Origin: an uncultured virus (IMG/VR IMGVR_UViG_2875292628_000003)
Taxonomy: Duplodnaviria > Heunggongvirae > Uroviricota > Caudoviricetes
DNA: 64,000 nt
Direction: 5' to 3' (one strand)
IMG/VR virus record: IMGVR_UViG_2875292628_000003
Below are positions 1 through 64,000 of the stretch, one piece after another; position 1 is the stretch's first letter, and every line of letters starts with the position of its first letter. The position numbers were made by a program, and so were the translations under genes. Below the pieces are notes generated by a model. The model saw nothing but the letters and a program-made list of their open reading frames with translations. It did not search any database and was not told the origin of the DNA.

Positions 1-1062
1 ATGTTAGATTTATTTACACCTATTGTTGAAAGCGAAAAACAGCATAAAATTTTTAAATTGTTATTAAATGAAGCAATGTATGCTGAAAGGAATGTTTTAT
101 TAGATTGGGCAAATGGATTTGTTGATAGGGATAATAAATTTGTAAAAGAATTCCAAACTACTTTTGAGTCTTCTTTTTGGGAATTATATCTAAATAAAAT
201 CCTGAAATCTGAAAATATTGATATAGATTATAATCATCATGCGCCTGACTTTGTATGTAACAAAAATAATTCACCTTTTTGTATTGAAGCAACAATTGCC
301 AACCCAGAACAAGATGGCCTACCAGCATTTGGTTTTACAGATGCACATTTAGATTTTCAAATTAACTTTAAAGAATTCAATAGAAAATCAATTATTAGAT
401 TAGCCAATTCAATTGTCTCTAAAAATCAAAAGTTTAAAAAATCATATAAAGATTTATCTCATGTTATGGGTAAGCCTTTTATTTTAGGTCTTAATTCTTT
501 TGATCGACCTCATTCCCATTTTATAGGTCATCGCGGTTTAATTGCTGTTCTATATGGAATTTATCTTAATGAGGAAAAGGCTATTTCAGATAAACTCAAC
601 TACTTGCCAAGAGAAAGAATGGATTTTATTGAAAAAGATAATGGTGCAGAAATTCCCCTAGGTTTTTTTAAGACTTCAGAGTATGAAGATATTAGTGCTG
701 TAATTTATAACCCATATGCAACTTGGGGGAAAGTTCGAGCATTAGCTGAAGTAAGTGAAGCAAATAAAACTACTTTCTTTAATGCACTTTACACTAGGGA
801 TGACGTAAGTGAGAGTACATTAATTCCTGATATCCGCGAAGGGATTCCTAAAGAAGAATATAAAGAATCAATCTTTGATGGTTTATATATTTTTCATAAT
901 CCTCATGCTAAATATCCATTCCCTGATTTTTTATTTAATGATCCTCATATTGCTCATTTTAGTGTAGATGATCATGGTAATCTTCTTGAAAGTGTTGGAG
1001 AAAAATTTTTACTTTCACGAAGTTTAATTAGTTCATATGCAAGTTCAATGATTCCCAAATAA
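1..1062 (+). CDS. Restriction-endonuclease-like (PD-(D/E)XK) protein, candidate defence moron
   Basis: 353 aa ORF with PDF...IEAT motif after SSFWELYL; very AT-rich; opposite strand to the phage genes and convergent on a shared terminator. Confidence 0.5.
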   Translation: MLDLFTPIVESEKQHKIFKLLLNEAMYAERNVLLDWANGFVDRDNKFVKEFQTTFESSFWELYLNKILKSENIDIDYNHHAPDFVCNKNNSPFCIEATIANPEQDGLPAFGFTDAHLDFQINFKEFNRKSIIRLANSIVSKNQKFKKSYKDLSHVMGKPFILGLNSFDRPHSHFIGHRGLIAVLYGIYLNEEKAISDKLNYLPRERMDFIEKDNGAEIPLGFFKTSEYEDISAVIYNPYATWGKVRALAEVSEANKTTFFNALYTRDDVSESTLIPDIREGIPKEEYKESIFDGLYIFHNPHAKYPFPDFLFNDPHIAHFSVDDHGNLLESVGEKFLLSRSLISSYASSMIPK

Positions 1063-1121
1063 AGAGAAATTCAAAGACATAATATTTATAAATTTAATTT
1101 TGCTGTATCCAACAATTCATA

Positions 1122-1150
1122 AAAAATACGCTCATCAAGAGCGTATTTTT
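1122..1150. terminator. Bidirectional intrinsic terminator
   Basis: AAAAATACGCTC-N5-GAGCGTATTTTT between convergent genes. Confidence 0.85.
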
Positions 1151-1160
1151 ATTACTTATG

Positions 1161-4100
1161 TTAAGCAGCTAGATTAATATTATTCTCTTGCTCAAACTCA
1201 TCAATCTTCTTAATGATTTCAGCAGATTTGTTATATGGCATAACAATCTCATCAAACTCATTTACTTCTGAACCCCAGAATTTCAGCATGATATTCTTGA
1301 TCTGAGGTTTATCAACGCCATCGCCATTGAAAACGTACTTGCTACGTTCAGTTCTAACATAAAGTTCATACTTAGCTAGCTGCTCGTCAATGCGTAGTTT
1401 CCTAGGTGGCATTGCGATATCGCGAATTTCTGAAAATAGATCCTCTACACTTGTAAGGTGCGTAAAGTCTAATTCTCGTGTTGCTGGAACATCATTAGAG
1501 TCTGCATGTTTTTCAATAATGATAATACGAGTTGAAACGGCGGTACCAGCATTTTTAAAGGTCGATTGAGGCAACCAGATTTCAGCTGTCAGAATTGCAC
1601 CAGGTGTACTATCAATAAATTCGTCCACTTTAGAATCCATCGAACCACGTGGTACCAAGGCCACAATCCGACCACCATCATAAAGATGACCAAAAGCCTT
1701 CTTGATATGTTGAATTGCCAAAGTGCCAGCATGACCAAATGGCGGATTCATCACAATCGCATGGTACTTATTTAATGATTCTAAAGATTCGAATGTATCA
1801 ACAATTACTTTAGCACCTGTATTTGCCATTTGAGCACGACTAGCTAAAGACTCAGTCGGTTCAATCATTGTCAACTCTACATCCTGCGGAACAAAACGAC
1901 CAATAGCTCCATCACCAGCACTAGGCTCAAGCACAGAATCGCCAGTGTGTACCCCTGCCCATTCAATCATTTTGAATCCTAGAGGTTCAGGCGTTGCATA
2001 CCATTCCTTACCTTCGCGGTTATTACGACTTTCAGAACGTTTGCCTTTGGCATAGTAGAATGTTAGTGCTTGATCAAATGGGGTTAACTTAGCAATACGG
2101 GCATTTTCTTCATCATATGCTTTACCGCCAATACCATCATTTAGACTTGGCTCTTCATATTTAGCTTCTTCATAAGCCTGAATTAACGCTTCTTTGATAC
2201 TTACTACAGCATCAGCACCTTTTGCAAAGTTATCTACTGTTTCTGCGCGTCCAGCAATCGTGTCTGCAAATGCAGCCCGTTCCCATGCAGTACCAGTAGT
2301 CAAGTATCTCTGAATAGCATTTGATGCTTGTCCAGTTCGATAGATACGCCCTTCCGTCTGTCTCAACTTGGCTGGCTTTGTTGGTTGACCAATATTAATG
2401 AGTACTCGCTGGTGTTTACCAGTTGTATCATGCAAGCTAATCCCAGTAGAACCAGCATCTGACTGCAGAATGAGAATATCGTGCCCGCTATCATCAGTAT
2501 TAAATAACGCTACATTAGTTTCACGTTGTTGCTTTGAAAGACGGCCATTAAATAAAAGAGCATTAGGAAATGCATTCTTTAAAGTTTCAACAGGTGAATC
2601 ATAATCAAGATTGAGATTTACTAGATCCGGTCTATTTTCTTTGAATGTATTATATTCAAGCTCAATATCTTCTCTAAGTGGGCTTTCATATTTTTCGATA
2701 TCAAGCTTACTAATCAAGAAAGGTGCAAAACCACCGCCTTCGTTATAATCATGAAAAATTACTACTTTACGACCTAATGCTAAGTGCTTTTTCACCATAT
2801 CAACACAAGCTTCAGCTTTAATAGCTTCTAACAAACGGCGTCTTGCTAAGTAATCAAAGCGTTTTGCAATAATTTCGTATATTTTTTTAAATCGGTTGCC
2901 AGTAAATAGCCGATCATATTCTTGCATAGATGCATGACGTCCCCAGCCTGTTGTTGGTTTACCAGTCTGAGCAGCCCATTCTTCAAAAGTTCTTGTTTTG
3001 TGCCCTTCTATTTCTTTATAACCATTGCGAAGATAAGTTAAACCTTCATCAATAAGTTCACCAACACGAGAGCCAATTAGAATGAATTTACGATCATAGT
3101 CAAAATTTACTTCTAAATCCCGCCCAGACATAGCACCAGTGTTTTTAAGATTTTCAGCGAACTGTCTTTCAAGTACTCCTGTATCTACCTTAGCTTCAGG
3201 TCGGGTCAACTTACCATATCGCTTTCGATATCCAAGATTTCCCATATAGAAGTGCTCTCGAGCCTTACTAAAGCCTTCAGCTAAATTACCTTGGTCATCA
3301 ACAGATACTGAAGGAGACATATAATCAAATAAATAGCCTTCCGCCCAATCAAGTGAAAAGTGATAACTAAATGGCGTAGCAGATAAGAAAACAACTTTGA
3401 CCTTACTTTTCTGGTGTTTCCAATTCAAATTCCAGATCTTTCGTTGTTCATTTCGAAGGATCTGCATTTTGTTATAAGCACTTAGGTATTGTTCTGTTTC
3501 TTTACCATCTTCATCGAGCTCTTCAATTGGCATCTGATCAGCAAATTTATCTTCAAACCATTCACTAAAACCATGCAAATGCCCGGTTAAGGCTCTTAGT
3601 TTGTTTAATGCTGCAGTTGCTTTACCATCGGATGATTGCGATAGAGTATGTGCCTCATCAATTAATATCAGGTCCCAATGTTTGTGAACTAAACTTTTAT
3701 TTTGTCCAAAATTAGCAAAGGTTGTGACCACGACTGAGTGATCCTCACCGCCATTTTCTTTAATACTTTTTAATTTGTAAGCCTTGATATTTAAAGGGCT
3801 TGAGCTTTTGACAAAGTCATTAGCGATTTTATCGTTTAGAGTAACAATTAAAATATTCTTAAGGCCAGCATTGATAAACCGTTTTGCTACACCCAGACCA
3901 GTAAAGGTTTTTCCAGTACCTGTGCCATTAGTAAAAAGAATACCTTTCTGATTTTCCTCTATTAAGCGCTTTTCAGTCTTAAAAACATCACCACGCTGTG
4001 CAGATTGTAGATATGGCAAAGCTTCGTCAATATTTGAAGCATCACTCCATATAGTTTCTACCTTATCTGCTTTTAATTGAGCATCTAGCTTTTCATCTAT

Positions 4101-4991
4101 GGCAGCTCTAACTGATTTAGCAGATTGTATAATTGATCGATCTCTTGCTCGTTTAAGAGATGATCTCTTACCAGATAGTTCACTGCTTCCGCTGCTGTTA
4201 ATCCGGTTAGCACTGGTTCCACTATCTCCATTTGAAGATTCATTTCTAGGATTTCGGCCGCCAAGTAAACTTGCATCATCACTTTTTGGTAAGCCAGTAT
4301 TACTGTCTCTGAGTACCCAAACTTCTCCATCATTTCTGACTGCTTCTGAAGCCTCAAGTTCATCTTTTCCTGATCCAGTTGTAGAAACAATTGGTCCTCT
4401 GGATCTGAGACGAAATTCGCCAACTGATTCCACATCTGAATTGGTATTTGATACATGTAAGAACAATCCTTTTACAAGTTGCTGATCTTCTGAAAGAAGA
4501 GAGTCTGGAATAGCTTTAAGATGTTTTGAGCGTACAAGAATTTCACCCTGATAATAAAAGGCATAGGGGTCAAACTCTTTAGCTTTGGTTAATTTGATGC
4601 CTTTAAGACCAATAACCTGTAATGTTTTATTCTTTTTAGTGGTGTATGGCTTCAGCTCTTTATCGCAAGCAAAAAGACTGACAATAGTCTCTAGCTGTTC
4701 AATAACATTTCTGGAACTGTTATTAAGGTGTTGGATAACTGATTCATCAATGTTTTTGATAGCCTCGTTATATAAGACTTCAATAACTTCATCCAATTTT
4801 GGAAAGTCACTTTCTTGACGGGCAAAAGCTAAAGCTTGCTTTGCTACAGACAAGTTAAGTTCTATTTGCTTATGGATTATAAGAAGGAAAAATCGAGCAA
4901 TATTGCTCTGATAATGCATGAAATCAATCATGTAATAAATCGCAACCAATACTGTGTCTTTAGTGATTGGTTTGAGCTTTAAGATGGACAT
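1161..4991 (-). CDS. DarB-like SF2 helicase fused to C-terminal N6-adenine methyltransferase
   Basis: GTGTGKT, DEAH, SAT, QTEGRIYR helicase motifs; YATP, VLEPSAGDG, NPPF MTase motifs; downstream of ddrB/darA-like genes. Confidence 0.8.
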   Translation of the reverse strand: MSILKLKPITKDTVLVAIYYMIDFMHYQSNIARFFLLIIHKQIELNLSVAKQALAFARQESDFPKLDEVIEVLYNEAIKNIDESVIQHLNNSSRNVIEQLETIVSLFACDKELKPYTTKKNKTLQVIGLKGIKLTKAKEFDPYAFYYQGEILVRSKHLKAIPDSLLSEDQQLVKGLFLHVSNTNSDVESVGEFRLRSRGPIVSTTGSGKDELEASEAVRNDGEVWVLRDSNTGLPKSDDASLLGGRNPRNESSNGDSGTSANRINSSGSSELSGKRSSLKRARDRSIIQSAKSVRAAIDEKLDAQLKADKVETIWSDASNIDEALPYLQSAQRGDVFKTEKRLIEENQKGILFTNGTGTGKTFTGLGVAKRFINAGLKNILIVTLNDKIANDFVKSSSPLNIKAYKLKSIKENGGEDHSVVVTTFANFGQNKSLVHKHWDLILIDEAHTLSQSSDGKATAALNKLRALTGHLHGFSEWFEDKFADQMPIEELDEDGKETEQYLSAYNKMQILRNEQRKIWNLNWKHQKSKVKVVFLSATPFSYHFSLDWAEGYLFDYMSPSVSVDDQGNLAEGFSKAREHFYMGNLGYRKRYGKLTRPEAKVDTGVLERQFAENLKNTGAMSGRDLEVNFDYDRKFILIGSRVGELIDEGLTYLRNGYKEIEGHKTRTFEEWAAQTGKPTTGWGRHASMQEYDRLFTGNRFKKIYEIIAKRFDYLARRRLLEAIKAEACVDMVKKHLALGRKVVIFHDYNEGGGFAPFLISKLDIEKYESPLREDIELEYNTFKENRPDLVNLNLDYDSPVETLKNAFPNALLFNGRLSKQQRETNVALFNTDDSGHDILILQSDAGSTGISLHDTTGKHQRVLINIGQPTKPAKLRQTEGRIYRTGQASNAIQRYLTTGTAWERAAFADTIAGRAETVDNFAKGADAVVSIKEALIQAYEEAKYEEPSLNDGIGGKAYDEENARIAKLTPFDQALTFYYAKGKRSESRNNREGKEWYATPEPLGFKMIEWAGVHTGDSVLEPSAGDGAIGRFVPQDVELTMIEPTESLASRAQMANTGAKVIVDTFESLESLNKYHAIVMNPPFGHAGTLAIQHIKKAFGHLYDGGRIVALVPRGSMDSKVDEFIDSTPGAILTAEIWLPQSTFKNAGTAVSTRIIIIEKHADSNDVPATRELDFTHLTSVEDLFSEIRDIAMPPRKLRIDEQLAKYELYVRTERSKYVFNGDGVDKPQIKNIMLKFWGSEVNEFDEIVMPYNKSAEIIKKIDEFEQENNINLAA
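4097..4456 (-). CDS. Candidate overprinted gene (119 aa, acidic, helical) in the +1 frame of the DarB-like linker
   Basis: Open for 119 codons; AAGGA 10 nt before ATG; in-frame TAA 6 codons upstream; coincides with the disordered S/G/N-rich part of the host ORF. Confidence 0.5.
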   Translation of the reverse strand: MYQIPIQMWNQLANFVSDPEDQLFLQLDQEKMNLRLQKQSEMMEKFGYSETVILAYQKVMMQVYLAAEILEMNLQMEIVEPVLTGLTAAEAVNYLVRDHLLNEQEIDQLYNLLNQLELP

Positions 4992-5022
4992 ATATCCCTC
5001 AACATAGGAACTTTACATTCCT

Positions 5023-5063
5023 ATGTTGAATGATCGTAAGTATCTAATTTTTAGTAGGTTCCA
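5023..5063 (-). promoter_or_regulatory. Late promoter box for darB-like gene
   Basis: TGGAACC-N28-CAACAT; 12-bp hairpin 4999-5029 over RBS. Confidence 0.75.
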
Positions 5064-5066
5064 GAT

Positions 5067-6578
5067 CTAAACATCTAATTCTTCAAAAAGAATGTCATTA
5101 ATTTTGTTCCCTTCTTGATTTTCCTTGTCATTACTTTGATCAATTTTAACTTTCAAAGCACTGTGAAAACGTTCAGCTCCCTCTTTCGTTAATCGAATTA
5201 TTTTAGGTTTACTTGAACTGCTGGAATCAACCAAGGAATCGTACATTTGCACACTAATGAAATCATCACCAAGCAGTTGTTGTGCATATTGGATAGCATC
5301 TTTTACACTTACTGGTTCAGGTTCACCAAACAAGCCTACATTACTACTATCTAAAGCCTGTTTCTCTGCAAATTCAGCTAATGCTTTAAATAACATACTC
5401 ATTTTTTTTGAACTGCGGCTATTCTTGGCGAGAAATACGGCGAGCTCAGCAACACCTTCTCCTAGATCCTCAAAAAGCCCTTGCTGCTTTACAAACTCAA
5501 CAATATCTTGATCATTTTGCTTTGCAGATAAAATTGTATTTGCTGCATCAATAATTGCATTAGCAACACGTTGATCAATGGCTTGCTCCATTCCATCAAC
5601 GATTTGATCTGATATATCTTGAACATTTCCACGACTTATGGCTTGCGCTTCAATAAATTTAGGCGCAGCAACACCAAGCGCATTAAGCATATTTTGAAGA
5701 TCTGGTTTTGTATGATCAGCCATCATTTCTAGCAGACGATCATCATTGTACGCTTTACTAAAAATTGCGGCCTTGATTCTGTTTATCAGTGCTTGTGTTG
5801 GTTTTTTATCTTTCGTTGTGTACTGGGCAGCTTCTGTATCACCTAATTTACTTAAAAAACCTTGAATAAACTTTTGATTACTCACTGCTAATAAATCGCC
5901 ATCTTCACTCGGGTTAAAAAGAGCCAGTAAATTCTCATCTAAACGTTTAGCATCAGCTTTAGCACGTTCAGTTGCTGTAAAAGACAACTTATCATCTTGG
6001 TTAGCATCTATGGCAAATTGAGCTCTATCAATCTCAGTTGTACGAATACGTATCAAGATTGGTTGAGCTATTGCTTGGACCTGCTCACTGCTAAAGCCAA
6101 AGTAATCAGCTTCATCAATCAACCATTGTTTATACTCATCTGCGGTACCACGCTCATAGGCAAGCTTGATTGCCATTGTTCGGCCATTTCCTGATTCAAC
6201 AACTAAATCATCACCAGTTATCGGTGCTCCCGTGTCTGCCCGACCTGAGCGGCCTAGGCTTTCGGGGTCTAAATCATTAGCAGTTTTCTGTACCCATGCT
6301 TGTGAGGATTCACGACTACGATCTCGTGGCTGCAATTCTTGCGGATAATTAGGGTTTTCCGCACCAGTTGCTGTATGAGATGCAATTACTTGATCAATAT
6401 CAACTAAAGCGAATACAGTAGAAATCTTTTGTCCTTTGGCTGTTTTCACATTATTAGTTCTACCCTTCAATAGCCCAGTAAAGGGCTGTTTAGGTTTAAA
6501 GAAACTAATCATTTGATCAATTACAACTAATGGATTTTTAGCAATATCTTGAATAGAAATTAGATTTAAAGTTGTCAT
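5067..6578 (-). CDS. ddrB: DdrB-like ParB-superfamily protein
   Basis: YPQELQPRDR, GAPI...VESGNGRTMAI motifs; position between darA- and darB-like genes. Confidence 0.7.
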   Translation of the reverse strand: MTTLNLISIQDIAKNPLVVIDQMISFFKPKQPFTGLLKGRTNNVKTAKGQKISTVFALVDIDQVIASHTATGAENPNYPQELQPRDRSRESSQAWVQKTANDLDPESLGRSGRADTGAPITGDDLVVESGNGRTMAIKLAYERGTADEYKQWLIDEADYFGFSSEQVQAIAQPILIRIRTTEIDRAQFAIDANQDDKLSFTATERAKADAKRLDENLLALFNPSEDGDLLAVSNQKFIQGFLSKLGDTEAAQYTTKDKKPTQALINRIKAAIFSKAYNDDRLLEMMADHTKPDLQNMLNALGVAAPKFIEAQAISRGNVQDISDQIVDGMEQAIDQRVANAIIDAANTILSAKQNDQDIVEFVKQQGLFEDLGEGVAELAVFLAKNSRSSKKMSMLFKALAEFAEKQALDSSNVGLFGEPEPVSVKDAIQYAQQLLGDDFISVQMYDSLVDSSSSSKPKIIRLTKEGAERFHSALKVKIDQSNDKENQEGNKINDILFEELDV

Positions 6579-8530
6579 TAGATATTCTCCGCTTCCATTT
6601 TTTGCACTTGATTCAAGAGTTCTGTCACCGCTGGAATAAGAAGTGGATCATTTAAGTCTTTTTCTGCTTCATCTCGAATTTGCTCTAATAACTCAAGATT
6701 AACTTTAACCTGCCCTTCAATTACTGAACGGTAAAGTTGATTACCTTCATCATTTGTCGTACTAGGCTGAAGATCTTCAACTTCTGTCGGAGCATTTAGT
6801 TCTTTAAATTCATCATTATCTGAATTTTGGGCTGGCTCTTTATTACTGAGGCGATCCGCTAAATGTTCATCTGCCCATGCTCTTGAATATTCATAAAATG
6901 CTGTTAAATATTCTGGTGAACCTTCGGCCCCATTCCAGTTTTTTAAGAATTCACCACGGCGATCTGAAACCCAAGCCATAAAGTCTATGTTGTTAGTATC
7001 TTCAGGCTTTTCCAAAGTGTCTAACCATGCTTGCATCATTTTGTTTTCAGCTATACCAGCTGCACGTGCTGCTAAAACTTCTTCATCTCTTTTTTGTTTA
7101 GCTTCTTTTTCGGCATCAATAAGTTTATTTGCTTCTAATTCTGCTTGCTGTTGAGCCAAAGCCTGGTCATCTAGTTCAGAAATCCATTCACGAGCCCAAA
7201 CTACCGCATCAGAGTCCCCCTCTAGAGCCTTATTGATACGTTCAAAGAATGCTTGGTAACGTAAACCATCTTCACCTGCCCATTCAGGATCAGCATTTAA
7301 ACGCTTTAAATCGGCTTTTAAACGTGCGGCTTCTTCATCAGAAATACTATCTGGTAACTCATTATCGAGACTATTCTCTTTAATGATTCCTTCATTTTCC
7401 TCAGATTGCTTGATTAACAATGTATTTTGCAACTGATCCAATTCATTTAATAAATTGGAAATTTCTGCACTTAAAGAATTTAATTGACTTTGTTTTTGCT
7501 CGAGACGTAGTTCAGCATCTGCTAAAGCCTTGGCCTTTTCTGCTTTTTTAGATTGTAACCGCTTAAAACGATTACTATTTTGGTTAATCAACTTCATAAT
7601 TCGACCAGCGAGAACTGGAATTGATATTCCTTCTCCCTGATTAGGCTGAATTGCAGCCGTAATATCCCGATTGTTCATTAAAATCTTCCATGAAATTAAT
7701 GAATCTGCTGGACTAATTTTTTTTGATAATCGATCTGGCTTATGAAAAAGGATTGTGAAGTTTTGGCCATCATCAAAATCATAAGTAAGAGCAATTTGAA
7801 GGACTTTTTTATGCTTAAAGGGCTTACTTTCCGTAACGTTAACGATTTTGACGCCAGTTTTTGAAAACTGATCCATAGAGTGATGCAAAATTGCAGACAG
7901 CTGCTCTAAATGCTGGTAATCAACGATAATAGAGTCGTAAAGCGCTTCTTCTACGCCTAGACTAGATAAAAGTGTAGGTAACCCATCAAATTTACTCAAT
8001 AATTGGCTGTGATCATCATTTCGTTGCATATCTAATAACAACTTAGAAGTATCACCCTCATGAGAAATTAAATTGATTCCATCCCATTCAGGTTTTTCAG
8101 CTGCTACAACATTTTGTAATTGTTCTAGTTGCCATCTTTGAATCGGTTTTGAACCCGTCAAATTAAATTGTTGTGATGATAAATGGCGCTTAAGTCCAAA
8201 TTGATTTGTTTCAATAACATCTGTAACACTAGCATCAAACATTCGGCCAAATTGCAGTATCGCTAAATCAGCTGCATGCTGGTCATCGATAGCGCCTAAT
8301 ACCGCAACAGAATCAAACGCATCTATCCCACCCTTTTTACCTTTTAAATTTACAACACGCCAGAAATCATTTTCCGTGTAATCTTCAGTGACTAAAGCAT
8401 TAATTTGACGGTAATCACCCTTAATAAACCCAATTGAACAAGCACCACTATTCACCATAGAGTCAAAACCATGTACTAATCGGCTTTGATGTGGTGCGTG
8501 TGTTTGAATGAAAATTGATTTAACACTCAC
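6578..8530 (-). CDS. darA: DarA-like antirestriction/internal head protein
   Basis: FDDGQNFTILFH...WKILMNNRDITAAIQP...NSNRFKRLQ resembles DarA N-domain; coiled coil; DarA-C-like helical end; GTG start with GAGGA RBS. Confidence 0.7.
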   Translation of the reverse strand: MSVKSIFIQTHAPHQSRLVHGFDSMVNSGACSIGFIKGDYRQINALVTEDYTENDFWRVVNLKGKKGGIDAFDSVAVLGAIDDQHAADLAILQFGRMFDASVTDVIETNQFGLKRHLSSQQFNLTGSKPIQRWQLEQLQNVVAAEKPEWDGINLISHEGDTSKLLLDMQRNDDHSQLLSKFDGLPTLLSSLGVEEALYDSIIVDYQHLEQLSAILHHSMDQFSKTGVKIVNVTESKPFKHKKVLQIALTYDFDDGQNFTILFHKPDRLSKKISPADSLISWKILMNNRDITAAIQPNQGEGISIPVLAGRIMKLINQNSNRFKRLQSKKAEKAKALADAELRLEQKQSQLNSLSAEISNLLNELDQLQNTLLIKQSEENEGIIKENSLDNELPDSISDEEAARLKADLKRLNADPEWAGEDGLRYQAFFERINKALEGDSDAVVWAREWISELDDQALAQQQAELEANKLIDAEKEAKQKRDEEVLAARAAGIAENKMMQAWLDTLEKPEDTNNIDFMAWVSDRRGEFLKNWNGAEGSPEYLTAFYEYSRAWADEHLADRLSNKEPAQNSDNDEFKELNAPTEVEDLQPSTTNDEGNQLYRSVIEGQVKVNLELLEQIRDEAEKDLNDPLLIPAVTELLNQVQKMEAENI

Positions 8531-8558
8531 GGAGTTATCCTCATTTTAGTTTGAGGAT

Positions 8559-8599
8559 ATTTTCTCAAGTAGGTGAATCTATAAAGGCAATGAGTTCCA
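8559..8599 (-). promoter_or_regulatory. Late promoter box for darA-ddrB
   Basis: TGGAACT-N28-GAAAAT; hairpin TATCCTCA/TGAGGATA 8536-8559. Confidence 0.75.
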
Positions 8600-8603
8600 T
8601 AGC

Positions 8604-9257
8604 TTATTTTAAGTTGGGAAACATTTTGATGAAATTTAAAGTAACAATGGCATGTGCTTTATTAGAGGCATCAAGGGGCAAATTGCCTGCTTGAAGTGAA
8701 ACTAGATGCTCAATTTCAAATTGGTTTTGATTTCTTGCAGCTTTATCAAAAGCATATATTTTTAATCTCATTAAGTATTCAATTGGTGGCGGCTGAGTAC
8801 CATCCTTATTAAACATTATTTCTTTTATAGCTTTAGCACTATTCGCAATAGCTGCTTCTTTAGTCTCAATAAATGAAATGCTCAACTCATTTGAAGCATT
8901 ACCAGTTACATGGTTGAGTTGAAAATGCCCCACATGCACTGCATCGGTTTGGGCATCTAGTAGTGATACATCTACATTATTGGCTAACCAAGCAACTTTG
9001 TTTGAAGGATCAAAAATTGGAATATTTGCTTGAGCAATTTTACTGTTTGCACGGTACGGGCGAATTTCAATTCCAAAATGTGCAGCTGAAAGTGTACCTA
9101 ATGCGTAAAGTTCCTGATAATGGGAAACAGCTCGATCCACTGTTAGACCAGACCATAAGACAGGATTTTTAGCAAAACGATCTTTAAACGGATTTAAAAC
9201 GTTTCCAAAACTGTTATTTATAGTTTTATTCTGTGTTTCGTATTCAAAAAAAGCCAT
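8604..9257 (-). CDS. Virion structural protein, possibly tail-tube-like baseplate component
   Basis: Coupled to portal gene; beta-rich, ends ...IVTLNF like tube-fold proteins. Confidence 0.4.
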   Translation of the reverse strand: MAFFEYETQNKTINNSFGNVLNPFKDRFAKNPVLWSGLTVDRAVSHYQELYALGTLSAAHFGIEIRPYRANSKIAQANIPIFDPSNKVAWLANNVDVSLLDAQTDAVHVGHFQLNHVTGNASNELSISFIETKEAAIANSAKAIKEIMFNKDGTQPPPIEYLMRLKIYAFDKAARNQNQFEIEHLVSLQAGNLPLDASNKAHAIVTLNFIKMFPNLK

Positions 9258-10792
9258 TATTCTTCATCCTCTGGAAATTTACGGCTCTTAGCAATACTTT
9301 CAGCTAATGTTAATGCTTCCTCATATTTCATACCTGTATCGCGCTCAAGAATGTACGCCATAATATCTACATCTAAATTTGATTCTTTCAATGATGCGAT
9401 TACTTGTGTTTTAAGTAATGTTGTATTCATTCTTGATTGAGCATTGTTGATTTCTTCCGTAGCTGCTGCAGTTTGGTTTGAATAATATTCAACTTGCCAA
9501 GGGTAATCTTCAGGCTCAAATTGTTCGTTATAAGCAAAACCCCAATCCAAGTGAAGAATTTGATTAATCCCTTCGGAAGCTGCTGTTCGAATGTCTTGTG
9601 ACCTACGCATGATTTGTGCAGAAGTATGGAATGCTCCACCTTCTCCAATACCACCAGTTAACATGTCAGCCCACCCTACCATACTTGGGTCTAGACCTAT
9701 ACCGCCCATTAACAAACGGACATTAATCATGAACTGTTCAATATTAATAGGTGAGCTTCGTTGATTCTTGATATCACCCACTGGATTTAGAACTTGTTTT
9801 TCATCAAATACTGGAAGCATGTGAAAAGCAGTATTCCAGACTGCTTCACCACCTGATAAAGCATCACGGACATAAGCCTCATGATTTTTGAGTAAACCTT
9901 CTAAACCACGGATATAGGCTTGACGTTGTGCTGGCGGCATTCCTGACATATTTACTGTCAAGAACATCTGATTTACGGTATCTGCAATTTGCTGGCTATT
10001 CATTGATGCCAAAGCGAGGATTACATCATCATAAATATCTTCAATCTCATAAAGAAATGAGCCGCCTAAATGCGCTGGTAAGATTGGTAGCTCATCTGGA
10101 TCATCACCCTCCAACATTTTCGTGACAAGACCAGTTTCAACAAGCTCATATTGAGCAATATTGCTCATACGGGGCATTTTGAAACGTACCATTTGAATAG
10201 TATTCAGTTTGGTAATAGTTTTTTGCCAATTACGAGGATCTAAACAAAAAAAGGCGACAGTCTTACTGCCTTGTTCGAACGGTTGTATTAATGGCGGATA
10301 TGTATACTCATTGCATACGAGGTCAATTACACCTATATCTTTTTTCCCATAAATACGTGCATAGGAATCACCGAAAGAAATAGCATCTCGGGCAAGTTTG
10401 CTTAAATACTTATTGATAAGCTTTTCCATCTTTACACGGCGCTCATCTAGTTGTTTTTTTAGTTTTTCAGCTGCTGGTCCATTCGCCTTTTTTAACCGTT
10501 CTGCGGGCGTAATAAAGACTTGTTGGCCGCTATAAGAATCTCCGCCTAAGGCTGCAGAAACATGAATCCCCATACCCTCTGCGATAGGTGCAAAGCGTAA
10601 CATTCTCTCCCATTTAGTAAGAATTTCTTTTCGAGTACGCTTCTTATTGGCTTTGGTTTGGTTAGTCCCAAGTGAAAACGGAGCCATAGTTTCATATAGC
10701 TGCGCTGTTGCATCCTGATTAGACGTATCGAATTGCTGATCATATGAATTAACATTTTCACCGAGTAACAACGATAAGAACCGAGAAGACAT
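9257..10792 (-). CDS. Portal protein (P1 Prt-like)
   Basis: 511 aa; FGDSYARIY, GGSFL, GLDPSMVGWADMLTGGIGEGG resemble P1-type portals. Confidence 0.7.
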   Translation of the reverse strand: MSSRFLSLLLGENVNSYDQQFDTSNQDATAQLYETMAPFSLGTNQTKANKKRTRKEILTKWERMLRFAPIAEGMGIHVSAALGGDSYSGQQVFITPAERLKKANGPAAEKLKKQLDERRVKMEKLINKYLSKLARDAISFGDSYARIYGKKDIGVIDLVCNEYTYPPLIQPFEQGSKTVAFFCLDPRNWQKTITKLNTIQMVRFKMPRMSNIAQYELVETGLVTKMLEGDDPDELPILPAHLGGSFLYEIEDIYDDVILALASMNSQQIADTVNQMFLTVNMSGMPPAQRQAYIRGLEGLLKNHEAYVRDALSGGEAVWNTAFHMLPVFDEKQVLNPVGDIKNQRSSPINIEQFMINVRLLMGGIGLDPSMVGWADMLTGGIGEGGAFHTSAQIMRRSQDIRTAASEGINQILHLDWGFAYNEQFEPEDYPWQVEYYSNQTAAATEEINNAQSRMNTTLLKTQVIASLKESNLDVDIMAYILERDTGMKYEEALTLAESIAKSRKFPEDEE

Positions 10793-10822
10793 AACTAAGC
10801 CAAAATACCTAAATAATTAAGT

Positions 10823-10863
10823 ATTTTGATGACTAATAATTTTTAACTTTTAGATGGGTTCCA
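10823..10863 (-). promoter_or_regulatory. Late promoter box for portal operon
   Basis: TGGAACC-N28-CAAAAT; hairpin 10801-10828. Confidence 0.75.
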
Positions 10864-10871
10864 AAGTTAAT

Positions 10872-10912
10872 TGGAACCGTACAGATTCCATTAATTAACT
10901 GCATGCAATTCT
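10872..10912 (+). promoter_or_regulatory. Late promoter box (divergent) for 64-aa gene
   Basis: TGGAACC-N28-AATTCT; back-to-back with portal box. Confidence 0.65.
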
Positions 10913-10950
10913 ATCTGAACAAATTTCTTATCTAATTAGAGGAAAAGCTC

Positions 10951-11145
10951 ATGGCCGAAGTTAAAGTATTTAATGCTTTGGATATTGAATTAGCTCAAAA
11001 AACCCAAGACATCGTCAATGCGCAACGTTTTAACAACCGTCCTGCTTTCAAAACATTAAATCTAGGCTGGGATTTAGAGACTGGGTCGGTAGCAGTAAAT
11101 TACACATTTGTAGAAGAACCACCAGTTAATGATCAGCCTGCTTAA
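10951..11145 (+). CDS. Small hypothetical late protein
   Basis: GAGGA RBS, upstream late box, downstream terminator. Confidence 0.7.
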   Translation: MAEVKVFNALDIELAQKTQDIVNAQRFNNRPAFKTLNLGWDLETGSVAVNYTFVEEPPVNDQPA

Positions 11146-11150
11146 ACATG

Positions 11151-11174
11151 AAAGCCCCTAATAAGGGGCTTTTT
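11151..11174. terminator. Bidirectional intrinsic terminator
   Basis: AAAGCCCCT-AATA-AGGGGCTTTTT. Confidence 0.8.
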
Positions 11175-11949
11175 AATAGCCAGTAATATCAACTATTAAA
11201 TGACTATGAAATGGAGAATAGAGACTAGCTGAAGTATTCATACCATTAGCTAGTATCGTATATCCCCGAAGGATCTTACCTGAGAAAGTTGGATCACTAT
11301 ATGAGTTAGTCTTTATAGTACAGTATGAATGCATATAAGAACTCAAACCACCAGCTCCCCAATAATATTCATAATGAGCTGGACAAGCTAAAGCCAAGCC
11401 ATAAGTCTTATTAGCATTATAATCAGGTATATCTGATAACCATGAGCTAAAATAATTTGCACTGCCTTTTAAATAAAAAGTTTCTGCTTTAACTACTTTT
11501 AAAGGATTGTGGGAGTTAGAAAATACAATCTCACCTTTACCATTCTTAATTAGTAATTTTGGCGAATGACCACTTTCTAATAAAGTAATTAATCCAAATA
11601 CATAATAATTTGCTTTTGTAAAAGGAAAAGTATTCTTATATTTAAATCCTCCTTGGTCGTCTAAGGTGTCAAAAATTACAGTTATTTTCCAATTATTTGT
11701 GGAAGTTTCTTCATATCTGACCTGCATCACAGAAACGCCTGTAAATACCACAATTGGTCTTTGTAAAGATGTAACATTCAAAACATGACACTTAACGTAA
11801 CCAGATACAGATAGCACTGCAGGAGGTAATGGGTCTGAAGAAGCGACTTCCCTAACAAACTTATTTATAAGGTGAAAGTTTCTATAGCTGTCGTCAATTA
11901 TTGTCACTTTATTATCATTGAGAATTTTGATGTATTCAGCCATTAGCAT
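11173..11949 (-). CDS. Tail-tip/fibre accessory (receptor-binding-associated) protein
   Basis: I.NDN..TIIDD.Y.N and LLIKN.KGEIVF repeats typical of proteins following central tail fibres. Confidence 0.5.
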   Translation of the reverse strand: MLMAEYIKILNDNKVTIIDDSYRNFHLINKFVREVASSDPLPPAVLSVSGYVKCHVLNVTSLQRPIVVFTGVSVMQVRYEETSTNNWKITVIFDTLDDQGGFKYKNTFPFTKANYYVFGLITLLESGHSPKLLIKNGKGEIVFSNSHNPLKVVKAETFYLKGSANYFSSWLSDIPDYNANKTYGLALACPAHYEYYWGAGGLSSYMHSYCTIKTNSYSDPTFSGKILRGYTILANGMNTSASLYSPFHSHLIVDITGY

Positions 11950-12341
11950 TTACCTATATGAATACTAACCGTTTGCTGAAAAGCTGTATTGTAATAAGCT
12001 CTACAATCATAAATTAATAAATAAGATGAAGTATCATCCATTTGATTAAGTATCTTATCGCCCAGCTTAGCCTCAATAGCCATAGCTTTAGTCAAAATGG
12101 CACATCCCATACCATTTGAATAAGACTCAACTACAGCACTATTGGCAGATAACACTTCACCAGAAGCTACATAAGCCCACCATCTTGGATGATTTTCAGC
12201 AGTATCTAGTTTTCGTACAATTGTGTCCATAGATGAACCTTTCGGGAGGACAACACTTAACGTTTCTGTATACATACTAAGATTAGATGTTAGATCAAGG
12301 ACCACGTTGCCACCGAGGTCCCTTAATAAGAATGTAGCCAT
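11943..12341 (-). CDS. Tail-tip accessory protein
   Basis: LRD.GGNVVLD N-terminus; directly after giant fibre gene. Confidence 0.5.
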   Translation of the reverse strand: MATFLLRDLGGNVVLDLTSNLSMYTETLSVVLPKGSSMDTIVRKLDTAENHPRWWAYVASGEVLSANSAVVESYSNGMGCAILTKAMAIEAKLGDKILNQMDDTSSYLLIYDCRAYYNTAFQQTVSIHIGKC

Positions 12342-15300
12342 TTATAAACCAATATAAATTCTCTCAATATTGTTATCGTCATATAACTTTAAAGCGGTCC
12401 CTGAAATGACCATTCTTGCTTTTTGAGGCTGACTAGGATCTTTATAAGTAATTAAAGTCCCAAGTTCACCAGTTATGGCACTTAACTTGTCAACATTGAA
12501 TAATTCAGCTGTAAGAGACTTGGCCTTAAAGTTTGCGGCTGTCAAATTCTTAATAAATACATCACTGTTCATCAAAACTTGATTGTCTTGGATTATGAAC
12601 GGCATATATTTAGTAGAAGAAGAACCAGTTGTGAAGAAAATTCTATCCGCTTGGAAACCTATTGAGCTGAGCACAGTTCCATTTGTTTGCTCACTGACCA
12701 TAGACATACCAGTAAACACACCGTTATTGTCCATACCCATTACGTATTTACCTTTCACACCATCAATCAAGTCAGCTTGTGATTTAAGCTTGATAGCATT
12801 TTGGCCGTAAACAGAAACCAAAGTTTGTAATGCACCAGCATATGCCCCCACATCAGTTGTATATGTGGTTTTGAAATTTTCGAAATCAGCTATGTTGTCA
12901 GCATCTTCAATATCGATAAAGTCTAGATCCACTTCACCAGCTTTACCTGAATAGTTACCAATGAATACAGGTGTAAAGAAAGCAGCTTTGTTTGCGAATG
13001 TTTTAGGGCTTAGTAGAGTGCCAGCACCTGCACTTGCACCAGCAGATCGGCCCTTAAAGTAAGCGGTACCAGTTATCCAAGTTCCCAACGCTGGTGCGGT
13101 ACCTGCAACTAAATAATGACTTGAACCGATATCATTGATTTCAGAGTTATCTTGAGCAATATATTTTGTTTTATTGGCGTTTTGACAGGTCGCACCAACA
13201 TAAACAACTCCGGTACCACTTACACGGCGGAATCTATACTTAACTCGGTAATATTTATTGTCATCGATAGGCAAAGATGTGAACCAATTTAACCAGGCTT
13301 CATCATTACCTACGTTATTACCAATTCTTAGTGCATATCCTCCACGACATGTTGCATCTGCAACTAAACTAAGTTCAGTCTTATTCCCACTTGGTGTTTT
13401 TACTAACCAATCTTTTTGCCATGTTTCGAGTACTGAAGCCATGATCTTTTGACCATTTGCAGAATACAGTGCAGACATTCTTTCTGTTGAAGATGCGATT
13501 GCTTCATTCGTCTTGGTAGACGTCATGTAATCACGCTCTAATGTCGCTTTTGTAGTAGAAGCTATGTCCTTGGCAGTATCAGCTATTTCTTTAGCCTTCT
13601 CCGATATTGCACGTACTAATGCTTGTCGTGCATTGTGCACGTTAGCAAAGTTAGTAATGAACTGGTTTCGGTCAATCGTACTAGTTACATTCATATTTGC
13701 GAATAAAGCTGCCAAATATGTATTTAAAGTACTGAATGCCGTGGCATAAGCAGCAGAAGATATACCATAAGTGACTGCCTCAGCTCGCAAGCTTGCATCA
13801 GTTTGATAAAGTGTATCCCAAACCAACTTCGCCTGTTTTTTCTCAACTGGTGTGAGTTTATTATCAGCAGCAATATCACTTAACTGAGCCATTGGAACAT
13901 CCACTTTGGCTTGTGAACCTGCAGTGGTTTCCATCATTGAAGTCACTGTAAACGGCGTAACTGACTTATAAACTGATAAATCTGTTTCAATGGCCGCCGT
14001 CCAGCCATCTTTAAAGTAATCTGGCGGATTTGTATGAGTAATAGTGGCCGACTCAACTGTAATTGCTGGGTAAGACCAAGCATATTTTTTGGTAATTAAG
14101 ATGCACACCTTATTATTGCTATCTAAAGCTAAAGCTAGACCTTTAGTCGTAGCATTACTTTCATCTAAAGTGATACCAAAAGAACGAGAGGTCATATTCG
14201 AATAAAATGGCACTGTTGACGTATATGCATAAAATGCCAAATCCAGATCGAAAATATTATCTTCTTTGTTATTGTAGTTATAACCAGAAATTTTAACCTT
14301 GGTCATGTACGCACCAACTGTAATTGGTGTCTTAATAACCAATGTACCCGAAGTAGTGATTGCTTGACGCCAAGTTAAAGGCTTAACGAAAATTTTCCCT
14401 GCACCTGAACTCAATGGCTGCACACTCATAGCATTGGTATATTCAGAAGTAATTTTCTGTGAAGATGCTGCAATTGCACGCTCAACATTAGTATTTGTTA
14501 TATCCGCATTCAAAATATAAGCGCCGTTTTTACTGTCTAATTTTGAAGACATTTCAGTAAGTTTGGCAGCCCAAGTTTCTTTGAAGTTCGTTAATGTTGA
14601 TATAGAGTCTGTGGCTGAAGAAACAAAGTCCTGTAAAGTCGGGTCAGCTGAAGCGTAATCAGTAACGTCATATTGCTCGATTTGGGCTAAGGTCCAAACT
14701 AAAGGCGCAGTAGCTGTTGGTGTAGATCCTCCCGCCACATAAACATGTCCTGAGTTAGAGAAAGAACCTACAGCACCACATTTAATCATTCGAATATATG
14801 TTTCGAATTTGCCTGTACCCTCAGTATTGCCAATGAATCGATCAATTGCCCCTGTCCCCATTGCGTTACCAGCATTCACCAATTTATATCCAACTGGTAG
14901 CTTGATTAAATACTTGATAACAAAAACAGCATTTGCACGGCCATAAACGAGTTGAACAAATCCACCCCATGTTGGGCTGGCAGCACCAATGGTTTTAATT
15001 TCAATTTCATAGGTTGATGTAGTTGGGTTATCAGCACTTTTCGCGACACGAGTAACTGTCACGTTCCCATTGCCGGCATTGTTATAGACAGATACACCAT
15101 TGTTACCTTTTTTGAAATTTACGTCTCCCTGCAACAATTTTCCATTAGTAATCATCATCGCCAGCATTGTTGTGTTTTCTAATGCGGAACCAAGATTATT
15201 TGTACTTGTTTGAAGCTGAGAAATTTCAGTATTTCTAAGTGTAGCTAGATCCTTTGATGTTTGGTCAGCTGTAGCTTTTGTTGTTTTTACTACAGAAGAT

Positions 15301-18300
15301 AAACCACCAGGTACAGTTGCATCATATTGTTGAATTTGCTGAGCTATAACCCCTTTATTTACATCAGCCTTGATAAAAGTATCTTCAACAAATTGAGCAT
15401 TTTGTTTAAGAGACGATCTAAATCCGCCCTTAAAATTTGGCGCTGAATTACCCCGGCTAATAAACATATTAGTTACAGTAAATGTTCCACCAGATGGAGC
15501 ATTATCAAACCGTAAACCCAATGGAATAGCTTCAAAAGCAGAGGCTTTTAAATCAGATGGGAAAATACCAGTAAGTTCTATTTCACCACTTGCAGCTACA
15601 ACAAACGAAGGCAACCCAACACTATAAGTTGCACCATGAAATTGAATACTACATGTAGCGCCAACTAATCCTGCAGTTGCTGTGTATTTGATTCTCGCAA
15701 CTATTGGATCACCCTTATCAATTGGAATTTCCTTGTGTTTATATTGCAGTTCCCAAACAGCTACAGTTCGGTTTGTACCAGTAGAAATACTTAAATTTTT
15801 AGTATCATCACCAAGTAAAATCCAGTTCTCTTCTGAGTAACGTAAAGTATCAAGTTGTGCTTTAAAAACTTTGATTTCCTCAGCAAATACTTCTTTCGCA
15901 TCAGATCTTGTAATTTTTTCTTGAAGAATTTGTGCGTGGTTTTCTAAAACCTTTTGTAAGTTTCCACTATTGTTTGCCAGACCAATCGGGATACCACTAA
16001 CTACTTGGACTGCAAGCATGATTTGCTTAGCCCCATTTGGTCCAGTATCTGGTGTTGCATGCAATTCTATACCACGACCTGAACCAATCCCCTTCTGACC
16101 AACTAAAATGTATGCATCCCGACCCGTTATTTGATCAAGTGTGAATGGATTGGCACCTAATGAAATTAGTGCATTCTTAACTGGTGCTAGGTTTACCCCA
16201 ATACTGTCGTAGTTTGTAACGATAACAAAGGTGTCATTTGGAATCGCAGCAATAGCGTTACTCATTGCCGTAGCATTTGCTACAGCTGCATAAGTATCAT
16301 ATCTAGTTGAAGAAGCAACAGAACCATCAGCTGCTAAAACATGTACTGAAAAACCACGAGCTGAAGCTACTGATTTGATTTCACCCTTTAAGTTTTTAAT
16401 CCCTGTGAAAAAGCCATTCCAGCCACATGAATAAACACGGTAATTGAAAACTTGACCAAGGTCCTGATTTAATTGTTTATAACTTGATTCCAAGTTATTA
16501 ATAGACTGTGTGGTGTTCTGTTGATTATCACTAATAGTTGAATTAATTTCCTGAAACTTACCATCTACAGCAGTTTTATTATTGTCTACAGTAGATTTTA
16601 AAGTCGCATAATTCTCTGCAAGTGAAGTAATCTTCTCACCGTTTTTTTGAACATCCGCTTTAGTACCCTCAATTGCAGAAGCATTAGCTTCAAGATCCTT
16701 AATTAGTTCACGAGGATTTTTTCTAAAACCAGTGGCTAACTCACCTTTTTCAAGTTGCACTTCTCTAATTAAAAAGTCAGGAGCAAAACCTACTTGCGAA
16801 TATAAAATTAAGTTAATATGCTGTAAATTAATAATATTTGTATCAAAGGTATAAGTACATAATGTTTCTTTATCAGTCGAAATGTTATTCCATGTAGTAC
16901 CAATTTGGTTGTTACTACCTGATGAATCTCGACGGTGTATAATTAATAAAATTTGAGTCTGTGCAGCTGTCAACGACATTGCTTTAAATGACAATGTGTA
17001 CTTCTGATTCATCTCTAAACCATCTGCCAATGTCAGAGTTTCAATAAACCCTTTAAAGTATGTAGTTGTATCAGTAGATTTAAAGTGCCCCCAAGTAGCA
17101 CCTTTTGAATCTTTATAAACTTCAAGTAGATTACCTGCCACAGCAGAATTTTGACGCCAATTTAAGGTGCCTAAAGGGCTTGAGAAATCACCATTTTTAA
17201 TAATATTATCACCACCACTAGTTGAAATAGCGGCTTTGATGATTTTACTTTCCTCTGCAATCGCTTGATTAGTCTCAGTTTTTGTATAACGAGTACTATC
17301 AAGAGTTGCTGAACTGTTAGTCCATAGATCACCAAATTTTTGACGAAATTTAGCTTCAAGGGTTTCAGTTGCAGAAGTTATTGCTTGAGCAGTATCTGCT
17401 TTAGAAGAGTAATCCTTAATTAGAGTTGAAGTACTTACCTTATCATTTAACGCTTTATTATTACCCTCAAAAACTTCTACCCAATGCACTGTAGTAGTGG
17501 CATTAGCATTTGCTGACGAATTTGGAAAACAAGCAAAATTAACAACCGTTGAGTCTGTTCTAGCAATTGTAGTTAAGGTAAATTCGAAAATGTCTTTACT
17601 AGCTGAAAAAATAGGCGCATCTGCATTAAATACATTAGCTCCGCCAATATATATACGCAAATTGGCTGCATTGTTCCCTCCATTATCAAAGGTAACTTTT
17701 GCTCTGACGGTAACAGTAATACCAGGTGCATTTAAACTTTTTGCTAAGGGATATGATATTTGTACATAACCACCCGTTTTGCTTTTTTCGACATTCCCCC
17801 CGACCACAATGTTGTCAAAAGCCTTTCCACCGATACTTGTTTTCAAAGCTTCGGTTGTAGTTGATATTGCGCTATCAACATCAGATTTAGTCATCCGGTC
17901 TGAAATTTGTTTAGCCTGTGCTGCCAAACCATTTACAGGATCATTAATTGTTGATTCTAAGTTTTGAGTTTTTTTAGCTAAAGCAGTACTTTCAGTAACA
18001 TACGTTTGTTTAAATTCATTTAAATTTGCTGATACTTTATCGAATGCTGCATTGAAGTCGTAAGGACTTGCAATCCAATTATCTGTAGTTATGAATTCCC
18101 CTTTAACCAATACGGCCCAGTAAACAGTACCTACAGAATTTTTGTCTGCTGTAGGTTTATTAATCATATAGAATTGAATTTCTCTACCTGTGCCTGCAGA
18201 ACTTTTTGTAAAAGTAACTTTATTAATTACTTTACCTGCACCTGCAGGGCAAGCTTGAACCCACTGACTTCCGCCACCAGCATATACAGTTAAATTAGAG

Positions 18301-21300
18301 TTTGTATCACCAGCACCTCGTGTATGCTCAGCACACCAAAGAAGTGTGTATTTTGCTCCTACTTCCCAGTCTTCCCCCACTTTATAGCGTAGATGAGGAT
18401 ATGAAACTCCATTGTAAGTTCCTACTACATTAGAGTTGATTAACAAATTCGTGCCAGCTGGTGCAGACTTGTTAAGATTTGCTGATAAGGTATTTGATTG
18501 TTCAGTAACTGCTTTAATCTGTCCAGCTTGTTCAGTTACTTTTGAATTTGTTGTTTCAAGTGCTTCACTTGAGGCTTTTTTCCCTACTTCAGTGTTAGTC
18601 AAAGTTAGATCATTTCTAAGCTTAGAAATATCTATACTTTGAGAAGATAAAGTATCACCATTCTTCTTTACTTCAGCTTGAGTGACTTTAATTGCTTCCG
18701 CATTGGCATTTAAAGAGCTTTGAGTATCACGTGGGCTTGGGCTCCATGCGGTAGCCTTATTGCCTGCTTCGATCTGTAATTTTTGAATCGTTGGAATTCG
18801 ACCAGAACCGTATGTTCCATAAAACTCAATTGTTGATTCGGTAGTACTTCCAGTGTGTACTTTAGGGGATACTGTAACTGCAAATCTTTGAAACTCATTT
18901 GCTTTTGTTACAGTAACTGAAGTTGTAAAGTAATGAGCAGATCCATTTGAAGAGTAAACTTGTACTGTTCCAGCAACGGGCACACTCACGTCAAAAGAAA
19001 TAGTAACCGGCTTATCTAAATTTTCGTCATAAAAAGCTTTGAGCTCTTTACTTCGTTCATACATTAAGTATTCACGACTAGTTGATGCTGTTGAGCTTCT
19101 TGGCGCTTCTGAATTAGCTACCGCATTAACCCCACCAATTTTAATATTATCTACTGCAGCTGTGATATCAGTAGCCACACGTCCCATGGCGCTATCAAGA
19201 TCACTCTTTGTAGCTGTTTTCAATAATGCTTGAGCGTTGCTCTGAATACCTGTTTCAGCATTCTGCATTCTTGATTCAAGCTTACTGGTCCGTTCTGCTT
19301 CAGCCTCAGTTCTATTAGTAGCAGTTTTGAATAAATCATTTGCGGTTGCTGTTGCATCATTTGCTGAAGCTAAAGAGTTGTTATCTTCAACGATAATGTA
19401 GTTAAGCTGACTTATACCTGGTTGAGCCGCATAGTTACCAATAAACATTGGGGCATAAAATTCAGCTTGTGCTGGGAAAGTACGCGGATTATCAATTGTT
19501 CCAAGTCCCGTAGCTGCACCTGTAGATTTTCCTTTCAGATAAAGTACAACTTCTTGCCATTCACCTAAATTTGGTTTAATTGCAGACAACAAGTAATTTG
19601 ATGAGCCCATGTCTGCAGCAAGATTATTTGTAGTTGTTACATACTTAGTTTGATCTGCTGTTTTACATGCAACACCTAAATAAATACTTCCATTTTCACC
19701 AGCAACACGACGGAAACGTGCACGCACCCGATAAAGCGTATCTGGATTAATTTTTACTAATTCTTTCCAATGAACCCAAGCTTCATCATTGCCAGCATTA
19801 TTACCAAGCTCAAGAATATAACCGCCAAATGCATCAGAATCTTGAAGTACTTTAGCTTCACCTGTAGCTCGCCAAGTTGACCAGTCATCAATTCCTTTTG
19901 CTGTTACTACTGCCCTCACACCAGTAGTCACTTGAGTTTGAGACTTGAGACTTAATAAATTTTGAGAAAGTGCTTCAGTTGCTTTTACCGCTGTTGTACC
20001 AGTTTGCTGCGCTTCGGCTGCATTATCGAAAGCTAGTTTAGCAATATCATCAGTAGTTTTAAGTGAAGAAGAAAGGCCAGATATTTTAGTGTTTGTATTA
20101 CTTTCTAAGGTAGATATACTTTTTTGGACATCTACAATCTGACCTTGTACCTTCAAATTTTCTTTCGAGATACTTGTATCAAGTTCTGTAAATTTCGTCG
20201 TGGTAGACTGTTCAAATTCAGCTAGTGACTCAGTAACTTCTAGAATATTTGAATTCGACTGACGATCTGCTTCTTCCAGAGCTGCTTTTGTTTGGTCGAT
20301 ACGTAATGATAAGGCTTTATCCCCATCAGAAACTGACTGAGTAATTGTCGCTAAATCAGACGTTGTTTTAGTTTTATTTGAATTATAGTCAGTCTTTAGT
20401 TCTTCAAGTTTTTTTGCTTCTGAAACAAGTTTCTCATCAACAAGTTTTACAGATGATTCAACCTTTTCGATATATGAGGCATTACCAGTAATTTGATCAC
20501 GCCATGCTTTAGGGATGGTGTCATTTAGTGCTGTAATGTCCCAGACCTCATAATCAGCAAGGATTACATCAACTGGGCTTGAAGTGCTTGGTAAAGGTGG
20601 ATTAGTGCCAGCTAATACACGAAAATGCCCATGAATAGCTGCTGGTGCATCATAGCCACACTGAACAACAGAGTAATAAACCTCAAACTTGCCAGTACCT
20701 TCTTTATTTCCAAGTACTCGTAAATAACCACCTGTACCTGTAGCATTGCCAACTGGTAATAAATAAGTCCCTTTTGGCATTTTAATAATTTGTTTTATTA
20801 AAAAGGTTTTATTAGGCGCAGCTACAAGTGTAGGAACAGTTGGATACCAACCACCACCTAAAGATGATGTAGATCTTAAAAGCATCTCATGGGTACTATT
20901 TACGGGGTTATCCGTAGATTTGGCTTGTCGAGTTAGTGTTGAGCCTGCTGGTACCACATAGGCACTTAATCCCCCATTACCAGAAAGAAACGTCGGATCA
21001 TCACGTAAAGGTTTACCAAGTGATTGCATCCGCGCTAACTCATTAGCACTTAATAAACTTGCATTTGTTGTGTCTAAACTGGCCTGTATTTGGTCAGTTT
21101 TTTCAGCCACAGATTTGGTAAGGTCAACTACAGTTCGTTCAACACTATTAATGGCAGCTTTGTTATCACCAATTTGAGATTGAGCAATACTAATTTGTTC
21201 AGTAATTGCTTTGTCTTGAGCTGCACGAGTTTTAGATTCTTCTGAAATTAAGGCATTTGATTTACCCAATTCGTTTTGCATTTCAGCAAACTTAAGCTCA

Positions 21301-22697
21301 AAACTTTGAGTTAAAGCCTCTTTATCATTTGCACGTGCTTCAGCTTCAGCTAGAAAACCAGAATCGACTTTCTTATCAAGCTCAACATACTGAGCTGCAA
21401 ATTCATCTACTTTTTTAACTGCAGCTTCAGTTTTGCTAACTATTGGTTCAATTTTTTGATTAATGAGGGTATTAGTTTCTTCACCTAATGCTAATTTAGC
21501 ATCATCAATCATTTGACCAGCTTTAACTAAGTTTTGATCAATATCTTGTTTTAAAGCGGCCTTTGTTTGATCAATAACAATAAGAGTGTCAGCTGCTTGC
21601 TTTTTACGGTCTAGAACTTCTTGGTCTGCAACTTTTTTCGCGTTTTCTGCGACCAAGCGAATTTCATCAGAATCACTTCTAACATCAGCAATAATAGAAT
21701 CCGTTTCTCTCTTGATGAAACCAATTTTGTCATCGAGTTCTTTCTCAGCGCGGATTGCCCGTTGTTGAGCATCAGCTACCAACTCTTCATTTGCCAGAAT
21801 TGATTGATCAATACGTTTATTGGCTTCATCCAAACGAATATTTGCATCATTTGCATGCTGTTCAACAATCAGTTTGGTATCGATAATTTCTTGATCAATA
21901 TAAGCCCGAATTTCATCAACTTTATTTTGTGCAATCTGACCTACTTCTTTTACTTGGTCATGTATTTTTTGCACCTCTTCATCAATGTGATTAATACCTT
22001 CTTCAAGCAATTTATAGGCATCAGAATCTTTAATATTATCAATTAACTCTTCTACTTCTTTTATTTTTTCATCAATTTCTTGGCTTATCTGATCTTTGTT
22101 TTCATCAATTTTTTCGCCTTGTTCTTTTAAGTCTTCTTTTAAACTCTCTAACTTATTAAGAGCGTCTTTAAATGCACCCTCAATAGCTTTAGGGTCAATA
22201 GGCACACCTGCAACCGTAAGTGTTGTGCCAACAGCCATACTGCCTGCAACAGAACTATTTCCTGCAACTGAAGTATTACCTACTACAGTACTATTTCCCG
22301 TTAATGTGCTATTACCAGTTTGTTGTGTATTAGCTTGCACATTCATCAACGGCGTTTTAATAGATACAGTTGTGCCAGAATCTACTTTTAAATTTTCTTT
22401 AGAGATAAATTCAATATTGTCTTGTCGAATACGGCGCACACCTACAATTGCGCCGTCTCCGTGACTGACATAACTATGGATTACTGGACGTTCTTCATTG
22501 CCGTTTTCAAAGAAGACATAGACGTCTTCCCCATCCACAATTTGAATTTCTGTATCTAAATCACTATCACCGACTGGATAGGCAAAAGTTGCAGTAATGC
22601 CTTCACTCGCGCCATCAGTTAAACCATGAATGTGTACTTGTGCAGTACGACCTTTTGCGTTGTAACTTAAAATCTTTGCACGTTTATAACCATTCAT
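12342..22697 (-). CDS. Giant baseplate spike/central tail fibre fusion (3451 aa)
   Basis: N-terminal gpV/gp5-like OB region plus GNSTLTGNSTVVGNTSVAG beta-helix; coiled coils alternating with carbohydrate-binding-like modules; ILEI/PANDER-like domain; gpJ-like C-terminus (GFQADRIFF...PFII...VLMNSDVFI). Confidence 0.75.
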   Translation of the reverse strand: MNGYKRAKILSYNAKGRTAQVHIHGLTDGASEGITATFAYPVGDSDLDTEIQIVDGEDVYVFFENGNEERPVIHSYVSHGDGAIVGVRRIRQDNIEFISKENLKVDSGTTVSIKTPLMNVQANTQQTGNSTLTGNSTVVGNTSVAGNSSVAGSMAVGTTLTVAGVPIDPKAIEGAFKDALNKLESLKEDLKEQGEKIDENKDQISQEIDEKIKEVEELIDNIKDSDAYKLLEEGINHIDEEVQKIHDQVKEVGQIAQNKVDEIRAYIDQEIIDTKLIVEQHANDANIRLDEANKRIDQSILANEELVADAQQRAIRAEKELDDKIGFIKRETDSIIADVRSDSDEIRLVAENAKKVADQEVLDRKKQAADTLIVIDQTKAALKQDIDQNLVKAGQMIDDAKLALGEETNTLINQKIEPIVSKTEAAVKKVDEFAAQYVELDKKVDSGFLAEAEARANDKEALTQSFELKFAEMQNELGKSNALISEESKTRAAQDKAITEQISIAQSQIGDNKAAINSVERTVVDLTKSVAEKTDQIQASLDTTNASLLSANELARMQSLGKPLRDDPTFLSGNGGLSAYVVPAGSTLTRQAKSTDNPVNSTHEMLLRSTSSLGGGWYPTVPTLVAAPNKTFLIKQIIKMPKGTYLLPVGNATGTGGYLRVLGNKEGTGKFEVYYSVVQCGYDAPAAIHGHFRVLAGTNPPLPSTSSPVDVILADYEVWDITALNDTIPKAWRDQITGNASYIEKVESSVKLVDEKLVSEAKKLEELKTDYNSNKTKTTSDLATITQSVSDGDKALSLRIDQTKAALEEADRQSNSNILEVTESLAEFEQSTTTKFTELDTSISKENLKVQGQIVDVQKSISTLESNTNTKISGLSSSLKTTDDIAKLAFDNAAEAQQTGTTAVKATEALSQNLLSLKSQTQVTTGVRAVVTAKGIDDWSTWRATGEAKVLQDSDAFGGYILELGNNAGNDEAWVHWKELVKINPDTLYRVRARFRRVAGENGSIYLGVACKTADQTKYVTTTNNLAADMGSSNYLLSAIKPNLGEWQEVVLYLKGKSTGAATGLGTIDNPRTFPAQAEFYAPMFIGNYAAQPGISQLNYIIVEDNNSLASANDATATANDLFKTATNRTEAEAERTSKLESRMQNAETGIQSNAQALLKTATKSDLDSAMGRVATDITAAVDNIKIGGVNAVANSEAPRSSTASTSREYLMYERSKELKAFYDENLDKPVTISFDVSVPVAGTVQVYSSNGSAHYFTTSVTVTKANEFQRFAVTVSPKVHTGSTTESTIEFYGTYGSGRIPTIQKLQIEAGNKATAWSPSPRDTQSSLNANAEAIKVTQAEVKKNGDTLSSQSIDISKLRNDLTLTNTEVGKKASSEALETTNSKVTEQAGQIKAVTEQSNTLSANLNKSAPAGTNLLINSNVVGTYNGVSYPHLRYKVGEDWEVGAKYTLLWCAEHTRGAGDTNSNLTVYAGGGSQWVQACPAGAGKVINKVTFTKSSAGTGREIQFYMINKPTADKNSVGTVYWAVLVKGEFITTDNWIASPYDFNAAFDKVSANLNEFKQTYVTESTALAKKTQNLESTINDPVNGLAAQAKQISDRMTKSDVDSAISTTTEALKTSIGGKAFDNIVVGGNVEKSKTGGYVQISYPLAKSLNAPGITVTVRAKVTFDNGGNNAANLRIYIGGANVFNADAPIFSASKDIFEFTLTTIARTDSTVVNFACFPNSSANANATTTVHWVEVFEGNNKALNDKVSTSTLIKDYSSKADTAQAITSATETLEAKFRQKFGDLWTNSSATLDSTRYTKTETNQAIAEESKIIKAAISTSGGDNIIKNGDFSSPLGTLNWRQNSAVAGNLLEVYKDSKGATWGHFKSTDTTTYFKGFIETLTLADGLEMNQKYTLSFKAMSLTAAQTQILLIIHRRDSSGSNNQIGTTWNNISTDKETLCTYTFDTNIINLQHINLILYSQVGFAPDFLIREVQLEKGELATGFRKNPRELIKDLEANASAIEGTKADVQKNGEKITSLAENYATLKSTVDNNKTAVDGKFQEINSTISDNQQNTTQSINNLESSYKQLNQDLGQVFNYRVYSCGWNGFFTGIKNLKGEIKSVASARGFSVHVLAADGSVASSTRYDTYAAVANATAMSNAIAAIPNDTFVIVTNYDSIGVNLAPVKNALISLGANPFTLDQITGRDAYILVGQKGIGSGRGIELHATPDTGPNGAKQIMLAVQVVSGIPIGLANNSGNLQKVLENHAQILQEKITRSDAKEVFAEEIKVFKAQLDTLRYSEENWILLGDDTKNLSISTGTNRTVAVWELQYKHKEIPIDKGDPIVARIKYTATAGLVGATCSIQFHGATYSVGLPSFVVAASGEIELTGIFPSDLKASAFEAIPLGLRFDNAPSGGTFTVTNMFISRGNSAPNFKGGFRSSLKQNAQFVEDTFIKADVNKGVIAQQIQQYDATVPGGLSSVVKTTKATADQTSKDLATLRNTEISQLQTSTNNLGSALENTTMLAMMITNGKLLQGDVNFKKGNNGVSVYNNAGNGNVTVTRVAKSADNPTTSTYEIEIKTIGAASPTWGGFVQLVYGRANAVFVIKYLIKLPVGYKLVNAGNAMGTGAIDRFIGNTEGTGKFETYIRMIKCGAVGSFSNSGHVYVAGGSTPTATAPLVWTLAQIEQYDVTDYASADPTLQDFVSSATDSISTLTNFKETWAAKLTEMSSKLDSKNGAYILNADITNTNVERAIAASSQKITSEYTNAMSVQPLSSGAGKIFVKPLTWRQAITTSGTLVIKTPITVGAYMTKVKISGYNYNNKEDNIFDLDLAFYAYTSTVPFYSNMTSRSFGITLDESNATTKGLALALDSNNKVCILITKKYAWSYPAITVESATITHTNPPDYFKDGWTAAIETDLSVYKSVTPFTVTSMMETTAGSQAKVDVPMAQLSDIAADNKLTPVEKKQAKLVWDTLYQTDASLRAEAVTYGISSAAYATAFSTLNTYLAALFANMNVTSTIDRNQFITNFANVHNARQALVRAISEKAKEIADTAKDIASTTKATLERDYMTSTKTNEAIASSTERMSALYSANGQKIMASVLETWQKDWLVKTPSGNKTELSLVADATCRGGYALRIGNNVGNDEAWLNWFTSLPIDDNKYYRVKYRFRRVSGTGVVYVGATCQNANKTKYIAQDNSEINDIGSSHYLVAGTAPALGTWITGTAYFKGRSAGASAGAGTLLSPKTFANKAAFFTPVFIGNYSGKAGEVDLDFIDIEDADNIADFENFKTTYTTDVGAYAGALQTLVSVYGQNAIKLKSQADLIDGVKGKYVMGMDNNGVFTGMSMVSEQTNGTVLSSIGFQADRIFFTTGSSSTKYMPFIIQDNQVLMNSDVFIKNLTAANFKAKSLTAELFNVDKLSAITGELGTLITYKDPSQPQKARMVISGTALKLYDDNNIERIYIGL

Positions 22698-22706
22698 ATA
22701 TTTGAC

Positions 22707-23600
22707 CTACAAATTAGCAATCCAGAACTTTGATGAAGTCCCCATTGATCCCCCGATTGCGCCTGTATCTATATGATGTGCAGCTGTTAAAACGATATAC
22801 TTCTTACTATCAATTTCGAATATATCGCCCGCATTCCAATTCAAATTTAGCGGCCTGATTATGGTTCCCCGCAAGATCAAAACTTTTTCTAAGTTTTTAA
22901 CTTGTCGGGCATCTAAACCAGCTCTTTGCGTAACAGTGTGGCCTGGGGTTATTGAGTCATCACCAACAACCGTTGAACCGTTATTCTCCACGGTCACGAA
23001 AGATGATTTTTGCATCAGTTCCAAAGGTTTACTTGATATCCAAACGACACTGCTAGGATCTAGTTTTGTGATAGGTTCCTTTTTGAAGAAAGAATCAATT
23101 TTTTGAGCAGACACTTTATTATTTTGAAAGCAAATTACAGCTGCTTCTTGTTGCAGATAATGAGCCAAGCGCTGTGTAGGCATACTACCCTTTAAACAAA
23201 CAAATTTAGGCAAAGGTAAATCACTGCCCAGACTGATCGTTGCACCACAAGCTCGAATTACTGAATTAAAAGAAGTTTCATTACTAATAATTGCTTGCTT
23301 TGAATATTCGATAAGTCTTTTACAACCAGCCAAAATACCAATACATGAGATGCCACCTACTCGCCGATCTTGTTTAATAGTCTGAGTTTTTAGAGGGGTA
23401 ACTTTGATAAGTTCGAAAGGATGAGATATGTCATTTACAGTAAGTAGCTCCCCTTCTTTTAAAAGGGAGTCTAATTCAGTAGTAGATTGAACTGTGAACT
23501 CAATAGATGCGGGAATAGGTACGAGATCAGTTCTTAAAGTTGCACTAATCAGCTCAGACGCTGGAATAATTTTACCCGCAGATACAATGGTGATTTGCAT
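22707..23600 (-). CDS. Baseplate hub-like protein
   Basis: Immediately upstream of spike; size and context of P1-type hub genes. Confidence 0.5.
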   Translation of the reverse strand: MQITIVSAGKIIPASELISATLRTDLVPIPASIEFTVQSTTELDSLLKEGELLTVNDISHPFELIKVTPLKTQTIKQDRRVGGISCIGILAGCKRLIEYSKQAIISNETSFNSVIRACGATISLGSDLPLPKFVCLKGSMPTQRLAHYLQQEAAVICFQNNKVSAQKIDSFFKKEPITKLDPSSVVWISSKPLELMQKSSFVTVENNGSTVVGDDSITPGHTVTQRAGLDARQVKNLEKVLILRGTIIRPLNLNWNAGDIFEIDSKKYIVLTAAHHIDTGAIGGSMGTSSKFWIANL

Positions 23601-24049
23601 TAACGGTTCCCCAAGTTAAAATTAAAACTCATTGGGGCCATACAAAACGCAAGTTTAGGCAAAGCGTCTTTCTTTTCATTATAGTTCTGTTGAGCTTCTG
23701 ATACAGATAGCCCATAACTTTCGACTCCGAGCCCACGAGTAGCTTCAACCAATCTAGCTTGCAAAAGATCACAGTGAGCTTTTACTAAAGGTTGGATGAT
23801 TACGTACTCATCACCGCTAAGTTCGATAGTTTCATTCAGTTCAATACTCGTGGTAGCTTTAGTTTGACAATCTAAAACAGCCCATCCGGCATAATATTTT
23901 GCCTCATCTAAAAATGCTTTCACGATATCATCAAGCAAAATTGAATAGCCCGATAATTGATATTCTTTATAGAGTTCTTCTGAAAGTTGCTGGATAGAAC
24001 CAGCAACTACAGCATACCCTTCAGATTCAGGTAATAACTTCATAGCCAT
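23600..24049 (-). CDS. Phage morphogenesis protein
   Basis: Coupled between tube and hub genes. Confidence 0.45.
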   Translation of the reverse strand: MAMKLLPESEGYAVVAGSIQQLSEELYKEYQLSGYSILLDDIVKAFLDEAKYYAGWAVLDCQTKATTSIELNETIELSGDEYVIIQPLVKAHCDLLQARLVEATRGLGVESYGLSVSEAQQNYNEKKDALPKLAFCMAPMSFNFNLGNR

Positions 24050-24693
24050 TACCCGAAAAGATTGCCTAATGTACGTGATGTCGCATTAATCGTTGAGTTG
24101 CGTACAGCTTGTTGAGCAGTATTGATTACCTGCTGAACGCGATTCACAAGTTCAGCTGTACCATCAATTTCTTTTTTACCCGGCTGAATACTGCCGTTGG
24201 TACCAATGTTTGCGAAGCTACCAAAGTAGTTATAGTCGATTGGGCAAGAAACTGTCATAACTTGAGATCGGCTATCTGAATCATACTCAGCTGACTCAAA
24301 GCGTATAGCACAGTTTTCAAGTGCATAAGAACGGGTAAAACTACCTAAACGGCCATCGTAATAATCACCATGGATGATTCCACCACTAGCTACGACATAT
24401 TCAGCTAATAGTTGATCATGCCCTGCTTCAGTTACTAGGATTTGAAGGTTGCCTGTGTAATGGGTTTTCGGGGGACCAGCAACAATTCCAGTAAATCCAC
24501 CCGCATATTGAACTTCTGCTGGATCTTCATTACTCACAATTGGCCGTGGGCAACTTTTAAATAAGAAGCGAAGGTCTTCCATGCCACGAGGAACAAACAT
24601 CCCCTGACACGCTAATAATGGTGAACCAAGTTGCTGTAGAGCAATGTAATCTTGTTTAAGCTGATTTAGTAAAATCGGATTAGATTGTTGCAT
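24049..24693 (-). CDS. Tail tube-like protein (P1 Tub-like)
   Basis: PRP...AEVQYAGG...IDYNYFG pattern; ATG (MQQSNP) at 24693 fits the late promoter. Confidence 0.55.
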   Translation of the reverse strand: MQQSNPILLNQLKQDYIALQQLGSPLLACQGMFVPRGMEDLRFLFKSCPRPIVSNEDPAEVQYAGGFTGIVAGPPKTHYTGNLQILVTEAGHDQLLAEYVVASGGIIHGDYYDGRLGSFTRSYALENCAIRFESAEYDSDSRSQVMTVSCPIDYNYFGSFANIGTNGSIQPGKKEIDGTAELVNRVQQVINTAQQAVRNSTINATSRTLGNLFG

Positions 24694-24727
24694 AATTTTG
24701 ATGCTCAAAATGCAGATTTATGCAACA

Positions 24728-24768
24728 AGATTAAGGATGTTTTTGCTATTGGTTTTTAATCAGTTCCA
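24728..24768 (-). promoter_or_regulatory. Late promoter box for tube-hub-spike operon
   Basis: TGGAACT-N28-TAATCT. Confidence 0.75.
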
Positions 24769-24819
24769 TTTTAGAAAACTGACTTTATATTAATAAAAAA
24801 CCCGCAAAAGCGGGCTATA

Positions 24820-25086
24820 TCACATCTGTTTATAGATAACATCTCGCCTATCTACATCAAGAACAAGAACTACGACTACATCATCCTTGACTTGATATAA
24901 AAGGCGGTATCCTGCTGATTTCAGTTTAATCTTATATAGATCAACTGATCCTCTCAGCTTATTCTTCGGTATCTTAGGGTTATCTAGGATTGCTTCCAGC
25001 TTACGAATAAACTGCTCAGCGATTTGTGGGTTAAGTTTGTCAAACTTTTTAAGAGCTGTTTTTGAGAACTCTAGCTCGTAACTCAT
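24820..25086 (-). CDS. relE: RelE/StbE family toxin
   Basis: YELEFSKTALKKFDKL...YKIKLKSAGYRLLYQV...RRDVIY. Confidence 0.9.
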   Translation of the reverse strand: MSYELEFSKTALKKFDKLNPQIAEQFIRKLEAILDNPKIPKNKLRGSVDLYKIKLKSAGYRLLYQVKDDVVVVLVLDVDRRDVIYKQM

Positions 25087-25336
25087 TAATAGATACCTTC
25101 ACAGTTTCGTCAGTATCAACTTGCTCGGCTAGTTTAATTAGTTCCTGATCTTCAATTAGATCCATCATGCGTTCATACATTGCTGCCGGAACACAGTAGA
25201 ATTCTGGATTATTTCTATTCAGAATAGCTACTGCTTCGCCAAAAGCATTTTGTACAACTGCTGTAGGATTCTTTTTTAATTCAGAAACACTAGCCACAAA
25301 TCGACTATGGATTATGTGGTTCATGACGTTTCTCAT
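25049..25336 (-). CDS. Phd/YefM (StbD-like) antitoxin
   Basis: ASVSELKKNP...VAILNRNNPEFYCVP; overlaps relE start; true start may be 25324. Confidence 0.85.
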   Translation of the reverse strand: MRNVMNHIIHSRFVASVSELKKNPTAVVQNAFGEAVAILNRNNPEFYCVPAAMYERMMDLIEDQELIKLAEQVDTDETVKVSINELRARVLKNSS

Positions 25337-25516
25337 TTGATGTGTCCTACATCAATTTGTAGCCAATTGATTAGAACCGTCCTCAGAAAGTTAAGTTTGC
25401 TACAGGGTTAACTCAATATAAACAATTTGAAGATCTGTTTCAAGACCTGTTTAACAACCACTTAATAGGTCTTAATAAAAAAGCCACCCTAAAAGGTAGC
25501 TTTTTAAATCAGCTTT

Positions 25517-25569
25517 TTATCCAATATTTGGTGGTACTCGCAGAACCTGTACTGAAGGTACACCCCGAT
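25517..25569. repeat. 53-bp direct copy of 27310-27362 (3' end of sheath N-domain gene)
   Basis: TTATCCAATATTTGGTGGTACTCGCAGAACCTGTA(C/A)TGAAGGTACACCCCGAT, one mismatch. Confidence 0.9.
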
Positions 25570-25703
25570 ACACACCCATGAAGCATATCGTTGATGGCAT
25601 TGGCTTAGATTGGGCTTCTCAGTTTGTTAAGTTAAAACAAATAGTTAATCAAGTTGTTATGATTTTCATAATAACTGATTTTCTTGTAATGTGCCTAAAA
25701 TAG
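25569..25703 (+). pseudogene. Fragment of a third antirepressor gene
   Basis: Translates YTPMKHIVDGIGLDWASQFVKLKQ..., matching YTPMKPIVEGMGLAWQSQ in 26328..27224; lacks N-terminus. Confidence 0.75.
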
Positions 25704-25780
25704 AAAGGATCTGATTCAGTACTGGGCAACTTTGTTCTAGCTGTATTTACTGCCGGTGCATAAGCTAAAGCTTTGGACAT
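25649..25780 (-). CDS. Short or truncated late ORF (43 aa, MSKALAYAPAVN...)
   Basis: Follows a full late box and RBS hairpin; runs into the antirepressor relic on the other strand. Confidence 0.45.
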   Translation of the reverse strand: MSKALAYAPAVNTARTKLPSTESDPFYFRHITRKSVIMKIITT

Positions 25781-25809
25781 AATAATGACCCTATTCATTG
25801 AATAAAGCC

Positions 25810-25850
25810 ATTATTTACAATGAGGAAAGCTTAGAAGTTAGTTAGTTCCA
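25810..25850 (-). promoter_or_regulatory. Late promoter box
   Basis: TGGAACT-N28-AATAAT; 16-bp hairpin 25781-25815. Confidence 0.75.
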
Positions 25851-25869
25851 ACTCCACAAGAAAAATATT

Positions 25870-26124
25870 TTAGTTTTCGATATCTTTATCATCACATTCA
25901 AGCCAAAAGACATCTTCAAACTTCTCGCATACACCAGCTTTTTTTAGTTCGGTGTAAATGAGTAAGGCACGATAAACACTGATGTGTTTTCCTGCTTCTG
26001 CATCTTTTATATACCTATTAAGCACATGATTATTTGATATAAATCCGCATTGTTTAGCTAATTGATAAACTGTCATACCAGCTTGCTCTCGCAAAGTTGC
26101 GACATTGTTTTTTTCAACCATCAC
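25870..26124 (-). CDS. XRE-family HTH regulator
   Basis: LREQAGMTVYQLAKQCG...FEDVFW; divergent from antirepressor. Confidence 0.7.
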   Translation of the reverse strand: MMVEKNNVATLREQAGMTVYQLAKQCGFISNNHVLNRYIKDAEAGKHISVYRALLIYTELKKAGVCEKFEDVFWLECDDKDIEN

Positions 26125-26327
26125 GATATACCAAAAAATATTTAGTTCAGTGTATCACAAGAACAATTGCTATTAAATATAATTTTATTAATACTCGTAA
26201 TTGCTATTATATTTAATAGTTGTTATATTTAACTCATCAGGACAGGATATGGTCTTGATAAAAAGAACCCCTTGTACCGATCAAAGTAAACAAGGGGTTA
26301 TATCCAATCTCTAAGAGGAAATTAGAC

Positions 26328-27224
26328 ATGACTACTTTAACTCAAATCACCGTACCTTTCCACAATGCTGAGTTGTACTTGGTGGAACATGATGGTCAGC
26401 CATATACACCCATGAAGCCTATTGTTGAGGGTATGGGGTTAGCTTGGCAGTCTCAATTAGCAAAACTGAATGCCAATCCTCAACGATGGGGTATAACGAA
26501 AATCGTTATACCTACTCTTGGCGACTTACAGGAAATGGTTTGTCTACCACTAAGAAAACTTCTTGCTTGGCTCACCACCATCAGTCCTAACAAAGTAAAA
26601 CCTGAACTTCGTGACACTGTCATCATGTACCAAAACGAATGTGATGATGTCTTATGGAATTACTGGACAAAAGGCCAAGTAATCAATCATAGAAAAGCTA
26701 TCTCACCTGAACAACAGCATGCTTTACATGCAATCGTCGATCGTCGTGCAGGAAAAGATCGAAGTTTAAGAGCCTCTATGTGGATACGTCATAATCGCCA
26801 CTTTGGAATTGCTAAATATAGCCAATTGCTTTCAATCCATTTTGATGATGCGAAGCAGTATCTTGAGACAATACCACTTCATGAGCTAGGCCCAACCGAA
26901 ACAGATACACTTAAACGTTTAGAAAAATTTGTAGATAATCTCGCTGCACGGTATCCAGCATTAGAAAATCCGCTAGCTTATGAAATAGCACAGCATGTAG
27001 GTGAGAAGCTAAAGTATCAATCTCCCAAAGGTCCGAAAAACTTCTGGATTTCGATTCAGGAAAACGGCGCTCTTTCAGTACAGCAATATTCTCTACACCA
27101 CACGCCCATTAATGTCGTGCAACTACGCGAAAAGTTTAATGGGCTATGGGAGTTTCTTCATAAGGATGAAGTACTTGAGCTTGGCAAAGTATTAAAACGC
27201 TTTCCTTTTGAACCTGTGAACTGA
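26328..27224 (+). CDS. Phage antirepressor-like protein (P22AR N-terminal domain)
   Basis: VPFHNAEL...PMKPIVEGMGLAWQSQ...CLPLRKL..WL..ISPNKVKPE...YQNECDDVLWNYW. Confidence 0.85.
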   Translation: MTTLTQITVPFHNAELYLVEHDGQPYTPMKPIVEGMGLAWQSQLAKLNANPQRWGITKIVIPTLGDLQEMVCLPLRKLLAWLTTISPNKVKPELRDTVIMYQNECDDVLWNYWTKGQVINHRKAISPEQQHALHAIVDRRAGKDRSLRASMWIRHNRHFGIAKYSQLLSIHFDDAKQYLETIPLHELGPTETDTLKRLEKFVDNLAARYPALENPLAYEIAQHVGEKLKYQSPKGPKNFWISIQENGALSVQQYSLHHTPINVVQLREKFNGLWEFLHKDEVLELGKVLKRFPFEPVN

Positions 27225-27273
27225 AAGGGCATATCATTAAATTAAGACGTTCCTACTGGAACTCCCCTTATAT

Positions 27274-27304
27274 TAAAGCCAGCTATACAGCTGGCTTTCT
27301 TTTT
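27274..27304. terminator. Bidirectional terminator
   Basis: AAAGCCAGCT-ATAC-AGCTGGCTTT. Confidence 0.8.
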
Positions 27305-27309
27305 AGAAC

Positions 27310-27588
27310 TTATCCAATATTTGGTGGTACTCGCAGAACCTGTAATGAAGGTACACCCCGATCTAGCGCATCTTGGACACAACGATAATCAGGATTATTT
27401 GGTTCATAACCAAGTTCACCACGGATATTACCCTTATGTATTGTCATCGGTGCATCAAAACGCCCACGCATAAAACGACCAATAATAATTGTGTCAGTTA
27501 ATGATTGATTGGTCTTTATTTCTGTTTTATCAGTTTTTTTCTGATATTGAATACCAGGCGCTTCACCTATGATTTGAGTTGTATTCAT
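27310..27588 (-). CDS. Stand-alone tail sheath N-terminal domain (92 aa)
   Basis: GEAPGI...IIGRFMRG...ELG...VQDAL..G...VLRV resembles sheath N-termini; AAGGA RBS before ATG 27588. Confidence 0.6.
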   Translation of the reverse strand: MNTTQIIGEAPGIQYQKKTDKTEIKTNQSLTDTIIIGRFMRGRFDAPMTIHKGNIRGELGYEPNNPDYRCVQDALDRGVPSLQVLRVPPNIG

Positions 27589-27649
27589 GAGTATTTCCTT
27601 AATTAAATGGATTATAGGTAAAGCCAAAAATGACCTTACCTATGAGTAA

Positions 27650-28417
27650 TTAGTAAATACCTAAGCGTTTACCTTTTTTGAATGAACGTAAACGCTTGTT
27701 GATTGCATTTGCAGTAAAAGCATGAAGTCGAGCTTTTTTCATACCAGCTTTTTGTGCTGCAGTTAAACGGACCTTTTGACCAGGTAATCGTTTATTCACA
27801 ACGGTTTTGACACCTTGACGAATAGCCAGCACACCACGGTAGTGAATTTTTCGCCCATTTACTTTCCGTTGGCTAAATGCTCCATTTCGAGCTTTAATTT
27901 TTTTAGCCATTGAATCGAAACCTTCTTCAGTTTCATCCGCTTCACCGAAAATAAACTCTCGAACGAGTTCTTCAAGTTCTGGGCCATCGTCTGGCATATT
28001 AGCAAGAACTGTATTGGCTGCTGCTTCTAACGCCACATCAGCAACTTCTGTATCATCACTAAAGATCTCTTCAATATCAGAAGCGTCAACGCCGAATGTT
28101 AGGAAAGCATCGGACAGAGATGCCATTAAAGCGCTTTCAAAGATGCCTTCTTCATCATCTGCACCATCTAATGCATCGACAATTAATGCGTCTAAATGAT
28201 CAACGCCCAGTTCACCTTCTTCAAGCTTACCTTCACTGATTGTATCTACCGTATCGGATAGAATGTTCAGAGCAATTTGTCGTACTTGTTCAATCACAGA
28301 TTGCTGTTCTCGATCAGTACTTGAAACCTTACTTACAACGGTAGAAATATTCTCCGCTGCTGAATCAAAAGCACGTAAAGTTAATGGTTTTTCAGTAGTG
28401 GGTCCAAATGGATTCAT
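27650..28417 (-). CDS. Prohead core/scaffold-like protein
   Basis: Very acidic N-terminal two thirds, very basic C-terminus (KKARLHAFTANAINKRLRSFKKG) reminiscent of T4 gp68-type core proteins. Confidence 0.5.
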   Translation of the reverse strand: MNPFGPTTEKPLTLRAFDSAAENISTVVSKVSSTDREQQSVIEQVRQIALNILSDTVDTISEGKLEEGELGVDHLDALIVDALDGADDEEGIFESALMASLSDAFLTFGVDASDIEEIFSDDTEVADVALEAAANTVLANMPDDGPELEELVREFIFGEADETEEGFDSMAKKIKARNGAFSQRKVNGRKIHYRGVLAIRQGVKTVVNKRLPGQKVRLTAAQKAGMKKARLHAFTANAINKRLRSFKKGKRLGIY

Positions 28418-28438
28418 CTTGATAGATCCTTAATAAAA

Positions 28439-29734
28439 TTATTTAACTAAAACGTCGTCATCAAAAATTGCGGCACGAGTTGTACCAACAACTCCATGGG
28501 CTAAATAGAGTCGTACACGCTCATATGGATAGTCTTTGTCAGGTATTAAACTGAACTCAAAAGGTTTACCCCCTAGGTCTTCAGCCGGTTGCAACCAACC
28601 GGTTGTTTCACTAGAAGCACCTTCTAAAAACTCTTGGATGTCATCACCAGCTTTTTTGATATAGTCCGGTGTAGCTTGGAACATATAAGTCCGCAGGATC
28701 TCGATACATTTATTCGTAACCCGAGCCGAAATCTCCGCGGCGGGAACTAAACGCAAAGCACTATTTTTGCTTTGGTATTGCGTAAGCACATCACTTAATA
28801 CAAATAATGTAGTTTCAAACTTAACTGGGCGAACTACATTTACTTTAGCCTTAGCCAACATTTCTTGAGTCTGTTCATCTTCAAGATCAGTATTCGGCAT
28901 CTGGCTTAAGTTTTTTGCTGTAAAGGGATAATCTTTCCAAGCTACTGCATTTTTTAACGGCGCAAAGCCTTGTTTATTTAACTTTGCATTACGTAATAAT
29001 TTATCGCCGATGTAATGGCCCAAATAATAAGCTGGTACCTTTCGACCTCTTAGCGTGACAGCATCAGATGGGCGGCAAAGGTTCGGGCTCCAAATGAATT
29101 GAACAAACTGAGATTGAGCATCTACGCTTGTCGCAAATTGAGCTGCTTGCTCAGCTGTAAAAGTTGGGTTGATTTCAGCATCCAAAGGAATACGTAATTT
29201 TGTAGCTGCACGTTGAGCCGCAACATAAATTGGTAAATCATGAGGATTTGGTAAAGTCAGATATGCTGGTGTGCTTAATTGGCTTGTCAGAATTTTATAT
29301 AGTTCATCTGGTTTAAATGACGGTAACGATTCGTCTTCCAATGCCAACGTTTTTGATGCACGACCTAAGCTATTTGATTCGTTATAAGCATTAGATTTGA
29401 GAATTGCTTGTAACGCATCAATACCTAACGATAAATCAAATCGCTCGAAATATTCTTTCGCATCAGCTACAGCGACAATAGAAGCAGAATTTTCAATGTC
29501 TCCATCTACTAATCCCTGAACAGTAACAATTTGATCACCTGTTACCGCATCACGTATTTCCAAACGCATAGAAATATCTGCAGGACCGCGTGGGCTAGTT
29601 ACTTTCGCAAAAAAGGCCACATTGATTTCTGTATTTGCAAGATAACTGTGAGTATCAAATTCCAGTTTTAGTGATGGGCTGGCCCCTGCAACAAGGGATA
29701 GCTCACCTGTACTTGATAGAGCAAGTATATTCAT
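28439..29734 (-). CDS. Contractile tail sheath protein (N-terminally short)
   Basis: LAKAKVNVV...DVLTQ...SALRL...FLE...GWL...RVRLYL sheath C-terminal pattern. Confidence 0.7.
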   Translation of the reverse strand: MNILALSSTGELSLVAGASPSLKLEFDTHSYLANTEINVAFFAKVTSPRGPADISMRLEIRDAVTGDQIVTVQGLVDGDIENSASIVAVADAKEYFERFDLSLGIDALQAILKSNAYNESNSLGRASKTLALEDESLPSFKPDELYKILTSQLSTPAYLTLPNPHDLPIYVAAQRAATKLRIPLDAEINPTFTAEQAAQFATSVDAQSQFVQFIWSPNLCRPSDAVTLRGRKVPAYYLGHYIGDKLLRNAKLNKQGFAPLKNAVAWKDYPFTAKNLSQMPNTDLEDEQTQEMLAKAKVNVVRPVKFETTLFVLSDVLTQYQSKNSALRLVPAAEISARVTNKCIEILRTYMFQATPDYIKKAGDDIQEFLEGASSETTGWLQPAEDLGGKPFEFSLIPDKDYPYERVRLYLAHGVVGTTRAAIFDDDVLVK

Positions 29735-29767
29735 TACATTACACGCCCAAGGCTATTTGTTTTAAGT

Positions 29768-29808
29768 ATTTTGAGCCGTTGGCATTTTTGATTTTCTGGC
29801 TAGTTCCA
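29768..29808 (-). promoter_or_regulatory. Late promoter box for sheath operon
   Basis: TGGAACT-N28-CAAAAT. Confidence 0.75.
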
Positions 29809-29852
29809 ATGTAAAAAAAACCACTCGAAAGTGGTTTTTCATTTCCTAAATT

Positions 29853-30152
29853 TTATAATCCGCTAGCAGGTTCTGTAGGCTCTTCTGCCTCAGTAGGTAC
29901 AATTTGAAGTACATTACCTTTCAAGCCATTAATTTGATCTAGGTTATCTAGCAATTGTTTATGAGCTTCGTCACCGATCAAAGTGAATGTGACCTTTTGA
30001 CCAGCTTGTACCAAAACTTGTGTAAATGGTTCGGTAATGTCACTTAAACCGTTATTTTGAAGTGTAATACTTCGTTCAGTAGGATGATCACCTACAGCAT
30101 CCATAATTGGGTTCGTGCCATCAATAATGAAAATAGTCATCTTGTTACTCAA
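29853..30152 (-). CDS. Small virion protein, paralogue of the C-terminus of 30145..30771
   Basis: ITLQNNG..EPFTQV.VQAG matches IKITNNG..EPLSRV.IEAG. Confidence 0.55.
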   Translation of the reverse strand: MSNKMTIFIIDGTNPIMDAVGDHPTERSITLQNNGLSDITEPFTQVLVQAGQKVTFTLIGDEAHKQLLDNLDQINGLKGNVLQIVPTEAEEPTEPASGL

Positions 30153-30771
30153 CAGTTAGATTCTTACCAAGCCCCTTCAACTGACGTAAGTTTTCCAGTA
30201 CTTGATGTTTAAATGTTTGGTTATGACACGTAATACTTGCTGTTTTACCTGCCTCAATAGCAACACGTGATAACGGTTCTAAAACTGTTGAAAATCCGTT
30301 ATTAGTAATTTTAATAACTAGCGGATCCACGCTACTCCCACCTGATACTGTTAACAAATCCGTAATGGGAGTATTAACTTTAGAAGTATCAGTTTCTTTA
30401 AGGACATGATCCGATTCATTCCCCACATCATCACCAGACTTACCACCATTAGAATCTAGATCATTTGAAGGTTTGACAGAATCATTCGATGTTTCAGTTG
30501 GATTTCCATTTTCTTGAGTATTGGACTCTTCATTATCTGAATCGCCATTTTTCAAATCAGTAGGTTTATTACCTTCATCTTGAGATGCGCCGTCTTCAGG
30601 ACCTTGGCTATTTAACAAATCACCTTGGTCTGAAGCTTTTTCATCACCAGCTTGGGTATTCTGTGTTTCTGTAGTTTTATTGGTTTTATTACGTGTGTTT
30701 TTTGGTTTAGTAGTCGCTTGTTCGTCAGTTGAAGCTAAAGTTTCGTCAGTGTTTTGTGTTGCTGCAGCCAT
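30145..30771 (-). CDS. Virion protein with long acidic disordered N-terminus
   Basis: Directly after capsid gene; low-complexity D/E/N/T/S region plus small globular domain. Confidence 0.55.
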   Translation of the reverse strand: MAAATQNTDETLASTDEQATTKPKNTRNKTNKTTETQNTQAGDEKASDQGDLLNSQGPEDGASQDEGNKPTDLKNGDSDNEESNTQENGNPTETSNDSVKPSNDLDSNGGKSGDDVGNESDHVLKETDTSKVNTPITDLLTVSGGSSVDPLVIKITNNGFSTVLEPLSRVAIEAGKTASITCHNQTFKHQVLENLRQLKGLGKNLTVE

Positions 30772-30834
30772 GAGATTTTCCTTTCAATAAATAGGGTAAA
30801 AAGGCGCATCTAAATGCGCCCTTATCTGTTTTAC

Positions 30835-32613
30835 TTACGAATTTTTGAGGGATGGCATATTGATACAGTGGATGACATAGCTTTGATCAGCATAACGTTC
30901 TAACGGGTTCATTTCGGCTGCTTGAGCACCGATTAAAGTAAGTACTGATTCACGCGCATCTGGTCGAGTTTCAATAACTGAAAGAGGCGTTTGAATAAAA
31001 CCAACGAACGGCGCACGAATTGGCTCATTACCACGACCAACTAAAAGCATATCAAACGCTGTATCTGCTTCAGCTACAAGCTCTTGTGCTGACGGTGCGT
31101 GGTAAACGTTAGTACCATCTGCAAGAGTACCAATACGGACAATTTGACCGTAACCAGCAGTGTATCCGGTTTTAACTGGCATCTTGTCGCTTGACAGTTG
31201 ATTAAAGAATACTGACCCAGTATCGCCAACATATAAGTCAAATGCTACGGTAGAGCCACCAGTACGTTGGTTAATATCCAATTTGGCCGCTGCAATAAAT
31301 TTATTTACTTCCGCAAACAAGTCACCTGAAGTATTAAATGCAGCTGCTAATTTTCCAGTCACACCACGAGAAGCATCAAAAGTAACTTCACGAGCGGAGT
31401 ATTCAGCTAAATCTTTTGCTTCACCTAATAAACGTACAGTTTGTTCTAAGAAGATTTTACCTTGCACAATTGCTAAAGCCTGACCCAGAAAACCAAGCTT
31501 AAGTTCGTTAGTTAGCTGAGATTGTAATAGTGTTGAAGCTGTTACCCGTGCCATGATAGGTGACGCAATCAATGTTTCATATTCAGGTTCGAAATCAACA
31601 CCTACTGGGGTTAATAGATAGTTATCATTACCATCACGCGCATCAAAATCCGCCACAAGATGAACTTCAATTTTCGCACCAGCTGGTAATGCTTCATTTA
31701 ATGTCACGCTAATTTTGCTAGCTGAAATATCAATTTCGCTACCAACAACACGATATTCAACGCCGTTTACTACTACGTCTTTCTCAGCAATAGCAGAAAT
31801 CTTGCCTGAAAATTTTGATTTACTGCGATTTCGAGTATGCGCAACTTCTTTACCATTGATCTTGATAGATACATTACCCGCAATAAATGGCAATAAACTC
31901 GCTTTGGCGTCAGGTGTTTTAGCCTTGAAGTCTTCATAACCAGTTCGTGCAGTCACAGTATAAGTTGTACCTGCGCCACCATTAGACAATGCAAAACGGA
32001 ATCGTCCTTCAACATAAGGCTTAGAAGCATTTGCACCATCTAAGTATTCTGATTTCTTCATTGCACCAAAATCACGGTTGGTGATAAAGCGAATAGATAC
32101 AATCGGTACTTCATTTGAGCCATTTGAGTTGGGAATCATAGCAACGATAGGTGTTGCATAAGCGATAACGTTGGCGATAGTAGCAACTGTAATTGCTGGA
32201 ACGATGCTTACAGATTCATGATGCTGGTGATTTACATCATCAAAACCAGATTCATTAATACTATCGTAATAGCTAAGGGTTTCGGCAGGCAAAGCAGCTG
32301 CTTGTTTCGCACCACTTAAACCAGCAGTTAATGCAGCTGCAATGATTGAAGGATGCGGTAATTCACCGCCATGACGTGATTGATATTGTGATACCCCAAA
32401 CATCACAGCTTTATCAACTTCTGGCGCATATTCGATGCCAATTGAATCAAAAATTGCTTTTAATACTTCTGGATACTCTTCTGCCGCTGTTTGAGCACTG
32501 TCAAACCCATTTTCAAGCTCTTCAGGACTTTTGAAATAGTAATTTCGGCACTGAACAGTAGCTAGTTGTTGAGCATCATACTTTTTACGAATTTCTTCTG
32601 TTAACACAGTCAT
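30835..32613 (-). CDS. Major capsid protein (P1 gp23-like)
   Basis: 592 aa; Y...HGGELPHP N-region; own late promoter and downstream hairpin 30797-30825. Confidence 0.7.
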   Translation of the reverse strand: MTVLTEEIRKKYDAQQLATVQCRNYYFKSPEELENGFDSAQTAAEEYPEVLKAIFDSIGIEYAPEVDKAVMFGVSQYQSRHGGELPHPSIIAAALTAGLSGAKQAAALPAETLSYYDSINESGFDDVNHQHHESVSIVPAITVATIANVIAYATPIVAMIPNSNGSNEVPIVSIRFITNRDFGAMKKSEYLDGANASKPYVEGRFRFALSNGGAGTTYTVTARTGYEDFKAKTPDAKASLLPFIAGNVSIKINGKEVAHTRNRSKSKFSGKISAIAEKDVVVNGVEYRVVGSEIDISASKISVTLNEALPAGAKIEVHLVADFDARDGNDNYLLTPVGVDFEPEYETLIASPIMARVTASTLLQSQLTNELKLGFLGQALAIVQGKIFLEQTVRLLGEAKDLAEYSAREVTFDASRGVTGKLAAAFNTSGDLFAEVNKFIAAAKLDINQRTGGSTVAFDLYVGDTGSVFFNQLSSDKMPVKTGYTAGYGQIVRIGTLADGTNVYHAPSAQELVAEADTAFDMLLVGRGNEPIRAPFVGFIQTPLSVIETRPDARESVLTLIGAQAAEMNPLERYADQSYVIHCINMPSLKNS

Positions 32614-32651
32614 TTTAAACCAGCCTTTGGCTTTCTATGTAAGATGCAGAA

Positions 32652-32692
32652 AGTCTGACATGACGTATTTTTACTAAAGCTGGTCGGTTCCA
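32652..32692 (-). promoter_or_regulatory. Late promoter box for capsid operon
   Basis: TGGAACC-N28-CAGACT; hairpin 32629-32655. Confidence 0.75.
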
Positions 32693-32767
32693 AACATAAA
32701 AAAGTCCCCAGAATTGAGGACAAAGAAAATGTAGCTAAAGGACCATCTCAGCCCTTTATTTATATAG

Positions 32768-33070
32768 CTATCCGCTTACACCACTTGAAACATAAATCTC
32801 CACATTATCACCTGCTTTCACTTTATAACGGAGCTTATCCCAGCAATGCTGTCTAAACGGTTCAGTATCAGGCGCAGCAGCTGTTAATGTAAGAATAGAC
32901 ACCCAGTGAGAATCGTTTTGCGGATCTGCATATGGAATATTGCTTCCGAAAAACTCTACTTCTGCCCCGTTCCCGATTACCTGGTAATTGAATATTGCAG
33001 AAGTACATTGTTCAGCTATTTCAATGTCGCCTGTCTTTTTACCTTTTTCATTGAAAATTAAATAGCTCAT
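32768..33070 (-). CDS. Hypothetical virion protein
   Basis: Last gene of tail-fibre operon; beta-rich. Confidence 0.5.
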   Translation of the reverse strand: MSYLIFNEKGKKTGDIEIAEQCTSAIFNYQVIGNGAEVEFFGSNIPYADPQNDSHWVSILTLTAAAPDTEPFRQHCWDKLRYKVKAGDNVEIYVSSGVSG

Positions 33071-33615
33071 TTAGTTTCTCCATCACCTATAGGTGAAATA
33101 AACAAATCATCTCTACGGTTTAAAACATACTTACTGCCAAAATCTGCCATGAGGCTAAAACCAGTAATATTTACAATCTCAAACCACAACATTAGATTTT
33201 CATAAATCATTAAACCTAAAAGATCACCTTCTTTAAGAATCAAGTCAGGGATGTTGATTATCCTTTCCAAAACATCATCTAATTCTTCATTGAATGGCTC
33301 TACTTGAGCGGTTAGCACCAAGTCAGATGGGTTATTCATTGAGAAGTTCTTTTGAATATAACCACCATTAAATTTATCGAAATGAACATAAGCAGCGCCC
33401 TTATATTCATACTTGTAGTTGGGTTCGTCTTGAATCGATAAAGTGTTCGCTTCAAAAGAAAGAGGATCTAAAGGTTTTGAATCTTCAGCCGGATTATTGA
33501 AAATGACTTCTTTTCGCCAAATTTGCGCGGGAATACTTGCTAGAGCATTCATCACAACACGTCTAGCTGCTAAACGGCGTCCATTTGCAACTTGATTTAC
33601 TGATCTATTTAGCAT
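33067..33615 (-). CDS. Putative head-tail joining/closure protein
   Basis: LKEGDL...WFEIVN...KYVLNRRD pattern; operon context. Confidence 0.4.
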   Translation of the reverse strand: MLNRSVNQVANGRRLAARRVVMNALASIPAQIWRKEVIFNNPAEDSKPLDPLSFEANTLSIQDEPNYKYEYKGAAYVHFDKFNGGYIQKNFSMNNPSDLVLTAQVEPFNEELDDVLERIINIPDLILKEGDLLGLMIYENLMLWFEIVNITGFSLMADFGSKYVLNRRDDLFISPIGDGETK

Positions 33616-34735
33616 TTCGACTTAAACCCTTCATAAAGACATTTAACATGTCATTGTCGATTGCGCCTGATTTATGTAAGGCTTGAATTCTTTCAATTTG
33701 ACTCGCTCTAACAGTTTCCACTTCAAAACGTTTGAGGGTTTTTAATTCGCGTTCTAAGAGCTTTTTGGCAACTTTATCAGCTCTACGCATCATTTCTTTT
33801 TCTGCTTTTTGGATATTGGCTTTGATCGGCTTAACAGAACCATTCATCAAATCCTTTACTTGCTCGTTTATTGAATTCTGTATTTGCTTATCTGTTTGCT
33901 TATACCGTGCACCTACTTGTTTCTTACGGTCTTTCTCTACTTCCTTTTTAAGGTAGGCAATCCCGGATGGTGAACTAATCCACTTAACAACGCGCAATAC
34001 ATGTTTACAAGCCACACCGGATAAATGCGGGTTACGTATTTTCGGAAAGCCGCCCTCATCACGTCCTAAATTATAGCCGCCAATAGTTGCCATATAGCGG
34101 TACCAGAACGTATGACGTTCGCAATCACACTGAAATTTGATTTTGCCTTTAGCCAAGCGGTTTTTGACGGTGTTTAATGCCTGTTTATCGATATCAAAAA
34201 CAACAGATTTAAAGTTAGAAAACTCAATCTCAACGTGATGATTTAAAACTTTACTATTTGGTCCGGCATTAGTAAGCAAGTGAACTAAACCAGCTTTTCT
34301 GCTTACTGGAACCGCCAAATAGATTTGCTCATTTGCCCGGTCAATATCGTCTTGTCGGCTTAAATTAATGATGTTTTGAGGGGTAATACCCTTACTATAC
34401 TGATCTTTTAATAGTTGAATGTTTTCCTGAAATGCCAAGATATCATCACGGGTAATACGCCGTGGTACTTCTCCATTTCGCTGACCTAATGTTGTAAAAA
34501 GTACCCTTTCGACATCATATTTTTCCCCTTGGGCAATATCTTGTGGTCGCAAGAACATAGGTTTAGGGATCTTTCGTCCCCAATCATCATATTCAATTTC
34601 TTTTTCTGCAAATGCCCGCTGTTCTCTATCTGCACGCTGGCGGCTCTGTTGATCTCTACGAACTCCACCATTTTGCAAAGACTGGTTTAATTGCAGCTGG
34701 GCACGGCGTAAATCATCTGGCTTGAATGCTGACAT
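33605..34735 (-). CDS. SWIM-type zinc-finger phage protein
   Basis: CDCERH...RNP...ACKH. Confidence 0.6.
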   Translation of the reverse strand: MSAFKPDDLRRAQLQLNQSLQNGGVRRDQQSRQRADREQRAFAEKEIEYDDWGRKIPKPMFLRPQDIAQGEKYDVERVLFTTLGQRNGEVPRRITRDDILAFQENIQLLKDQYSKGITPQNIINLSRQDDIDRANEQIYLAVPVSRKAGLVHLLTNAGPNSKVLNHHVEIEFSNFKSVVFDIDKQALNTVKNRLAKGKIKFQCDCERHTFWYRYMATIGGYNLGRDEGGFPKIRNPHLSGVACKHVLRVVKWISSPSGIAYLKKEVEKDRKKQVGARYKQTDKQIQNSINEQVKDLMNGSVKPIKANIQKAEKEMMRRADKVAKKLLERELKTLKRFEVETVRASQIERIQALHKSGAIDNDMLNVFMKGLSRNAK

Positions 34736-34736
34736 A

Positions 34737-35015
34737 TTAATTATCCTGCAAGTATTCTTTTTGAAGTCTTAAAAGATCAACAAGCCTTGGAAATGCTACC
34801 TTTTGTAGAGGTAACTTTTCCCAAACGCCATTCGCTTCACAAGCCACAAGTACTGCGTCAATATGATTTCTTGAACCATATAATTTCAAACTCAACAATG
34901 ATGGATCTAGCGATTCATCCTCTTTAATCTCCCATACAATTAAATTCTGAATATTATTTTGTTGAAGATTCCGGTGAATTAAGTCTCTAATAGCATTTCG
35001 ATAATCATTTCTCAT
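34737..35015 (-). CDS. LysM/tail-X-like baseplate protein
   Basis: DPSLLSLKLYG...VLVAC...LPLQKVAFP. Confidence 0.5.
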   Translation of the reverse strand: MRNDYRNAIRDLIHRNLQQNNIQNLIVWEIKEDESLDPSLLSLKLYGSRNHIDAVLVACEANGVWEKLPLQKVAFPRLVDLLRLQKEYLQDN

Positions 35016-35029
35016 ACTGTTTCACCTAT

Positions 35030-36568
35030 TTAAGCTTTAACAGTACTTACACGAGCAAAACCACCAATACCTGCTTTACCAGTATTACCATTACTTTCGG
35101 TTGCAAGACCAGGTTCACCAACAATGAGTGTCATATATTGAATTTTTTCACTGATATTAGAATATCTACAAACCAATAATCCGCCACTAGCACCGCCACC
35201 ACCTAAACCCCAACCAAGATCACCGACTCCATTTGCGCCATCTCCACCTGCACCCCAATTACCCTCAGGACTTACTGAAGAACCGCCTACATGATTAGTT
35301 TGATTTGCAGCTATACCTGCATTACCAAGTTTTCTAGAAATCTCAGTTAAGTTTGAATTTATAGTGATTGCCGTAGGTAACCCACCAGCACCATTTGAAA
35401 AATAACTACCGTTAGACCATTGCCCACTAGTACCACCTTTACCACCCCCCACTAATGCTAAATCAAGTTCATTTAAACGTAAGCGAGTATCACCACCATC
35501 TGTACCATGGGCCATTCTTCCAGCTTCCCAAATACTGCCACCGCCGCCGCCACCAGCACCTACTAAAATGAATTCTTTTTGCTCTTTTGGTTGGATTGGA
35601 ATGATATACACACCAGGTACTGTGTAATCGCCATTACCATCATTAAGTGTTTCTGCAGCAACTTGAATTACAGACCAACTTACAATTCCAGAATACCCAA
35701 TTCGGTTTTGCCCAGAACGATTCCAAACTTCATAATCAAATGACTTTTCAGAACGCGTTATTGTCCACGCTTCATGCGTGCTTTCAGGTGTTAAATGGAT
35801 AGCATATTTTGAGTCACGTAAGTCAGTTACCTTTCCACCCAAATCAATAGTAGCTTTAGACCCAATGTTTACCCCTGCTCCCAATAATTTCGGATATTGA
35901 GAATCTAAATATTTTTTTAAATCCGTTAGCTGCTGACCTAAATTTTGGGATGAAGTATCTAATCCATTAATTTGGCGCTGTAAATCATCATCTTTTTCTT
36001 TTACGTCTTTTCTAAAAGCATATTGTGAATGTGGATCATTATGATTTAAGTGTTCTTTGATTATTTTCTGTATTAACGCCCCGTATTGCGGGTGTGGATC
36101 CTCATCTGCACTATGCTGGTTCATCAACATCACTGCAATTGGAGTATTTGGATCAATTTTTATAGTTACATTTTTTAAATTAACGTCAGTTAAAACAAAT
36201 CCAAAAGTAACGATAGCAACCACGTTTGCATGCAGTGACATGATTGATTGAACTTCTGTAGTTGACGCTACTGCAAGTAAAGTGCCGTCTGATAGGTAAA
36301 TACCCATCTCAAACACTTCCATTGTTAAAGTGGGCTCAATACTCATTACAAAACGCAAAGTACCCGTTTCTGTATCTACACCACCACCGTTAAGAGAAAA
36401 TCTAGCTAATTCATTTTTAAGAGAAGTTAGGTTTTTCGCTTCCACTGATGCATCAAATTTGCCGGTACCAACAGCAAGATGGGTAAGCTCCCCCCCAAAG
36501 CTAGCAACATCGCTCACTTTATTTAATGCATTCCGACCTGCGTCAGTTAAAAAGAAGTTAATAGCCAT
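35030..36568 (-). CDS. Side tail fibre protein
   Basis: LTDAGRNA...LAVGTG...EMGIYLSDGTLLAV anchor; H..DPHPQY repeats; Gly-rich C-terminal domain. Confidence 0.8.
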   Translation of the reverse strand: MAINFFLTDAGRNALNKVSDVASFGGELTHLAVGTGKFDASVEAKNLTSLKNELARFSLNGGGVDTETGTLRFVMSIEPTLTMEVFEMGIYLSDGTLLAVASTTEVQSIMSLHANVVAIVTFGFVLTDVNLKNVTIKIDPNTPIAVMLMNQHSADEDPHPQYGALIQKIIKEHLNHNDPHSQYAFRKDVKEKDDDLQRQINGLDTSSQNLGQQLTDLKKYLDSQYPKLLGAGVNIGSKATIDLGGKVTDLRDSKYAIHLTPESTHEAWTITRSEKSFDYEVWNRSGQNRIGYSGIVSWSVIQVAAETLNDGNGDYTVPGVYIIPIQPKEQKEFILVGAGGGGGGSIWEAGRMAHGTDGGDTRLRLNELDLALVGGGKGGTSGQWSNGSYFSNGAGGLPTAITINSNLTEISRKLGNAGIAANQTNHVGGSSVSPEGNWGAGGDGANGVGDLGWGLGGGGASGGLLVCRYSNISEKIQYMTLIVGEPGLATESNGNTGKAGIGGFARVSTVKA

Positions 36569-36597
36569 AACCACCCACCCATATGATTTATTGATCT

Positions 36598-36638
36598 ATG
36601 GTAGTTATGAAGAATAGGTATTTAAGTGGGCAGTTCCA
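36598..36638 (-). promoter_or_regulatory. Late promoter box for fibre operon
   Basis: TGGAACT-N28-TACCAT; hairpin 36579-36601. Confidence 0.75.
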
Positions 36639-36643
36639 TATAA

Positions 36644-38635
36644 CTAATCATTTTCTTTTTCAGCTGCTTCTCTTAAAGCACTGAATCTTGATTTACGTTC
36701 AGCTTGTTCACGGCCTTCCGGTGTATCGTCAGTGACATTTACAGTTTCGTAAGCTTCAGTGTAGTGAACGTTTTCTAAGAATAAGAAAGCAAAAGCATCA
36801 CCAATATCCGGTGATTTAATTCCCATACGTTTCATTTCGTCTTTGCTCAAGATTTTATAACGAGCAAAGTCATCGAACCGGTATGGAACGTGGATTAGTT
36901 GGTCTTTAATTTTAACATTGTGTTTCTTCGTTTTTATTTTAAAACGTCCATTTGCGATTGCTCGAGCTAAGCCCACATAAGCTAATGAACGTTTATTCGT
37001 AAACTCTTTTCTATTGTCATTACTAAAACATTGTGAGCCCCAATAAACAGGAACGTAGAAAATACCTTGCTTTTTAAGATACTGGCCTAAACCTTTACCT
37101 GCCCCGTTGTCATCTACAACCAAGTTAGCATTTGGGTACTGTAAAAGTAGCTCATTAATCTTTGCAAATAGTTCTAAGATATCATCTCTGTTTTTGCATA
37201 ATGGAATATCTACAACTTCTACACGGCGTGCACGCTCCCCCCATTGCGATTCGCCCCAAACTTTAGATACAACAATTACTGAATCGTCACGACCAACACC
37301 ACCACCAACGTCAACCGTAATGACATAACCGAATTGATGGTCATCAAAAATACTCGCGCCAACATACATTTCTTCTGTTTGACGTTTGGTAATTAAGAAC
37401 TCATCCGATAAGTCTGGGAATTCACCTAGAACACGGATCTTGTACTGAGCGTCTTCACGGCTTCCATACTTTTGCCGTTGTTCTTCTAAAGATTGCTTAC
37501 TAACTAATGGTGACTCTTCCCCGTTAAATGTGAGAGCAATCCAAACACCACCAGCTCGATGACTTAACTTGTGATGAGTCTCATAGAACATACCCGCATT
37601 ACGGGTAGGTTGCGACGTCATTACGGCACGGTTGTCTTCGTGAGTTAATGCACCAAACGCTACATCCAGTACAGCATCATCTACACCGCTGGCCTCATCG
37701 ACCCAGACCATGTAGTTATCGCCGTGGTTACCAGCCAAGTTTGTAGGTTGATGTTTTGGTGCTGTCTTAGCAAAGACATACCATTTTTCTTTGTAGCCTT
37801 TAATGTAAACGAGTTCAGACTGGTACCCGACATAATCAGCAAGCCAAGCCAAAGGCCCTTGCTTCAATCGTGCTAGATTGATACTGATTTCTTTCCAGAC
37901 TTGTTTCTTTAACTGCCCGATCTGGGGGGCAGTAAACATCATGATTGATTCATCAAAAAACAAGAGATGCCATAAGGCAACAATACCGGCACTGGCCGTT
38001 TTACCAGTGTTATGTAGTACTAAGTCATCTTCACCTAAGAAAAATGGATCTGGATCGAGTACAAAACCGTAATATTTACCTTCACCCAGCTCGGCAACGG
38101 ATGTGATTTTTAAAGGCTCATGATCCCCATCAACAAGCCTATATGATGCAAACTGTTCTCTATTTTTTGGCTTTAGGTTCATGTATTGAGAAACAAGTAA
38201 TTCAATCTTGTCGCCCTTTGACCAGCCGTTACCATCGTATAAAGAGATTAAGCAAAGGATATGCGATTTATTGAATGTATGAGCTTTGCCATTCTCATAT
38301 TCAAACCGGTACATATCCTGATAACCAGTTACTGTTTTAATTACATCTAGTTCAGTCTTACCATCTGCAGCAAGGATCTTGTGATTTAGGTTAATGCGCT
38401 CAACTGGGATAAATTCCCCATTGGCTAATTTGATTAAAGTCCCTTTTCCAAAACAACCGTGACCTGAAGCTACGGATGTACGACTACCATCAAATGCAAT
38501 AGATTCAAATAGTAATTCTTGTTGCCATGTGGGTTCGACACCTAATGCTTCTACGGCGAAAGCATAGATGTCGTATCGATAACGCTCACAAAGTTCCCAC
38601 CATTCGGGAATTTCTTTTAATGGTGCCAAAGCCAT
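36644..38635 (-). CDS. Terminase large subunit (PacB-like) with intein
   Basis: SGHG/TGKT Walker A split by intein; VDEASG Walker B; VDVGG and SPDIGDA nuclease motifs. Confidence 0.9.
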   Translation of the reverse strand: MALAPLKEIPEWWELCERYRYDIYAFAVEALGVEPTWQQELLFESIAFDGSRTSVASGHGCFGKGTLIKLANGEFIPVERINLNHKILAADGKTELDVIKTVTGYQDMYRFEYENGKAHTFNKSHILCLISLYDGNGWSKGDKIELLVSQYMNLKPKNREQFASYRLVDGDHEPLKITSVAELGEGKYYGFVLDPDPFFLGEDDLVLHNTGKTASAGIVALWHLLFFDESIMMFTAPQIGQLKKQVWKEISINLARLKQGPLAWLADYVGYQSELVYIKGYKEKWYVFAKTAPKHQPTNLAGNHGDNYMVWVDEASGVDDAVLDVAFGALTHEDNRAVMTSQPTRNAGMFYETHHKLSHRAGGVWIALTFNGEESPLVSKQSLEEQRQKYGSREDAQYKIRVLGEFPDLSDEFLITKRQTEEMYVGASIFDDHQFGYVITVDVGGGVGRDDSVIVVSKVWGESQWGERARRVEVVDIPLCKNRDDILELFAKINELLLQYPNANLVVDDNGAGKGLGQYLKKQGIFYVPVYWGSQCFSNDNRKEFTNKRSLAYVGLARAIANGRFKIKTKKHNVKIKDQLIHVPYRFDDFARYKILSKDEMKRMGIKSPDIGDAFAFLFLENVHYTEAYETVNVTDDTPEGREQAERKSRFSALREAAEKEND
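38009..38455 (-). mobile_element. Mini-intein (149 aa, Cys61-Asn209) in terminase P-loop
   Basis: Starts CFGKGT, block-B-like TFNKSH, ends VLHN followed by Thr; no room for an endonuclease. Confidence 0.9.
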
Positions 38636-38654
38636 ACCGTAAAAACACCATTAA

Positions 38655-39167
38655 TTAAAAGATTGAAAAAGGAAGCATTGTTGGATCTACAGCATCTTCT
38701 TCAAACTGATTCCCTTCAGTAATTGAAAAGCCTTTTGCAATTTTTGTACTAGCCCAAACAGCTAACAGGATTGCAATGTGGCCGTTGTTTAAGCTGCTGC
38801 TATCAAATTCCTGCTGAAGGCCGTTTTTATCGACTTTACGGATTTCAAGTACGTTCTTAGGGTTGTACTGGTTTAACTTCGGCTCAATTTCAATTAATTT
38901 TGCTCTGTAACGAGCTTGATAAATTGAAATCACTTCCTCTAAGTGGTCTTTAGCATTGAAACTTAATTGCCAATTCTGTACTTGGTCCGGTGAGTCAGTT
39001 ACTACAACCGTTTGATCTCTTAAATCACTTGGTACAGGTAAATTTGAATAAACGGCTGTTTTTTGAATAACAAGCTCACCAGTATCCGCAAATGCGGCTC
39101 CAATGAGACGAATCGGTTGATCAGAAAACCCAGCAACACGACTGTCAATACGAATAATTCCAGACAT
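38655..39167 (-). CDS. Phage morphogenesis hypothetical protein
   Basis: In protease-terminase operon; likely start MSGIIR after AAGGA RBS. Confidence 0.5.
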   Translation of the reverse strand: MSGIIRIDSRVAGFSDQPIRLIGAAFADTGELVIQKTAVYSNLPVPSDLRDQTVVVTDSPDQVQNWQLSFNAKDHLEEVISIYQARYRAKLIEIEPKLNQYNPKNVLEIRKVDKNGLQQEFDSSSLNNGHIAILLAVWASTKIAKGFSITEGNQFEEDAVDPTMLPFSIF

Positions 39168-39178
39168 TACTTGTATCC

Positions 39179-39379
39179 TTAGCGCCGTTTGCGTTCTAAC
39201 TTGGTTTGGCATTCAATGCAGAATTTCACGCCACCTAAAGAACGGCGGCGCTCTGGTATTTCTTCACCACATTCAACACATTCTTTTTCAGATTCGCCGT
39301 CAAAACGGCATCGATTTGCAATTTCTTGCTGCAATAAATAATCAGCACTTTCTTGTGCCTTATCGATTAAGTCAGTCAT
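39179..39379 (-). CDS. TraR/DksA C4 zinc-finger protein
   Basis: D..D.AQ N-terminus; CVECGEEIPERRR...CIECQ. Confidence 0.9.
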   Translation of the reverse strand: MTDLIDKAQESADYLLQQEIANRCRFDGESEKECVECGEEIPERRRSLGGVKFCIECQTKLERKRR

Positions 39380-40175
39380 CTATACGCTCAACTGTAATTT
39401 CACCTGTTTCTCTGTCACCCTTCAAACGTTGATGGTCGAGTGGCGTGTACTGATCAGCTTGCACTACAACTTTGTCGTTGATTGCGGGCTGTTCCGTTGC
39501 TGAGCCGTCAGGTTCATACCCATTACCCGTGTTTTGATCGAAAGGACCACCGAAACCGATAACGTTAGGTGTGTAACCCACAAGCTGAATATCTACAGTT
39601 GAGATAGAAAGATTGATTGCTTCGCTTGGGACTGGTGATGGAAAAAGTTCATTTTCAAATACAGTGAATGTTGAATTAACAACATGATCATTCCATTGCT
39701 GAAATGGCACATTAAAACGGCGGTTATCACTGCTAGACATGTACGCGCAAAATTGCCCAATGACTGAACGCAGATCGTTAGGATTGGTGGCAAAAAATGC
39801 GATTTGAGCTCTTACAGTTGTTGGTACTAGACGAACTTTTACCCGCTTCTCATCAATGACCGTTTCAATAAAATCAGGCACTGGTAATAATTGATTTACA
39901 TCAGGGGGTTGGTCAGTTAACGCTGTTGCAGTAAGCATTACAGGTAAAAGCACTTTGGATTCTTCCTCATGCTTCTGGCTTTTTCTATATTCAGAAAGCA
40001 TTGCTTCTGAATCGTCCATCATCCGTGACGGACATGCTTTTATAGCGTTACCAATGGCTCTCAACTTCCAGTCTGCCGTTAATTGTGTCTCAGGCATATA
40101 CCAAGCACGAAAATTGACAAGCTGCTTATACCAAGCGTTTTGGATGCATTTAAGCGAATCGTTGGGGTAATTCAT
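39372..40175 (-). CDS. Putative tail completion/terminator protein
   Basis: Operon context; beta-rich core; ATG start MNYPND. Confidence 0.4.
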   Translation of the reverse strand: MNYPNDSLKCIQNAWYKQLVNFRAWYMPETQLTADWKLRAIGNAIKACPSRMMDDSEAMLSEYRKSQKHEEESKVLLPVMLTATALTDQPPDVNQLLPVPDFIETVIDEKRVKVRLVPTTVRAQIAFFATNPNDLRSVIGQFCAYMSSSDNRRFNVPFQQWNDHVVNSTFTVFENELFPSPVPSEAINLSISTVDIQLVGYTPNVIGFGGPFDQNTGNGYEPDGSATEQPAINDKVVVQADQYTPLDHQRLKGDRETGEITVERIDD

Positions 40176-40177
40176 TT

Positions 40178-41083
40178 TTACCCCCATACACTAAAGATAC
40201 TGCCAAAAGACTTTTTCGGCTTTTTAGGTTTCTCTTTTACGTTTGGATTGTCCAAACTTTGAATGATTTGTTCAGCTTGTTGTTGTACTGAATCAAAACT
40301 CTTCACAGGATTTACCATACCCGTATAGAGTTCTTTTTTGCGTTCTTCTCTAAGTTGTTGCAGGCGTTTCTGTTTATCAAATTTTTCTGATAATTCACCC
40401 ACTAATCCTTGAGCATTTCCTAACTCGGTTAATAGATGCAGCTGACTATTGATATTGTCGTATGTCTGTAAAATTTGATCTTCAAGTAATTGGGCAATAA
40501 TAATTTCGGGCTGTGATAACTGTGAAATATCTGTTGCGCTATCAAAGCAAGAAACAACACCTTCTGGCTCTTCAGGAACAAATAATCCATCAAATAACTG
40601 ACCATCCCCTACATTACTTGCATAATTTGGTTGTGCAACGAAATCAAAACCAAAAAAACCCGTTGGAATTAAACGGCCACCGACATTCTTGTAATTGACT
40701 GATGTGCTAAAACCACCCGCTTGGGCTTTATAATCTTGTAATGCGATCTCACCAGGCTCGTTATCATAAAACTCTTCTCGGTGTTCAACTGTTCCATCCT
40801 TTGAAGCACGTAATTCAATTGTTTTAAACGCCCGTGAAAGATATACAACTTTACCTTTAATGATCACCGTTTCAGGCGGCACCATACCATAGCGCTGTCG
40901 AATTTGATGACCGTAAAAACCTTGTAATGAATTAGTAGCAACCATTTCTTGTACATGGTCACTGTTGATCAAGTTGACCATTGCATCAACATCGACATTA
41001 CTTCGATCAACACCGGTATATTTACGGCATCGGTCATGTAAGTTGTAAGATAGAACTTTTGTCTTTCTATTTTTGCTAGCCAT
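40178..41083 (-). CDS. Prohead protease (P1 Pro-like)
   Basis: GFYGH..R, VEHREEF, GGFSTS, FFGFDFV..PNY. Confidence 0.65.
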   Translation of the reverse strand: MASKNRKTKVLSYNLHDRCRKYTGVDRSNVDVDAMVNLINSDHVQEMVATNSLQGFYGHQIRQRYGMVPPETVIIKGKVVYLSRAFKTIELRASKDGTVEHREEFYDNEPGEIALQDYKAQAGGFSTSVNYKNVGGRLIPTGFFGFDFVAQPNYASNVGDGQLFDGLFVPEEPEGVVSCFDSATDISQLSQPEIIIAQLLEDQILQTYDNINSQLHLLTELGNAQGLVGELSEKFDKQKRLQQLREERKKELYTGMVNPVKSFDSVQQQAEQIIQSLDNPNVKEKPKKPKKSFGSIFSVWG

Positions 41084-41112
41084 AAAAAAGCCCCAATGCT
41101 GTGATTGAGGCT

Positions 41113-41153
41113 ATTGTTTCAGTTGTTCTATAGTTGAAATTTAATCAGTTCCA
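41113..41153 (-). promoter_or_regulatory. Late promoter box for protease-terminase operon
   Basis: TGGAACT-N28-AACAAT; hairpin 41089-41112. Confidence 0.75.
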
Positions 41154-41155
41154 AA

Positions 41156-41383
41156 TCAAATCTTTTGATCAAACTCAATTAATTCTAATAGCTTGTCATG
41201 CTGTTTATCTTCAATGGTTGCATCAAAGATGTACCCACTTTTAAGAGAAATAAAAACATCATAAAAGCGCTCATGGATCATGCCTCCTCGATGTTCACTT
41301 TCGGAGACTTGCAAACAATCCATTTGAGATAAGTCAATTAATTGAGAACAAGCACGTTTTCTACAAAAGATTTTTAATCGCAT
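41156..41383 (-). CDS. Hypothetical protein
   Basis: 75 aa, RBS, cotranscribed after Tad1-like gene. Confidence 0.55.
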   Translation of the reverse strand: MRLKIFCRKRACSQLIDLSQMDCLQVSESEHRGGMIHERFYDVFISLKSGYIFDATIEDKQHDKLLELIEFDQKI

Positions 41384-41394
41384 ACTTCACCCAA

Positions 41395-41853
41395 TTACTT
41401 AACAAGAGTGCCTTCAACACCACGAGCACGGCGCTCAGCTGTACGTTTATTAAATTCTTCTAGCGCACTTTCCATATAAATAATGGCTTGTTTGTTGAAC
41501 TCATTCGGAAATTTTTCATCCAAGGTATTAGTACGGTGAATAAGTACTTTTAACAATGCTTCACTGGTAACCCCATTCACACCATGTTCTGGAATTGGGC
41601 CATCCTGAAAATGAATACTGACTTCAAAATCTTTTGCATTTTGGTTTTCAGGATTTGCTGAAATCTTATAGTAATGGCCCTGAGCATATTCCGTGATGCC
41701 TTCAACCACTTCCCCTTTAATAACTTTATCAATTTCTTGTGGTTCTAATTCATGGCTTGTATATCCTAAGAAATGATCAATTAATAAGTTTTCTCCTTGA
41801 CCATTGATAGGTTCTGCGATTCCTACTAAAACATTGTCTTGAGCTTGTTGCAT
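41395..41853 (-). CDS. tad1: Tad1/Acb2-family immune-signal sponge (anti-Thoeris/anti-CBASS candidate)
   Basis: H.Y...IHFQDGP...GVNGV..EALL...R...N..A...ESAL...N.RT.ER..RGVEGT matches the Tad1 family pattern. Confidence 0.7.
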   Translation of the reverse strand: MQQAQDNVLVGIAEPINGQGENLLIDHFLGYTSHELEPQEIDKVIKGEVVEGITEYAQGHYYKISANPENQNAKDFEVSIHFQDGPIPEHGVNGVTSEALLKVLIHRTNTLDEKFPNEFNKQAIIYMESALEEFNKRTAERRARGVEGTLVK

Positions 41854-41884
41854 ATAAAAAAGTCCTGATCTAATGAACAGGACT

Positions 41885-41925
41885 ATGAAATCATTTTGTA
41901 TTTGAGCGCTAACTCAACAGTTCCA
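41885..41925 (-). promoter_or_regulatory. Late promoter box for tad1-like gene
   Basis: TGGAACT-N28-TTTCAT; hairpin AGTCCTG/CAGGACT 41861-41884. Confidence 0.65.
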
Positions 41926-41936
41926 AAATATAATAA

Positions 41937-42260
41937 TTAATCAGAGTATTCATACTTTAATAATCTTCCAGAATCATCCTTAAATATATTAAGAAATATA
42001 ACTTGGCTATGATTTTTCGTTTGAATACGGATTTTATAATGGTTATGAGCAGGTACACTTGGTGAACCAGAAAACCTCCCTTTAGATACAATACTATAGC
42101 TTTCAACCTCTCCGTAATCCTTCTTTAATTTCGAGTCATCAGAAAGTATTTTTTCAATGTATTTTGTATCTTCATCACTCTTCATTGCTTTATCAAATAC
42201 TTGCTCAACTACTAGTGCAATTAATAAACCTATTACAGCGAAAATAATAAATTTTTTCAT
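41937..42260 (-). CDS. Putative RHS immunity protein, membrane-anchored/periplasmic
   Basis: Small ORF abutting RHS stop; N-terminal hydrophobic helix MKKFIIFAVIGLLIALVV. Confidence 0.6.
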   Translation of the reverse strand: MKKFIIFAVIGLLIALVVEQVFDKAMKSDEDTKYIEKILSDDSKLKKDYGEVESYSIVSKGRFSGSPSVPAHNHYKIRIQTKNHSQVIFLNIFKDDSGRLLKYEYSD

Positions 42261-42265
42261 GATAA

Positions 42266-45200
42266 TTACCAATTAGAATAATGACCGAATTCTGCAGAAA
42301 CATTACCGCCAACACTGGCGCCAATGCGCCATGAAAACTTTTTCGAAGGATCGACAGTAACTCCAGGTATAACTAATTGAGGTTTGTTGAATTGAAAATC
42401 ACCACCTTTTTCTGCTTGTACAAGTCCATTCCCTGTATATCCTGAAACTCCAAAAAGCGTAGCTTCTATTGGTCCAATTCCGGCACCCATTTCTAGTTTT
42501 GAATTTGTTCTAGCGATAGCGCCTGAACCACAATCTAATGCATGTTTAGAGGGTTTACCATTTGGGTCAAGACCTACCCCAGCACCAAGTCCAACACCTA
42601 CTTTTCCAAGAACTTCTAAGGTGCCGTTGTTATAACTAATTGATGCACCACCACCTACACCATAATAACCTTCAATACTTAAAGACCATAAACCATACGG
42701 GTCAATATAATTCACAGGATTATTACCTACATATGTATAGGTATTTACTCCACCAGCTAATCCAATTGGATCAGGTTGTGTATAACGACCTACTGTTCCA
42801 TCAAAATATCTATTCCAGTTATACCAAAGGCCAGATTCCACATCATAATATTGACCTGGTAAACCAATGTTAAATTGTCCAATACTGCTTTGAATCACAT
42901 TGCTGTCAAAACTGTTATTTTGAGATTTCCATACAACAGTCTTAGAAGCATTAGTTAAAACTTCTGGTCTTCCTAAATGATCATTATGTACAAAATTTAA
43001 TGTATTGTTACGGACCACACCAATTACCTGTCCATACAACCAAACATAAGCTGTACTGATATTTGTATCTGAAGTATTTGACTCACCTAATAATCTACCA
43101 TCGGGAGAGTAAATATAATTTACGTTACCAGCTCCACCAGTTTTTCTAGTTCGTAAATTAAATACATCATAGTCATAACTAGTACTGTTGCTTCCAGCCT
43201 TCACAGTTTTTAGGCGATTAAAGCCATCATAGCTGTAGTCTACAGTCCCGCCGTGACCAGTTTTTTTAATTAGATTGCCAAGCACATCATAGGTAAAGCC
43301 TTTTGCTTCTGTAGTTGTCGTACTAGCTAACCTATTTCCAATATTAGTTTGATAATTTGTAGTTAGATTTGTATTTCCTACCCGAGTACTTCGATTTGAA
43401 TTTTTATCAAAAGTCCAACTTTCTGTATATTGAGTAGAAGCAGCTTTAGTAAGTTGTCCTATAGCATCATAAGAATAAGTAGCTGATCGATTTACTTCCA
43501 GACTATTATCAACATTGCTTAGCAAGTTATTGGTATTATAGCTATGACTTAACTTTTGGATGGCCTCTGTATTAATACCAGTAATTCTATAATCTTTATC
43601 AAAACTAGTTGTACGTGTTAAACCATTCCCGTAAGTCCAACTTTTAATACCACCATAAGGTTCATAAGTAATATTTTTTACTACATCTTTATCAGCGCCT
43701 TGTATACGAACTTTAACAGTATTAATTCTGCTCAAAGTGTCATAACCATATGAAACTTTGTAGCTATCATTTGCAAAGCTTTCACTGATTAAGCGTCCAT
43801 AGTTATCATATGCCCAGTTAGTTTGATAATTTGTACCATTTATAACTCTGGTCTGAACAATCATTTGTCCAGCTTTGTTATACCCATATCCTGATGAACT
43901 AGTTCCATCCGATGTGCCACACAAACGCCCTTTTCCATTTGTACAATTATCATATACCCATGCATGCACTTGACTACCTGTTTGCGCTTTAGTTTGTCGT
44001 CCTAATGCATCGTAAGTATATGTGGTAACTATATTATTAGCACGTGTCAGCTGAATTACGTTTCCGTCGACATCATAACTATATTTTGTTAATCCTTTGT
44101 CTGGGCTTTGAGATGATAATAAGTTTCCAAAACCATCATAGGTATAACTTGTAGTATTACCTTTACCATCTTTTATAGACGTCAGATTACCATTAGCATC
44201 ATAGATTGATTGGGTCGTTGAACCATCTGGTCTTTTCACTTCTGTTAAATAGTTATTTGCATCATAAGTATATGTAGTGATTTTTCCAAAAGAGTCAGTT
44301 TCTTTGATTATATTTCCATTTCCATCATATTCATAAGTGAAGTTTTGCGCGTTATTCCCCTTATTTGCTGTCGTCCATCCAAGTTGATTATGCTCTTTCA
44401 TTTGACTAAAGCGAATATTAGAACCCTCTTTATAATCTACACGTAATAATTTTCCTAATTTAGAATAAGTAAAATATTGACCACTTAAGATCGTGTTACC
44501 TGTCCCGTTTGTTATACTCGCAACTGTACCGTTATCATTATAATTAATCGTTTCACGCATCCCGTTAGTTTCTGTTTGCGTAATTCCAAAAGCTCCATAT
44601 TGATACGTGGTTGTACGTATTTGGTCACTGGCTAGTGTTTCCTTTTTACTAATGACACGTCCACGTGCATCATAGCTCAACTCAATTACAAACCCATTTG
44701 GATCAGTAATTTTACCGACATTACCCAAACCATCATAATTAGAATAAGTCGTAATATGGCCTAAAGGATTTTTATATTGAATAAGATTCCCTATAGCATC
44801 ATAAGTATAAGTTGATGTTTTTTCATTAGTATTTATTGCAACATCTTTAAGCATACCATTGCTATGGAATGTATAACCATAACCTATTGTTTTACATGTA
44901 TTTGTTCCAACTTTACTGCAAGATTTAATACTTTTAATTCGATTTTTAGCAGTATCAGTTGAAGAATAATATGAATACGTGATGTCAGATGTCACGATAT
45001 TATTCTTAAGATTTTCGACTTTACTAATTAAATATGGTGAGTTAAGCCAAGTGTATTTGGTAAGTGATTTACTCGCAGGTGTACTTTTTTCTAACAACAA
45101 CCCATTTGCATCACGTCGATAAGTAGTTTCAACTCCATTCCAATCGATTTCAGAACTAACATATCCATTATTATCGTAGTTAGTTACAGCATTACTATTT

Positions 45201-46339
45201 GGACAATTATTTACACCACTACGTTCTATTTTAGTCAACTTATCTTTATTATCATTTGTATAAATATACTTAGAAACAGCACCTAAAGGATTAGTTACAA
45301 TAGTATAATTATTGCCATATTCTAATTTAAAAGTTTGCGTTCCATCACTGCGGCCACTTTGTATTGTTCTTTCACCATCGTAGATATAAGTTGAATAACG
45401 CTTTCCATCAATGGAAATTCCAGTAAGTTGATTCTCACTTGCTCCATTTTCTCCATAATGGAATGTTTTTTTTCCTAAATTATTTGGGTATACAATTTCT
45501 ATTAGACGTTGACCATTCGATTTCAATGTATAAACATTACCTGCTGGATCAGTTATCTCAGTTGTAGAATTACCCATGGGTTTTATTTTAATAGTTTTAC
45601 CATTCGTGTGGGTAATCGTAGTGATCCATGTCGCTGAATCTCTTGATTGAACCCATCCAATACCGTGTAAATTTTTTCTACTTTTTAAAGAACCACTATG
45701 CAGCAATGGTTGTGTACCAATGACGCTAACATCATATGTTTCAACGTCACCATTTGGTAAATAAATTGGATTTGAAACTTGATCATAACCTCGTAATTCC
45801 CTAACTAGAGAAAAGGAACCATCTGCCAGTTCTCGCCCCAACTTTACTTTATTTTGATAAATATAAACACCAGCCTCATTCATTGTTACTTCATAATTAT
45901 TTTTCCATCTTTTTCCAAAGGTTTTTATGGATAGATTAAAACCGATGTCATTTTCAATATTTCTATCTTTATCTTGTGAATAATAAATTTCAGAATAGTT
46001 TAACGGCATTTCCCAATTCGTTGTAAAAACAGCTTCTTCATGCAATTTCTCACCCGTGTTAATTCTTACTGGATTTGGAGTTTGGCAATCACTAGATTCA
46101 TCATTCTTAAAAAAACTAGCTGTTGGGTTCGAATTATAAAAAGGATGAATTCCTTTATGCATATCTTGATAAAAGATTTGTGAGGTTGAATTAATCTGGT
46201 TTATGTCCAATACAGGATCTGGCGTACCGTAGAATGTTAAGGGCGGTAAAGTACCAACATATATCGGTTCTACAGCTAATATCGAACTACTAACAATACT
46301 TGTAGTTACTAATATAGAAATAATTTTTTTCAAATGCAT
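42266..46339 (-). CDS. rhs: RHS/YD-repeat polymorphic toxin with Sec signal peptide
   Basis: YD repeats; PGQYYD.ESGLWYNWNRY...DPIGL...NPVNYIDPYGL core; 140-aa C-terminal extension from 42688. Confidence 0.9.
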   Translation of the reverse strand: MHLKKIISILVTTSIVSSSILAVEPIYVGTLPPLTFYGTPDPVLDINQINSTSQIFYQDMHKGIHPFYNSNPTASFFKNDESSDCQTPNPVRINTGEKLHEEAVFTTNWEMPLNYSEIYYSQDKDRNIENDIGFNLSIKTFGKRWKNNYEVTMNEAGVYIYQNKVKLGRELADGSFSLVRELRGYDQVSNPIYLPNGDVETYDVSVIGTQPLLHSGSLKSRKNLHGIGWVQSRDSATWITTITHTNGKTIKIKPMGNSTTEITDPAGNVYTLKSNGQRLIEIVYPNNLGKKTFHYGENGASENQLTGISIDGKRYSTYIYDGERTIQSGRSDGTQTFKLEYGNNYTIVTNPLGAVSKYIYTNDNKDKLTKIERSGVNNCPNSNAVTNYDNNGYVSSEIDWNGVETTYRRDANGLLLEKSTPASKSLTKYTWLNSPYLISKVENLKNNIVTSDITYSYYSSTDTAKNRIKSIKSCSKVGTNTCKTIGYGYTFHSNGMLKDVAINTNEKTSTYTYDAIGNLIQYKNPLGHITTYSNYDGLGNVGKITDPNGFVIELSYDARGRVISKKETLASDQIRTTTYQYGAFGITQTETNGMRETINYNDNGTVASITNGTGNTILSGQYFTYSKLGKLLRVDYKEGSNIRFSQMKEHNQLGWTTANKGNNAQNFTYEYDGNGNIIKETDSFGKITTYTYDANNYLTEVKRPDGSTTQSIYDANGNLTSIKDGKGNTTSYTYDGFGNLLSSQSPDKGLTKYSYDVDGNVIQLTRANNIVTTYTYDALGRQTKAQTGSQVHAWVYDNCTNGKGRLCGTSDGTSSSGYGYNKAGQMIVQTRVINGTNYQTNWAYDNYGRLISESFANDSYKVSYGYDTLSRINTVKVRIQGADKDVVKNITYEPYGGIKSWTYGNGLTRTTSFDKDYRITGINTEAIQKLSHSYNTNNLLSNVDNSLEVNRSATYSYDAIGQLTKAASTQYTESWTFDKNSNRSTRVGNTNLTTNYQTNIGNRLASTTTTEAKGFTYDVLGNLIKKTGHGGTVDYSYDGFNRLKTVKAGSNSTSYDYDVFNLRTRKTGGAGNVNYIYSPDGRLLGESNTSDTNISTAYVWLYGQVIGVVRNNTLNFVHNDHLGRPEVLTNASKTVVWKSQNNSFDSNVIQSSIGQFNIGLPGQYYDVESGLWYNWNRYFDGTVGRYTQPDPIGLAGGVNTYTYVGNNPVNYIDPYGLWSLSIEGYYGVGGGASISYNNGTLEVLGKVGVGLGAGVGLDPNGKPSKHALDCGSGAIARTNSKLEMGAGIGPIEATLFGVSGYTGNGLVQAEKGGDFQFNKPQLVIPGVTVDPSKKFSWRIGASVGGNVSAEFGHYSNW

Positions 46340-46526
46340 GTTTTTATGACCTTTATATTTTTGAAAGTGCTACACAATTTATAAACTTTATTACAAATGA
46401 ATATCATTATCAATAATAATTAAGAATCAATTGCATTTAGATTATTTTGTAAATAATGCTGGTTACCTCAGAAATTAATCTGATAAATCCCCAGCATAAT
46501 AAAAAAATATTATTTAATTCATTGAT

Positions 46527-47141
46527 TTAAATTAAATCATAAATCTCATAAGGCTTAGCTGCTATTGCAGCTGCACAGTTTGTGGTGCCTAAATCTCTAT
46601 CAAATGCCATTGAGTGAACTTTAACGACAATATTGGCTGGTACTAAACGCCGTAATATCGGTGACAGCTCTACCACTTCATTTGCATCAACAGTTTTATC
46701 TAAAACAATCCTAATCCGACTTGTTAAGAAGTAATTTGGCTTTTCAAAATCAGACAAATAGGCTGGATATTCTTTTAGCTTTTCCAAGCTGTGCCATAGC
46801 CGGATAATCTGAAAATGATCTTTCCCCCACAACATTCGTAAAACAAACTCTAAAAACGCTAATCCTCTTTTATTACCCATGCTGCTCCAATTGGCATAGA
46901 TAATTCGCATTAACGTATCAGAGGTGTTATTTCGCCGTAATACAACAAGTCCGTTTTGTTTAGAGAACCGTTCTACAACTGTTTTACTACCGATATGAGG
47001 ACAACCGTAGTCCAGTAAATCTTGTATCGACTGCTCAAAGTTTTGTGCAAATACTTGTTTAAATGCTTTAGCAAGTGCGGTTTGCAAGCCCGTACTTACA
47101 TAGTGTTCATCGATAGGCCGAGTAAAGCTTATAGAGTCCAT
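46527..47141 (-). CDS. Baseplate wedge protein (gpI-like)
   Basis: RGLAFLEFVLRML...LRRLVPANIVV; follows J-like gene. Confidence 0.6.
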   Translation of the reverse strand: MDSISFTRPIDEHYVSTGLQTALAKAFKQVFAQNFEQSIQDLLDYGCPHIGSKTVVERFSKQNGLVVLRRNNTSDTLMRIIYANWSSMGNKRGLAFLEFVLRMLWGKDHFQIIRLWHSLEKLKEYPAYLSDFEKPNYFLTSRIRIVLDKTVDANEVVELSPILRRLVPANIVVKVHSMAFDRDLGTTNCAAAIAAKPYEIYDLI

Positions 47142-48574
47142 GTAGCCCCCGAAATATCAGCGGTGCGTTCCAACTCAACAGTAATGCTGTCTTTTGTCAC
47201 ATAAACCCACTCATTAGGCTTATTCAACTCATTTGAAAGCATAATGGTAAAGTCACTCATCCGGTCTTGGAAAGCCACAATATTGTCATTAATCAGCTTC
47301 CCCATTTCTTGCGTATTAAAGCCATTAACCAGCCAACGACTTGAGCTCAATGATTCACGCCCGTATCGTTCTACAAGTAATTCTTTGATCTGTGTCTTAA
47401 CCATATCTGTGTTATGTACAGAAGCCAAAGAGCCTTGAATTTTTACTTCAATTGGCTTTTCTACAACCTTATGTACATTCACTTTACCTTCATACAAGTT
47501 ATCGCAATAACCAATATACCGACAGATATCTTGTTCTAACGTTGCTTGTTCAGCTGGGTTCTTGGCAACCACCACAAGGTTTAAATGATTAATGTCGCGG
47601 TATGTAATGGCAAAGTGTTGCTCTTGCAAAGTTTCATTCCAAACAGAAATAAACTGTGCCCGTTTCATGAATTTTTTACGGACCGCATAGTCAAAGTTAC
47701 CCAGAAATACAGCATCTTCATCGTAAAGCGATGGATAGCTTGATAATAAACGTAATTCAGATACAGCTAACGGATCTACGCCCTCTCTAATCACTCCACC
47801 AGCTTTAAAACGCACTGATACCCGCTGTTCATCATTAGTAAGTACATCAAGTAAGGCCGCATCTTTTAAACGATTAACATCAACTTCCCCGTATGTCTCA
47901 AGAATTCCAATTATTACTGTTTCATTGGCTTGCAGAGTACGACCAGCTCTCTCAGAATCGCCAAACTCAATAAACAATCTTCTTAGATTATCTGTAGTAA
48001 CAGTTACAGCATATTCACCTGGTTCAACATTCATCCAGCGCGGCTTAATTACATAGTTATTATTGCCCTGCTTAACCGAAATATTTGCAAGTGAAAGGTC
48101 CTCTAAAAGGTCTATTCGATATTTATGGAACCCTTCAGTAACTGGTACAACATATTTAATTTCACGGTATTCACTTTGTTCTGCTATTACTTCCGCCGTC
48201 TCACCAGCTTTAACAGTAATTGATTGAAGCAACCGCCATACTCTACCGCCGCTATGGTCCTCAATCATTCGCCCTTGACTTAAGCTCACAGCATTTGTTG
48301 ACCGGTTGATAATTTCTATTAAGTGCTGACACGGTGTACCTATAGGCAAAATGCCTTTATTTGTAGCATCCGCAATAATTGAGCGGTCACGTGTTTTGGT
48401 AAATGGTTCAATTGAAGCAATATCGATTTCTGGACCAAATGCAGTCAAAAAACTAGCCATAGAACGCAGCTGGTGAACGACAAGTGGATCTTGAGCTTTA
48501 TAGCGTTCCTGAATCTCATAATCATCTATCGCTGCTTGGAGCTGGGCTTCAAAATCAGCTTGCGTTAATGTCAT
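47129..48574 (-). CDS. Baseplate J-like wedge protein (BplA-like)
   Basis: IEFGD..RAG, GVDP....ELR, typical size and context. Confidence 0.7.
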   Translation of the reverse strand: MTLTQADFEAQLQAAIDDYEIQERYKAQDPLVVHQLRSMASFLTAFGPEIDIASIEPFTKTRDRSIIADATNKGILPIGTPCQHLIEIINRSTNAVSLSQGRMIEDHSGGRVWRLLQSITVKAGETAEVIAEQSEYREIKYVVPVTEGFHKYRIDLLEDLSLANISVKQGNNNYVIKPRWMNVEPGEYAVTVTTDNLRRLFIEFGDSERAGRTLQANETVIIGILETYGEVDVNRLKDAALLDVLTNDEQRVSVRFKAGGVIREGVDPLAVSELRLLSSYPSLYDEDAVFLGNFDYAVRKKFMKRAQFISVWNETLQEQHFAITYRDINHLNLVVVAKNPAEQATLEQDICRYIGYCDNLYEGKVNVHKVVEKPIEVKIQGSLASVHNTDMVKTQIKELLVERYGRESLSSSRWLVNGFNTQEMGKLINDNIVAFQDRMSDFTIMLSNELNKPNEWVYVTKDSITVELERTADISGATWTL

Positions 48575-48893
48575 ATGTCTCACCTGTTACTGATTTACCC
48601 AATCGGTCTGCTACTTGGTTAAGATCTATATTCACATTCATGATGCTTAAATGAATATGAACCGTCTCAAATCCTTCGGTTTGTGAATACAGGGCTAATT
48701 GGTCAGAGTTAAGCTCAGATAATATTGGTAGATCCTTTTTCATCTTAATAAGAAAACTATCTGCCACCCTCGAGTCTAAAGGTGCCATTAGCAAATCATA
48801 AAGAGGTGCACCAAAGTCAGAACCATACTTCCCATTAACCGGATGATTAAGCCAGTACTCAACCATGTCTAAAATTGTTTTAGATGTGATCAT
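48555..48893 (-). CDS. Baseplate gpW/gp25-like protein
   Basis: WL..P.NG.YGSDFG..L.DLL.AP. Confidence 0.6.
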   Translation of the reverse strand: MITSKTILDMVEYWLNHPVNGKYGSDFGAPLYDLLMAPLDSRVADSFLIKMKKDLPILSELNSDQLALYSQTEGFETVHIHLSIMNVNIDLNQVADRLGKSVTGETYDINAS

Positions 48894-49249
48894 TAGGAAG
48901 TTGCTCTATTACTGAAAATCATCAAAAGCTTTACTAGTATTGCAGTGCCAATCTGATAAGTTGAAAAAATGGTGAAATAGATTATGAATATCCATAATGA
49001 AACGCTTAATGCATCAAAATATGAAGCAACGTTATAGATTCGCCAATCAACAAGAATAATAGTGATCAATACACATGCCATACTTATGAAATACATATAT
49101 CTGATTTCTTTAAATAAGAGGCTTATAGGTACATGACGGAATTGTTTAATATACGCAGCTTTATTCTTGCTATTCCATCCTGTAACAACGGAAAGATAAG
49201 CTAAAAATGCAAGAATTAAGACAATATCAATACCGATTTGAATTTGCAT
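48893..49249 (-). CDS. Three-TM membrane protein (holin-like candidate), 118 aa
   Basis: Start MQIQIG defined by late box and hairpin; three hydrophobic stretches. Confidence 0.55.
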   Translation of the reverse strand: MQIQIGIDIVLILAFLAYLSVVTGWNSKNKAAYIKQFRHVPISLLFKEIRYMYFISMACVLITIILVDWRIYNVASYFDALSVSLWIFIIYFTIFSTYQIGTAILVKLLMIFSNRATS

Positions 49250-49278
49250 AAAAAACACCCTTAATAAGAACTGTATTA

Positions 49279-49319
49279 AGGGTATTGCTTTTGTATATAT
49301 GTAAGCGTGAATGGTTCCA
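49279..49319 (-). promoter_or_regulatory. Late promoter box for membrane protein-baseplate operon
   Basis: TGGAACC-N28-TACCCT; perfect 10-bp hairpin 49257-49283. Confidence 0.75.
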
Positions 49320-49322
49320 TAT

Positions 49323-49351
49323 TTGAAAATAAGAAATGCATGGATTATTAT
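49323..49351 (+). promoter_or_regulatory. Sigma70 promoter for candidate sRNA
   Basis: TTGAAA-N17-TATTAT; predicted +1 near 49358. Confidence 0.65.
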
Positions 49352-49357
49352 ATATAC

Positions 49358-49450
49358 AAAGCCCGCTCCACTTTTGACACGAGAACGTATAGGGTCATAA
49401 GTGTAGGTTAGAAGATGTCGCAACCCATCTCTAACTACCGGGCTTTTTTT
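49358..49450 (+). ncRNA. Candidate ~90-nt structured RNA (three-way junction)
   Basis: Closing stem AAAGCCCG/CGGGCTTT, two internal hairpins, 3' T-tract, upstream promoter. Confidence 0.6.
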
Positions 49451-50390
49451 AATGCACTTCAAAAGCTGTAAGCAGCCATGCATTACTACCTTCTCGCTTA
49501 ATCAATGACGCTTCATGCGAATTAAATACAATATTTATTCTTGTAGATAAACCACGTTCTGTACGCCGTTGTGTACTACCTTGAGCGATTGTTTGCACAA
49601 TAGTATCCACAAGCATATGCACAACTTCATCATATGTCATGCCATCACTTTCCATACGGCGCTTGATAATATGCTTAATACCCTGTTTATCACTGCCATA
49701 CTCAAAATCCACCCAGCCTAAATCATTACGATACATAGCTCTATGCACTGTGGTTTTTTCCATAATGGCTTTGTTCATTGCAGCTTTACCACGTGTGATA
49801 TTTGCTGTAACTGATTTGATTGGACTCGCACTATCAAATTCAGGCTTTCCCAGTTCGGATTGACCAGCCTCCGAACTTATACCAAGTTGTTGCTTAGCAT
49901 GTTCAATTTGTTCTTTCAGCTGGTCACGGTGAGCTATTTGCTTAGCTAAATCCTCATCAAGCTTTTGCTCTTGTTCTTCGACTTCTTTCATTTTCTGATC
50001 TACAGAAGTACGGCGCGGCGGTAAGCTAACTTTTTCACGCTTATTTTGTTCTTGGATTTTAGATTGTGCTTCACGGATAAGTTTAGCAACACAACTTACG
50101 GCGTTTTCAAATGTTGGCTTATAGTCATCACTAAAATCGCCAGATAGAACAATTACTTTATCATTCAGTTCGGCCTTCACTACATCCGCTAATGCACGAA
50201 TATAAAGTGTAAGCGTAGCGCCACCTGAAAAGAAAAATGCAACTGGTAAAACGCTAACACCAGCAACGCGCTTAATTTTGCGAAATTCTGGTGTAACAAT
50301 CGTTTGGCCTGTTGCTTTTTCTAAAGCCGATTGGATCTTTTTAATGTATGGAGTAGTAGCTGTTATAGCTGCAAGATTAAGACTGCCCAT
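49449..50390 (-). CDS. Hdf/DarA-N-like domain fused to PBECR (barnase/EndoU/colicin/RelE-fold) domain
   Basis: N-part KIKRVAGVSVLP..F.FSGG...DVVKAELNDK; C-part AMYRNDLGWVDFEYG..QGIKHII.RR...WLLTAFE; start MGSLNL after GAGG. Confidence 0.65.
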   Translation of the reverse strand: MGSLNLAAITATTPYIKKIQSALEKATGQTIVTPEFRKIKRVAGVSVLPVAFFFSGGATLTLYIRALADVVKAELNDKVIVLSGDFSDDYKPTFENAVSCVAKLIREAQSKIQEQNKREKVSLPPRRTSVDQKMKEVEEQEQKLDEDLAKQIAHRDQLKEQIEHAKQQLGISSEAGQSELGKPEFDSASPIKSVTANITRGKAAMNKAIMEKTTVHRAMYRNDLGWVDFEYGSDKQGIKHIIKRRMESDGMTYDEVVHMLVDTIVQTIAQGSTQRRTERGLSTRINIVFNSHEASLIKREGSNAWLLTAFEVH

Positions 50391-50417
50391 GAAAAATAAC
50401 CTCATATTAATGAGGTT

Positions 50418-50458
50418 ATCTTGTAAGTAAATTTTTTCTAGAAATTACATAAGTTCCA
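50418..50458 (-). promoter_or_regulatory. Late promoter box for hdf/PBECR gene
   Basis: TGGAACT-N28-CAAGAT; perfect 10-bp hairpin 50396-50419 over GAGG. Confidence 0.75.
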
Positions 50459-50478
50459 TTAAATTTCATTTTGTTTAT

Positions 50479-50595
50479 AAATAAAAACCTGCATTTGCAG
50501 GCTTTTATTTTAAATTAATTAGAAGTTAATTTATTTAAAATAAAAACCTGCATTTGCAGGCTTTTATTTTAAATTAATTAGAAGTTAATTTATTT
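50479..50595. repeat. Tandem duplication (2 x 58 bp, period 59) containing a terminator hairpin
   Basis: AAATAAAAACCTGCATTTGCAGGCTTTTATTTTAAATTAATTAGAAGTTAATTTATTT at 50479 and 50538. Confidence 0.95.
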
Positions 50596-51281
50596 CGGAC
50601 GTTCGTTAAACTATGTTGAAACATTTGTAAACCTAATTCAGTAGAAATTTTGACAGGTTCACCATGGTGATATGTTTCAGTGTTAGCGTGATATGTGTTG
50701 CCATTTCCAACAAGATGATTTGTTTCAGCAATCTCTGTTTGCAACATTTGTATTTGATTATTAAGAGTTGTAGACATGATAGGCGCTTCCAAATTATGAA
50801 CTTCTTCTCGTTTAATACTGCAATATTTTACTTCCCCTGCAGTATATTGATCGTATTTAATAGCTTCTAGGACAACAGCTATCGCATTAGGACAATCATG
50901 AATAATATGCTGAGTATGAAAACTCCCCGATCCAATTACAGTAGGAACATTAGTAATGTTTTCTATTGTAAACTCAGTGTCATTTACCATTTTAGAAACT
51001 TTAAGGCAAGAACCACTTAAATAGATTAGTGCAATAAAATCACTATTTGTTTTTTCAAGTATAGATCTCGGAAGCTCAAATTGTGTTTTATTTTGTAAGA
51101 TAAAATCAATAAGGGCCTCGCTAAAATCTCTCATACAAAATAAACATCCAGCCATACCAAATACAATATCGCCCAAACGTTTCACTTTCCTAAAAGGAAT
51201 ATTTAGAGTAACTTCTGTACGATTTACTGTAAAGGCTATGTCGGAAGCCATGAAATGAGTATCATAAGCTGTTGTTGTCAT
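50574..51281 (-). CDS. NTN-hydrolase (HslV/proteasome beta-like) protein
   Basis: MTTTAYD...MASD, FGMAG, IGSGS, A...D.YTAG; RBS spacing favours MTTT start. Confidence 0.7.
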   Translation of the reverse strand: MTTTAYDTHFMASDIAFTVNRTEVTLNIPFRKVKRLGDIVFGMAGCLFCMRDFSEALIDFILQNKTQFELPRSILEKTNSDFIALIYLSGSCLKVSKMVNDTEFTIENITNVPTVIGSGSFHTQHIIHDCPNAIAVVLEAIKYDQYTAGEVKYCSIKREEVHNLEAPIMSTTLNNQIQMLQTEIAETNHLVGNGNTYHANTETYHHGEPVKISTELGLQMFQHSLTNVRNKLTSN

Positions 51282-51474
51282 TAACATAATCCTTAAAACG
51301 CGCGCGAATTATGCATTTATGAATAATATTTTTCAAGAACTATATGATCAATTACATTGGAAATATCAATAAAATTAAGAATTTTATATTTGTCAGTAAA
51401 CTTAAAAAGCCAGCTAATAGCTGGCTTTTTATTAGGGGAGTCCTATTTAGACATCTTTATATTTTGATAAGCCC

Positions 51475-52374
51475 TTATCGATTCACAGGTTCGAAAGGAA
51501 AGCGTTTTAAAACCTTCCCAAGTTCAAGCACCTCATCTTTATGAAGAAAATCCCACAATTGATTAAAGCGTTCACGCAATTGCACAACATTAACTGGTGT
51601 GTGGTGTAGTGAATATTGCTGTACAGAAACTGCTCCGCTTTCTTGAATCGATATCCAAAAGTTTTTAGGTCCTTTTGGAGATTGATACTTTAGCTCCTCA
51701 CCTAATTGCTGTGCAATGTCATAAGCAAGAGGGTTTTCTAATGCTGGATAACGAGCAGCGAGATTATCTACAAACTTTTCTAAACGTTTAAGTGTATCTG
51801 TTTCAGCTGGAACTAGCTCTTGTAACGGCAAGAGCTCAAGATACTGCTTCGCCTCATCAAAATGGATTGAAAGCAATTGGCTATATTTAGCAATTCCAAA
51901 GTGGCGATTATGACGAATCCACATTGAAGCTCTTAAGCTTCGATCCCTCCCTGCACGGCGATCAACTATCTCGTGCAGTGCATTTTGTTGTTCTGGAGAA
52001 ATGGTTAAGCGTTGGTTTATTGCTTGCCCTTTAGTCCAGTATTCCCACAGCACATCGTCGCACTCTTGCTGGTACATGATCACAGTATCTCGAATTTCGG
52101 GATTAACCTTGTTTGGACTTATAGTCATTAACCATCCAAAAAGCTTACGAACAGGTAAACAAACCATATTGTACTGTTTACCATCTTTTCCAGTTGTCAC
52201 TATTTCAGTGATAACTGAACTAAATCTTTGTTTTAACTTTTCATATTGTGATTGCCATGTGAGGCCCATTCCTTCAACAATTGGGCGCATGGCAGTAAAT
52301 GGCTGATTGTTGAATTCAATAATTACTAAATCAGCACTATGAAAAGGTACATTAATTTGTGTTAAAGTACGCAT
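51475..52374 (-). CDS. Phage antirepressor-like protein, paralogue of 26328..27224
   Basis: P22AR-N motifs; long near-identical C-terminal half; AGGAG RBS before MRTLTQI. Confidence 0.85.
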   Translation of the reverse strand: MRTLTQINVPFHSADLVIIEFNNQPFTAMRPIVEGMGLTWQSQYEKLKQRFSSVITEIVTTGKDGKQYNMVCLPVRKLFGWLMTISPNKVNPEIRDTVIMYQQECDDVLWEYWTKGQAINQRLTISPEQQNALHEIVDRRAGRDRSLRASMWIRHNRHFGIAKYSQLLSIHFDEAKQYLELLPLQELVPAETDTLKRLEKFVDNLAARYPALENPLAYDIAQQLGEELKYQSPKGPKNFWISIQESGAVSVQQYSLHHTPVNVVQLRERFNQLWDFLHKDEVLELGKVLKRFPFEPVNR

Positions 52375-52438
52375 GTTGTTGCTCCTATGCAATGACAGGC
52401 CTCGTTTTCTTTCCACGGACTGCGAGGCTTTTTTGTGG

Positions 52439-53383
52439 TTAAAAATTTACATATTGTTCTTCTGTTAGATTACTTAATAAATTAAAAAAAGTAGGTCGAG
52501 TTTCCTTAGTTAATTTCTGTCTAGGAAATTCACTTAATATTTTGACTGCTTCCACAGGATCTAACTGTGAAGTAAATGGAACTGATAATTGAATAAATGA
52601 TGTTTTATCTGTTTCCAAAGCTGTATCCAGCACATCTTTTACTTCATTGTAGCGCGGCTTCCTTTGCGCGGTTAGGAAAAGTCCATCAAAAATAATATAA
52701 ATCTCGTTTAATCCTGGTAATTGGACTTTCGCAATTGCTCCCATGAGGGGCAAATTAGTTTCAGGCCCGTCATCTCTACTAAACCCATCAGTAGGTGTAC
52801 GATAAGTCGCAAATAAGATTACTTCTTGACAATTAGGTAGCTTCAAATAGTCGAGCAAATTAAGACAATTTCTCGTGGTATTACTTTCGTGATATCTGTG
52901 AGCAATTATTAAATCTTCATTATTGTAGAGCGAGGCAAGATAATTCGCATAGGGTAAATATCTTTGGCAAGATTTGGTTATGTAATCTGATCTAGAGGAG
53001 AAAAGATTTGAGTTATGTACTTTATCTTTTAGAAAGTCATCAATTTTTCGTGTTAAAGATATGGGAATTGTAACGTTAATCTTTTCAGTCTTTTCCGCAT
53101 AGATTGATGTATCAATTGTTATGACATGAAAAAAAACATCTTTATCACGTTTTTTAAATGTTACTGAATTAATTTCAGTCGGCTCAGGAATATCAAGACC
53201 TTGGTCACTTAGAAAATCAAAATACTCAAGCGTCTTCTCATATACCTTCCTAATCACCTCGTCATAACTGGAACCAGTAGCATTAATATTCGGTTTATCA
53301 AAAAGTGCAGCCTCATAAATATCTTTTTTAAAGAAAGACTTAGATTCTGTAATCTTTACAGCAACTGTATAGTTTTTCACCAA
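52439..53383 (-). CDS. hicB: HicB-like antitoxin with C-terminal extension
   Basis: ATGSSYDEV...LDIPEP, KINVTIP..L..KID...SRSDYI (RHH) then ~170 extra aa; no adjacent hicA. Confidence 0.7.
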   Translation of the reverse strand: MVKNYTVAVKITESKSFFKKDIYEAALFDKPNINATGSSYDEVIRKVYEKTLEYFDFLSDQGLDIPEPTEINSVTFKKRDKDVFFHVITIDTSIYAEKTEKINVTIPISLTRKIDDFLKDKVHNSNLFSSRSDYITKSCQRYLPYANYLASLYNNEDLIIAHRYHESNTTRNCLNLLDYLKLPNCQEVILFATYRTPTDGFSRDDGPETNLPLMGAIAKVQLPGLNEIYIIFDGLFLTAQRKPRYNEVKDVLDTALETDKTSFIQLSVPFTSQLDPVEAVKILSEFPRQKLTKETRPTFFNLLSNLTEEQYVNF

Positions 53384-53594
53384 GAACTCCTTTTGAATGA
53401 TATTTCAGATTTTTAGACACCTTTTTTAATAATAGTTCTAAAAAAAATATTGTCAACAAATTTAAAATCAAATAGTTATTAATAAAAATTCAACTTATTG
53501 AAATTATTAATTTTAAATTTATAACCCCAAGATTCCAAAATTAAAGATTTATAGAGTTACAACTCTATACTGTGATTTTATTTGCTTCACTTAC

Positions 53595-53645
53595 GTTAAG
53601 TTAAGTTAAGTTAAGTTAAGTTAAGTTAAGTTAAGTTAAGTTAAG
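53595..53645. repeat. (GTTAA)10 pentanucleotide tract
   Basis: Ten perfect units in the intergenic region. Confidence 0.95.
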
Positions 53646-53663
53646 AATAGATCAAGTTATATG

Positions 53664-53700
53664 AAAAAAAATGCCGTGATAACTATCACGGCGGTTTTTC
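53664..53700. terminator. Intrinsic terminator
   Basis: GCCGTGATA-AC-TATCACGGC flanked by A/T runs. Confidence 0.8.
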
Positions 53701-53718
53701 TTGATCATATTGGAAAAA

Positions 53719-54774
53719 TCACAAACCCTTACATGGATTATTTAGAGGTGTCACAGTAGCAACACTACTTGCACTTCCACCCAATTGTTTATACTTGGCA
53801 AAGCTTTGATTTAGAGTTTTTTGCCCATACTCGATCCGTTGAGCAGCTGCATAACGCCTATCTAAACGAGTGACACCGCTAAAACTTTGTAACCTATCTT
53901 CTTCTTTTAAAACGTCTTGTGCAACTTTAATACTATTTCTTGCACTAACAACATTAGAGGATTCTATAAATAGCTTATAATTATTAGTACTTTTGCATAG
54001 ATTAATTTTTTGTCTATTTTCCCGCTTCTTAGCATCAATTAAACGGGCTTGTTCCTCCCTCTCCGCATCGGCTCGATCTCTTGCTTGTTTTGCTAAACGG
54101 ATTTCTTCTTCCCATTCCTCTTTTTCCCGTTCTTTAGCATTCTTTTTATTAATTGCTTCAATATATTCAGCCTCTCTTAACTCACTAACTTTATTTAAGT
54201 ACTTGTCATAAGCCATCATAAATTTTTCACCACAACTATTGGCAATAAAACGATGGCGCATTTGAAAAGTTTTTACTAGATTGTTTTTGCTATTTTCATC
54301 TAATTCAGGATTATTGATTCTAGCAATGTCAACTAAATCATAATAAATGTCCACATTTACATCTGAAGAACTATATATTCCTTGCTTATATATCAAATTA
54401 TTAAAAATTGAATCTGAATAGGCATCAGGATTTGGCGTTCCCTGTAAGGCTGCAATTTTATATTGTGTATCTAATATTACATTGCCAGTTGTCCTTTTAT
54501 AGAACTTACAACTTTGCTTAGAATCTAAACCATATTTTTCTCGTAAAAGAACATAAAGTTCGTCCATGCCACCATAAGACACTTCAGGGTTTGTACTTAA
54601 TAAATCACAACTAAAAATACAAAGTTCACTAACTACCTTTGTCGAATTAATATTTTCACTGTTGGTAGCAATTATTTGTTTATTCAGAATATCATTAACA
54701 CTTGTAGCAGCTTGAACATAACTTGAAAAAGCTGCCGTAACTAAGAAAGATAATTTTAATAATTTTAAAGTCAT
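53719..54774 (-). CDS. Exported protein with coiled coil, superinfection-exclusion candidate
   Basis: Signal peptide ...SSYVQA; paired Cys; charged helix; low GC; after tape measure. Confidence 0.5.
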   Translation of the reverse strand: MTLKLLKLSFLVTAAFSSYVQAATSVNDILNKQIIATNSENINSTKVVSELCIFSCDLLSTNPEVSYGGMDELYVLLREKYGLDSKQSCKFYKRTTGNVILDTQYKIAALQGTPNPDAYSDSIFNNLIYKQGIYSSSDVNVDIYYDLVDIARINNPELDENSKNNLVKTFQMRHRFIANSCGEKFMMAYDKYLNKVSELREAEYIEAINKKNAKEREKEEWEEEIRLAKQARDRADAEREEQARLIDAKKRENRQKINLCKSTNNYKLFIESSNVVSARNSIKVAQDVLKEEDRLQSFSGVTRLDRRYAAAQRIEYGQKTLNQSFAKYKQLGGSASSVATVTPLNNPCKGL

Positions 54775-54787
54775 ATATATCCCAAAA

Positions 54788-57076
54788 CTAAACGTCTAAT
54801 TTCCCCATTCCAATGCCGCCAGTTAGAGCATGAGCAAGGAAACGATCACTAACATTCTGCCCGATGTTACCATTATTCTGATTTACAACAACAACTTCCT
54901 GTGGGTTAGGAGTATTTAAAGGTTGCTTAAACGGCGTGACATTAGTTAATAATCTATTTTGATTATTTAATGAAGGTTTTGCTTTTGTAGTAGCTTGGGG
55001 AACGATAGCTTTTTGGGTGCTTAAAACACTAGCAACTTTAGCTCTTGTATTTTCCACAATATGACTTGATTTCAAATCTGATACAGCTGGGGTATTTTCT
55101 TTAGGTAGATTAGTTTTCTGTTCCTGAACGGTTTTATCAATGTTAGCTCTGTATTTATATTCCTTTTCTAAATGCGGTCTATAATCAAATGACTGCCCAT
55201 TGCGAAGCTTTGTTTGCCCATACGCCCATCTTACATATTTTGTGCCGAGAACTCGGGCAATATCTTCTTTTGATGCATTTGGGTTATTCTGCATATAAGC
55301 TTTAACCGAAGCATATTCAGGATTCGTTTCGATTTCATGCTTCATAAATGCACCTTGTGCATCTAAAGCTGCTTGGCTCCGTACCATATTACCGTTTGCA
55401 TCAAGTAATCCCCTTTCCTTCATATATGCCGTAAGCCGGTCTTTACGGGCTCCTTGCCAAGAGATCATACCCATATTCGTACCACCAGCTTTATCCTGGT
55501 GTTTACCAAACAGATATTTATCTTGGTAGTCATTTTCCCTACCAACAGAAGCAGTTAAACCAGCAGCCCAATTATCATTAAAACCAGCTCTCTTCATTGC
55601 ATTGTAAACTGCAAGTTGCTTTTCCTTAGTTTTTTCACCAATTGGAGAAACAGTTGAACCATAAGCAGGTACATTTTTATTTGCACCAAAACCCGGCTTA
55701 TAAACTCCTTGCCCAATGCCCCATGTTGGAACACCATCATGAAATGGATTAAATCGGTTAAATTTATCTTTAATGAAATCTAAGGTATCACCAGCAGTAT
55801 CTTTAACTCCGTCTACAACTTTTGAAGCAGTGTTTTTTGCCTGATCAAAAGCATTAGAAGCATAACTTACAAATCCTTTCCAAGCAGTATTAATAATACC
55901 TGGTACATCTGCAGCTATTAATGAATCTGTCCACTCTTTAAAATACGGCGCAACTGCGGTACCAAGTTTATTACCTATCCATGAACCAGCCATACCACCA
56001 ATCAAAGTACCAGCTGGGCCTAATATTGATCCTACCGTGCCACCAATAACGCCCCCAGCAAGACTACCTACAGTACCGCCCTTTTCTTGTGTGCTTTGTT
56101 CATTCCAATCTAATAATGATGCACCAGCAGCCAATGCACCTATTACGGGTAGACCACGGCCAAACTTAAGAAATTTACCTAAGCCCTTTCCTAATTTCCC
56201 TACACCTTTCTTTCCTTTGCCTAGAGCACCACCTAGAAGCCCACCACCAGCAGATAACACGGAAGTAAGCAATTTCCCTAGAGAACCTAACAAACCACCC
56301 TTAGACGCCAAATTATCGGCAATACGCTGCAATAACTTTATTTGTTTGCGGTTATGGTTCTCTTGTTCACGAGGTAATGGCTCATTTCTCTTTTTACTAC
56401 GCATCAATCCAGTTAATGGCCGCAAAGCTAATCCTGCTGCACGGCGTACAGGTGAAAGTAAATGACCAACTTCATTGATTGCGTCAACTGTAGGATCTAC
56501 ACCTTGTGTTGAGTTCGGCATTACTCCTTTAATCGCCGTAGATATCGTTTGGGCAACTTTACGAATTGATGATTGGTTTTGGGGTTCATTAGGGTTTGAT
56601 ACAAAACGGCCTTTTTCGTCACGCTCTGGTACACTAGGATTTACAATTTTTGATAAGTCATCATGACTATTAATTTCTATAGCGGGCTTTCGCCCATTAG
56701 ATTTGTTGATTTGTTTTTTATCTACTGTTTTAAGGTCATTAATTGATTGGTCCAAAACATCAGCAAAGTCTTTGACCAGCTTGTCTGCTACAACAAAAGA
56801 TTGAGTGATTGGATTAGCTTTGTCTTTTAATAAATCTTCAAAATCTAAAGCTTGTCTATTATTGACAGCATTAAGCATCTTTTGAAATTCAGTCAGTTTA
56901 GGCTGAGGCTGTGCAAATTGTGCTTTTTGCTCTTCAAAGCTTTGAGTAAGGATACCAATGATCTTTTCAATGTTTGAATCAATCGTACTAACTTTTTTTT
57001 CAACTCGTTTCATTCCAATGATAAAGCCGAGCTCGTCATAGGATAAAACTGTATCATTGTGATTTGAATTTGCCAT
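54788..57076 (-). CDS. Tape measure-like protein with phage tail lysozyme-like domain
   Basis: Gly-rich hydrophobic segments; AAGLTASVGREN...GMISWQGARKDRL...LDAQ; start MANSNH. Confidence 0.7.
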   Translation of the reverse strand: MANSNHNDTVLSYDELGFIIGMKRVEKKVSTIDSNIEKIIGILTQSFEEQKAQFAQPQPKLTEFQKMLNAVNNRQALDFEDLLKDKANPITQSFVVADKLVKDFADVLDQSINDLKTVDKKQINKSNGRKPAIEINSHDDLSKIVNPSVPERDEKGRFVSNPNEPQNQSSIRKVAQTISTAIKGVMPNSTQGVDPTVDAINEVGHLLSPVRRAAGLALRPLTGLMRSKKRNEPLPREQENHNRKQIKLLQRIADNLASKGGLLGSLGKLLTSVLSAGGGLLGGALGKGKKGVGKLGKGLGKFLKFGRGLPVIGALAAGASLLDWNEQSTQEKGGTVGSLAGGVIGGTVGSILGPAGTLIGGMAGSWIGNKLGTAVAPYFKEWTDSLIAADVPGIINTAWKGFVSYASNAFDQAKNTASKVVDGVKDTAGDTLDFIKDKFNRFNPFHDGVPTWGIGQGVYKPGFGANKNVPAYGSTVSPIGEKTKEKQLAVYNAMKRAGFNDNWAAGLTASVGRENDYQDKYLFGKHQDKAGGTNMGMISWQGARKDRLTAYMKERGLLDANGNMVRSQAALDAQGAFMKHEIETNPEYASVKAYMQNNPNASKEDIARVLGTKYVRWAYGQTKLRNGQSFDYRPHLEKEYKYRANIDKTVQEQKTNLPKENTPAVSDLKSSHIVENTRAKVASVLSTQKAIVPQATTKAKPSLNNQNRLLTNVTPFKQPLNTPNPQEVVVVNQNNGNIGQNVSDRFLAHALTGGIGMGKLDV

Positions 57077-57105
57077 AACAAAAATGCCCCATACTGATAT
57101 AGAGC

Positions 57106-57146
57106 ATTTTTGCAACTTACTAACTATGAATTTATGATGAGTTCCT
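57106..57146 (-). promoter_or_regulatory. Late promoter box for tape measure
   Basis: AGGAACT-N28-AAAAAT; hairpin 57079-57112. Confidence 0.7.
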
Positions 57147-57150
57147 AGAC

Positions 57151-57423
57151 TTAAAAGTTAACTTTAAAAGTGTTACTTACAGGGCTATCAGTAATAATTT
57201 CTACTACATAACCTAATTTTGAGAAATGAATTTTTGCCTCTTCTAAATACTCTAAACTCACGGCACTTTTGTCAAAACTCCAACTGGAAAACCGTTTTCC
57301 AAAACACGAGTCAGCTTTAATTGCATTACTGAGAATATTAATAATATCAAGAACGGTTGGATTGCTTTGCTCCGCAATTTTTGCAGCTTCAGCAGCGGTA
57401 ATACTAGATGACATAGTGAACAT
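57151..57423 (-). CDS. Hypothetical moron protein
   Basis: AGGAG RBS and upstream TTGAGG-N18-TATAAT. Confidence 0.6.
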   Translation of the reverse strand: MFTMSSSITAAEAAKIAEQSNPTVLDIINILSNAIKADSCFGKRFSSWSFDKSAVSLEYLEEAKIHFSKLGYVVEIITDSPVSNTFKVNF

Positions 57424-57501
57424 TCTCCTAAATTGTTAGTGTTCTCTACATTATAGTAAGCACGTGATAATAACCTCAAAAAAAACCTTTAAAATTACAA
57501 A

Positions 57502-58341
57502 CTATTCATTACTACTATCTTCAGGCTCCACTTCACCAGCTTCAATTAACGCTAACTTACGCATAAACGCCTCTTCTTTTTTCTTTTTCATATTAGCTTT
57601 TGCAATTGCCATTCTTTCTTCAGCACCTGAAATAACTGAACTACGCCGTGCTTGAACTTCCGATTGGTCTTTAAGATCATCTACATCTAAGCCCCAGAAC
57701 ATTGCCTCAGTTCGAGCAATGTTAGAAATGCTGATACTTTGTTTAACGTTCAAATCAACCACTTGACTAATCAAGCCCATTTTAAACTTAACCAGCGCTA
57801 ATTCATCTTCAGTAGGATTATTCAGATTAAGGACTTCATCTCTAATATGAATAACACTATCGATAGTATCTGTAATTAACTCACCCAGCTTATGAGCTCG
57901 TATACGGTTATTTTTGACAACAAGAGCTGACTTTAGATAGTTCTCGTTGACTGTAGAACGCCCGCCGTTGTTATTACCATTATTTTTAGAGTTTTGACTA
58001 TTAAATTCAGCAATATTTGACGTTTTTTTGACGGAATTTTGACTATCACTTTTTTCTGATTTATCAGTATTTTGTGTATCTTCTTGACCATTATTTTTTT
58101 TGGTCAATTTTTTAATCTCTTTATTGAGCTCTTGGGCTGTCTTTTTGACTAAAGATTTAGCTTTCTTTTTCCATTTCTCAGCAAGTGCTTTACGGCGTAC
58201 AACGGATGGCGAAGGCATCTCACAACCGAGTTCTTCGCCAACCTGATCAACTAAAGCTTGCCATGTAATCTTAGGTGAAGATTCATAGACTTCTTTTAGC
58301 CGGTTCCAAATTTCTTCCGAGTATTCAATCTTGCGAGCCAT
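57502..58341 (-). CDS. Terminase small subunit-like protein
   Basis: N-terminal HTH (V.RKA..EKW), helical body, IARTEAMFWGLD C-terminal motif. Confidence 0.55.
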   Translation of the reverse strand: MARKIEYSEEIWNRLKEVYESSPKITWQALVDQVGEELGCEMPSPSVVRRKALAEKWKKKAKSLVKKTAQELNKEIKKLTKKNNGQEDTQNTDKSEKSDSQNSVKKTSNIAEFNSQNSKNNGNNNGGRSTVNENYLKSALVVKNNRIRAHKLGELITDTIDSVIHIRDEVLNLNNPTEDELALVKFKMGLISQVVDLNVKQSISISNIARTEAMFWGLDVDDLKDQSEVQARRSSVISGAEERMAIAKANMKKKKEEAFMRKLALIEAGEVEPEDSSNE

Positions 58342-58354
58342 TAAAGTCTATCCC

Positions 58355-59041
58355 TTATTCAGCAAATAGACCTATTTGTTTCACTTCATCTAAAGCTTGC
58401 TGCTGTAAAGAAGCCTTGCTAAAACGTTTTTTATTTTGGATAAGATCAATTAAAGCTTTTTGCTGTAAATCATTCTCTTCACGCTGGAAAACATCATCAA
58501 TAGCCATCTCTAAATTACGGATTTGTTTTGCACGATTCTGTTCACACTCACGAACAATACGCATAAGAGTGTGAAGTTCAGGTAAAACCTTTTCTTGAAT
58601 AGACTGGTCTTGCGATAAACAAGCTTGAATCAGCCCCTTTGATGCTTCAAGCAGCTCTACAGTTAAGGCTTTCGGGAAAGATGCAATATGCTGTGCTGCA
58701 GCCATACTTAATTGAAATGCCATGGCTTGAGTGTATTCACTCATCATTTCACCTAGACTGTTAAACAGAATACCAGCTACAGAAGCTGTTTTGTCTAGTT
58801 CTGGCTCAATAGTAAAACCAAGAACCCAGTCGGCTGAAACACCGTATTTTTGACATAGCACCGAAAGTAATTCTGCATCTGGCATTAACTTACCATTTTC
58901 GATTTCACTCATTCGGTTTTTATGTGGTGTACCGAATATCTCTAAAGCTACGTCTTCTTGACGTAATTGAGCCATATCACGCGCCATTGCAAGTTTTCTT
59001 CCAATAAGTACTCGACGTTGCAAATCGCTCTTTTTCGCCAT
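58355..59041 (-). CDS. XRE-family HTH protein with helical C-terminus
   Basis: LAMARDMAQLRQEDVA...MSEIENGK..PD...YGVSADWVLG. Confidence 0.8.
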   Translation of the reverse strand: MAKKSDLQRRVLIGRKLAMARDMAQLRQEDVALEIFGTPHKNRMSEIENGKLMPDAELLSVLCQKYGVSADWVLGFTIEPELDKTASVAGILFNSLGEMMSEYTQAMAFQLSMAAAQHIASFPKALTVELLEASKGLIQACLSQDQSIQEKVLPELHTLMRIVRECEQNRAKQIRNLEMAIDDVFQREENDLQQKALIDLIQNKKRFSKASLQQQALDEVKQIGLFAE

Positions 59042-59731
59042 TTAAATGCTTCTCCCAGCTAACCAATCAAAATCTACAGTTTTTGACAACCAATCAGTTT
59101 CATCAGTAAAAACGCACGAAAGCCAGACACAACCCTCTTCACATGGTTCTGCCAGCTTAATTTGTTCACTTATGAAAATATTGTCGTCTTTGAATAACAA
59201 GCCATCACCTTTGACACTATCAATTAGTAGTTTTGGATAGTTATCAATATCAAATCGTGGATAAGTTTTAGCGCTGTAAGAACGAGTTTTAAGTGGTGGC
59301 TGAACAATTAACCGTATTTCACAAAGTTGATCGATAGCTTTTAACTTAAGTGCTCTAAACATAGGTCCATATTGTTTTTGAACCTTGTCCTTATACTTTT
59401 TAGCACCTACTGAAAGACTATTTCTTTGCTTTCCGTTCTGATCAATTGTAGCCCGCCAAATCTCGTTAGCGCTTAATCCATAAGGCAATTTGATTGTGAT
59501 GTATTGCTTACCAAAAATGATAACACCACCTGTACTTCCCCTATACACACTATTTTCACCATCATTTTCTTTTTCTACATGGCACGGGAAAAACACATGT
59601 TTATTTGAGCTAGCTTTATGCTTTTTAACTTTGTCATTACCTGATGAAACACTGAAATCCTTAAAGAATTCCTGTCTTTTATTATTGGAGAAAAACTCGC
59701 TCCACTGACGGCGGTTACTTTTTTTAATCAT
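59042..59731 (-). CDS. rusA: RusA-family Holliday junction resolvase
   Basis: LP...SAN..WR, DIDNYPKLLIDS...DDN. Confidence 0.85.
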   Translation of the reverse strand: MIKKSNRRQWSEFFSNNKRQEFFKDFSVSSGNDKVKKHKASSNKHVFFPCHVEKENDGENSVYRGSTGGVIIFGKQYITIKLPYGLSANEIWRATIDQNGKQRNSLSVGAKKYKDKVQKQYGPMFRALKLKAIDQLCEIRLIVQPPLKTRSYSAKTYPRFDIDNYPKLLIDSVKGDGLLFKDDNIFISEQIKLAEPCEEGCVWLSCVFTDETDWLSKTVDFDWLAGRSI

Positions 59732-59774
59732 AACGACCTCAAATCAAGCAAGTAAGATTTACATAAACTTGAAG

Positions 59775-59815
59775 CTCTTCTTGCATGACATAATCCTTAA
59801 AAACACTTAGTTCCA
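59775..59815 (-). promoter_or_regulatory. Atypical late box upstream of rusA-HTH-terS
   Basis: TGGAACT present but N28 hexamer is GAAGAG (no terminal T); leader hairpin present. Confidence 0.4.
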
Positions 59816-60325
59816 GAATTATTAACCGTTAGATTTATTTAGAAGTACCCTTGTTCCAATTCATTATTTTTGTTTGTAAAAAAATGCTCTCTTTTATATA
59901 TGCAAAATATATTGATCCTCAAAAAAACATCGAGCTGGTCCTACTTACCAATGTGTCAGCACTTTTAGGATAGGGGCCCCTATCATTTCCTTCTTTTTAG
60001 TAATTTAATATCCAAACCCTTTTTACGTAGGATTTGCATCACACACCAAAATTTTAAAGGCCACATCTAGTTTCCCTTTATTATAAAATTATTACCTAGG
60101 GGTTGTTTAGAAATCTAAAACTTTTATAACTCTTACTCAGAAATTCTCTTTTTCATCAACCATAAATTACATAAAATATTATATTTATCCACAACTTAAA
60201 TAAGCTTGATTCTTTAATTGATAAACTCACTAGAATAATATTTCTTAAAATAATAGGAGTATATTGACAGAAAAAAGCTAAAATATTACTCTCTAAAAGT
60301 TTTCTTCATAAAAAAGCATCAAAAA

Positions 60326-60421
60326 ATGAAAACTATCATCGTAGCTTTTGTACTCTCAGCAATTTTGATCATTCTATCATTTTTATTTTACATGATTATA
60401 AAAACCCATTATAAGAAATAA
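60326..60421 (+). CDS. 31-aa single-TM peptide
   Basis: MKTIIVAFVLSAILIILSFLFYMIIKTHYKK; TTGACA-N17-TACTCT at 60264-60292; hairpin 60432-60463. Confidence 0.5.
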   Translation: MKTIIVAFVLSAILIILSFLFYMIIKTHYKK

Positions 60422-60693
60422 CAAAGAATTAAAAAAGCTCATTTCCGAACCAGAAATGAGCTTATGAAATCCACATAAACCTGAAATACTAAGTATGGCT
60501 ACTTAGCAATATTAAATTAAATGAATTTCTTTGAAGAATCAATATTTTTTTTAAAAAAGTATCTAAAAAAATTTAAAATTATTACAAATATTATAATTAT
60601 AGCTTTTAGCAAAGTTAATTTCTTTGCTGCTACAAAAAAGTAAAAGTTCAAAAAGAATAAAACTTCTAAAATTAGTTAACGGGACTAAGAAAA

Positions 60694-61149
60694 CTATTTT
60701 TTAAAAGTTGCTTTATAATGTTTGGAATTAAAATAATTTACAATCTCTTCCCCATTATTTTGATTTTTTTCTAAATTTAAGGTTAAAAAATCTAATTCCG
60801 ATTCCAAATTTATAAACTCGGGAATATATTCTTTGATAGGAGGGGGTGGCTTAGGGCCCCCTTCAGTAATTTTTTGAATAAACCCAGCTAACCATAAAAT
60901 GTATTCTTCTCTTAAATTATAAGAAGGAATCAAACTTACATCAATCTTTACCTTACAATCATTTTTACTTTTACTCAGTACTTCATTGAAATCAATAAAA
61001 TTATATTTCAGCTTATATTCTGTACCCTTAATTTCTTTTCGAATCACCTTCATAAGAATATACATATTTTCTAAAACATCTTTAGAAAATAGTTTTTCAT
61101 TTTTCATTTTTTTGTAAATAGTCTCAGCAAGAAAAAGATATTGTGGCAT
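60694..61149 (-). CDS. Hypothetical protein (very AT-rich moron)
   Basis: 151-aa ORF in AT-rich island. Confidence 0.55.
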   Translation of the reverse strand: MPQYLFLAETIYKKMKNEKLFSKDVLENMYILMKVIRKEIKGTEYKLKYNFIDFNEVLSKSKNDCKVKIDVSLIPSYNLREEYILWLAGFIQKITEGGPKPPPPIKEYIPEFINLESELDFLTLNLEKNQNNGEEIVNYFNSKHYKATFKK

Positions 61150-61604
61150 GTTACAAATTCCATTTCATAATTTCCTCTTATTCTATAATATAGAATTATT
61201 AAATTAATATTACAAGAATTTACTCAAAGTTTTTTATTTTAAATTTTGAAGTAATATCAAAATATTAAGATAGTAATTCCTAATAAAAAGGTCTATTTCT
61301 TTTTTAAGAAATAGACCTAGCGAAAAAAGCGCTCAAACCTAAAAATGGCTGATTTAGTATTAGCTGCCCTTATTCAAGTTGGTACTATTAAGTAATTTAG
61401 AAAATGCTCAATTAACCTCTCTCTTTAAATTTCTCTGCTTCCATCTAGTCCCTACATCTTATGAAATGGACCCCATATTGCATTCATATTCTTGAGCTGC
61501 TTCTCTTCGTAGTTAAGCCTTTTTCTGATTAGCTTGAACTTGGGTCGGGGTTAGCTTGTTTGGATTGTATTTTTTTGAGCGTTTTTTGCTGGTTGCTTTA
61601 GATT

Positions 61605-62138
61605 TCATTTGCACCCACCCCCTTTAGCTCTTAACTTTTCAGCAACTAAACGATCAGCTACACGCTTAACTCGATTCCAAACAAAGTTGTGATCAATTTC
61701 AGAACGACCTTGATAAATACGTTCAAGTTGAAATGCCGTAACTGAATAATCCACTTCTAAGGCCAGTAAATCCCAATCTTCATTAAAAGCTGTAGCGTAG
61801 GGGGTCAATTGGTTTTTCTGTGCCCAAATACGCAATTGGCGAGCATCTGGACCACGCTTTACAACTGGTTTTGGCTTAGATTTGATTAAACCAGTGGAAA
61901 GCGCCCATTCAACACAAGTTTCGCAACGACAACATAAACGCTTGTACATAGGGCCGGTGCCGTGAGGCATATTGAGATCACGCCCTAAAGACTCAACCTG
62001 TCGGATTTTATTACCAGGATGTTTCAGCCATTTCTTAACTGCTTTTTCTAATGCTTTTCGCTCATCAGATTTAGCTGCTACGTTTGAGTAAGCAACTAAT
62101 GCGTATTCAGATTTTTTCATATCAATAAATGCGTTCAC
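61605..62138 (-). CDS. Hypothetical protein with Cys/His cluster
   Basis: HGT..MY...CRCETC; coupled to dnaC-like gene. Confidence 0.6.
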   Translation of the reverse strand: MNAFIDMKKSEYALVAYSNVAAKSDERKALEKAVKKWLKHPGNKIRQVESLGRDLNMPHGTGPMYKRLCCRCETCVEWALSTGLIKSKPKPVVKRGPDARQLRIWAQKNQLTPYATAFNEDWDLLALEVDYSVTAFQLERIYQGRSEIDHNFVWNRVKRVADRLVAEKLRAKGGGCK

Positions 62139-62899
62139 TGTGCTTTACCTCCACCTATACGAGCATCATCCCAATCACATTCCACAATATCTAAGCCATC
62201 ATGTTGAAATCTTGACCATAGACGGTCCCCAAGATCTTCGCGGACCTCAGAAAGACTTAGGTTTGAAATCACAACTGTTGGCTTCAACTCGTCATAACGA
62301 GTGAGTAGAACCTTATGAACACTTTCAAGAAGTTGAGGACGTTTTTCAGCACGGTCATGTAAACCGTATTCATCAATAATTAATAAATCTTTTTTTACAT
62401 AGCGTTTTAGCGCTTCATCTTCACTATCACCACTACGGCGATAGGCACCCGCGATATCTTCAGCTAGATCTGCAGACGTAATGTAAATAGCTTCCCAGTT
62501 CTTAATGATGATATTTTTCAGAATTGATGAACCTAGATGTGTTTTACCCGTACCAGTACGGCCGACAAGAAGTAAATTTCGAAAAACACCTGAATTGAAA
62601 TCCATAGTGAACTTTTCACAAGTTTTACGAGCTTTGTCTTGTCCTTTGTGAGTTACTGCATAGTTGCTAAAGCCGCTATTTACATGTCTTTTAGGGATAC
62701 CAGCTCGAGCCATTTTCAAATTTAAAATACGATTGTTCTTATCGCTTTCATATTTTTCATTTGACTGCTTCATGATTTTTTCAACACAAGACTGACAAAC
62801 GATTCGACCATGTACATTGATCATTTGTTCTTTGTGGATCTTACAGATCTGGTTTGTATGGGAAATTTTATATTCCAATTTTTGAGGCACTGCGTTCAT
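62135..62899 (-). CDS. dnaC: DnaC/IstB-like helicase loader ATPase
   Basis: C..H...C..C, GRTGTGKTHL, LLIIDEYG, ISNL, DRLWSR. Confidence 0.9.
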   Translation of the reverse strand: MNAVPQKLEYKISHTNQICKIHKEQMINVHGRIVCQSCVEKIMKQSNEKYESDKNNRILNLKMARAGIPKRHVNSGFSNYAVTHKGQDKARKTCEKFTMDFNSGVFRNLLLVGRTGTGKTHLGSSILKNIIIKNWEAIYITSADLAEDIAGAYRRSGDSEDEALKRYVKKDLLIIDEYGLHDRAEKRPQLLESVHKVLLTRYDELKPTVVISNLSLSEVREDLGDRLWSRFQHDGLDIVECDWDDARIGGGKAQ

Positions 62900-63939
62900 A
62901 TCAATTCACCCTTCACAGCTGTGTGAGCAACCGGTTCATATTTCTTTGGCGCGCCCCATTGATCATTTACATTGCGTGGTAACGATTGATGGTTTGACTG
63001 TTGACCGGTAGTCATTTCGGGTTTTTCGTTTAGGTACCAAGATGCTTTGAAGGCACCCCAAGGATTTTGTCTTTTCAAACAATATTCGACGGCTTGCTGC
63101 AGTGTGATTCCTGCTTTTTGGGCTTCATTCAAAAGTGCTTCAAAAGCGTTTTCGGTGTTTTGAGCTTTCTTGGCTTTACGAACTTGTAAGAACTCAGCAG
63201 CGTCTTTCTCAGGTACACCATTTTTTTTCAAAGCACTCTTGAAACTAAATTTTGTTTGAGTCGATGAATCAACTTCGCCAACGGCGGAGTTGTTATTACC
63301 TTCTGGATTCTGATTAAAGGTTTCAGGATTCAGTGAATCAGGATTCAGATTAAAGGATTCAGGATTCAGGGCGTTTTGGTCTGAGATAGAAACAGTTTTA
63401 GAACCGTTATCTAACTGTTCTTGTTTGTTCCCACTACTGTTTGCTTGATTCGATTCGTTATCTTGATAACTGTTTTCAACAGCAGAACCAGTATTTTGAG
63501 GGGCAAACGGTCCTGTTTTATCGTAAAAATGCTTTAAATCAGCTTTATTTAACTGAATTGGTTTTCCAACAATTGTTTTGTTTTTCGGGTTACGTTCATA
63601 GACAGTGTAGATACCATTACGGTCAGGTAATTCACTGTCTTTCTCTAGCCCGTGCGGGTTTTGATGTTTAACAAAGTTAACGATATGGATAACATCAATA
63701 CCATCAGCGTTATATAACTCGATAAAACCGAACTTAGAAATGTTCTCTAACTGTTCTGCAACGTTTATATCGTCTGCAGGAAATAAAGACATTTTGATTT
63801 TCTTAGGTCGATTTTCGAGTCGGCCTTCGCGATCTGCTAAAGTCCAAAGACCAATAAATAGCAATCGTGCTTCATAAGGTAATTCAATAATGTCTTCATT
63901 CATAAAGAATGAGGGCTTAATATTTCTAGATCTTGCCAT
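62896..63939 (-). CDS. Phage replication initiator (lambda O-like role)
   Basis: MARSRNIKPSFF...LFIGLWTLADREGR N-terminus; FLQVRKAKK...WGAFKASW C-terminus; upstream of DnaC. Confidence 0.8.
   Translation of the reverse strand: MARSRNIKPSFFMNEDIIELPYEARLLFIGLWTLADREGRLENRPKKIKMSLFPADDINVAEQLENISKFGFIELYNADGIDVIHIVNFVKHQNPHGLEKDSELPDRNGIYTVYERNPKNKTIVGKPIQLNKADLKHFYDKTGPFAPQNTGSAVENSYQDNESNQANSSGNKQEQLDNGSKTVSISDQNALNPESFNLNPDSLNPETFNQNPEGNNNSAVGEVDSSTQTKFSFKSALKKNGVPEKDAAEFLQVRKAKKAQNTENAFEALLNEAQKAGITLQQAVEYCLKRQNPWGAFKASWYLNEKPEMTTGQQSNHQSLPRNVNDQWGAPKKYEPVAHTAVKGELI
63302..63369. repeat. Iteron-like repeats within initiator gene (candidate origin)
   Basis: TCAGGATTCAG at 63323, 63338, 63359 and TCTGGATTCTG at 63302. 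Confidence 0.55.
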
Positions 63940-64000
63940 TTCTTAAGCTGCCTCATATAAGTGTTCATGTGCAAAATTTGCACGTACTAAAGCTTCAGAG

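Follow-up and report, generated by a model that had tools for sequence, protein, structure and literature searches.

A candidate small-RNA gene convergent with the predicted RNase domain PBECR1 of phage proteins, and its possible role as a neutraliser

Results

The PBECR1 locus and its convergent RNA element

The window analysed here, a stretch of 64,000 nucleotides from an uncultured member of the Caudoviricetes (IMG/VR record IMGVR_UViG_2875292628_000003), contains a - strand gene for a 313-residue protein with a C-terminal PBECR1 domain and, facing its stop codon, a candidate small-RNA gene on the + strand. The features of the locus are:

51308..51336, - strand, promoter-like site TTGAAA-17-CATAAT, which fits the end of the high-depth X22 contig
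50574..51287, - strand, upstream gene, PHROG match phrog_1040 'peptidase HslV family', without a Pfam match
49449..50390, - strand, gene for the Hdf/DarA-N-like + PBECR1 protein, 313 aa, phrog_6398 over the full length
49458..49739, - strand, part coding for the PBECR1 domain (PF18809), a predicted BECR-fold RNase
49290..49845, no strand, cassette (C-terminal domain, RNA gene, promoter and spacer) defined by block replacement in related prophages
49323..49351, + strand, sigma-70-like promoter of the small RNA: TTGAAA 49323-49328, 17-nt spacer, TATTAT 49346-49351
49358..49446, + strand, small-RNA body of 89 nt folded as a three-way junction, delimited by folding, covariance model R1 and covariation
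49358-49365 / 49439-49446, + strand, closing stem P1, 8 bp
49369-49378 / 49394-49403, + strand, hairpin P3 (originally hairpin A), 15-nt loop
49406-49417 / 49426-49436, + strand, hairpin P2 (originally hairpin B), 8-nt loop
49444-49450, + strand, run of seven T directly 3' of P1, the intrinsic-terminator U-tract of the + RNA
49254..49286, - strand, second hairpin, carrying a T-run and immediately preceding the ATG (49249) of the next gene; most relatives have it outside the cassette

The two parts of the protein are readily told apart. Phrog_1620, corresponding to the Hdf/DarA-N-like part, covers residues 5-179, and PBECR1 matches residues 218-311 (E 1e-11; 45.7 bits against a curated cut-off of 27.6), in agreement with the PBECR-type domain that had been proposed for this C-terminal end. 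Residues H53 and R58 of PBECR1, invariant in alignments A1 and A6 of the family, are both present. The upstream gene 50574..51287 is apparently co-transcribed with the PBECR1 gene, and the site at 51308..51336 could, judging by its position, start this two-gene unit. Downstream, the next gene starts at 49249 and phrog_13717 covers only its residues 1-118, which leaves the RNA region non-coding. The 196-aa ORF 48893..49483, a CDS in the annotation of phage ABMM1, was considered and rejected: the PHROG profile spans its last 118 residues only, and since the T-run is 6, 7 or 8 nt long among relatives, its frame is broken by indels. ABMM1 is the only member of the isolated-phage collection with this domain, and the plasmid collection contributed five A. 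baumannii records. The 'two places' found in ABMM1 turned out to be inverted loop arms of the neighbouring hairpin and not a second element.

The promoter, the closing stem, the two hairpins and the T-run at the stop codon are all where the original prediction had placed them. Six nucleotides separate the end of the -10 hexamer TATTAT from the first paired base, and the T-run overlaps the stop codon (49449-49451) of the convergent gene. The + strand RNA folds into the predicted three-way junction at -30 kcal/mol (z = -3.46), which none of 200 shuffles equalled; the complementary strand also folds (z = -3.97). In window-type copies P1 together with the seven T residues has the stem and U-tract of an intrinsic terminator, and the - strand side of P1 has a T-rich stretch too. 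With a score of 10 out of 12, the promoter-like site at 49323 ties for the top among the 21 such sites between 46000 and 53000. However, shuffles predict 26.2 sites for this region, i.e. there is no excess over chance, and therefore the site by itself proves nothing. Promoter-like sites are frequent in the AT-rich DNA of this region. The window contains no second copy of the element beyond chance words. A single copy is found in one of 247 Acinetobacter species genomes, as in the window, unlike the distribution of dispersed repeats of the REP or MITE type.

That the element exceeds chance is shown by its relatives rather than by the window alone. Covariance model R1 matches 49353-49450 with 71.3 bits (E 1e-18). 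Among 64 related copies, representing 18 sequence variants, both promoter hexamers are invariant, whereas the spacer and the upstream bases vary. Position 49374, a T in the window, is A in all 17 other variants, giving a perfect 10-bp P3.

A conserved RNA family linked to PBECR1

We found R1 matches in 61 of 62 PBECR1 loci taken from genome contigs of different species, the exception being locus L127. All matches at PBECR1 loci have the same orientation and begin where the domain match ends; likewise, all 86 R1 hits are oriented in one way relative to the mRNA. The phmmer search gave 357 hits, and proteins with PBECR1 are between 126 and about 5000 aa long. Most relatives carry the element in frame within giant polyvalent-protein genes, where the RNA gene runs opposite to some 33 linker codons that directly follow PBECR1; 68 of 84 hits fall inside open reading frames. 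Where PBECR1 is encoded by a stand-alone gene or forms the C-terminus, as in the window, the element is located just past the stop codon. The linkage is also seen in whole genomes. Among 151 Moraxellaceae genomes, the RNA is present in four and PBECR1 in four, with the two adjacent in three. Among 151 genomes from the family of G383, the genome carrying locus L084, the RNA occurs in 11 and PBECR1 in 10, and all 11 PBECR1 domain matches are followed by the RNA within about 12 nt. Two RNA copies lack PBECR1: one in G285 (L228, 44.7 bits) and another in G439 (L234, 84.6 bits), which follows an LPD3-domain protein. The RNA is single-copy in most loci and tandem in L105, L108, L131, L091, L145, L103 and L102.

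No Rfam family accounts for the element. Release 15 gave no match for the whole window at the gathering score, nothing but a chance rRNA match for 49100-49600 at E<=10, and no match for four relatives (L130, L131, L134 and L136) at E<=1. In the part of the PBECR literature available to us no RNA partner is described for these domains, and titles and abstract openings of publications on polyvalent proteins, antisense RNA and phages mention no such RNA. The element belongs to a conserved RNA family outside Rfam, of which this literature gives no earlier description.

Covariation and the choice of strand

Covariation downstream of PBECR1 homologues had been suggested as a check of the structure, and the outcome is positive. 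In 27 diverse copies read on the antisense strand, 84.0% of cells are paired, compared with 32-42% when partners are slid, and covariation scores 0.786, where the slid controls reach 0.105-0.210. Cells changed on both sides number 254, a count that none of 500 shuffles matched. The sense strand gives 78.9% paired cells and a score of 0.680. The 63 close IMG/VR copies (at least 93.7% identity) are uninformative for covariation. There are 13 invariant columns, located in the junction strands and in the P3 loop, and they are retained in copies past the stop codon. Translated copies use one frame in 38 of 38 cases and have a conserved linker peptide, whereas untranslated copies are found in frames 1, 0 and 2 in six, three and three cases, respectively. 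Judged by these compensatory changes, the fold is real.

Several observations help to decide which strand carries it. In the stems of 77 unique copies, sense A·C appositions outnumber sense G·U ones by 156 to 38, where shuffles predict 305 and 188. Likewise, two P1 positions that vary among window-type copies produce G·U when read from the + strand and A·C when read from the - strand. In 58 of 75 copies (16% in shuffles) the end of the best sigma-70-like site is 2-9 nt upstream of P1, and in 29 of 75 (2% in shuffles) it is exactly 5 nt upstream, so that the antisense promoter, conserved in position as had been proposed, is a property of the family; in untranslated copies it approaches consensus (TTGACA, 16-17 nt, TAnnnT). 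Finally, a T-rich tract, defined as at least five T in the 8 nt after P1, is present on the antisense strand of 24 of 75 members and on the sense strand of four. Because of the G·U versus A·C asymmetry, the promoter position and the T-rich tracts, the antisense strand, corresponding to the + strand of the window, is favoured, and an RNA gene antisense to the PBECR1 gene is, on sequence evidence, very probable. Most family members have no clear terminator after P1; in many, transcription of the antisense RNA may continue into the part that encodes the domain, which would suit a base-pairing mechanism.

A swappable cassette and its transcription

In related prophages, the PBECR1 domain and the RNA are replaced together by other C-terminal domains with small ORFs. 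The PBECR1 cassette consists of the domain and the RNA alone, while alternative cassettes combine another domain with a small ORF; Pfam searches with the alternative domains, their small ORFs and the HslV-like gene returned no match. The joints of the cassette lie at 49845 and 49284-49309, away from the stems, and in L066-L075 homology picks up again at 49284-49290 or at 49249. In L073, a 519-bp block of 99.4% identity (49827->49309) is present in another context; it comprises a stand-alone PBECR1 gene together with the RNA and its promoter. The PBECR1 domain and the RNA therefore travel as one module.

The RNA-seq contigs carry no strand information. In X22, a contig spans from about 51240 to 49380, which marks an abundant RNA end inside the P3 loop, bordering on the invariant motif there, and not at 49358. 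Coverage, which stands at a contig depth of 978 before this point, stops here, with 49141-49379 uncovered by any contig, and then resumes at 13-15. Because of this gap, the full-length + strand RNA is not abundant in X22. Contigs of X23 and X9 run through the element. The raw-read run X24 placed no reads and has no bearing on the question. The original prediction held the protein to be late-expressed; the contigs instead suggest a separate, strongly covered two-gene unit.

Discussion

Comparison with known systems

Type III toxin-antitoxin systems (ToxIN, CptIN, TenpIN) consist of an endoribonuclease and an adjacent small structured RNA that are inherited together. There, the RNA is encoded as direct repeats that precede the toxin on its strand, in one operon behind a terminator, and the toxin is not known to have the BECR fold. 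The PBECR1 locus resembles them in combining a predicted RNase with an adjacent structured RNA, tandem in some members and presumed to check the RNase. It differs in that the RNA is downstream, antisense, equipped with its own promoter, mostly single-copy and folded into a three-way junction, and in that the 'toxin' is usually one domain within a protein of 1000-5000 aa. The toxins of type I systems are small membrane peptides, and their antisense RNAs are not known to be deeply conserved, in structure or sequence, across bacterial classes. What the locus has in common with such systems (txpA/RatA, bsrG/SR4, par of pAD1) and with lambda OOP opposite cII is a small RNA, read convergently at the 3' end of a phage or toxin gene from a promoter of its own and with a terminator of its own. 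However, the partner here is a domain of about 100 aa instead of a small hydrophobic peptide, and the RNA need not overlap the coding part, as it does not in the window. The RNA would be complementary to the 3' untranslated part of the PBECR1 mRNA if that mRNA spans the element; the X22 contig, whose strand is not given, reaches 49380. Intrinsic (rho-independent) terminators share with the element a GC-containing stem followed by a U-tract on the + strand, but P1 encloses two more conserved helices and invariant loops, and the family is located mostly inside ORFs. In polymorphic toxin/immunity cassettes a C-terminal effector domain is swapped along with its neighbour in a similar way, but the second component here is an RNA gene rather than an immunity protein. 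The available part of Iyer 2017 (PMC5512222), which deals with polyvalent proteins, mentions no RNA partner of PBECR domains.

What the RNA may do

Iyer 2017 (PMC5512222), in the portion considered here, treats PBECR1 as a predicted RNase found in polyvalent proteins of phages and in those of the DarA type, proteins presumed to be delivered together with the DNA. The same portion presents PBECR domains as predicted RNases widespread in polyvalent proteins of phages and plasmids. Based on our observations, the small RNA is probably tied to PBECR1 in function, and its most likely role is that of a dedicated neutraliser or regulator of the predicted RNase. Neutralisation would most likely proceed through direct binding, a reading which we hold tentatively, at somewhat below even chances, and by analogy with known systems. 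The + strand RNA would be transcribed from its own sigma-70 promoter, starting at about 49358 with P1 and ending at P1 and the U7 tract. Once folded, it would bind the PBECR1 domain, acting like an immunity factor or a type III antitoxin. Lysogens or producer cells would synthesise it continuously, whereas the protein, on delivery into a fresh host, would meet no RNA and be active.

The same linkage might have a different basis. As for a type I antitoxin or lambda OOP, the + RNA might pair with the PBECR1 mRNA; the duplex would then be cut (e.g. by RNase III) or translation downstream blocked, the leaky RNase or giant protein would be silenced, and the mirrored hairpins could kiss loop to loop. 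The RNA is indeed exactly opposite the mRNA in 86 of 86 hits, both strands fold, the scarcity of clear terminators may let the RNA reach the domain-coding part, and the X22 end at 49380, with its collapse of coverage, lies 22 nt inside the would-be duplex. Pairing, however, does not require sequence conservation, whereas the junction and loop bases do not vary even between distant taxa, untranslated copies included. In addition, the G·U excess indicates that the antisense fold itself is selected, and the window RNA stops at the stop codon, overlapping the 3' untranslated part alone. We therefore consider such cis-antisense control unlikely, though still worth serious consideration. The conserved unpaired bases and the linkage would also fit a positive partner of the predicted RNase, i.e. 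a cofactor, guide, processed substrate or component of a packaged RNP, and the 49380 end, which adjoins the invariant motif of the loop, could then be a processing cut. Nothing else points to a positive role, and the RNA copies without PBECR1 suit an antidote better, which makes this reading improbable. Those two copies, together with the promoter and the conserved single-stranded motifs, might instead speak for a trans-acting sRNA directed against targets of the host or a rival phage (e.g. an anti-defence decoy), hitch-hiking beside PBECR1 without touching the enzyme. Without a functional tie to the domain, however, one would hardly expect the same position in 61 of 62 loci from very different hosts, and the chances of this reading are low as well.

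Two further possibilities would deny the RNA a role of its own. The element might do no more than terminate transcription of the PBECR1 operon, possibly in both directions, or stabilise its 3' end, given the T-run after P1 on the + strand, the T-rich stretch on the - strand and the collapse of X22 coverage across it. Yet termination inside ORFs would truncate giant proteins, X23 and X9 contigs pass through the element, and three helices, invariant loops and an upstream antisense promoter would all be superfluous. The terminator-only reading, to which we assign very little probability, is largely refuted by conservation inside ORFs; the initial impression that the structure is more than a terminator needs has thus been borne out. 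Equally far-fetched is a DNA-level element, such as a folded single strand or cruciform used in cassette shuffling, or a by-product of the conserved linker peptide, although cassette boundaries do lie near the element and translated copies do keep one frame and a conserved peptide. A peptide cannot yield compensatory base changes or conservation past stop codons in three frames, there is no linked recombinase, the cassette joints do not coincide with the stems, and both the G·U bias and the promoter argue for an RNA. The element had also been likened to a tRNA and its loops to T-loops. This likeness is not supported: ARAGORN found no tRNA or tmRNA gene in the window, Rfam gave no match, and the consensus fold is built from three helices where a cloverleaf has four, its loops measuring 15 and 8 nt.

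Overall, a convergent small-RNA gene that is the module partner and putative neutraliser of the predicted RNase is the best explanation available, although it falls a little short of an even bet. A more elaborate version, which we regard as rather unlikely, would be RNA immunity at the level of a single domain inside a coding sequence: domain and RNA would form an inseparable module, the antisense RNA of the linker, transcribed from its own promoter within the giant ORF, would directly mask the predicted RNase, and the orphan copies would guard lysogens against RNases that rival phages inject.

The presence of a conserved antisense RNA gene beside nearly every PBECR1 domain offers a testable handle on how injected predicted RNases stay harmless in the producer. 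It is also a candidate family to be added beyond those in Rfam. RNA genes that lie antisense within protein-coding sequence are rare, and in this one conservation extends to the frame of the peptide as well as to the fold of the RNA. If the RNA is indeed an antidote, RNA-antitoxin biology would come to include the BECR fold and individual domains of multidomain effectors, and the orphan copies would suggest a route to superinfection immunity.

The element and its gene

The window belongs to an Acinetobacter myophage or prophage, with 48800-50500 being 96% identical to phage vB_AbaM_ABMM1, and nearly all of its genes lie on the minus strand. The gene convergent with the element has the following composition:

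49449..50390, minus strand: Hdf-PBECR1 gene, product of 313 aa
residues 5-179 of the 313-aa protein: Hdf/DarA-N-like N-terminal part (phrog_1620 match)
residues 218-311 of the 313-aa protein: C-terminal PBECR1 domain (PF18809, E 1e-11)

Because phrog_13717 covers 118 aa, we place the true start of the next gene at 49249, and the spacer between this start and the 313-aa gene is 199 nt. The parts of the structured RNA described in the original prediction are all found in the sequence: the promoter-like TTGAAA-17-TATTAT (49323-49351), the closing stem (49358-65 / 49439-46), both hairpins and the T7 run, which overlaps the stop codon of the 313-aa gene. The computed fold of the + strand RNA agrees with the proposed three-way junction (z = -3.46), and its complement gives an equally good fold (z = -3.97). 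The Rfam search suggested at that stage returned no matching family anywhere in the window; a tRNA scan of the window found no tRNA, and there is no second copy of the element elsewhere in it.

Several other features of the region are worth recording. On the minus strand, a 13-bp hairpin with a T-run (49254-49286) runs almost up to the start codon of the next gene (ATG at 49249). Its 3' arm contains the sole Shine-Dalgarno-like bases there, and in six related copies (u4 and u14 variants) the 7-nt loop between the arms has flipped, a small inversion. A 59-bp tandem duplication (50478-50538) lies upstream of the PBECR1 gene and bears a pair of identical terminator-like hairpins, one at 50488 and the other at 50547. 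Farther away, the window encodes a 1357-aa RHS-repeat protein among the tail genes (42266-46339), and a HicB-like antitoxin domain is present in a 314-aa protein (52439-53383).

Close relatives and a swappable cassette

Relatives of the protein are encoded at 74 IMG/VR loci; counting ABMM1 as well, the element is present at 93.7% identity or higher in 63 of 75 loci and absent in 12. The element hardly varies across 64 copies, which comprise 18 distinct sequences; both promoter hexamers are unchanged, and the spacer around the promoter is variable. Two closing-stem polymorphisms give G·U when read on the + strand and A·C when read on the minus strand, and where the window has T49374 each of the 17 other variants has A, resulting in a perfect 10-bp hairpin. 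The T-run is 6, 7 or 8 nt long, so that the 196-aa ORF placed across the element in the ABMM1 annotation can be ruled out. That record (OQ471969.1) places this CDS at 3654-4244 and labels the Hdf-PBECR1 protein (4210-5151) a 'tetratricopeptide repeat protein', both in disagreement with profile results.

At loci L066-L075 the N-terminal part is retained at ~82% identity, and a different, longer block, from 49845 to 49284-49249, substitutes the domain, element and spacer together. The replacing blocks, in the slot that corresponds to window 49290-49845, code for different C-terminal domains followed by small ORFs (45-74 aa), none of which is named by Pfam; L070 has a truncated version. At L073, the element, the promoter-like site and a PBECR1 gene that stands alone (126 aa) lie on a 519-bp block (49827->49309, 99.4% identity) placed in another context. 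A dispersed repeat was rejected, the element occurring in one of 247 Acinetobacter species genomes, in one copy.

Conservation of the fold and linkage to PBECR1

A phmmer search with the PBECR1 domain against 1.8 billion representatives yielded 357 proteins at E <= 1e-3, and in most of the best 150 of these the domain is internal to a protein of 1000-5000 aa. Scanning one genome per species gave 62 PBECR1 loci; in 41 the frame is open to the end of the available DNA, and in only seven does the gene stop within 81 nt of the domain. A homologous element lies right after the stop in four of the seven (L130, L131, L134 and L136, with 32-36% protein identity to the window domain), and a motif search showed that the element immediately follows the domain also where the ORF runs on. 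On the gene strand its consensus is, in order:

8-bp closing stem P1, short junction, 9-bp P2 with an 8-nt loop
junction with invariant CTAC, 9-bp P3 with a 15-nt loop bearing invariant bases, junction GGAGC

Our alignment comprises 27 instances out of 33 distinct ones, leaving aside six near-identical window-type variants. Pairing on the gene strand amounts to 78.9% of cells compared with 33-40% for slid partners, and covariation scores 0.680 (slid partners, 0.11-0.17). The covariation among homologues that had been put forward as a check is therefore strong, with double changes in 24 of 26 pairs, and the fold of the element is well supported by computation.

A covariance model of the element (R1) was searched over 93 of ~224 sources, with near-identical window-type loci omitted. 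All 86 matches at E <= 1 are in the orientation of the PBECR1 gene, and nearly all either start where the domain match ends or follow such a copy in tandem; the window match (49353-49450) scores 71.3 bits. R1 matches in 61 of the 62 species loci. The sole exception, L127 in genome G382, has a divergent look-alike after the stop by eye, and its domain retains the invariant His and Arg. Where the frame is known, 68 of 84 matches (not dereplicated) are inside the ORF, 10 follow the stop and 6 contain it. Among 151 Moraxellaceae genomes, the RNA is found in four and PBECR1 in four, with both, adjacent, in three; among 151 genomes of the family of G383 (the genome of L084, recorded as Gallibacterium), the corresponding numbers are 11, 10 and 10, and the RNA lies within about 12 nt downstream of 11 of 11 domain matches.

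Seven loci have second, tandem copies (L105, L108, L131, L091, L145, L103 and L102). Inside ORFs the tandem spacing is 96-97 nt, giving a 32-aa peptide repeat; in the untranslated L131 it is 132 nt, each copy having its own promoter-like site. Two copies lack PBECR1: a strong one (84.6 bits; G439/L234, 978-1077, minus strand) right after a 247-aa LPD3-domain protein, and a weak divergent one (44.7 bits; G285/L228, 1501-1600) with a different P3 loop, which follows an unrelated 230-aa ORF. Both the linkage of the RNA to PBECR1 and its fixed orientation are well supported by computation. A 3451-aa ORF of the window (12342-22697) contains no R1 match.

Strand, promoter and transcripts

Across 77 unique copies aligned to the model, gene-strand A·C mismatches in the stems outnumber G·U pairs 156 to 38 (shuffled partners, 305 to 188), and 86.2% of cells pair antisense versus 80.2% sense. 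In the 27-sequence set the A·C and G·U counts are 50 and 14; its reverse complement is 84.0% paired with a covariation score of 0.786, and P3 pairing rises from 86.0% to 91.3%. Since R1 was built on the sense strand, model bias works against this result, and the antisense-strand bias of the fold is well supported by computation.

Promoters were sought in the 70 nt that precede P1 when the DNA is read antisense, using 71 R1 matches and omitting 15 duplicate, truncated or weakest ones. The best sigma-70-like site scores 12.8 on our own scale versus 10.1-10.6 in three controls (the same DNA read sense, shuffles and DNA elsewhere). A conserved antisense promoter had been put forward as a further check, and the -10 box ends 2-9 nt before P1 in 58 of 75 unique copies (shuffles, 16%) and exactly 5 nt before it in 29 (shuffles, 2%). 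Untranslated copies come near the consensus (TTGACA-16-TAGAAT in L130, TTGACA-16-TAAATT in L139), and GC-rich translated copies retain TTGCCA-17-GATCAT-like sites. First copies in tight tandems have no promoter-like site of their own, which fits transcription of the whole tandem as a single unit. The positioned promoter-like site is well supported by computation.

Twenty RNA-labelled sequencing runs contain at least half of the sampled words of 48900-50400, as contigs only. Four runs were compared with the region, of which the single raw-read run (X24) gave 0 reads and so has no bearing either way. In run X22, the PBECR1 gene and the gene upstream of it are both on a contig of mean depth 978, which extends from about 51240 to 49380 and ends in letters that we take to be Illumina adapter; no contig covers 49141-49379, and downstream contigs have a depth of 13-15. 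Contigs of X23 (the same sample) and X9 continue through the element. These data suggest a two-gene unit (HslV-like and PBECR1) that is expressed separately and strongly, although contigs are blind to strand, level and true ends. Subject to the same blindness to true ends, a sharp RNA end in the P3 loop beside the invariant loop motif is suggested, and we regard it as a lead. The contigs of the three runs neither show nor exclude the + strand RNA. A promoter-like site (51336-51308) is found near the upstream end of the two-gene unit, and the X22 and X23 contigs show one copy of the 59-bp duplication (the joint skips 59).

Proposed function of the RNA

Among systems familiar to us, those most similar to the element in layout are convergent type I antitoxins and the lambda OOP RNA; the structure of the element is conserved far too deeply compared with these RNAs, and PBECR1, unlike the type I partner, is not a small peptide. 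The main rival to the reading we prefer, plain cis-antisense control of the PBECR1 gene, seems rather unlikely to us. The remaining rivals are lesser ones. One is a mere terminator. T-rich tracts (at least 5 T among 8 nt) come after P1 in 24 of the 75 copies antisense versus 4 of 75 sense, so that a clear terminator like the T7 run of the window is not general. The pattern might also be an artefact at the DNA or peptide level: the 38 translated copies with a GGAGC motif that could be located all share one frame, and their linker peptide is visible in the protein alignment. The 12 untranslated copies nevertheless occupy frames 1, 0 and 2 in six, three and three cases, so that the conserved bases are kept at the nucleic-acid level. 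Finally, the RNA might serve the RNase as a positive cofactor or substrate, or act in trans as a decoy.

In type III toxin-antitoxin systems RNA repeats lie upstream of the toxin gene, on the same strand and in one operon. The RNA and PBECR1 do not share this defining layout, but in their proposed working they would be most similar to type III. The portions of Iyer 2017 (PMC5512222) and of the 2026 BECR preprint available to us name no RNA partner for PBECR domains.

With somewhat less than even confidence, we favour the RNA as a dedicated neutraliser of the predicted RNase, acting by direct binding. Its unpaired bases do not vary between distant hosts, untranslated copies included, compensation preserves the three-helix shape, and tandem and orphan copies exist; moreover, RNA and domain form a cassette where other cassettes carry a small ORF. 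A further reason is the orientation, since only from an antisense position can an RNA gene with termination of its own be embedded in an ORF while the mRNA of that ORF continues.
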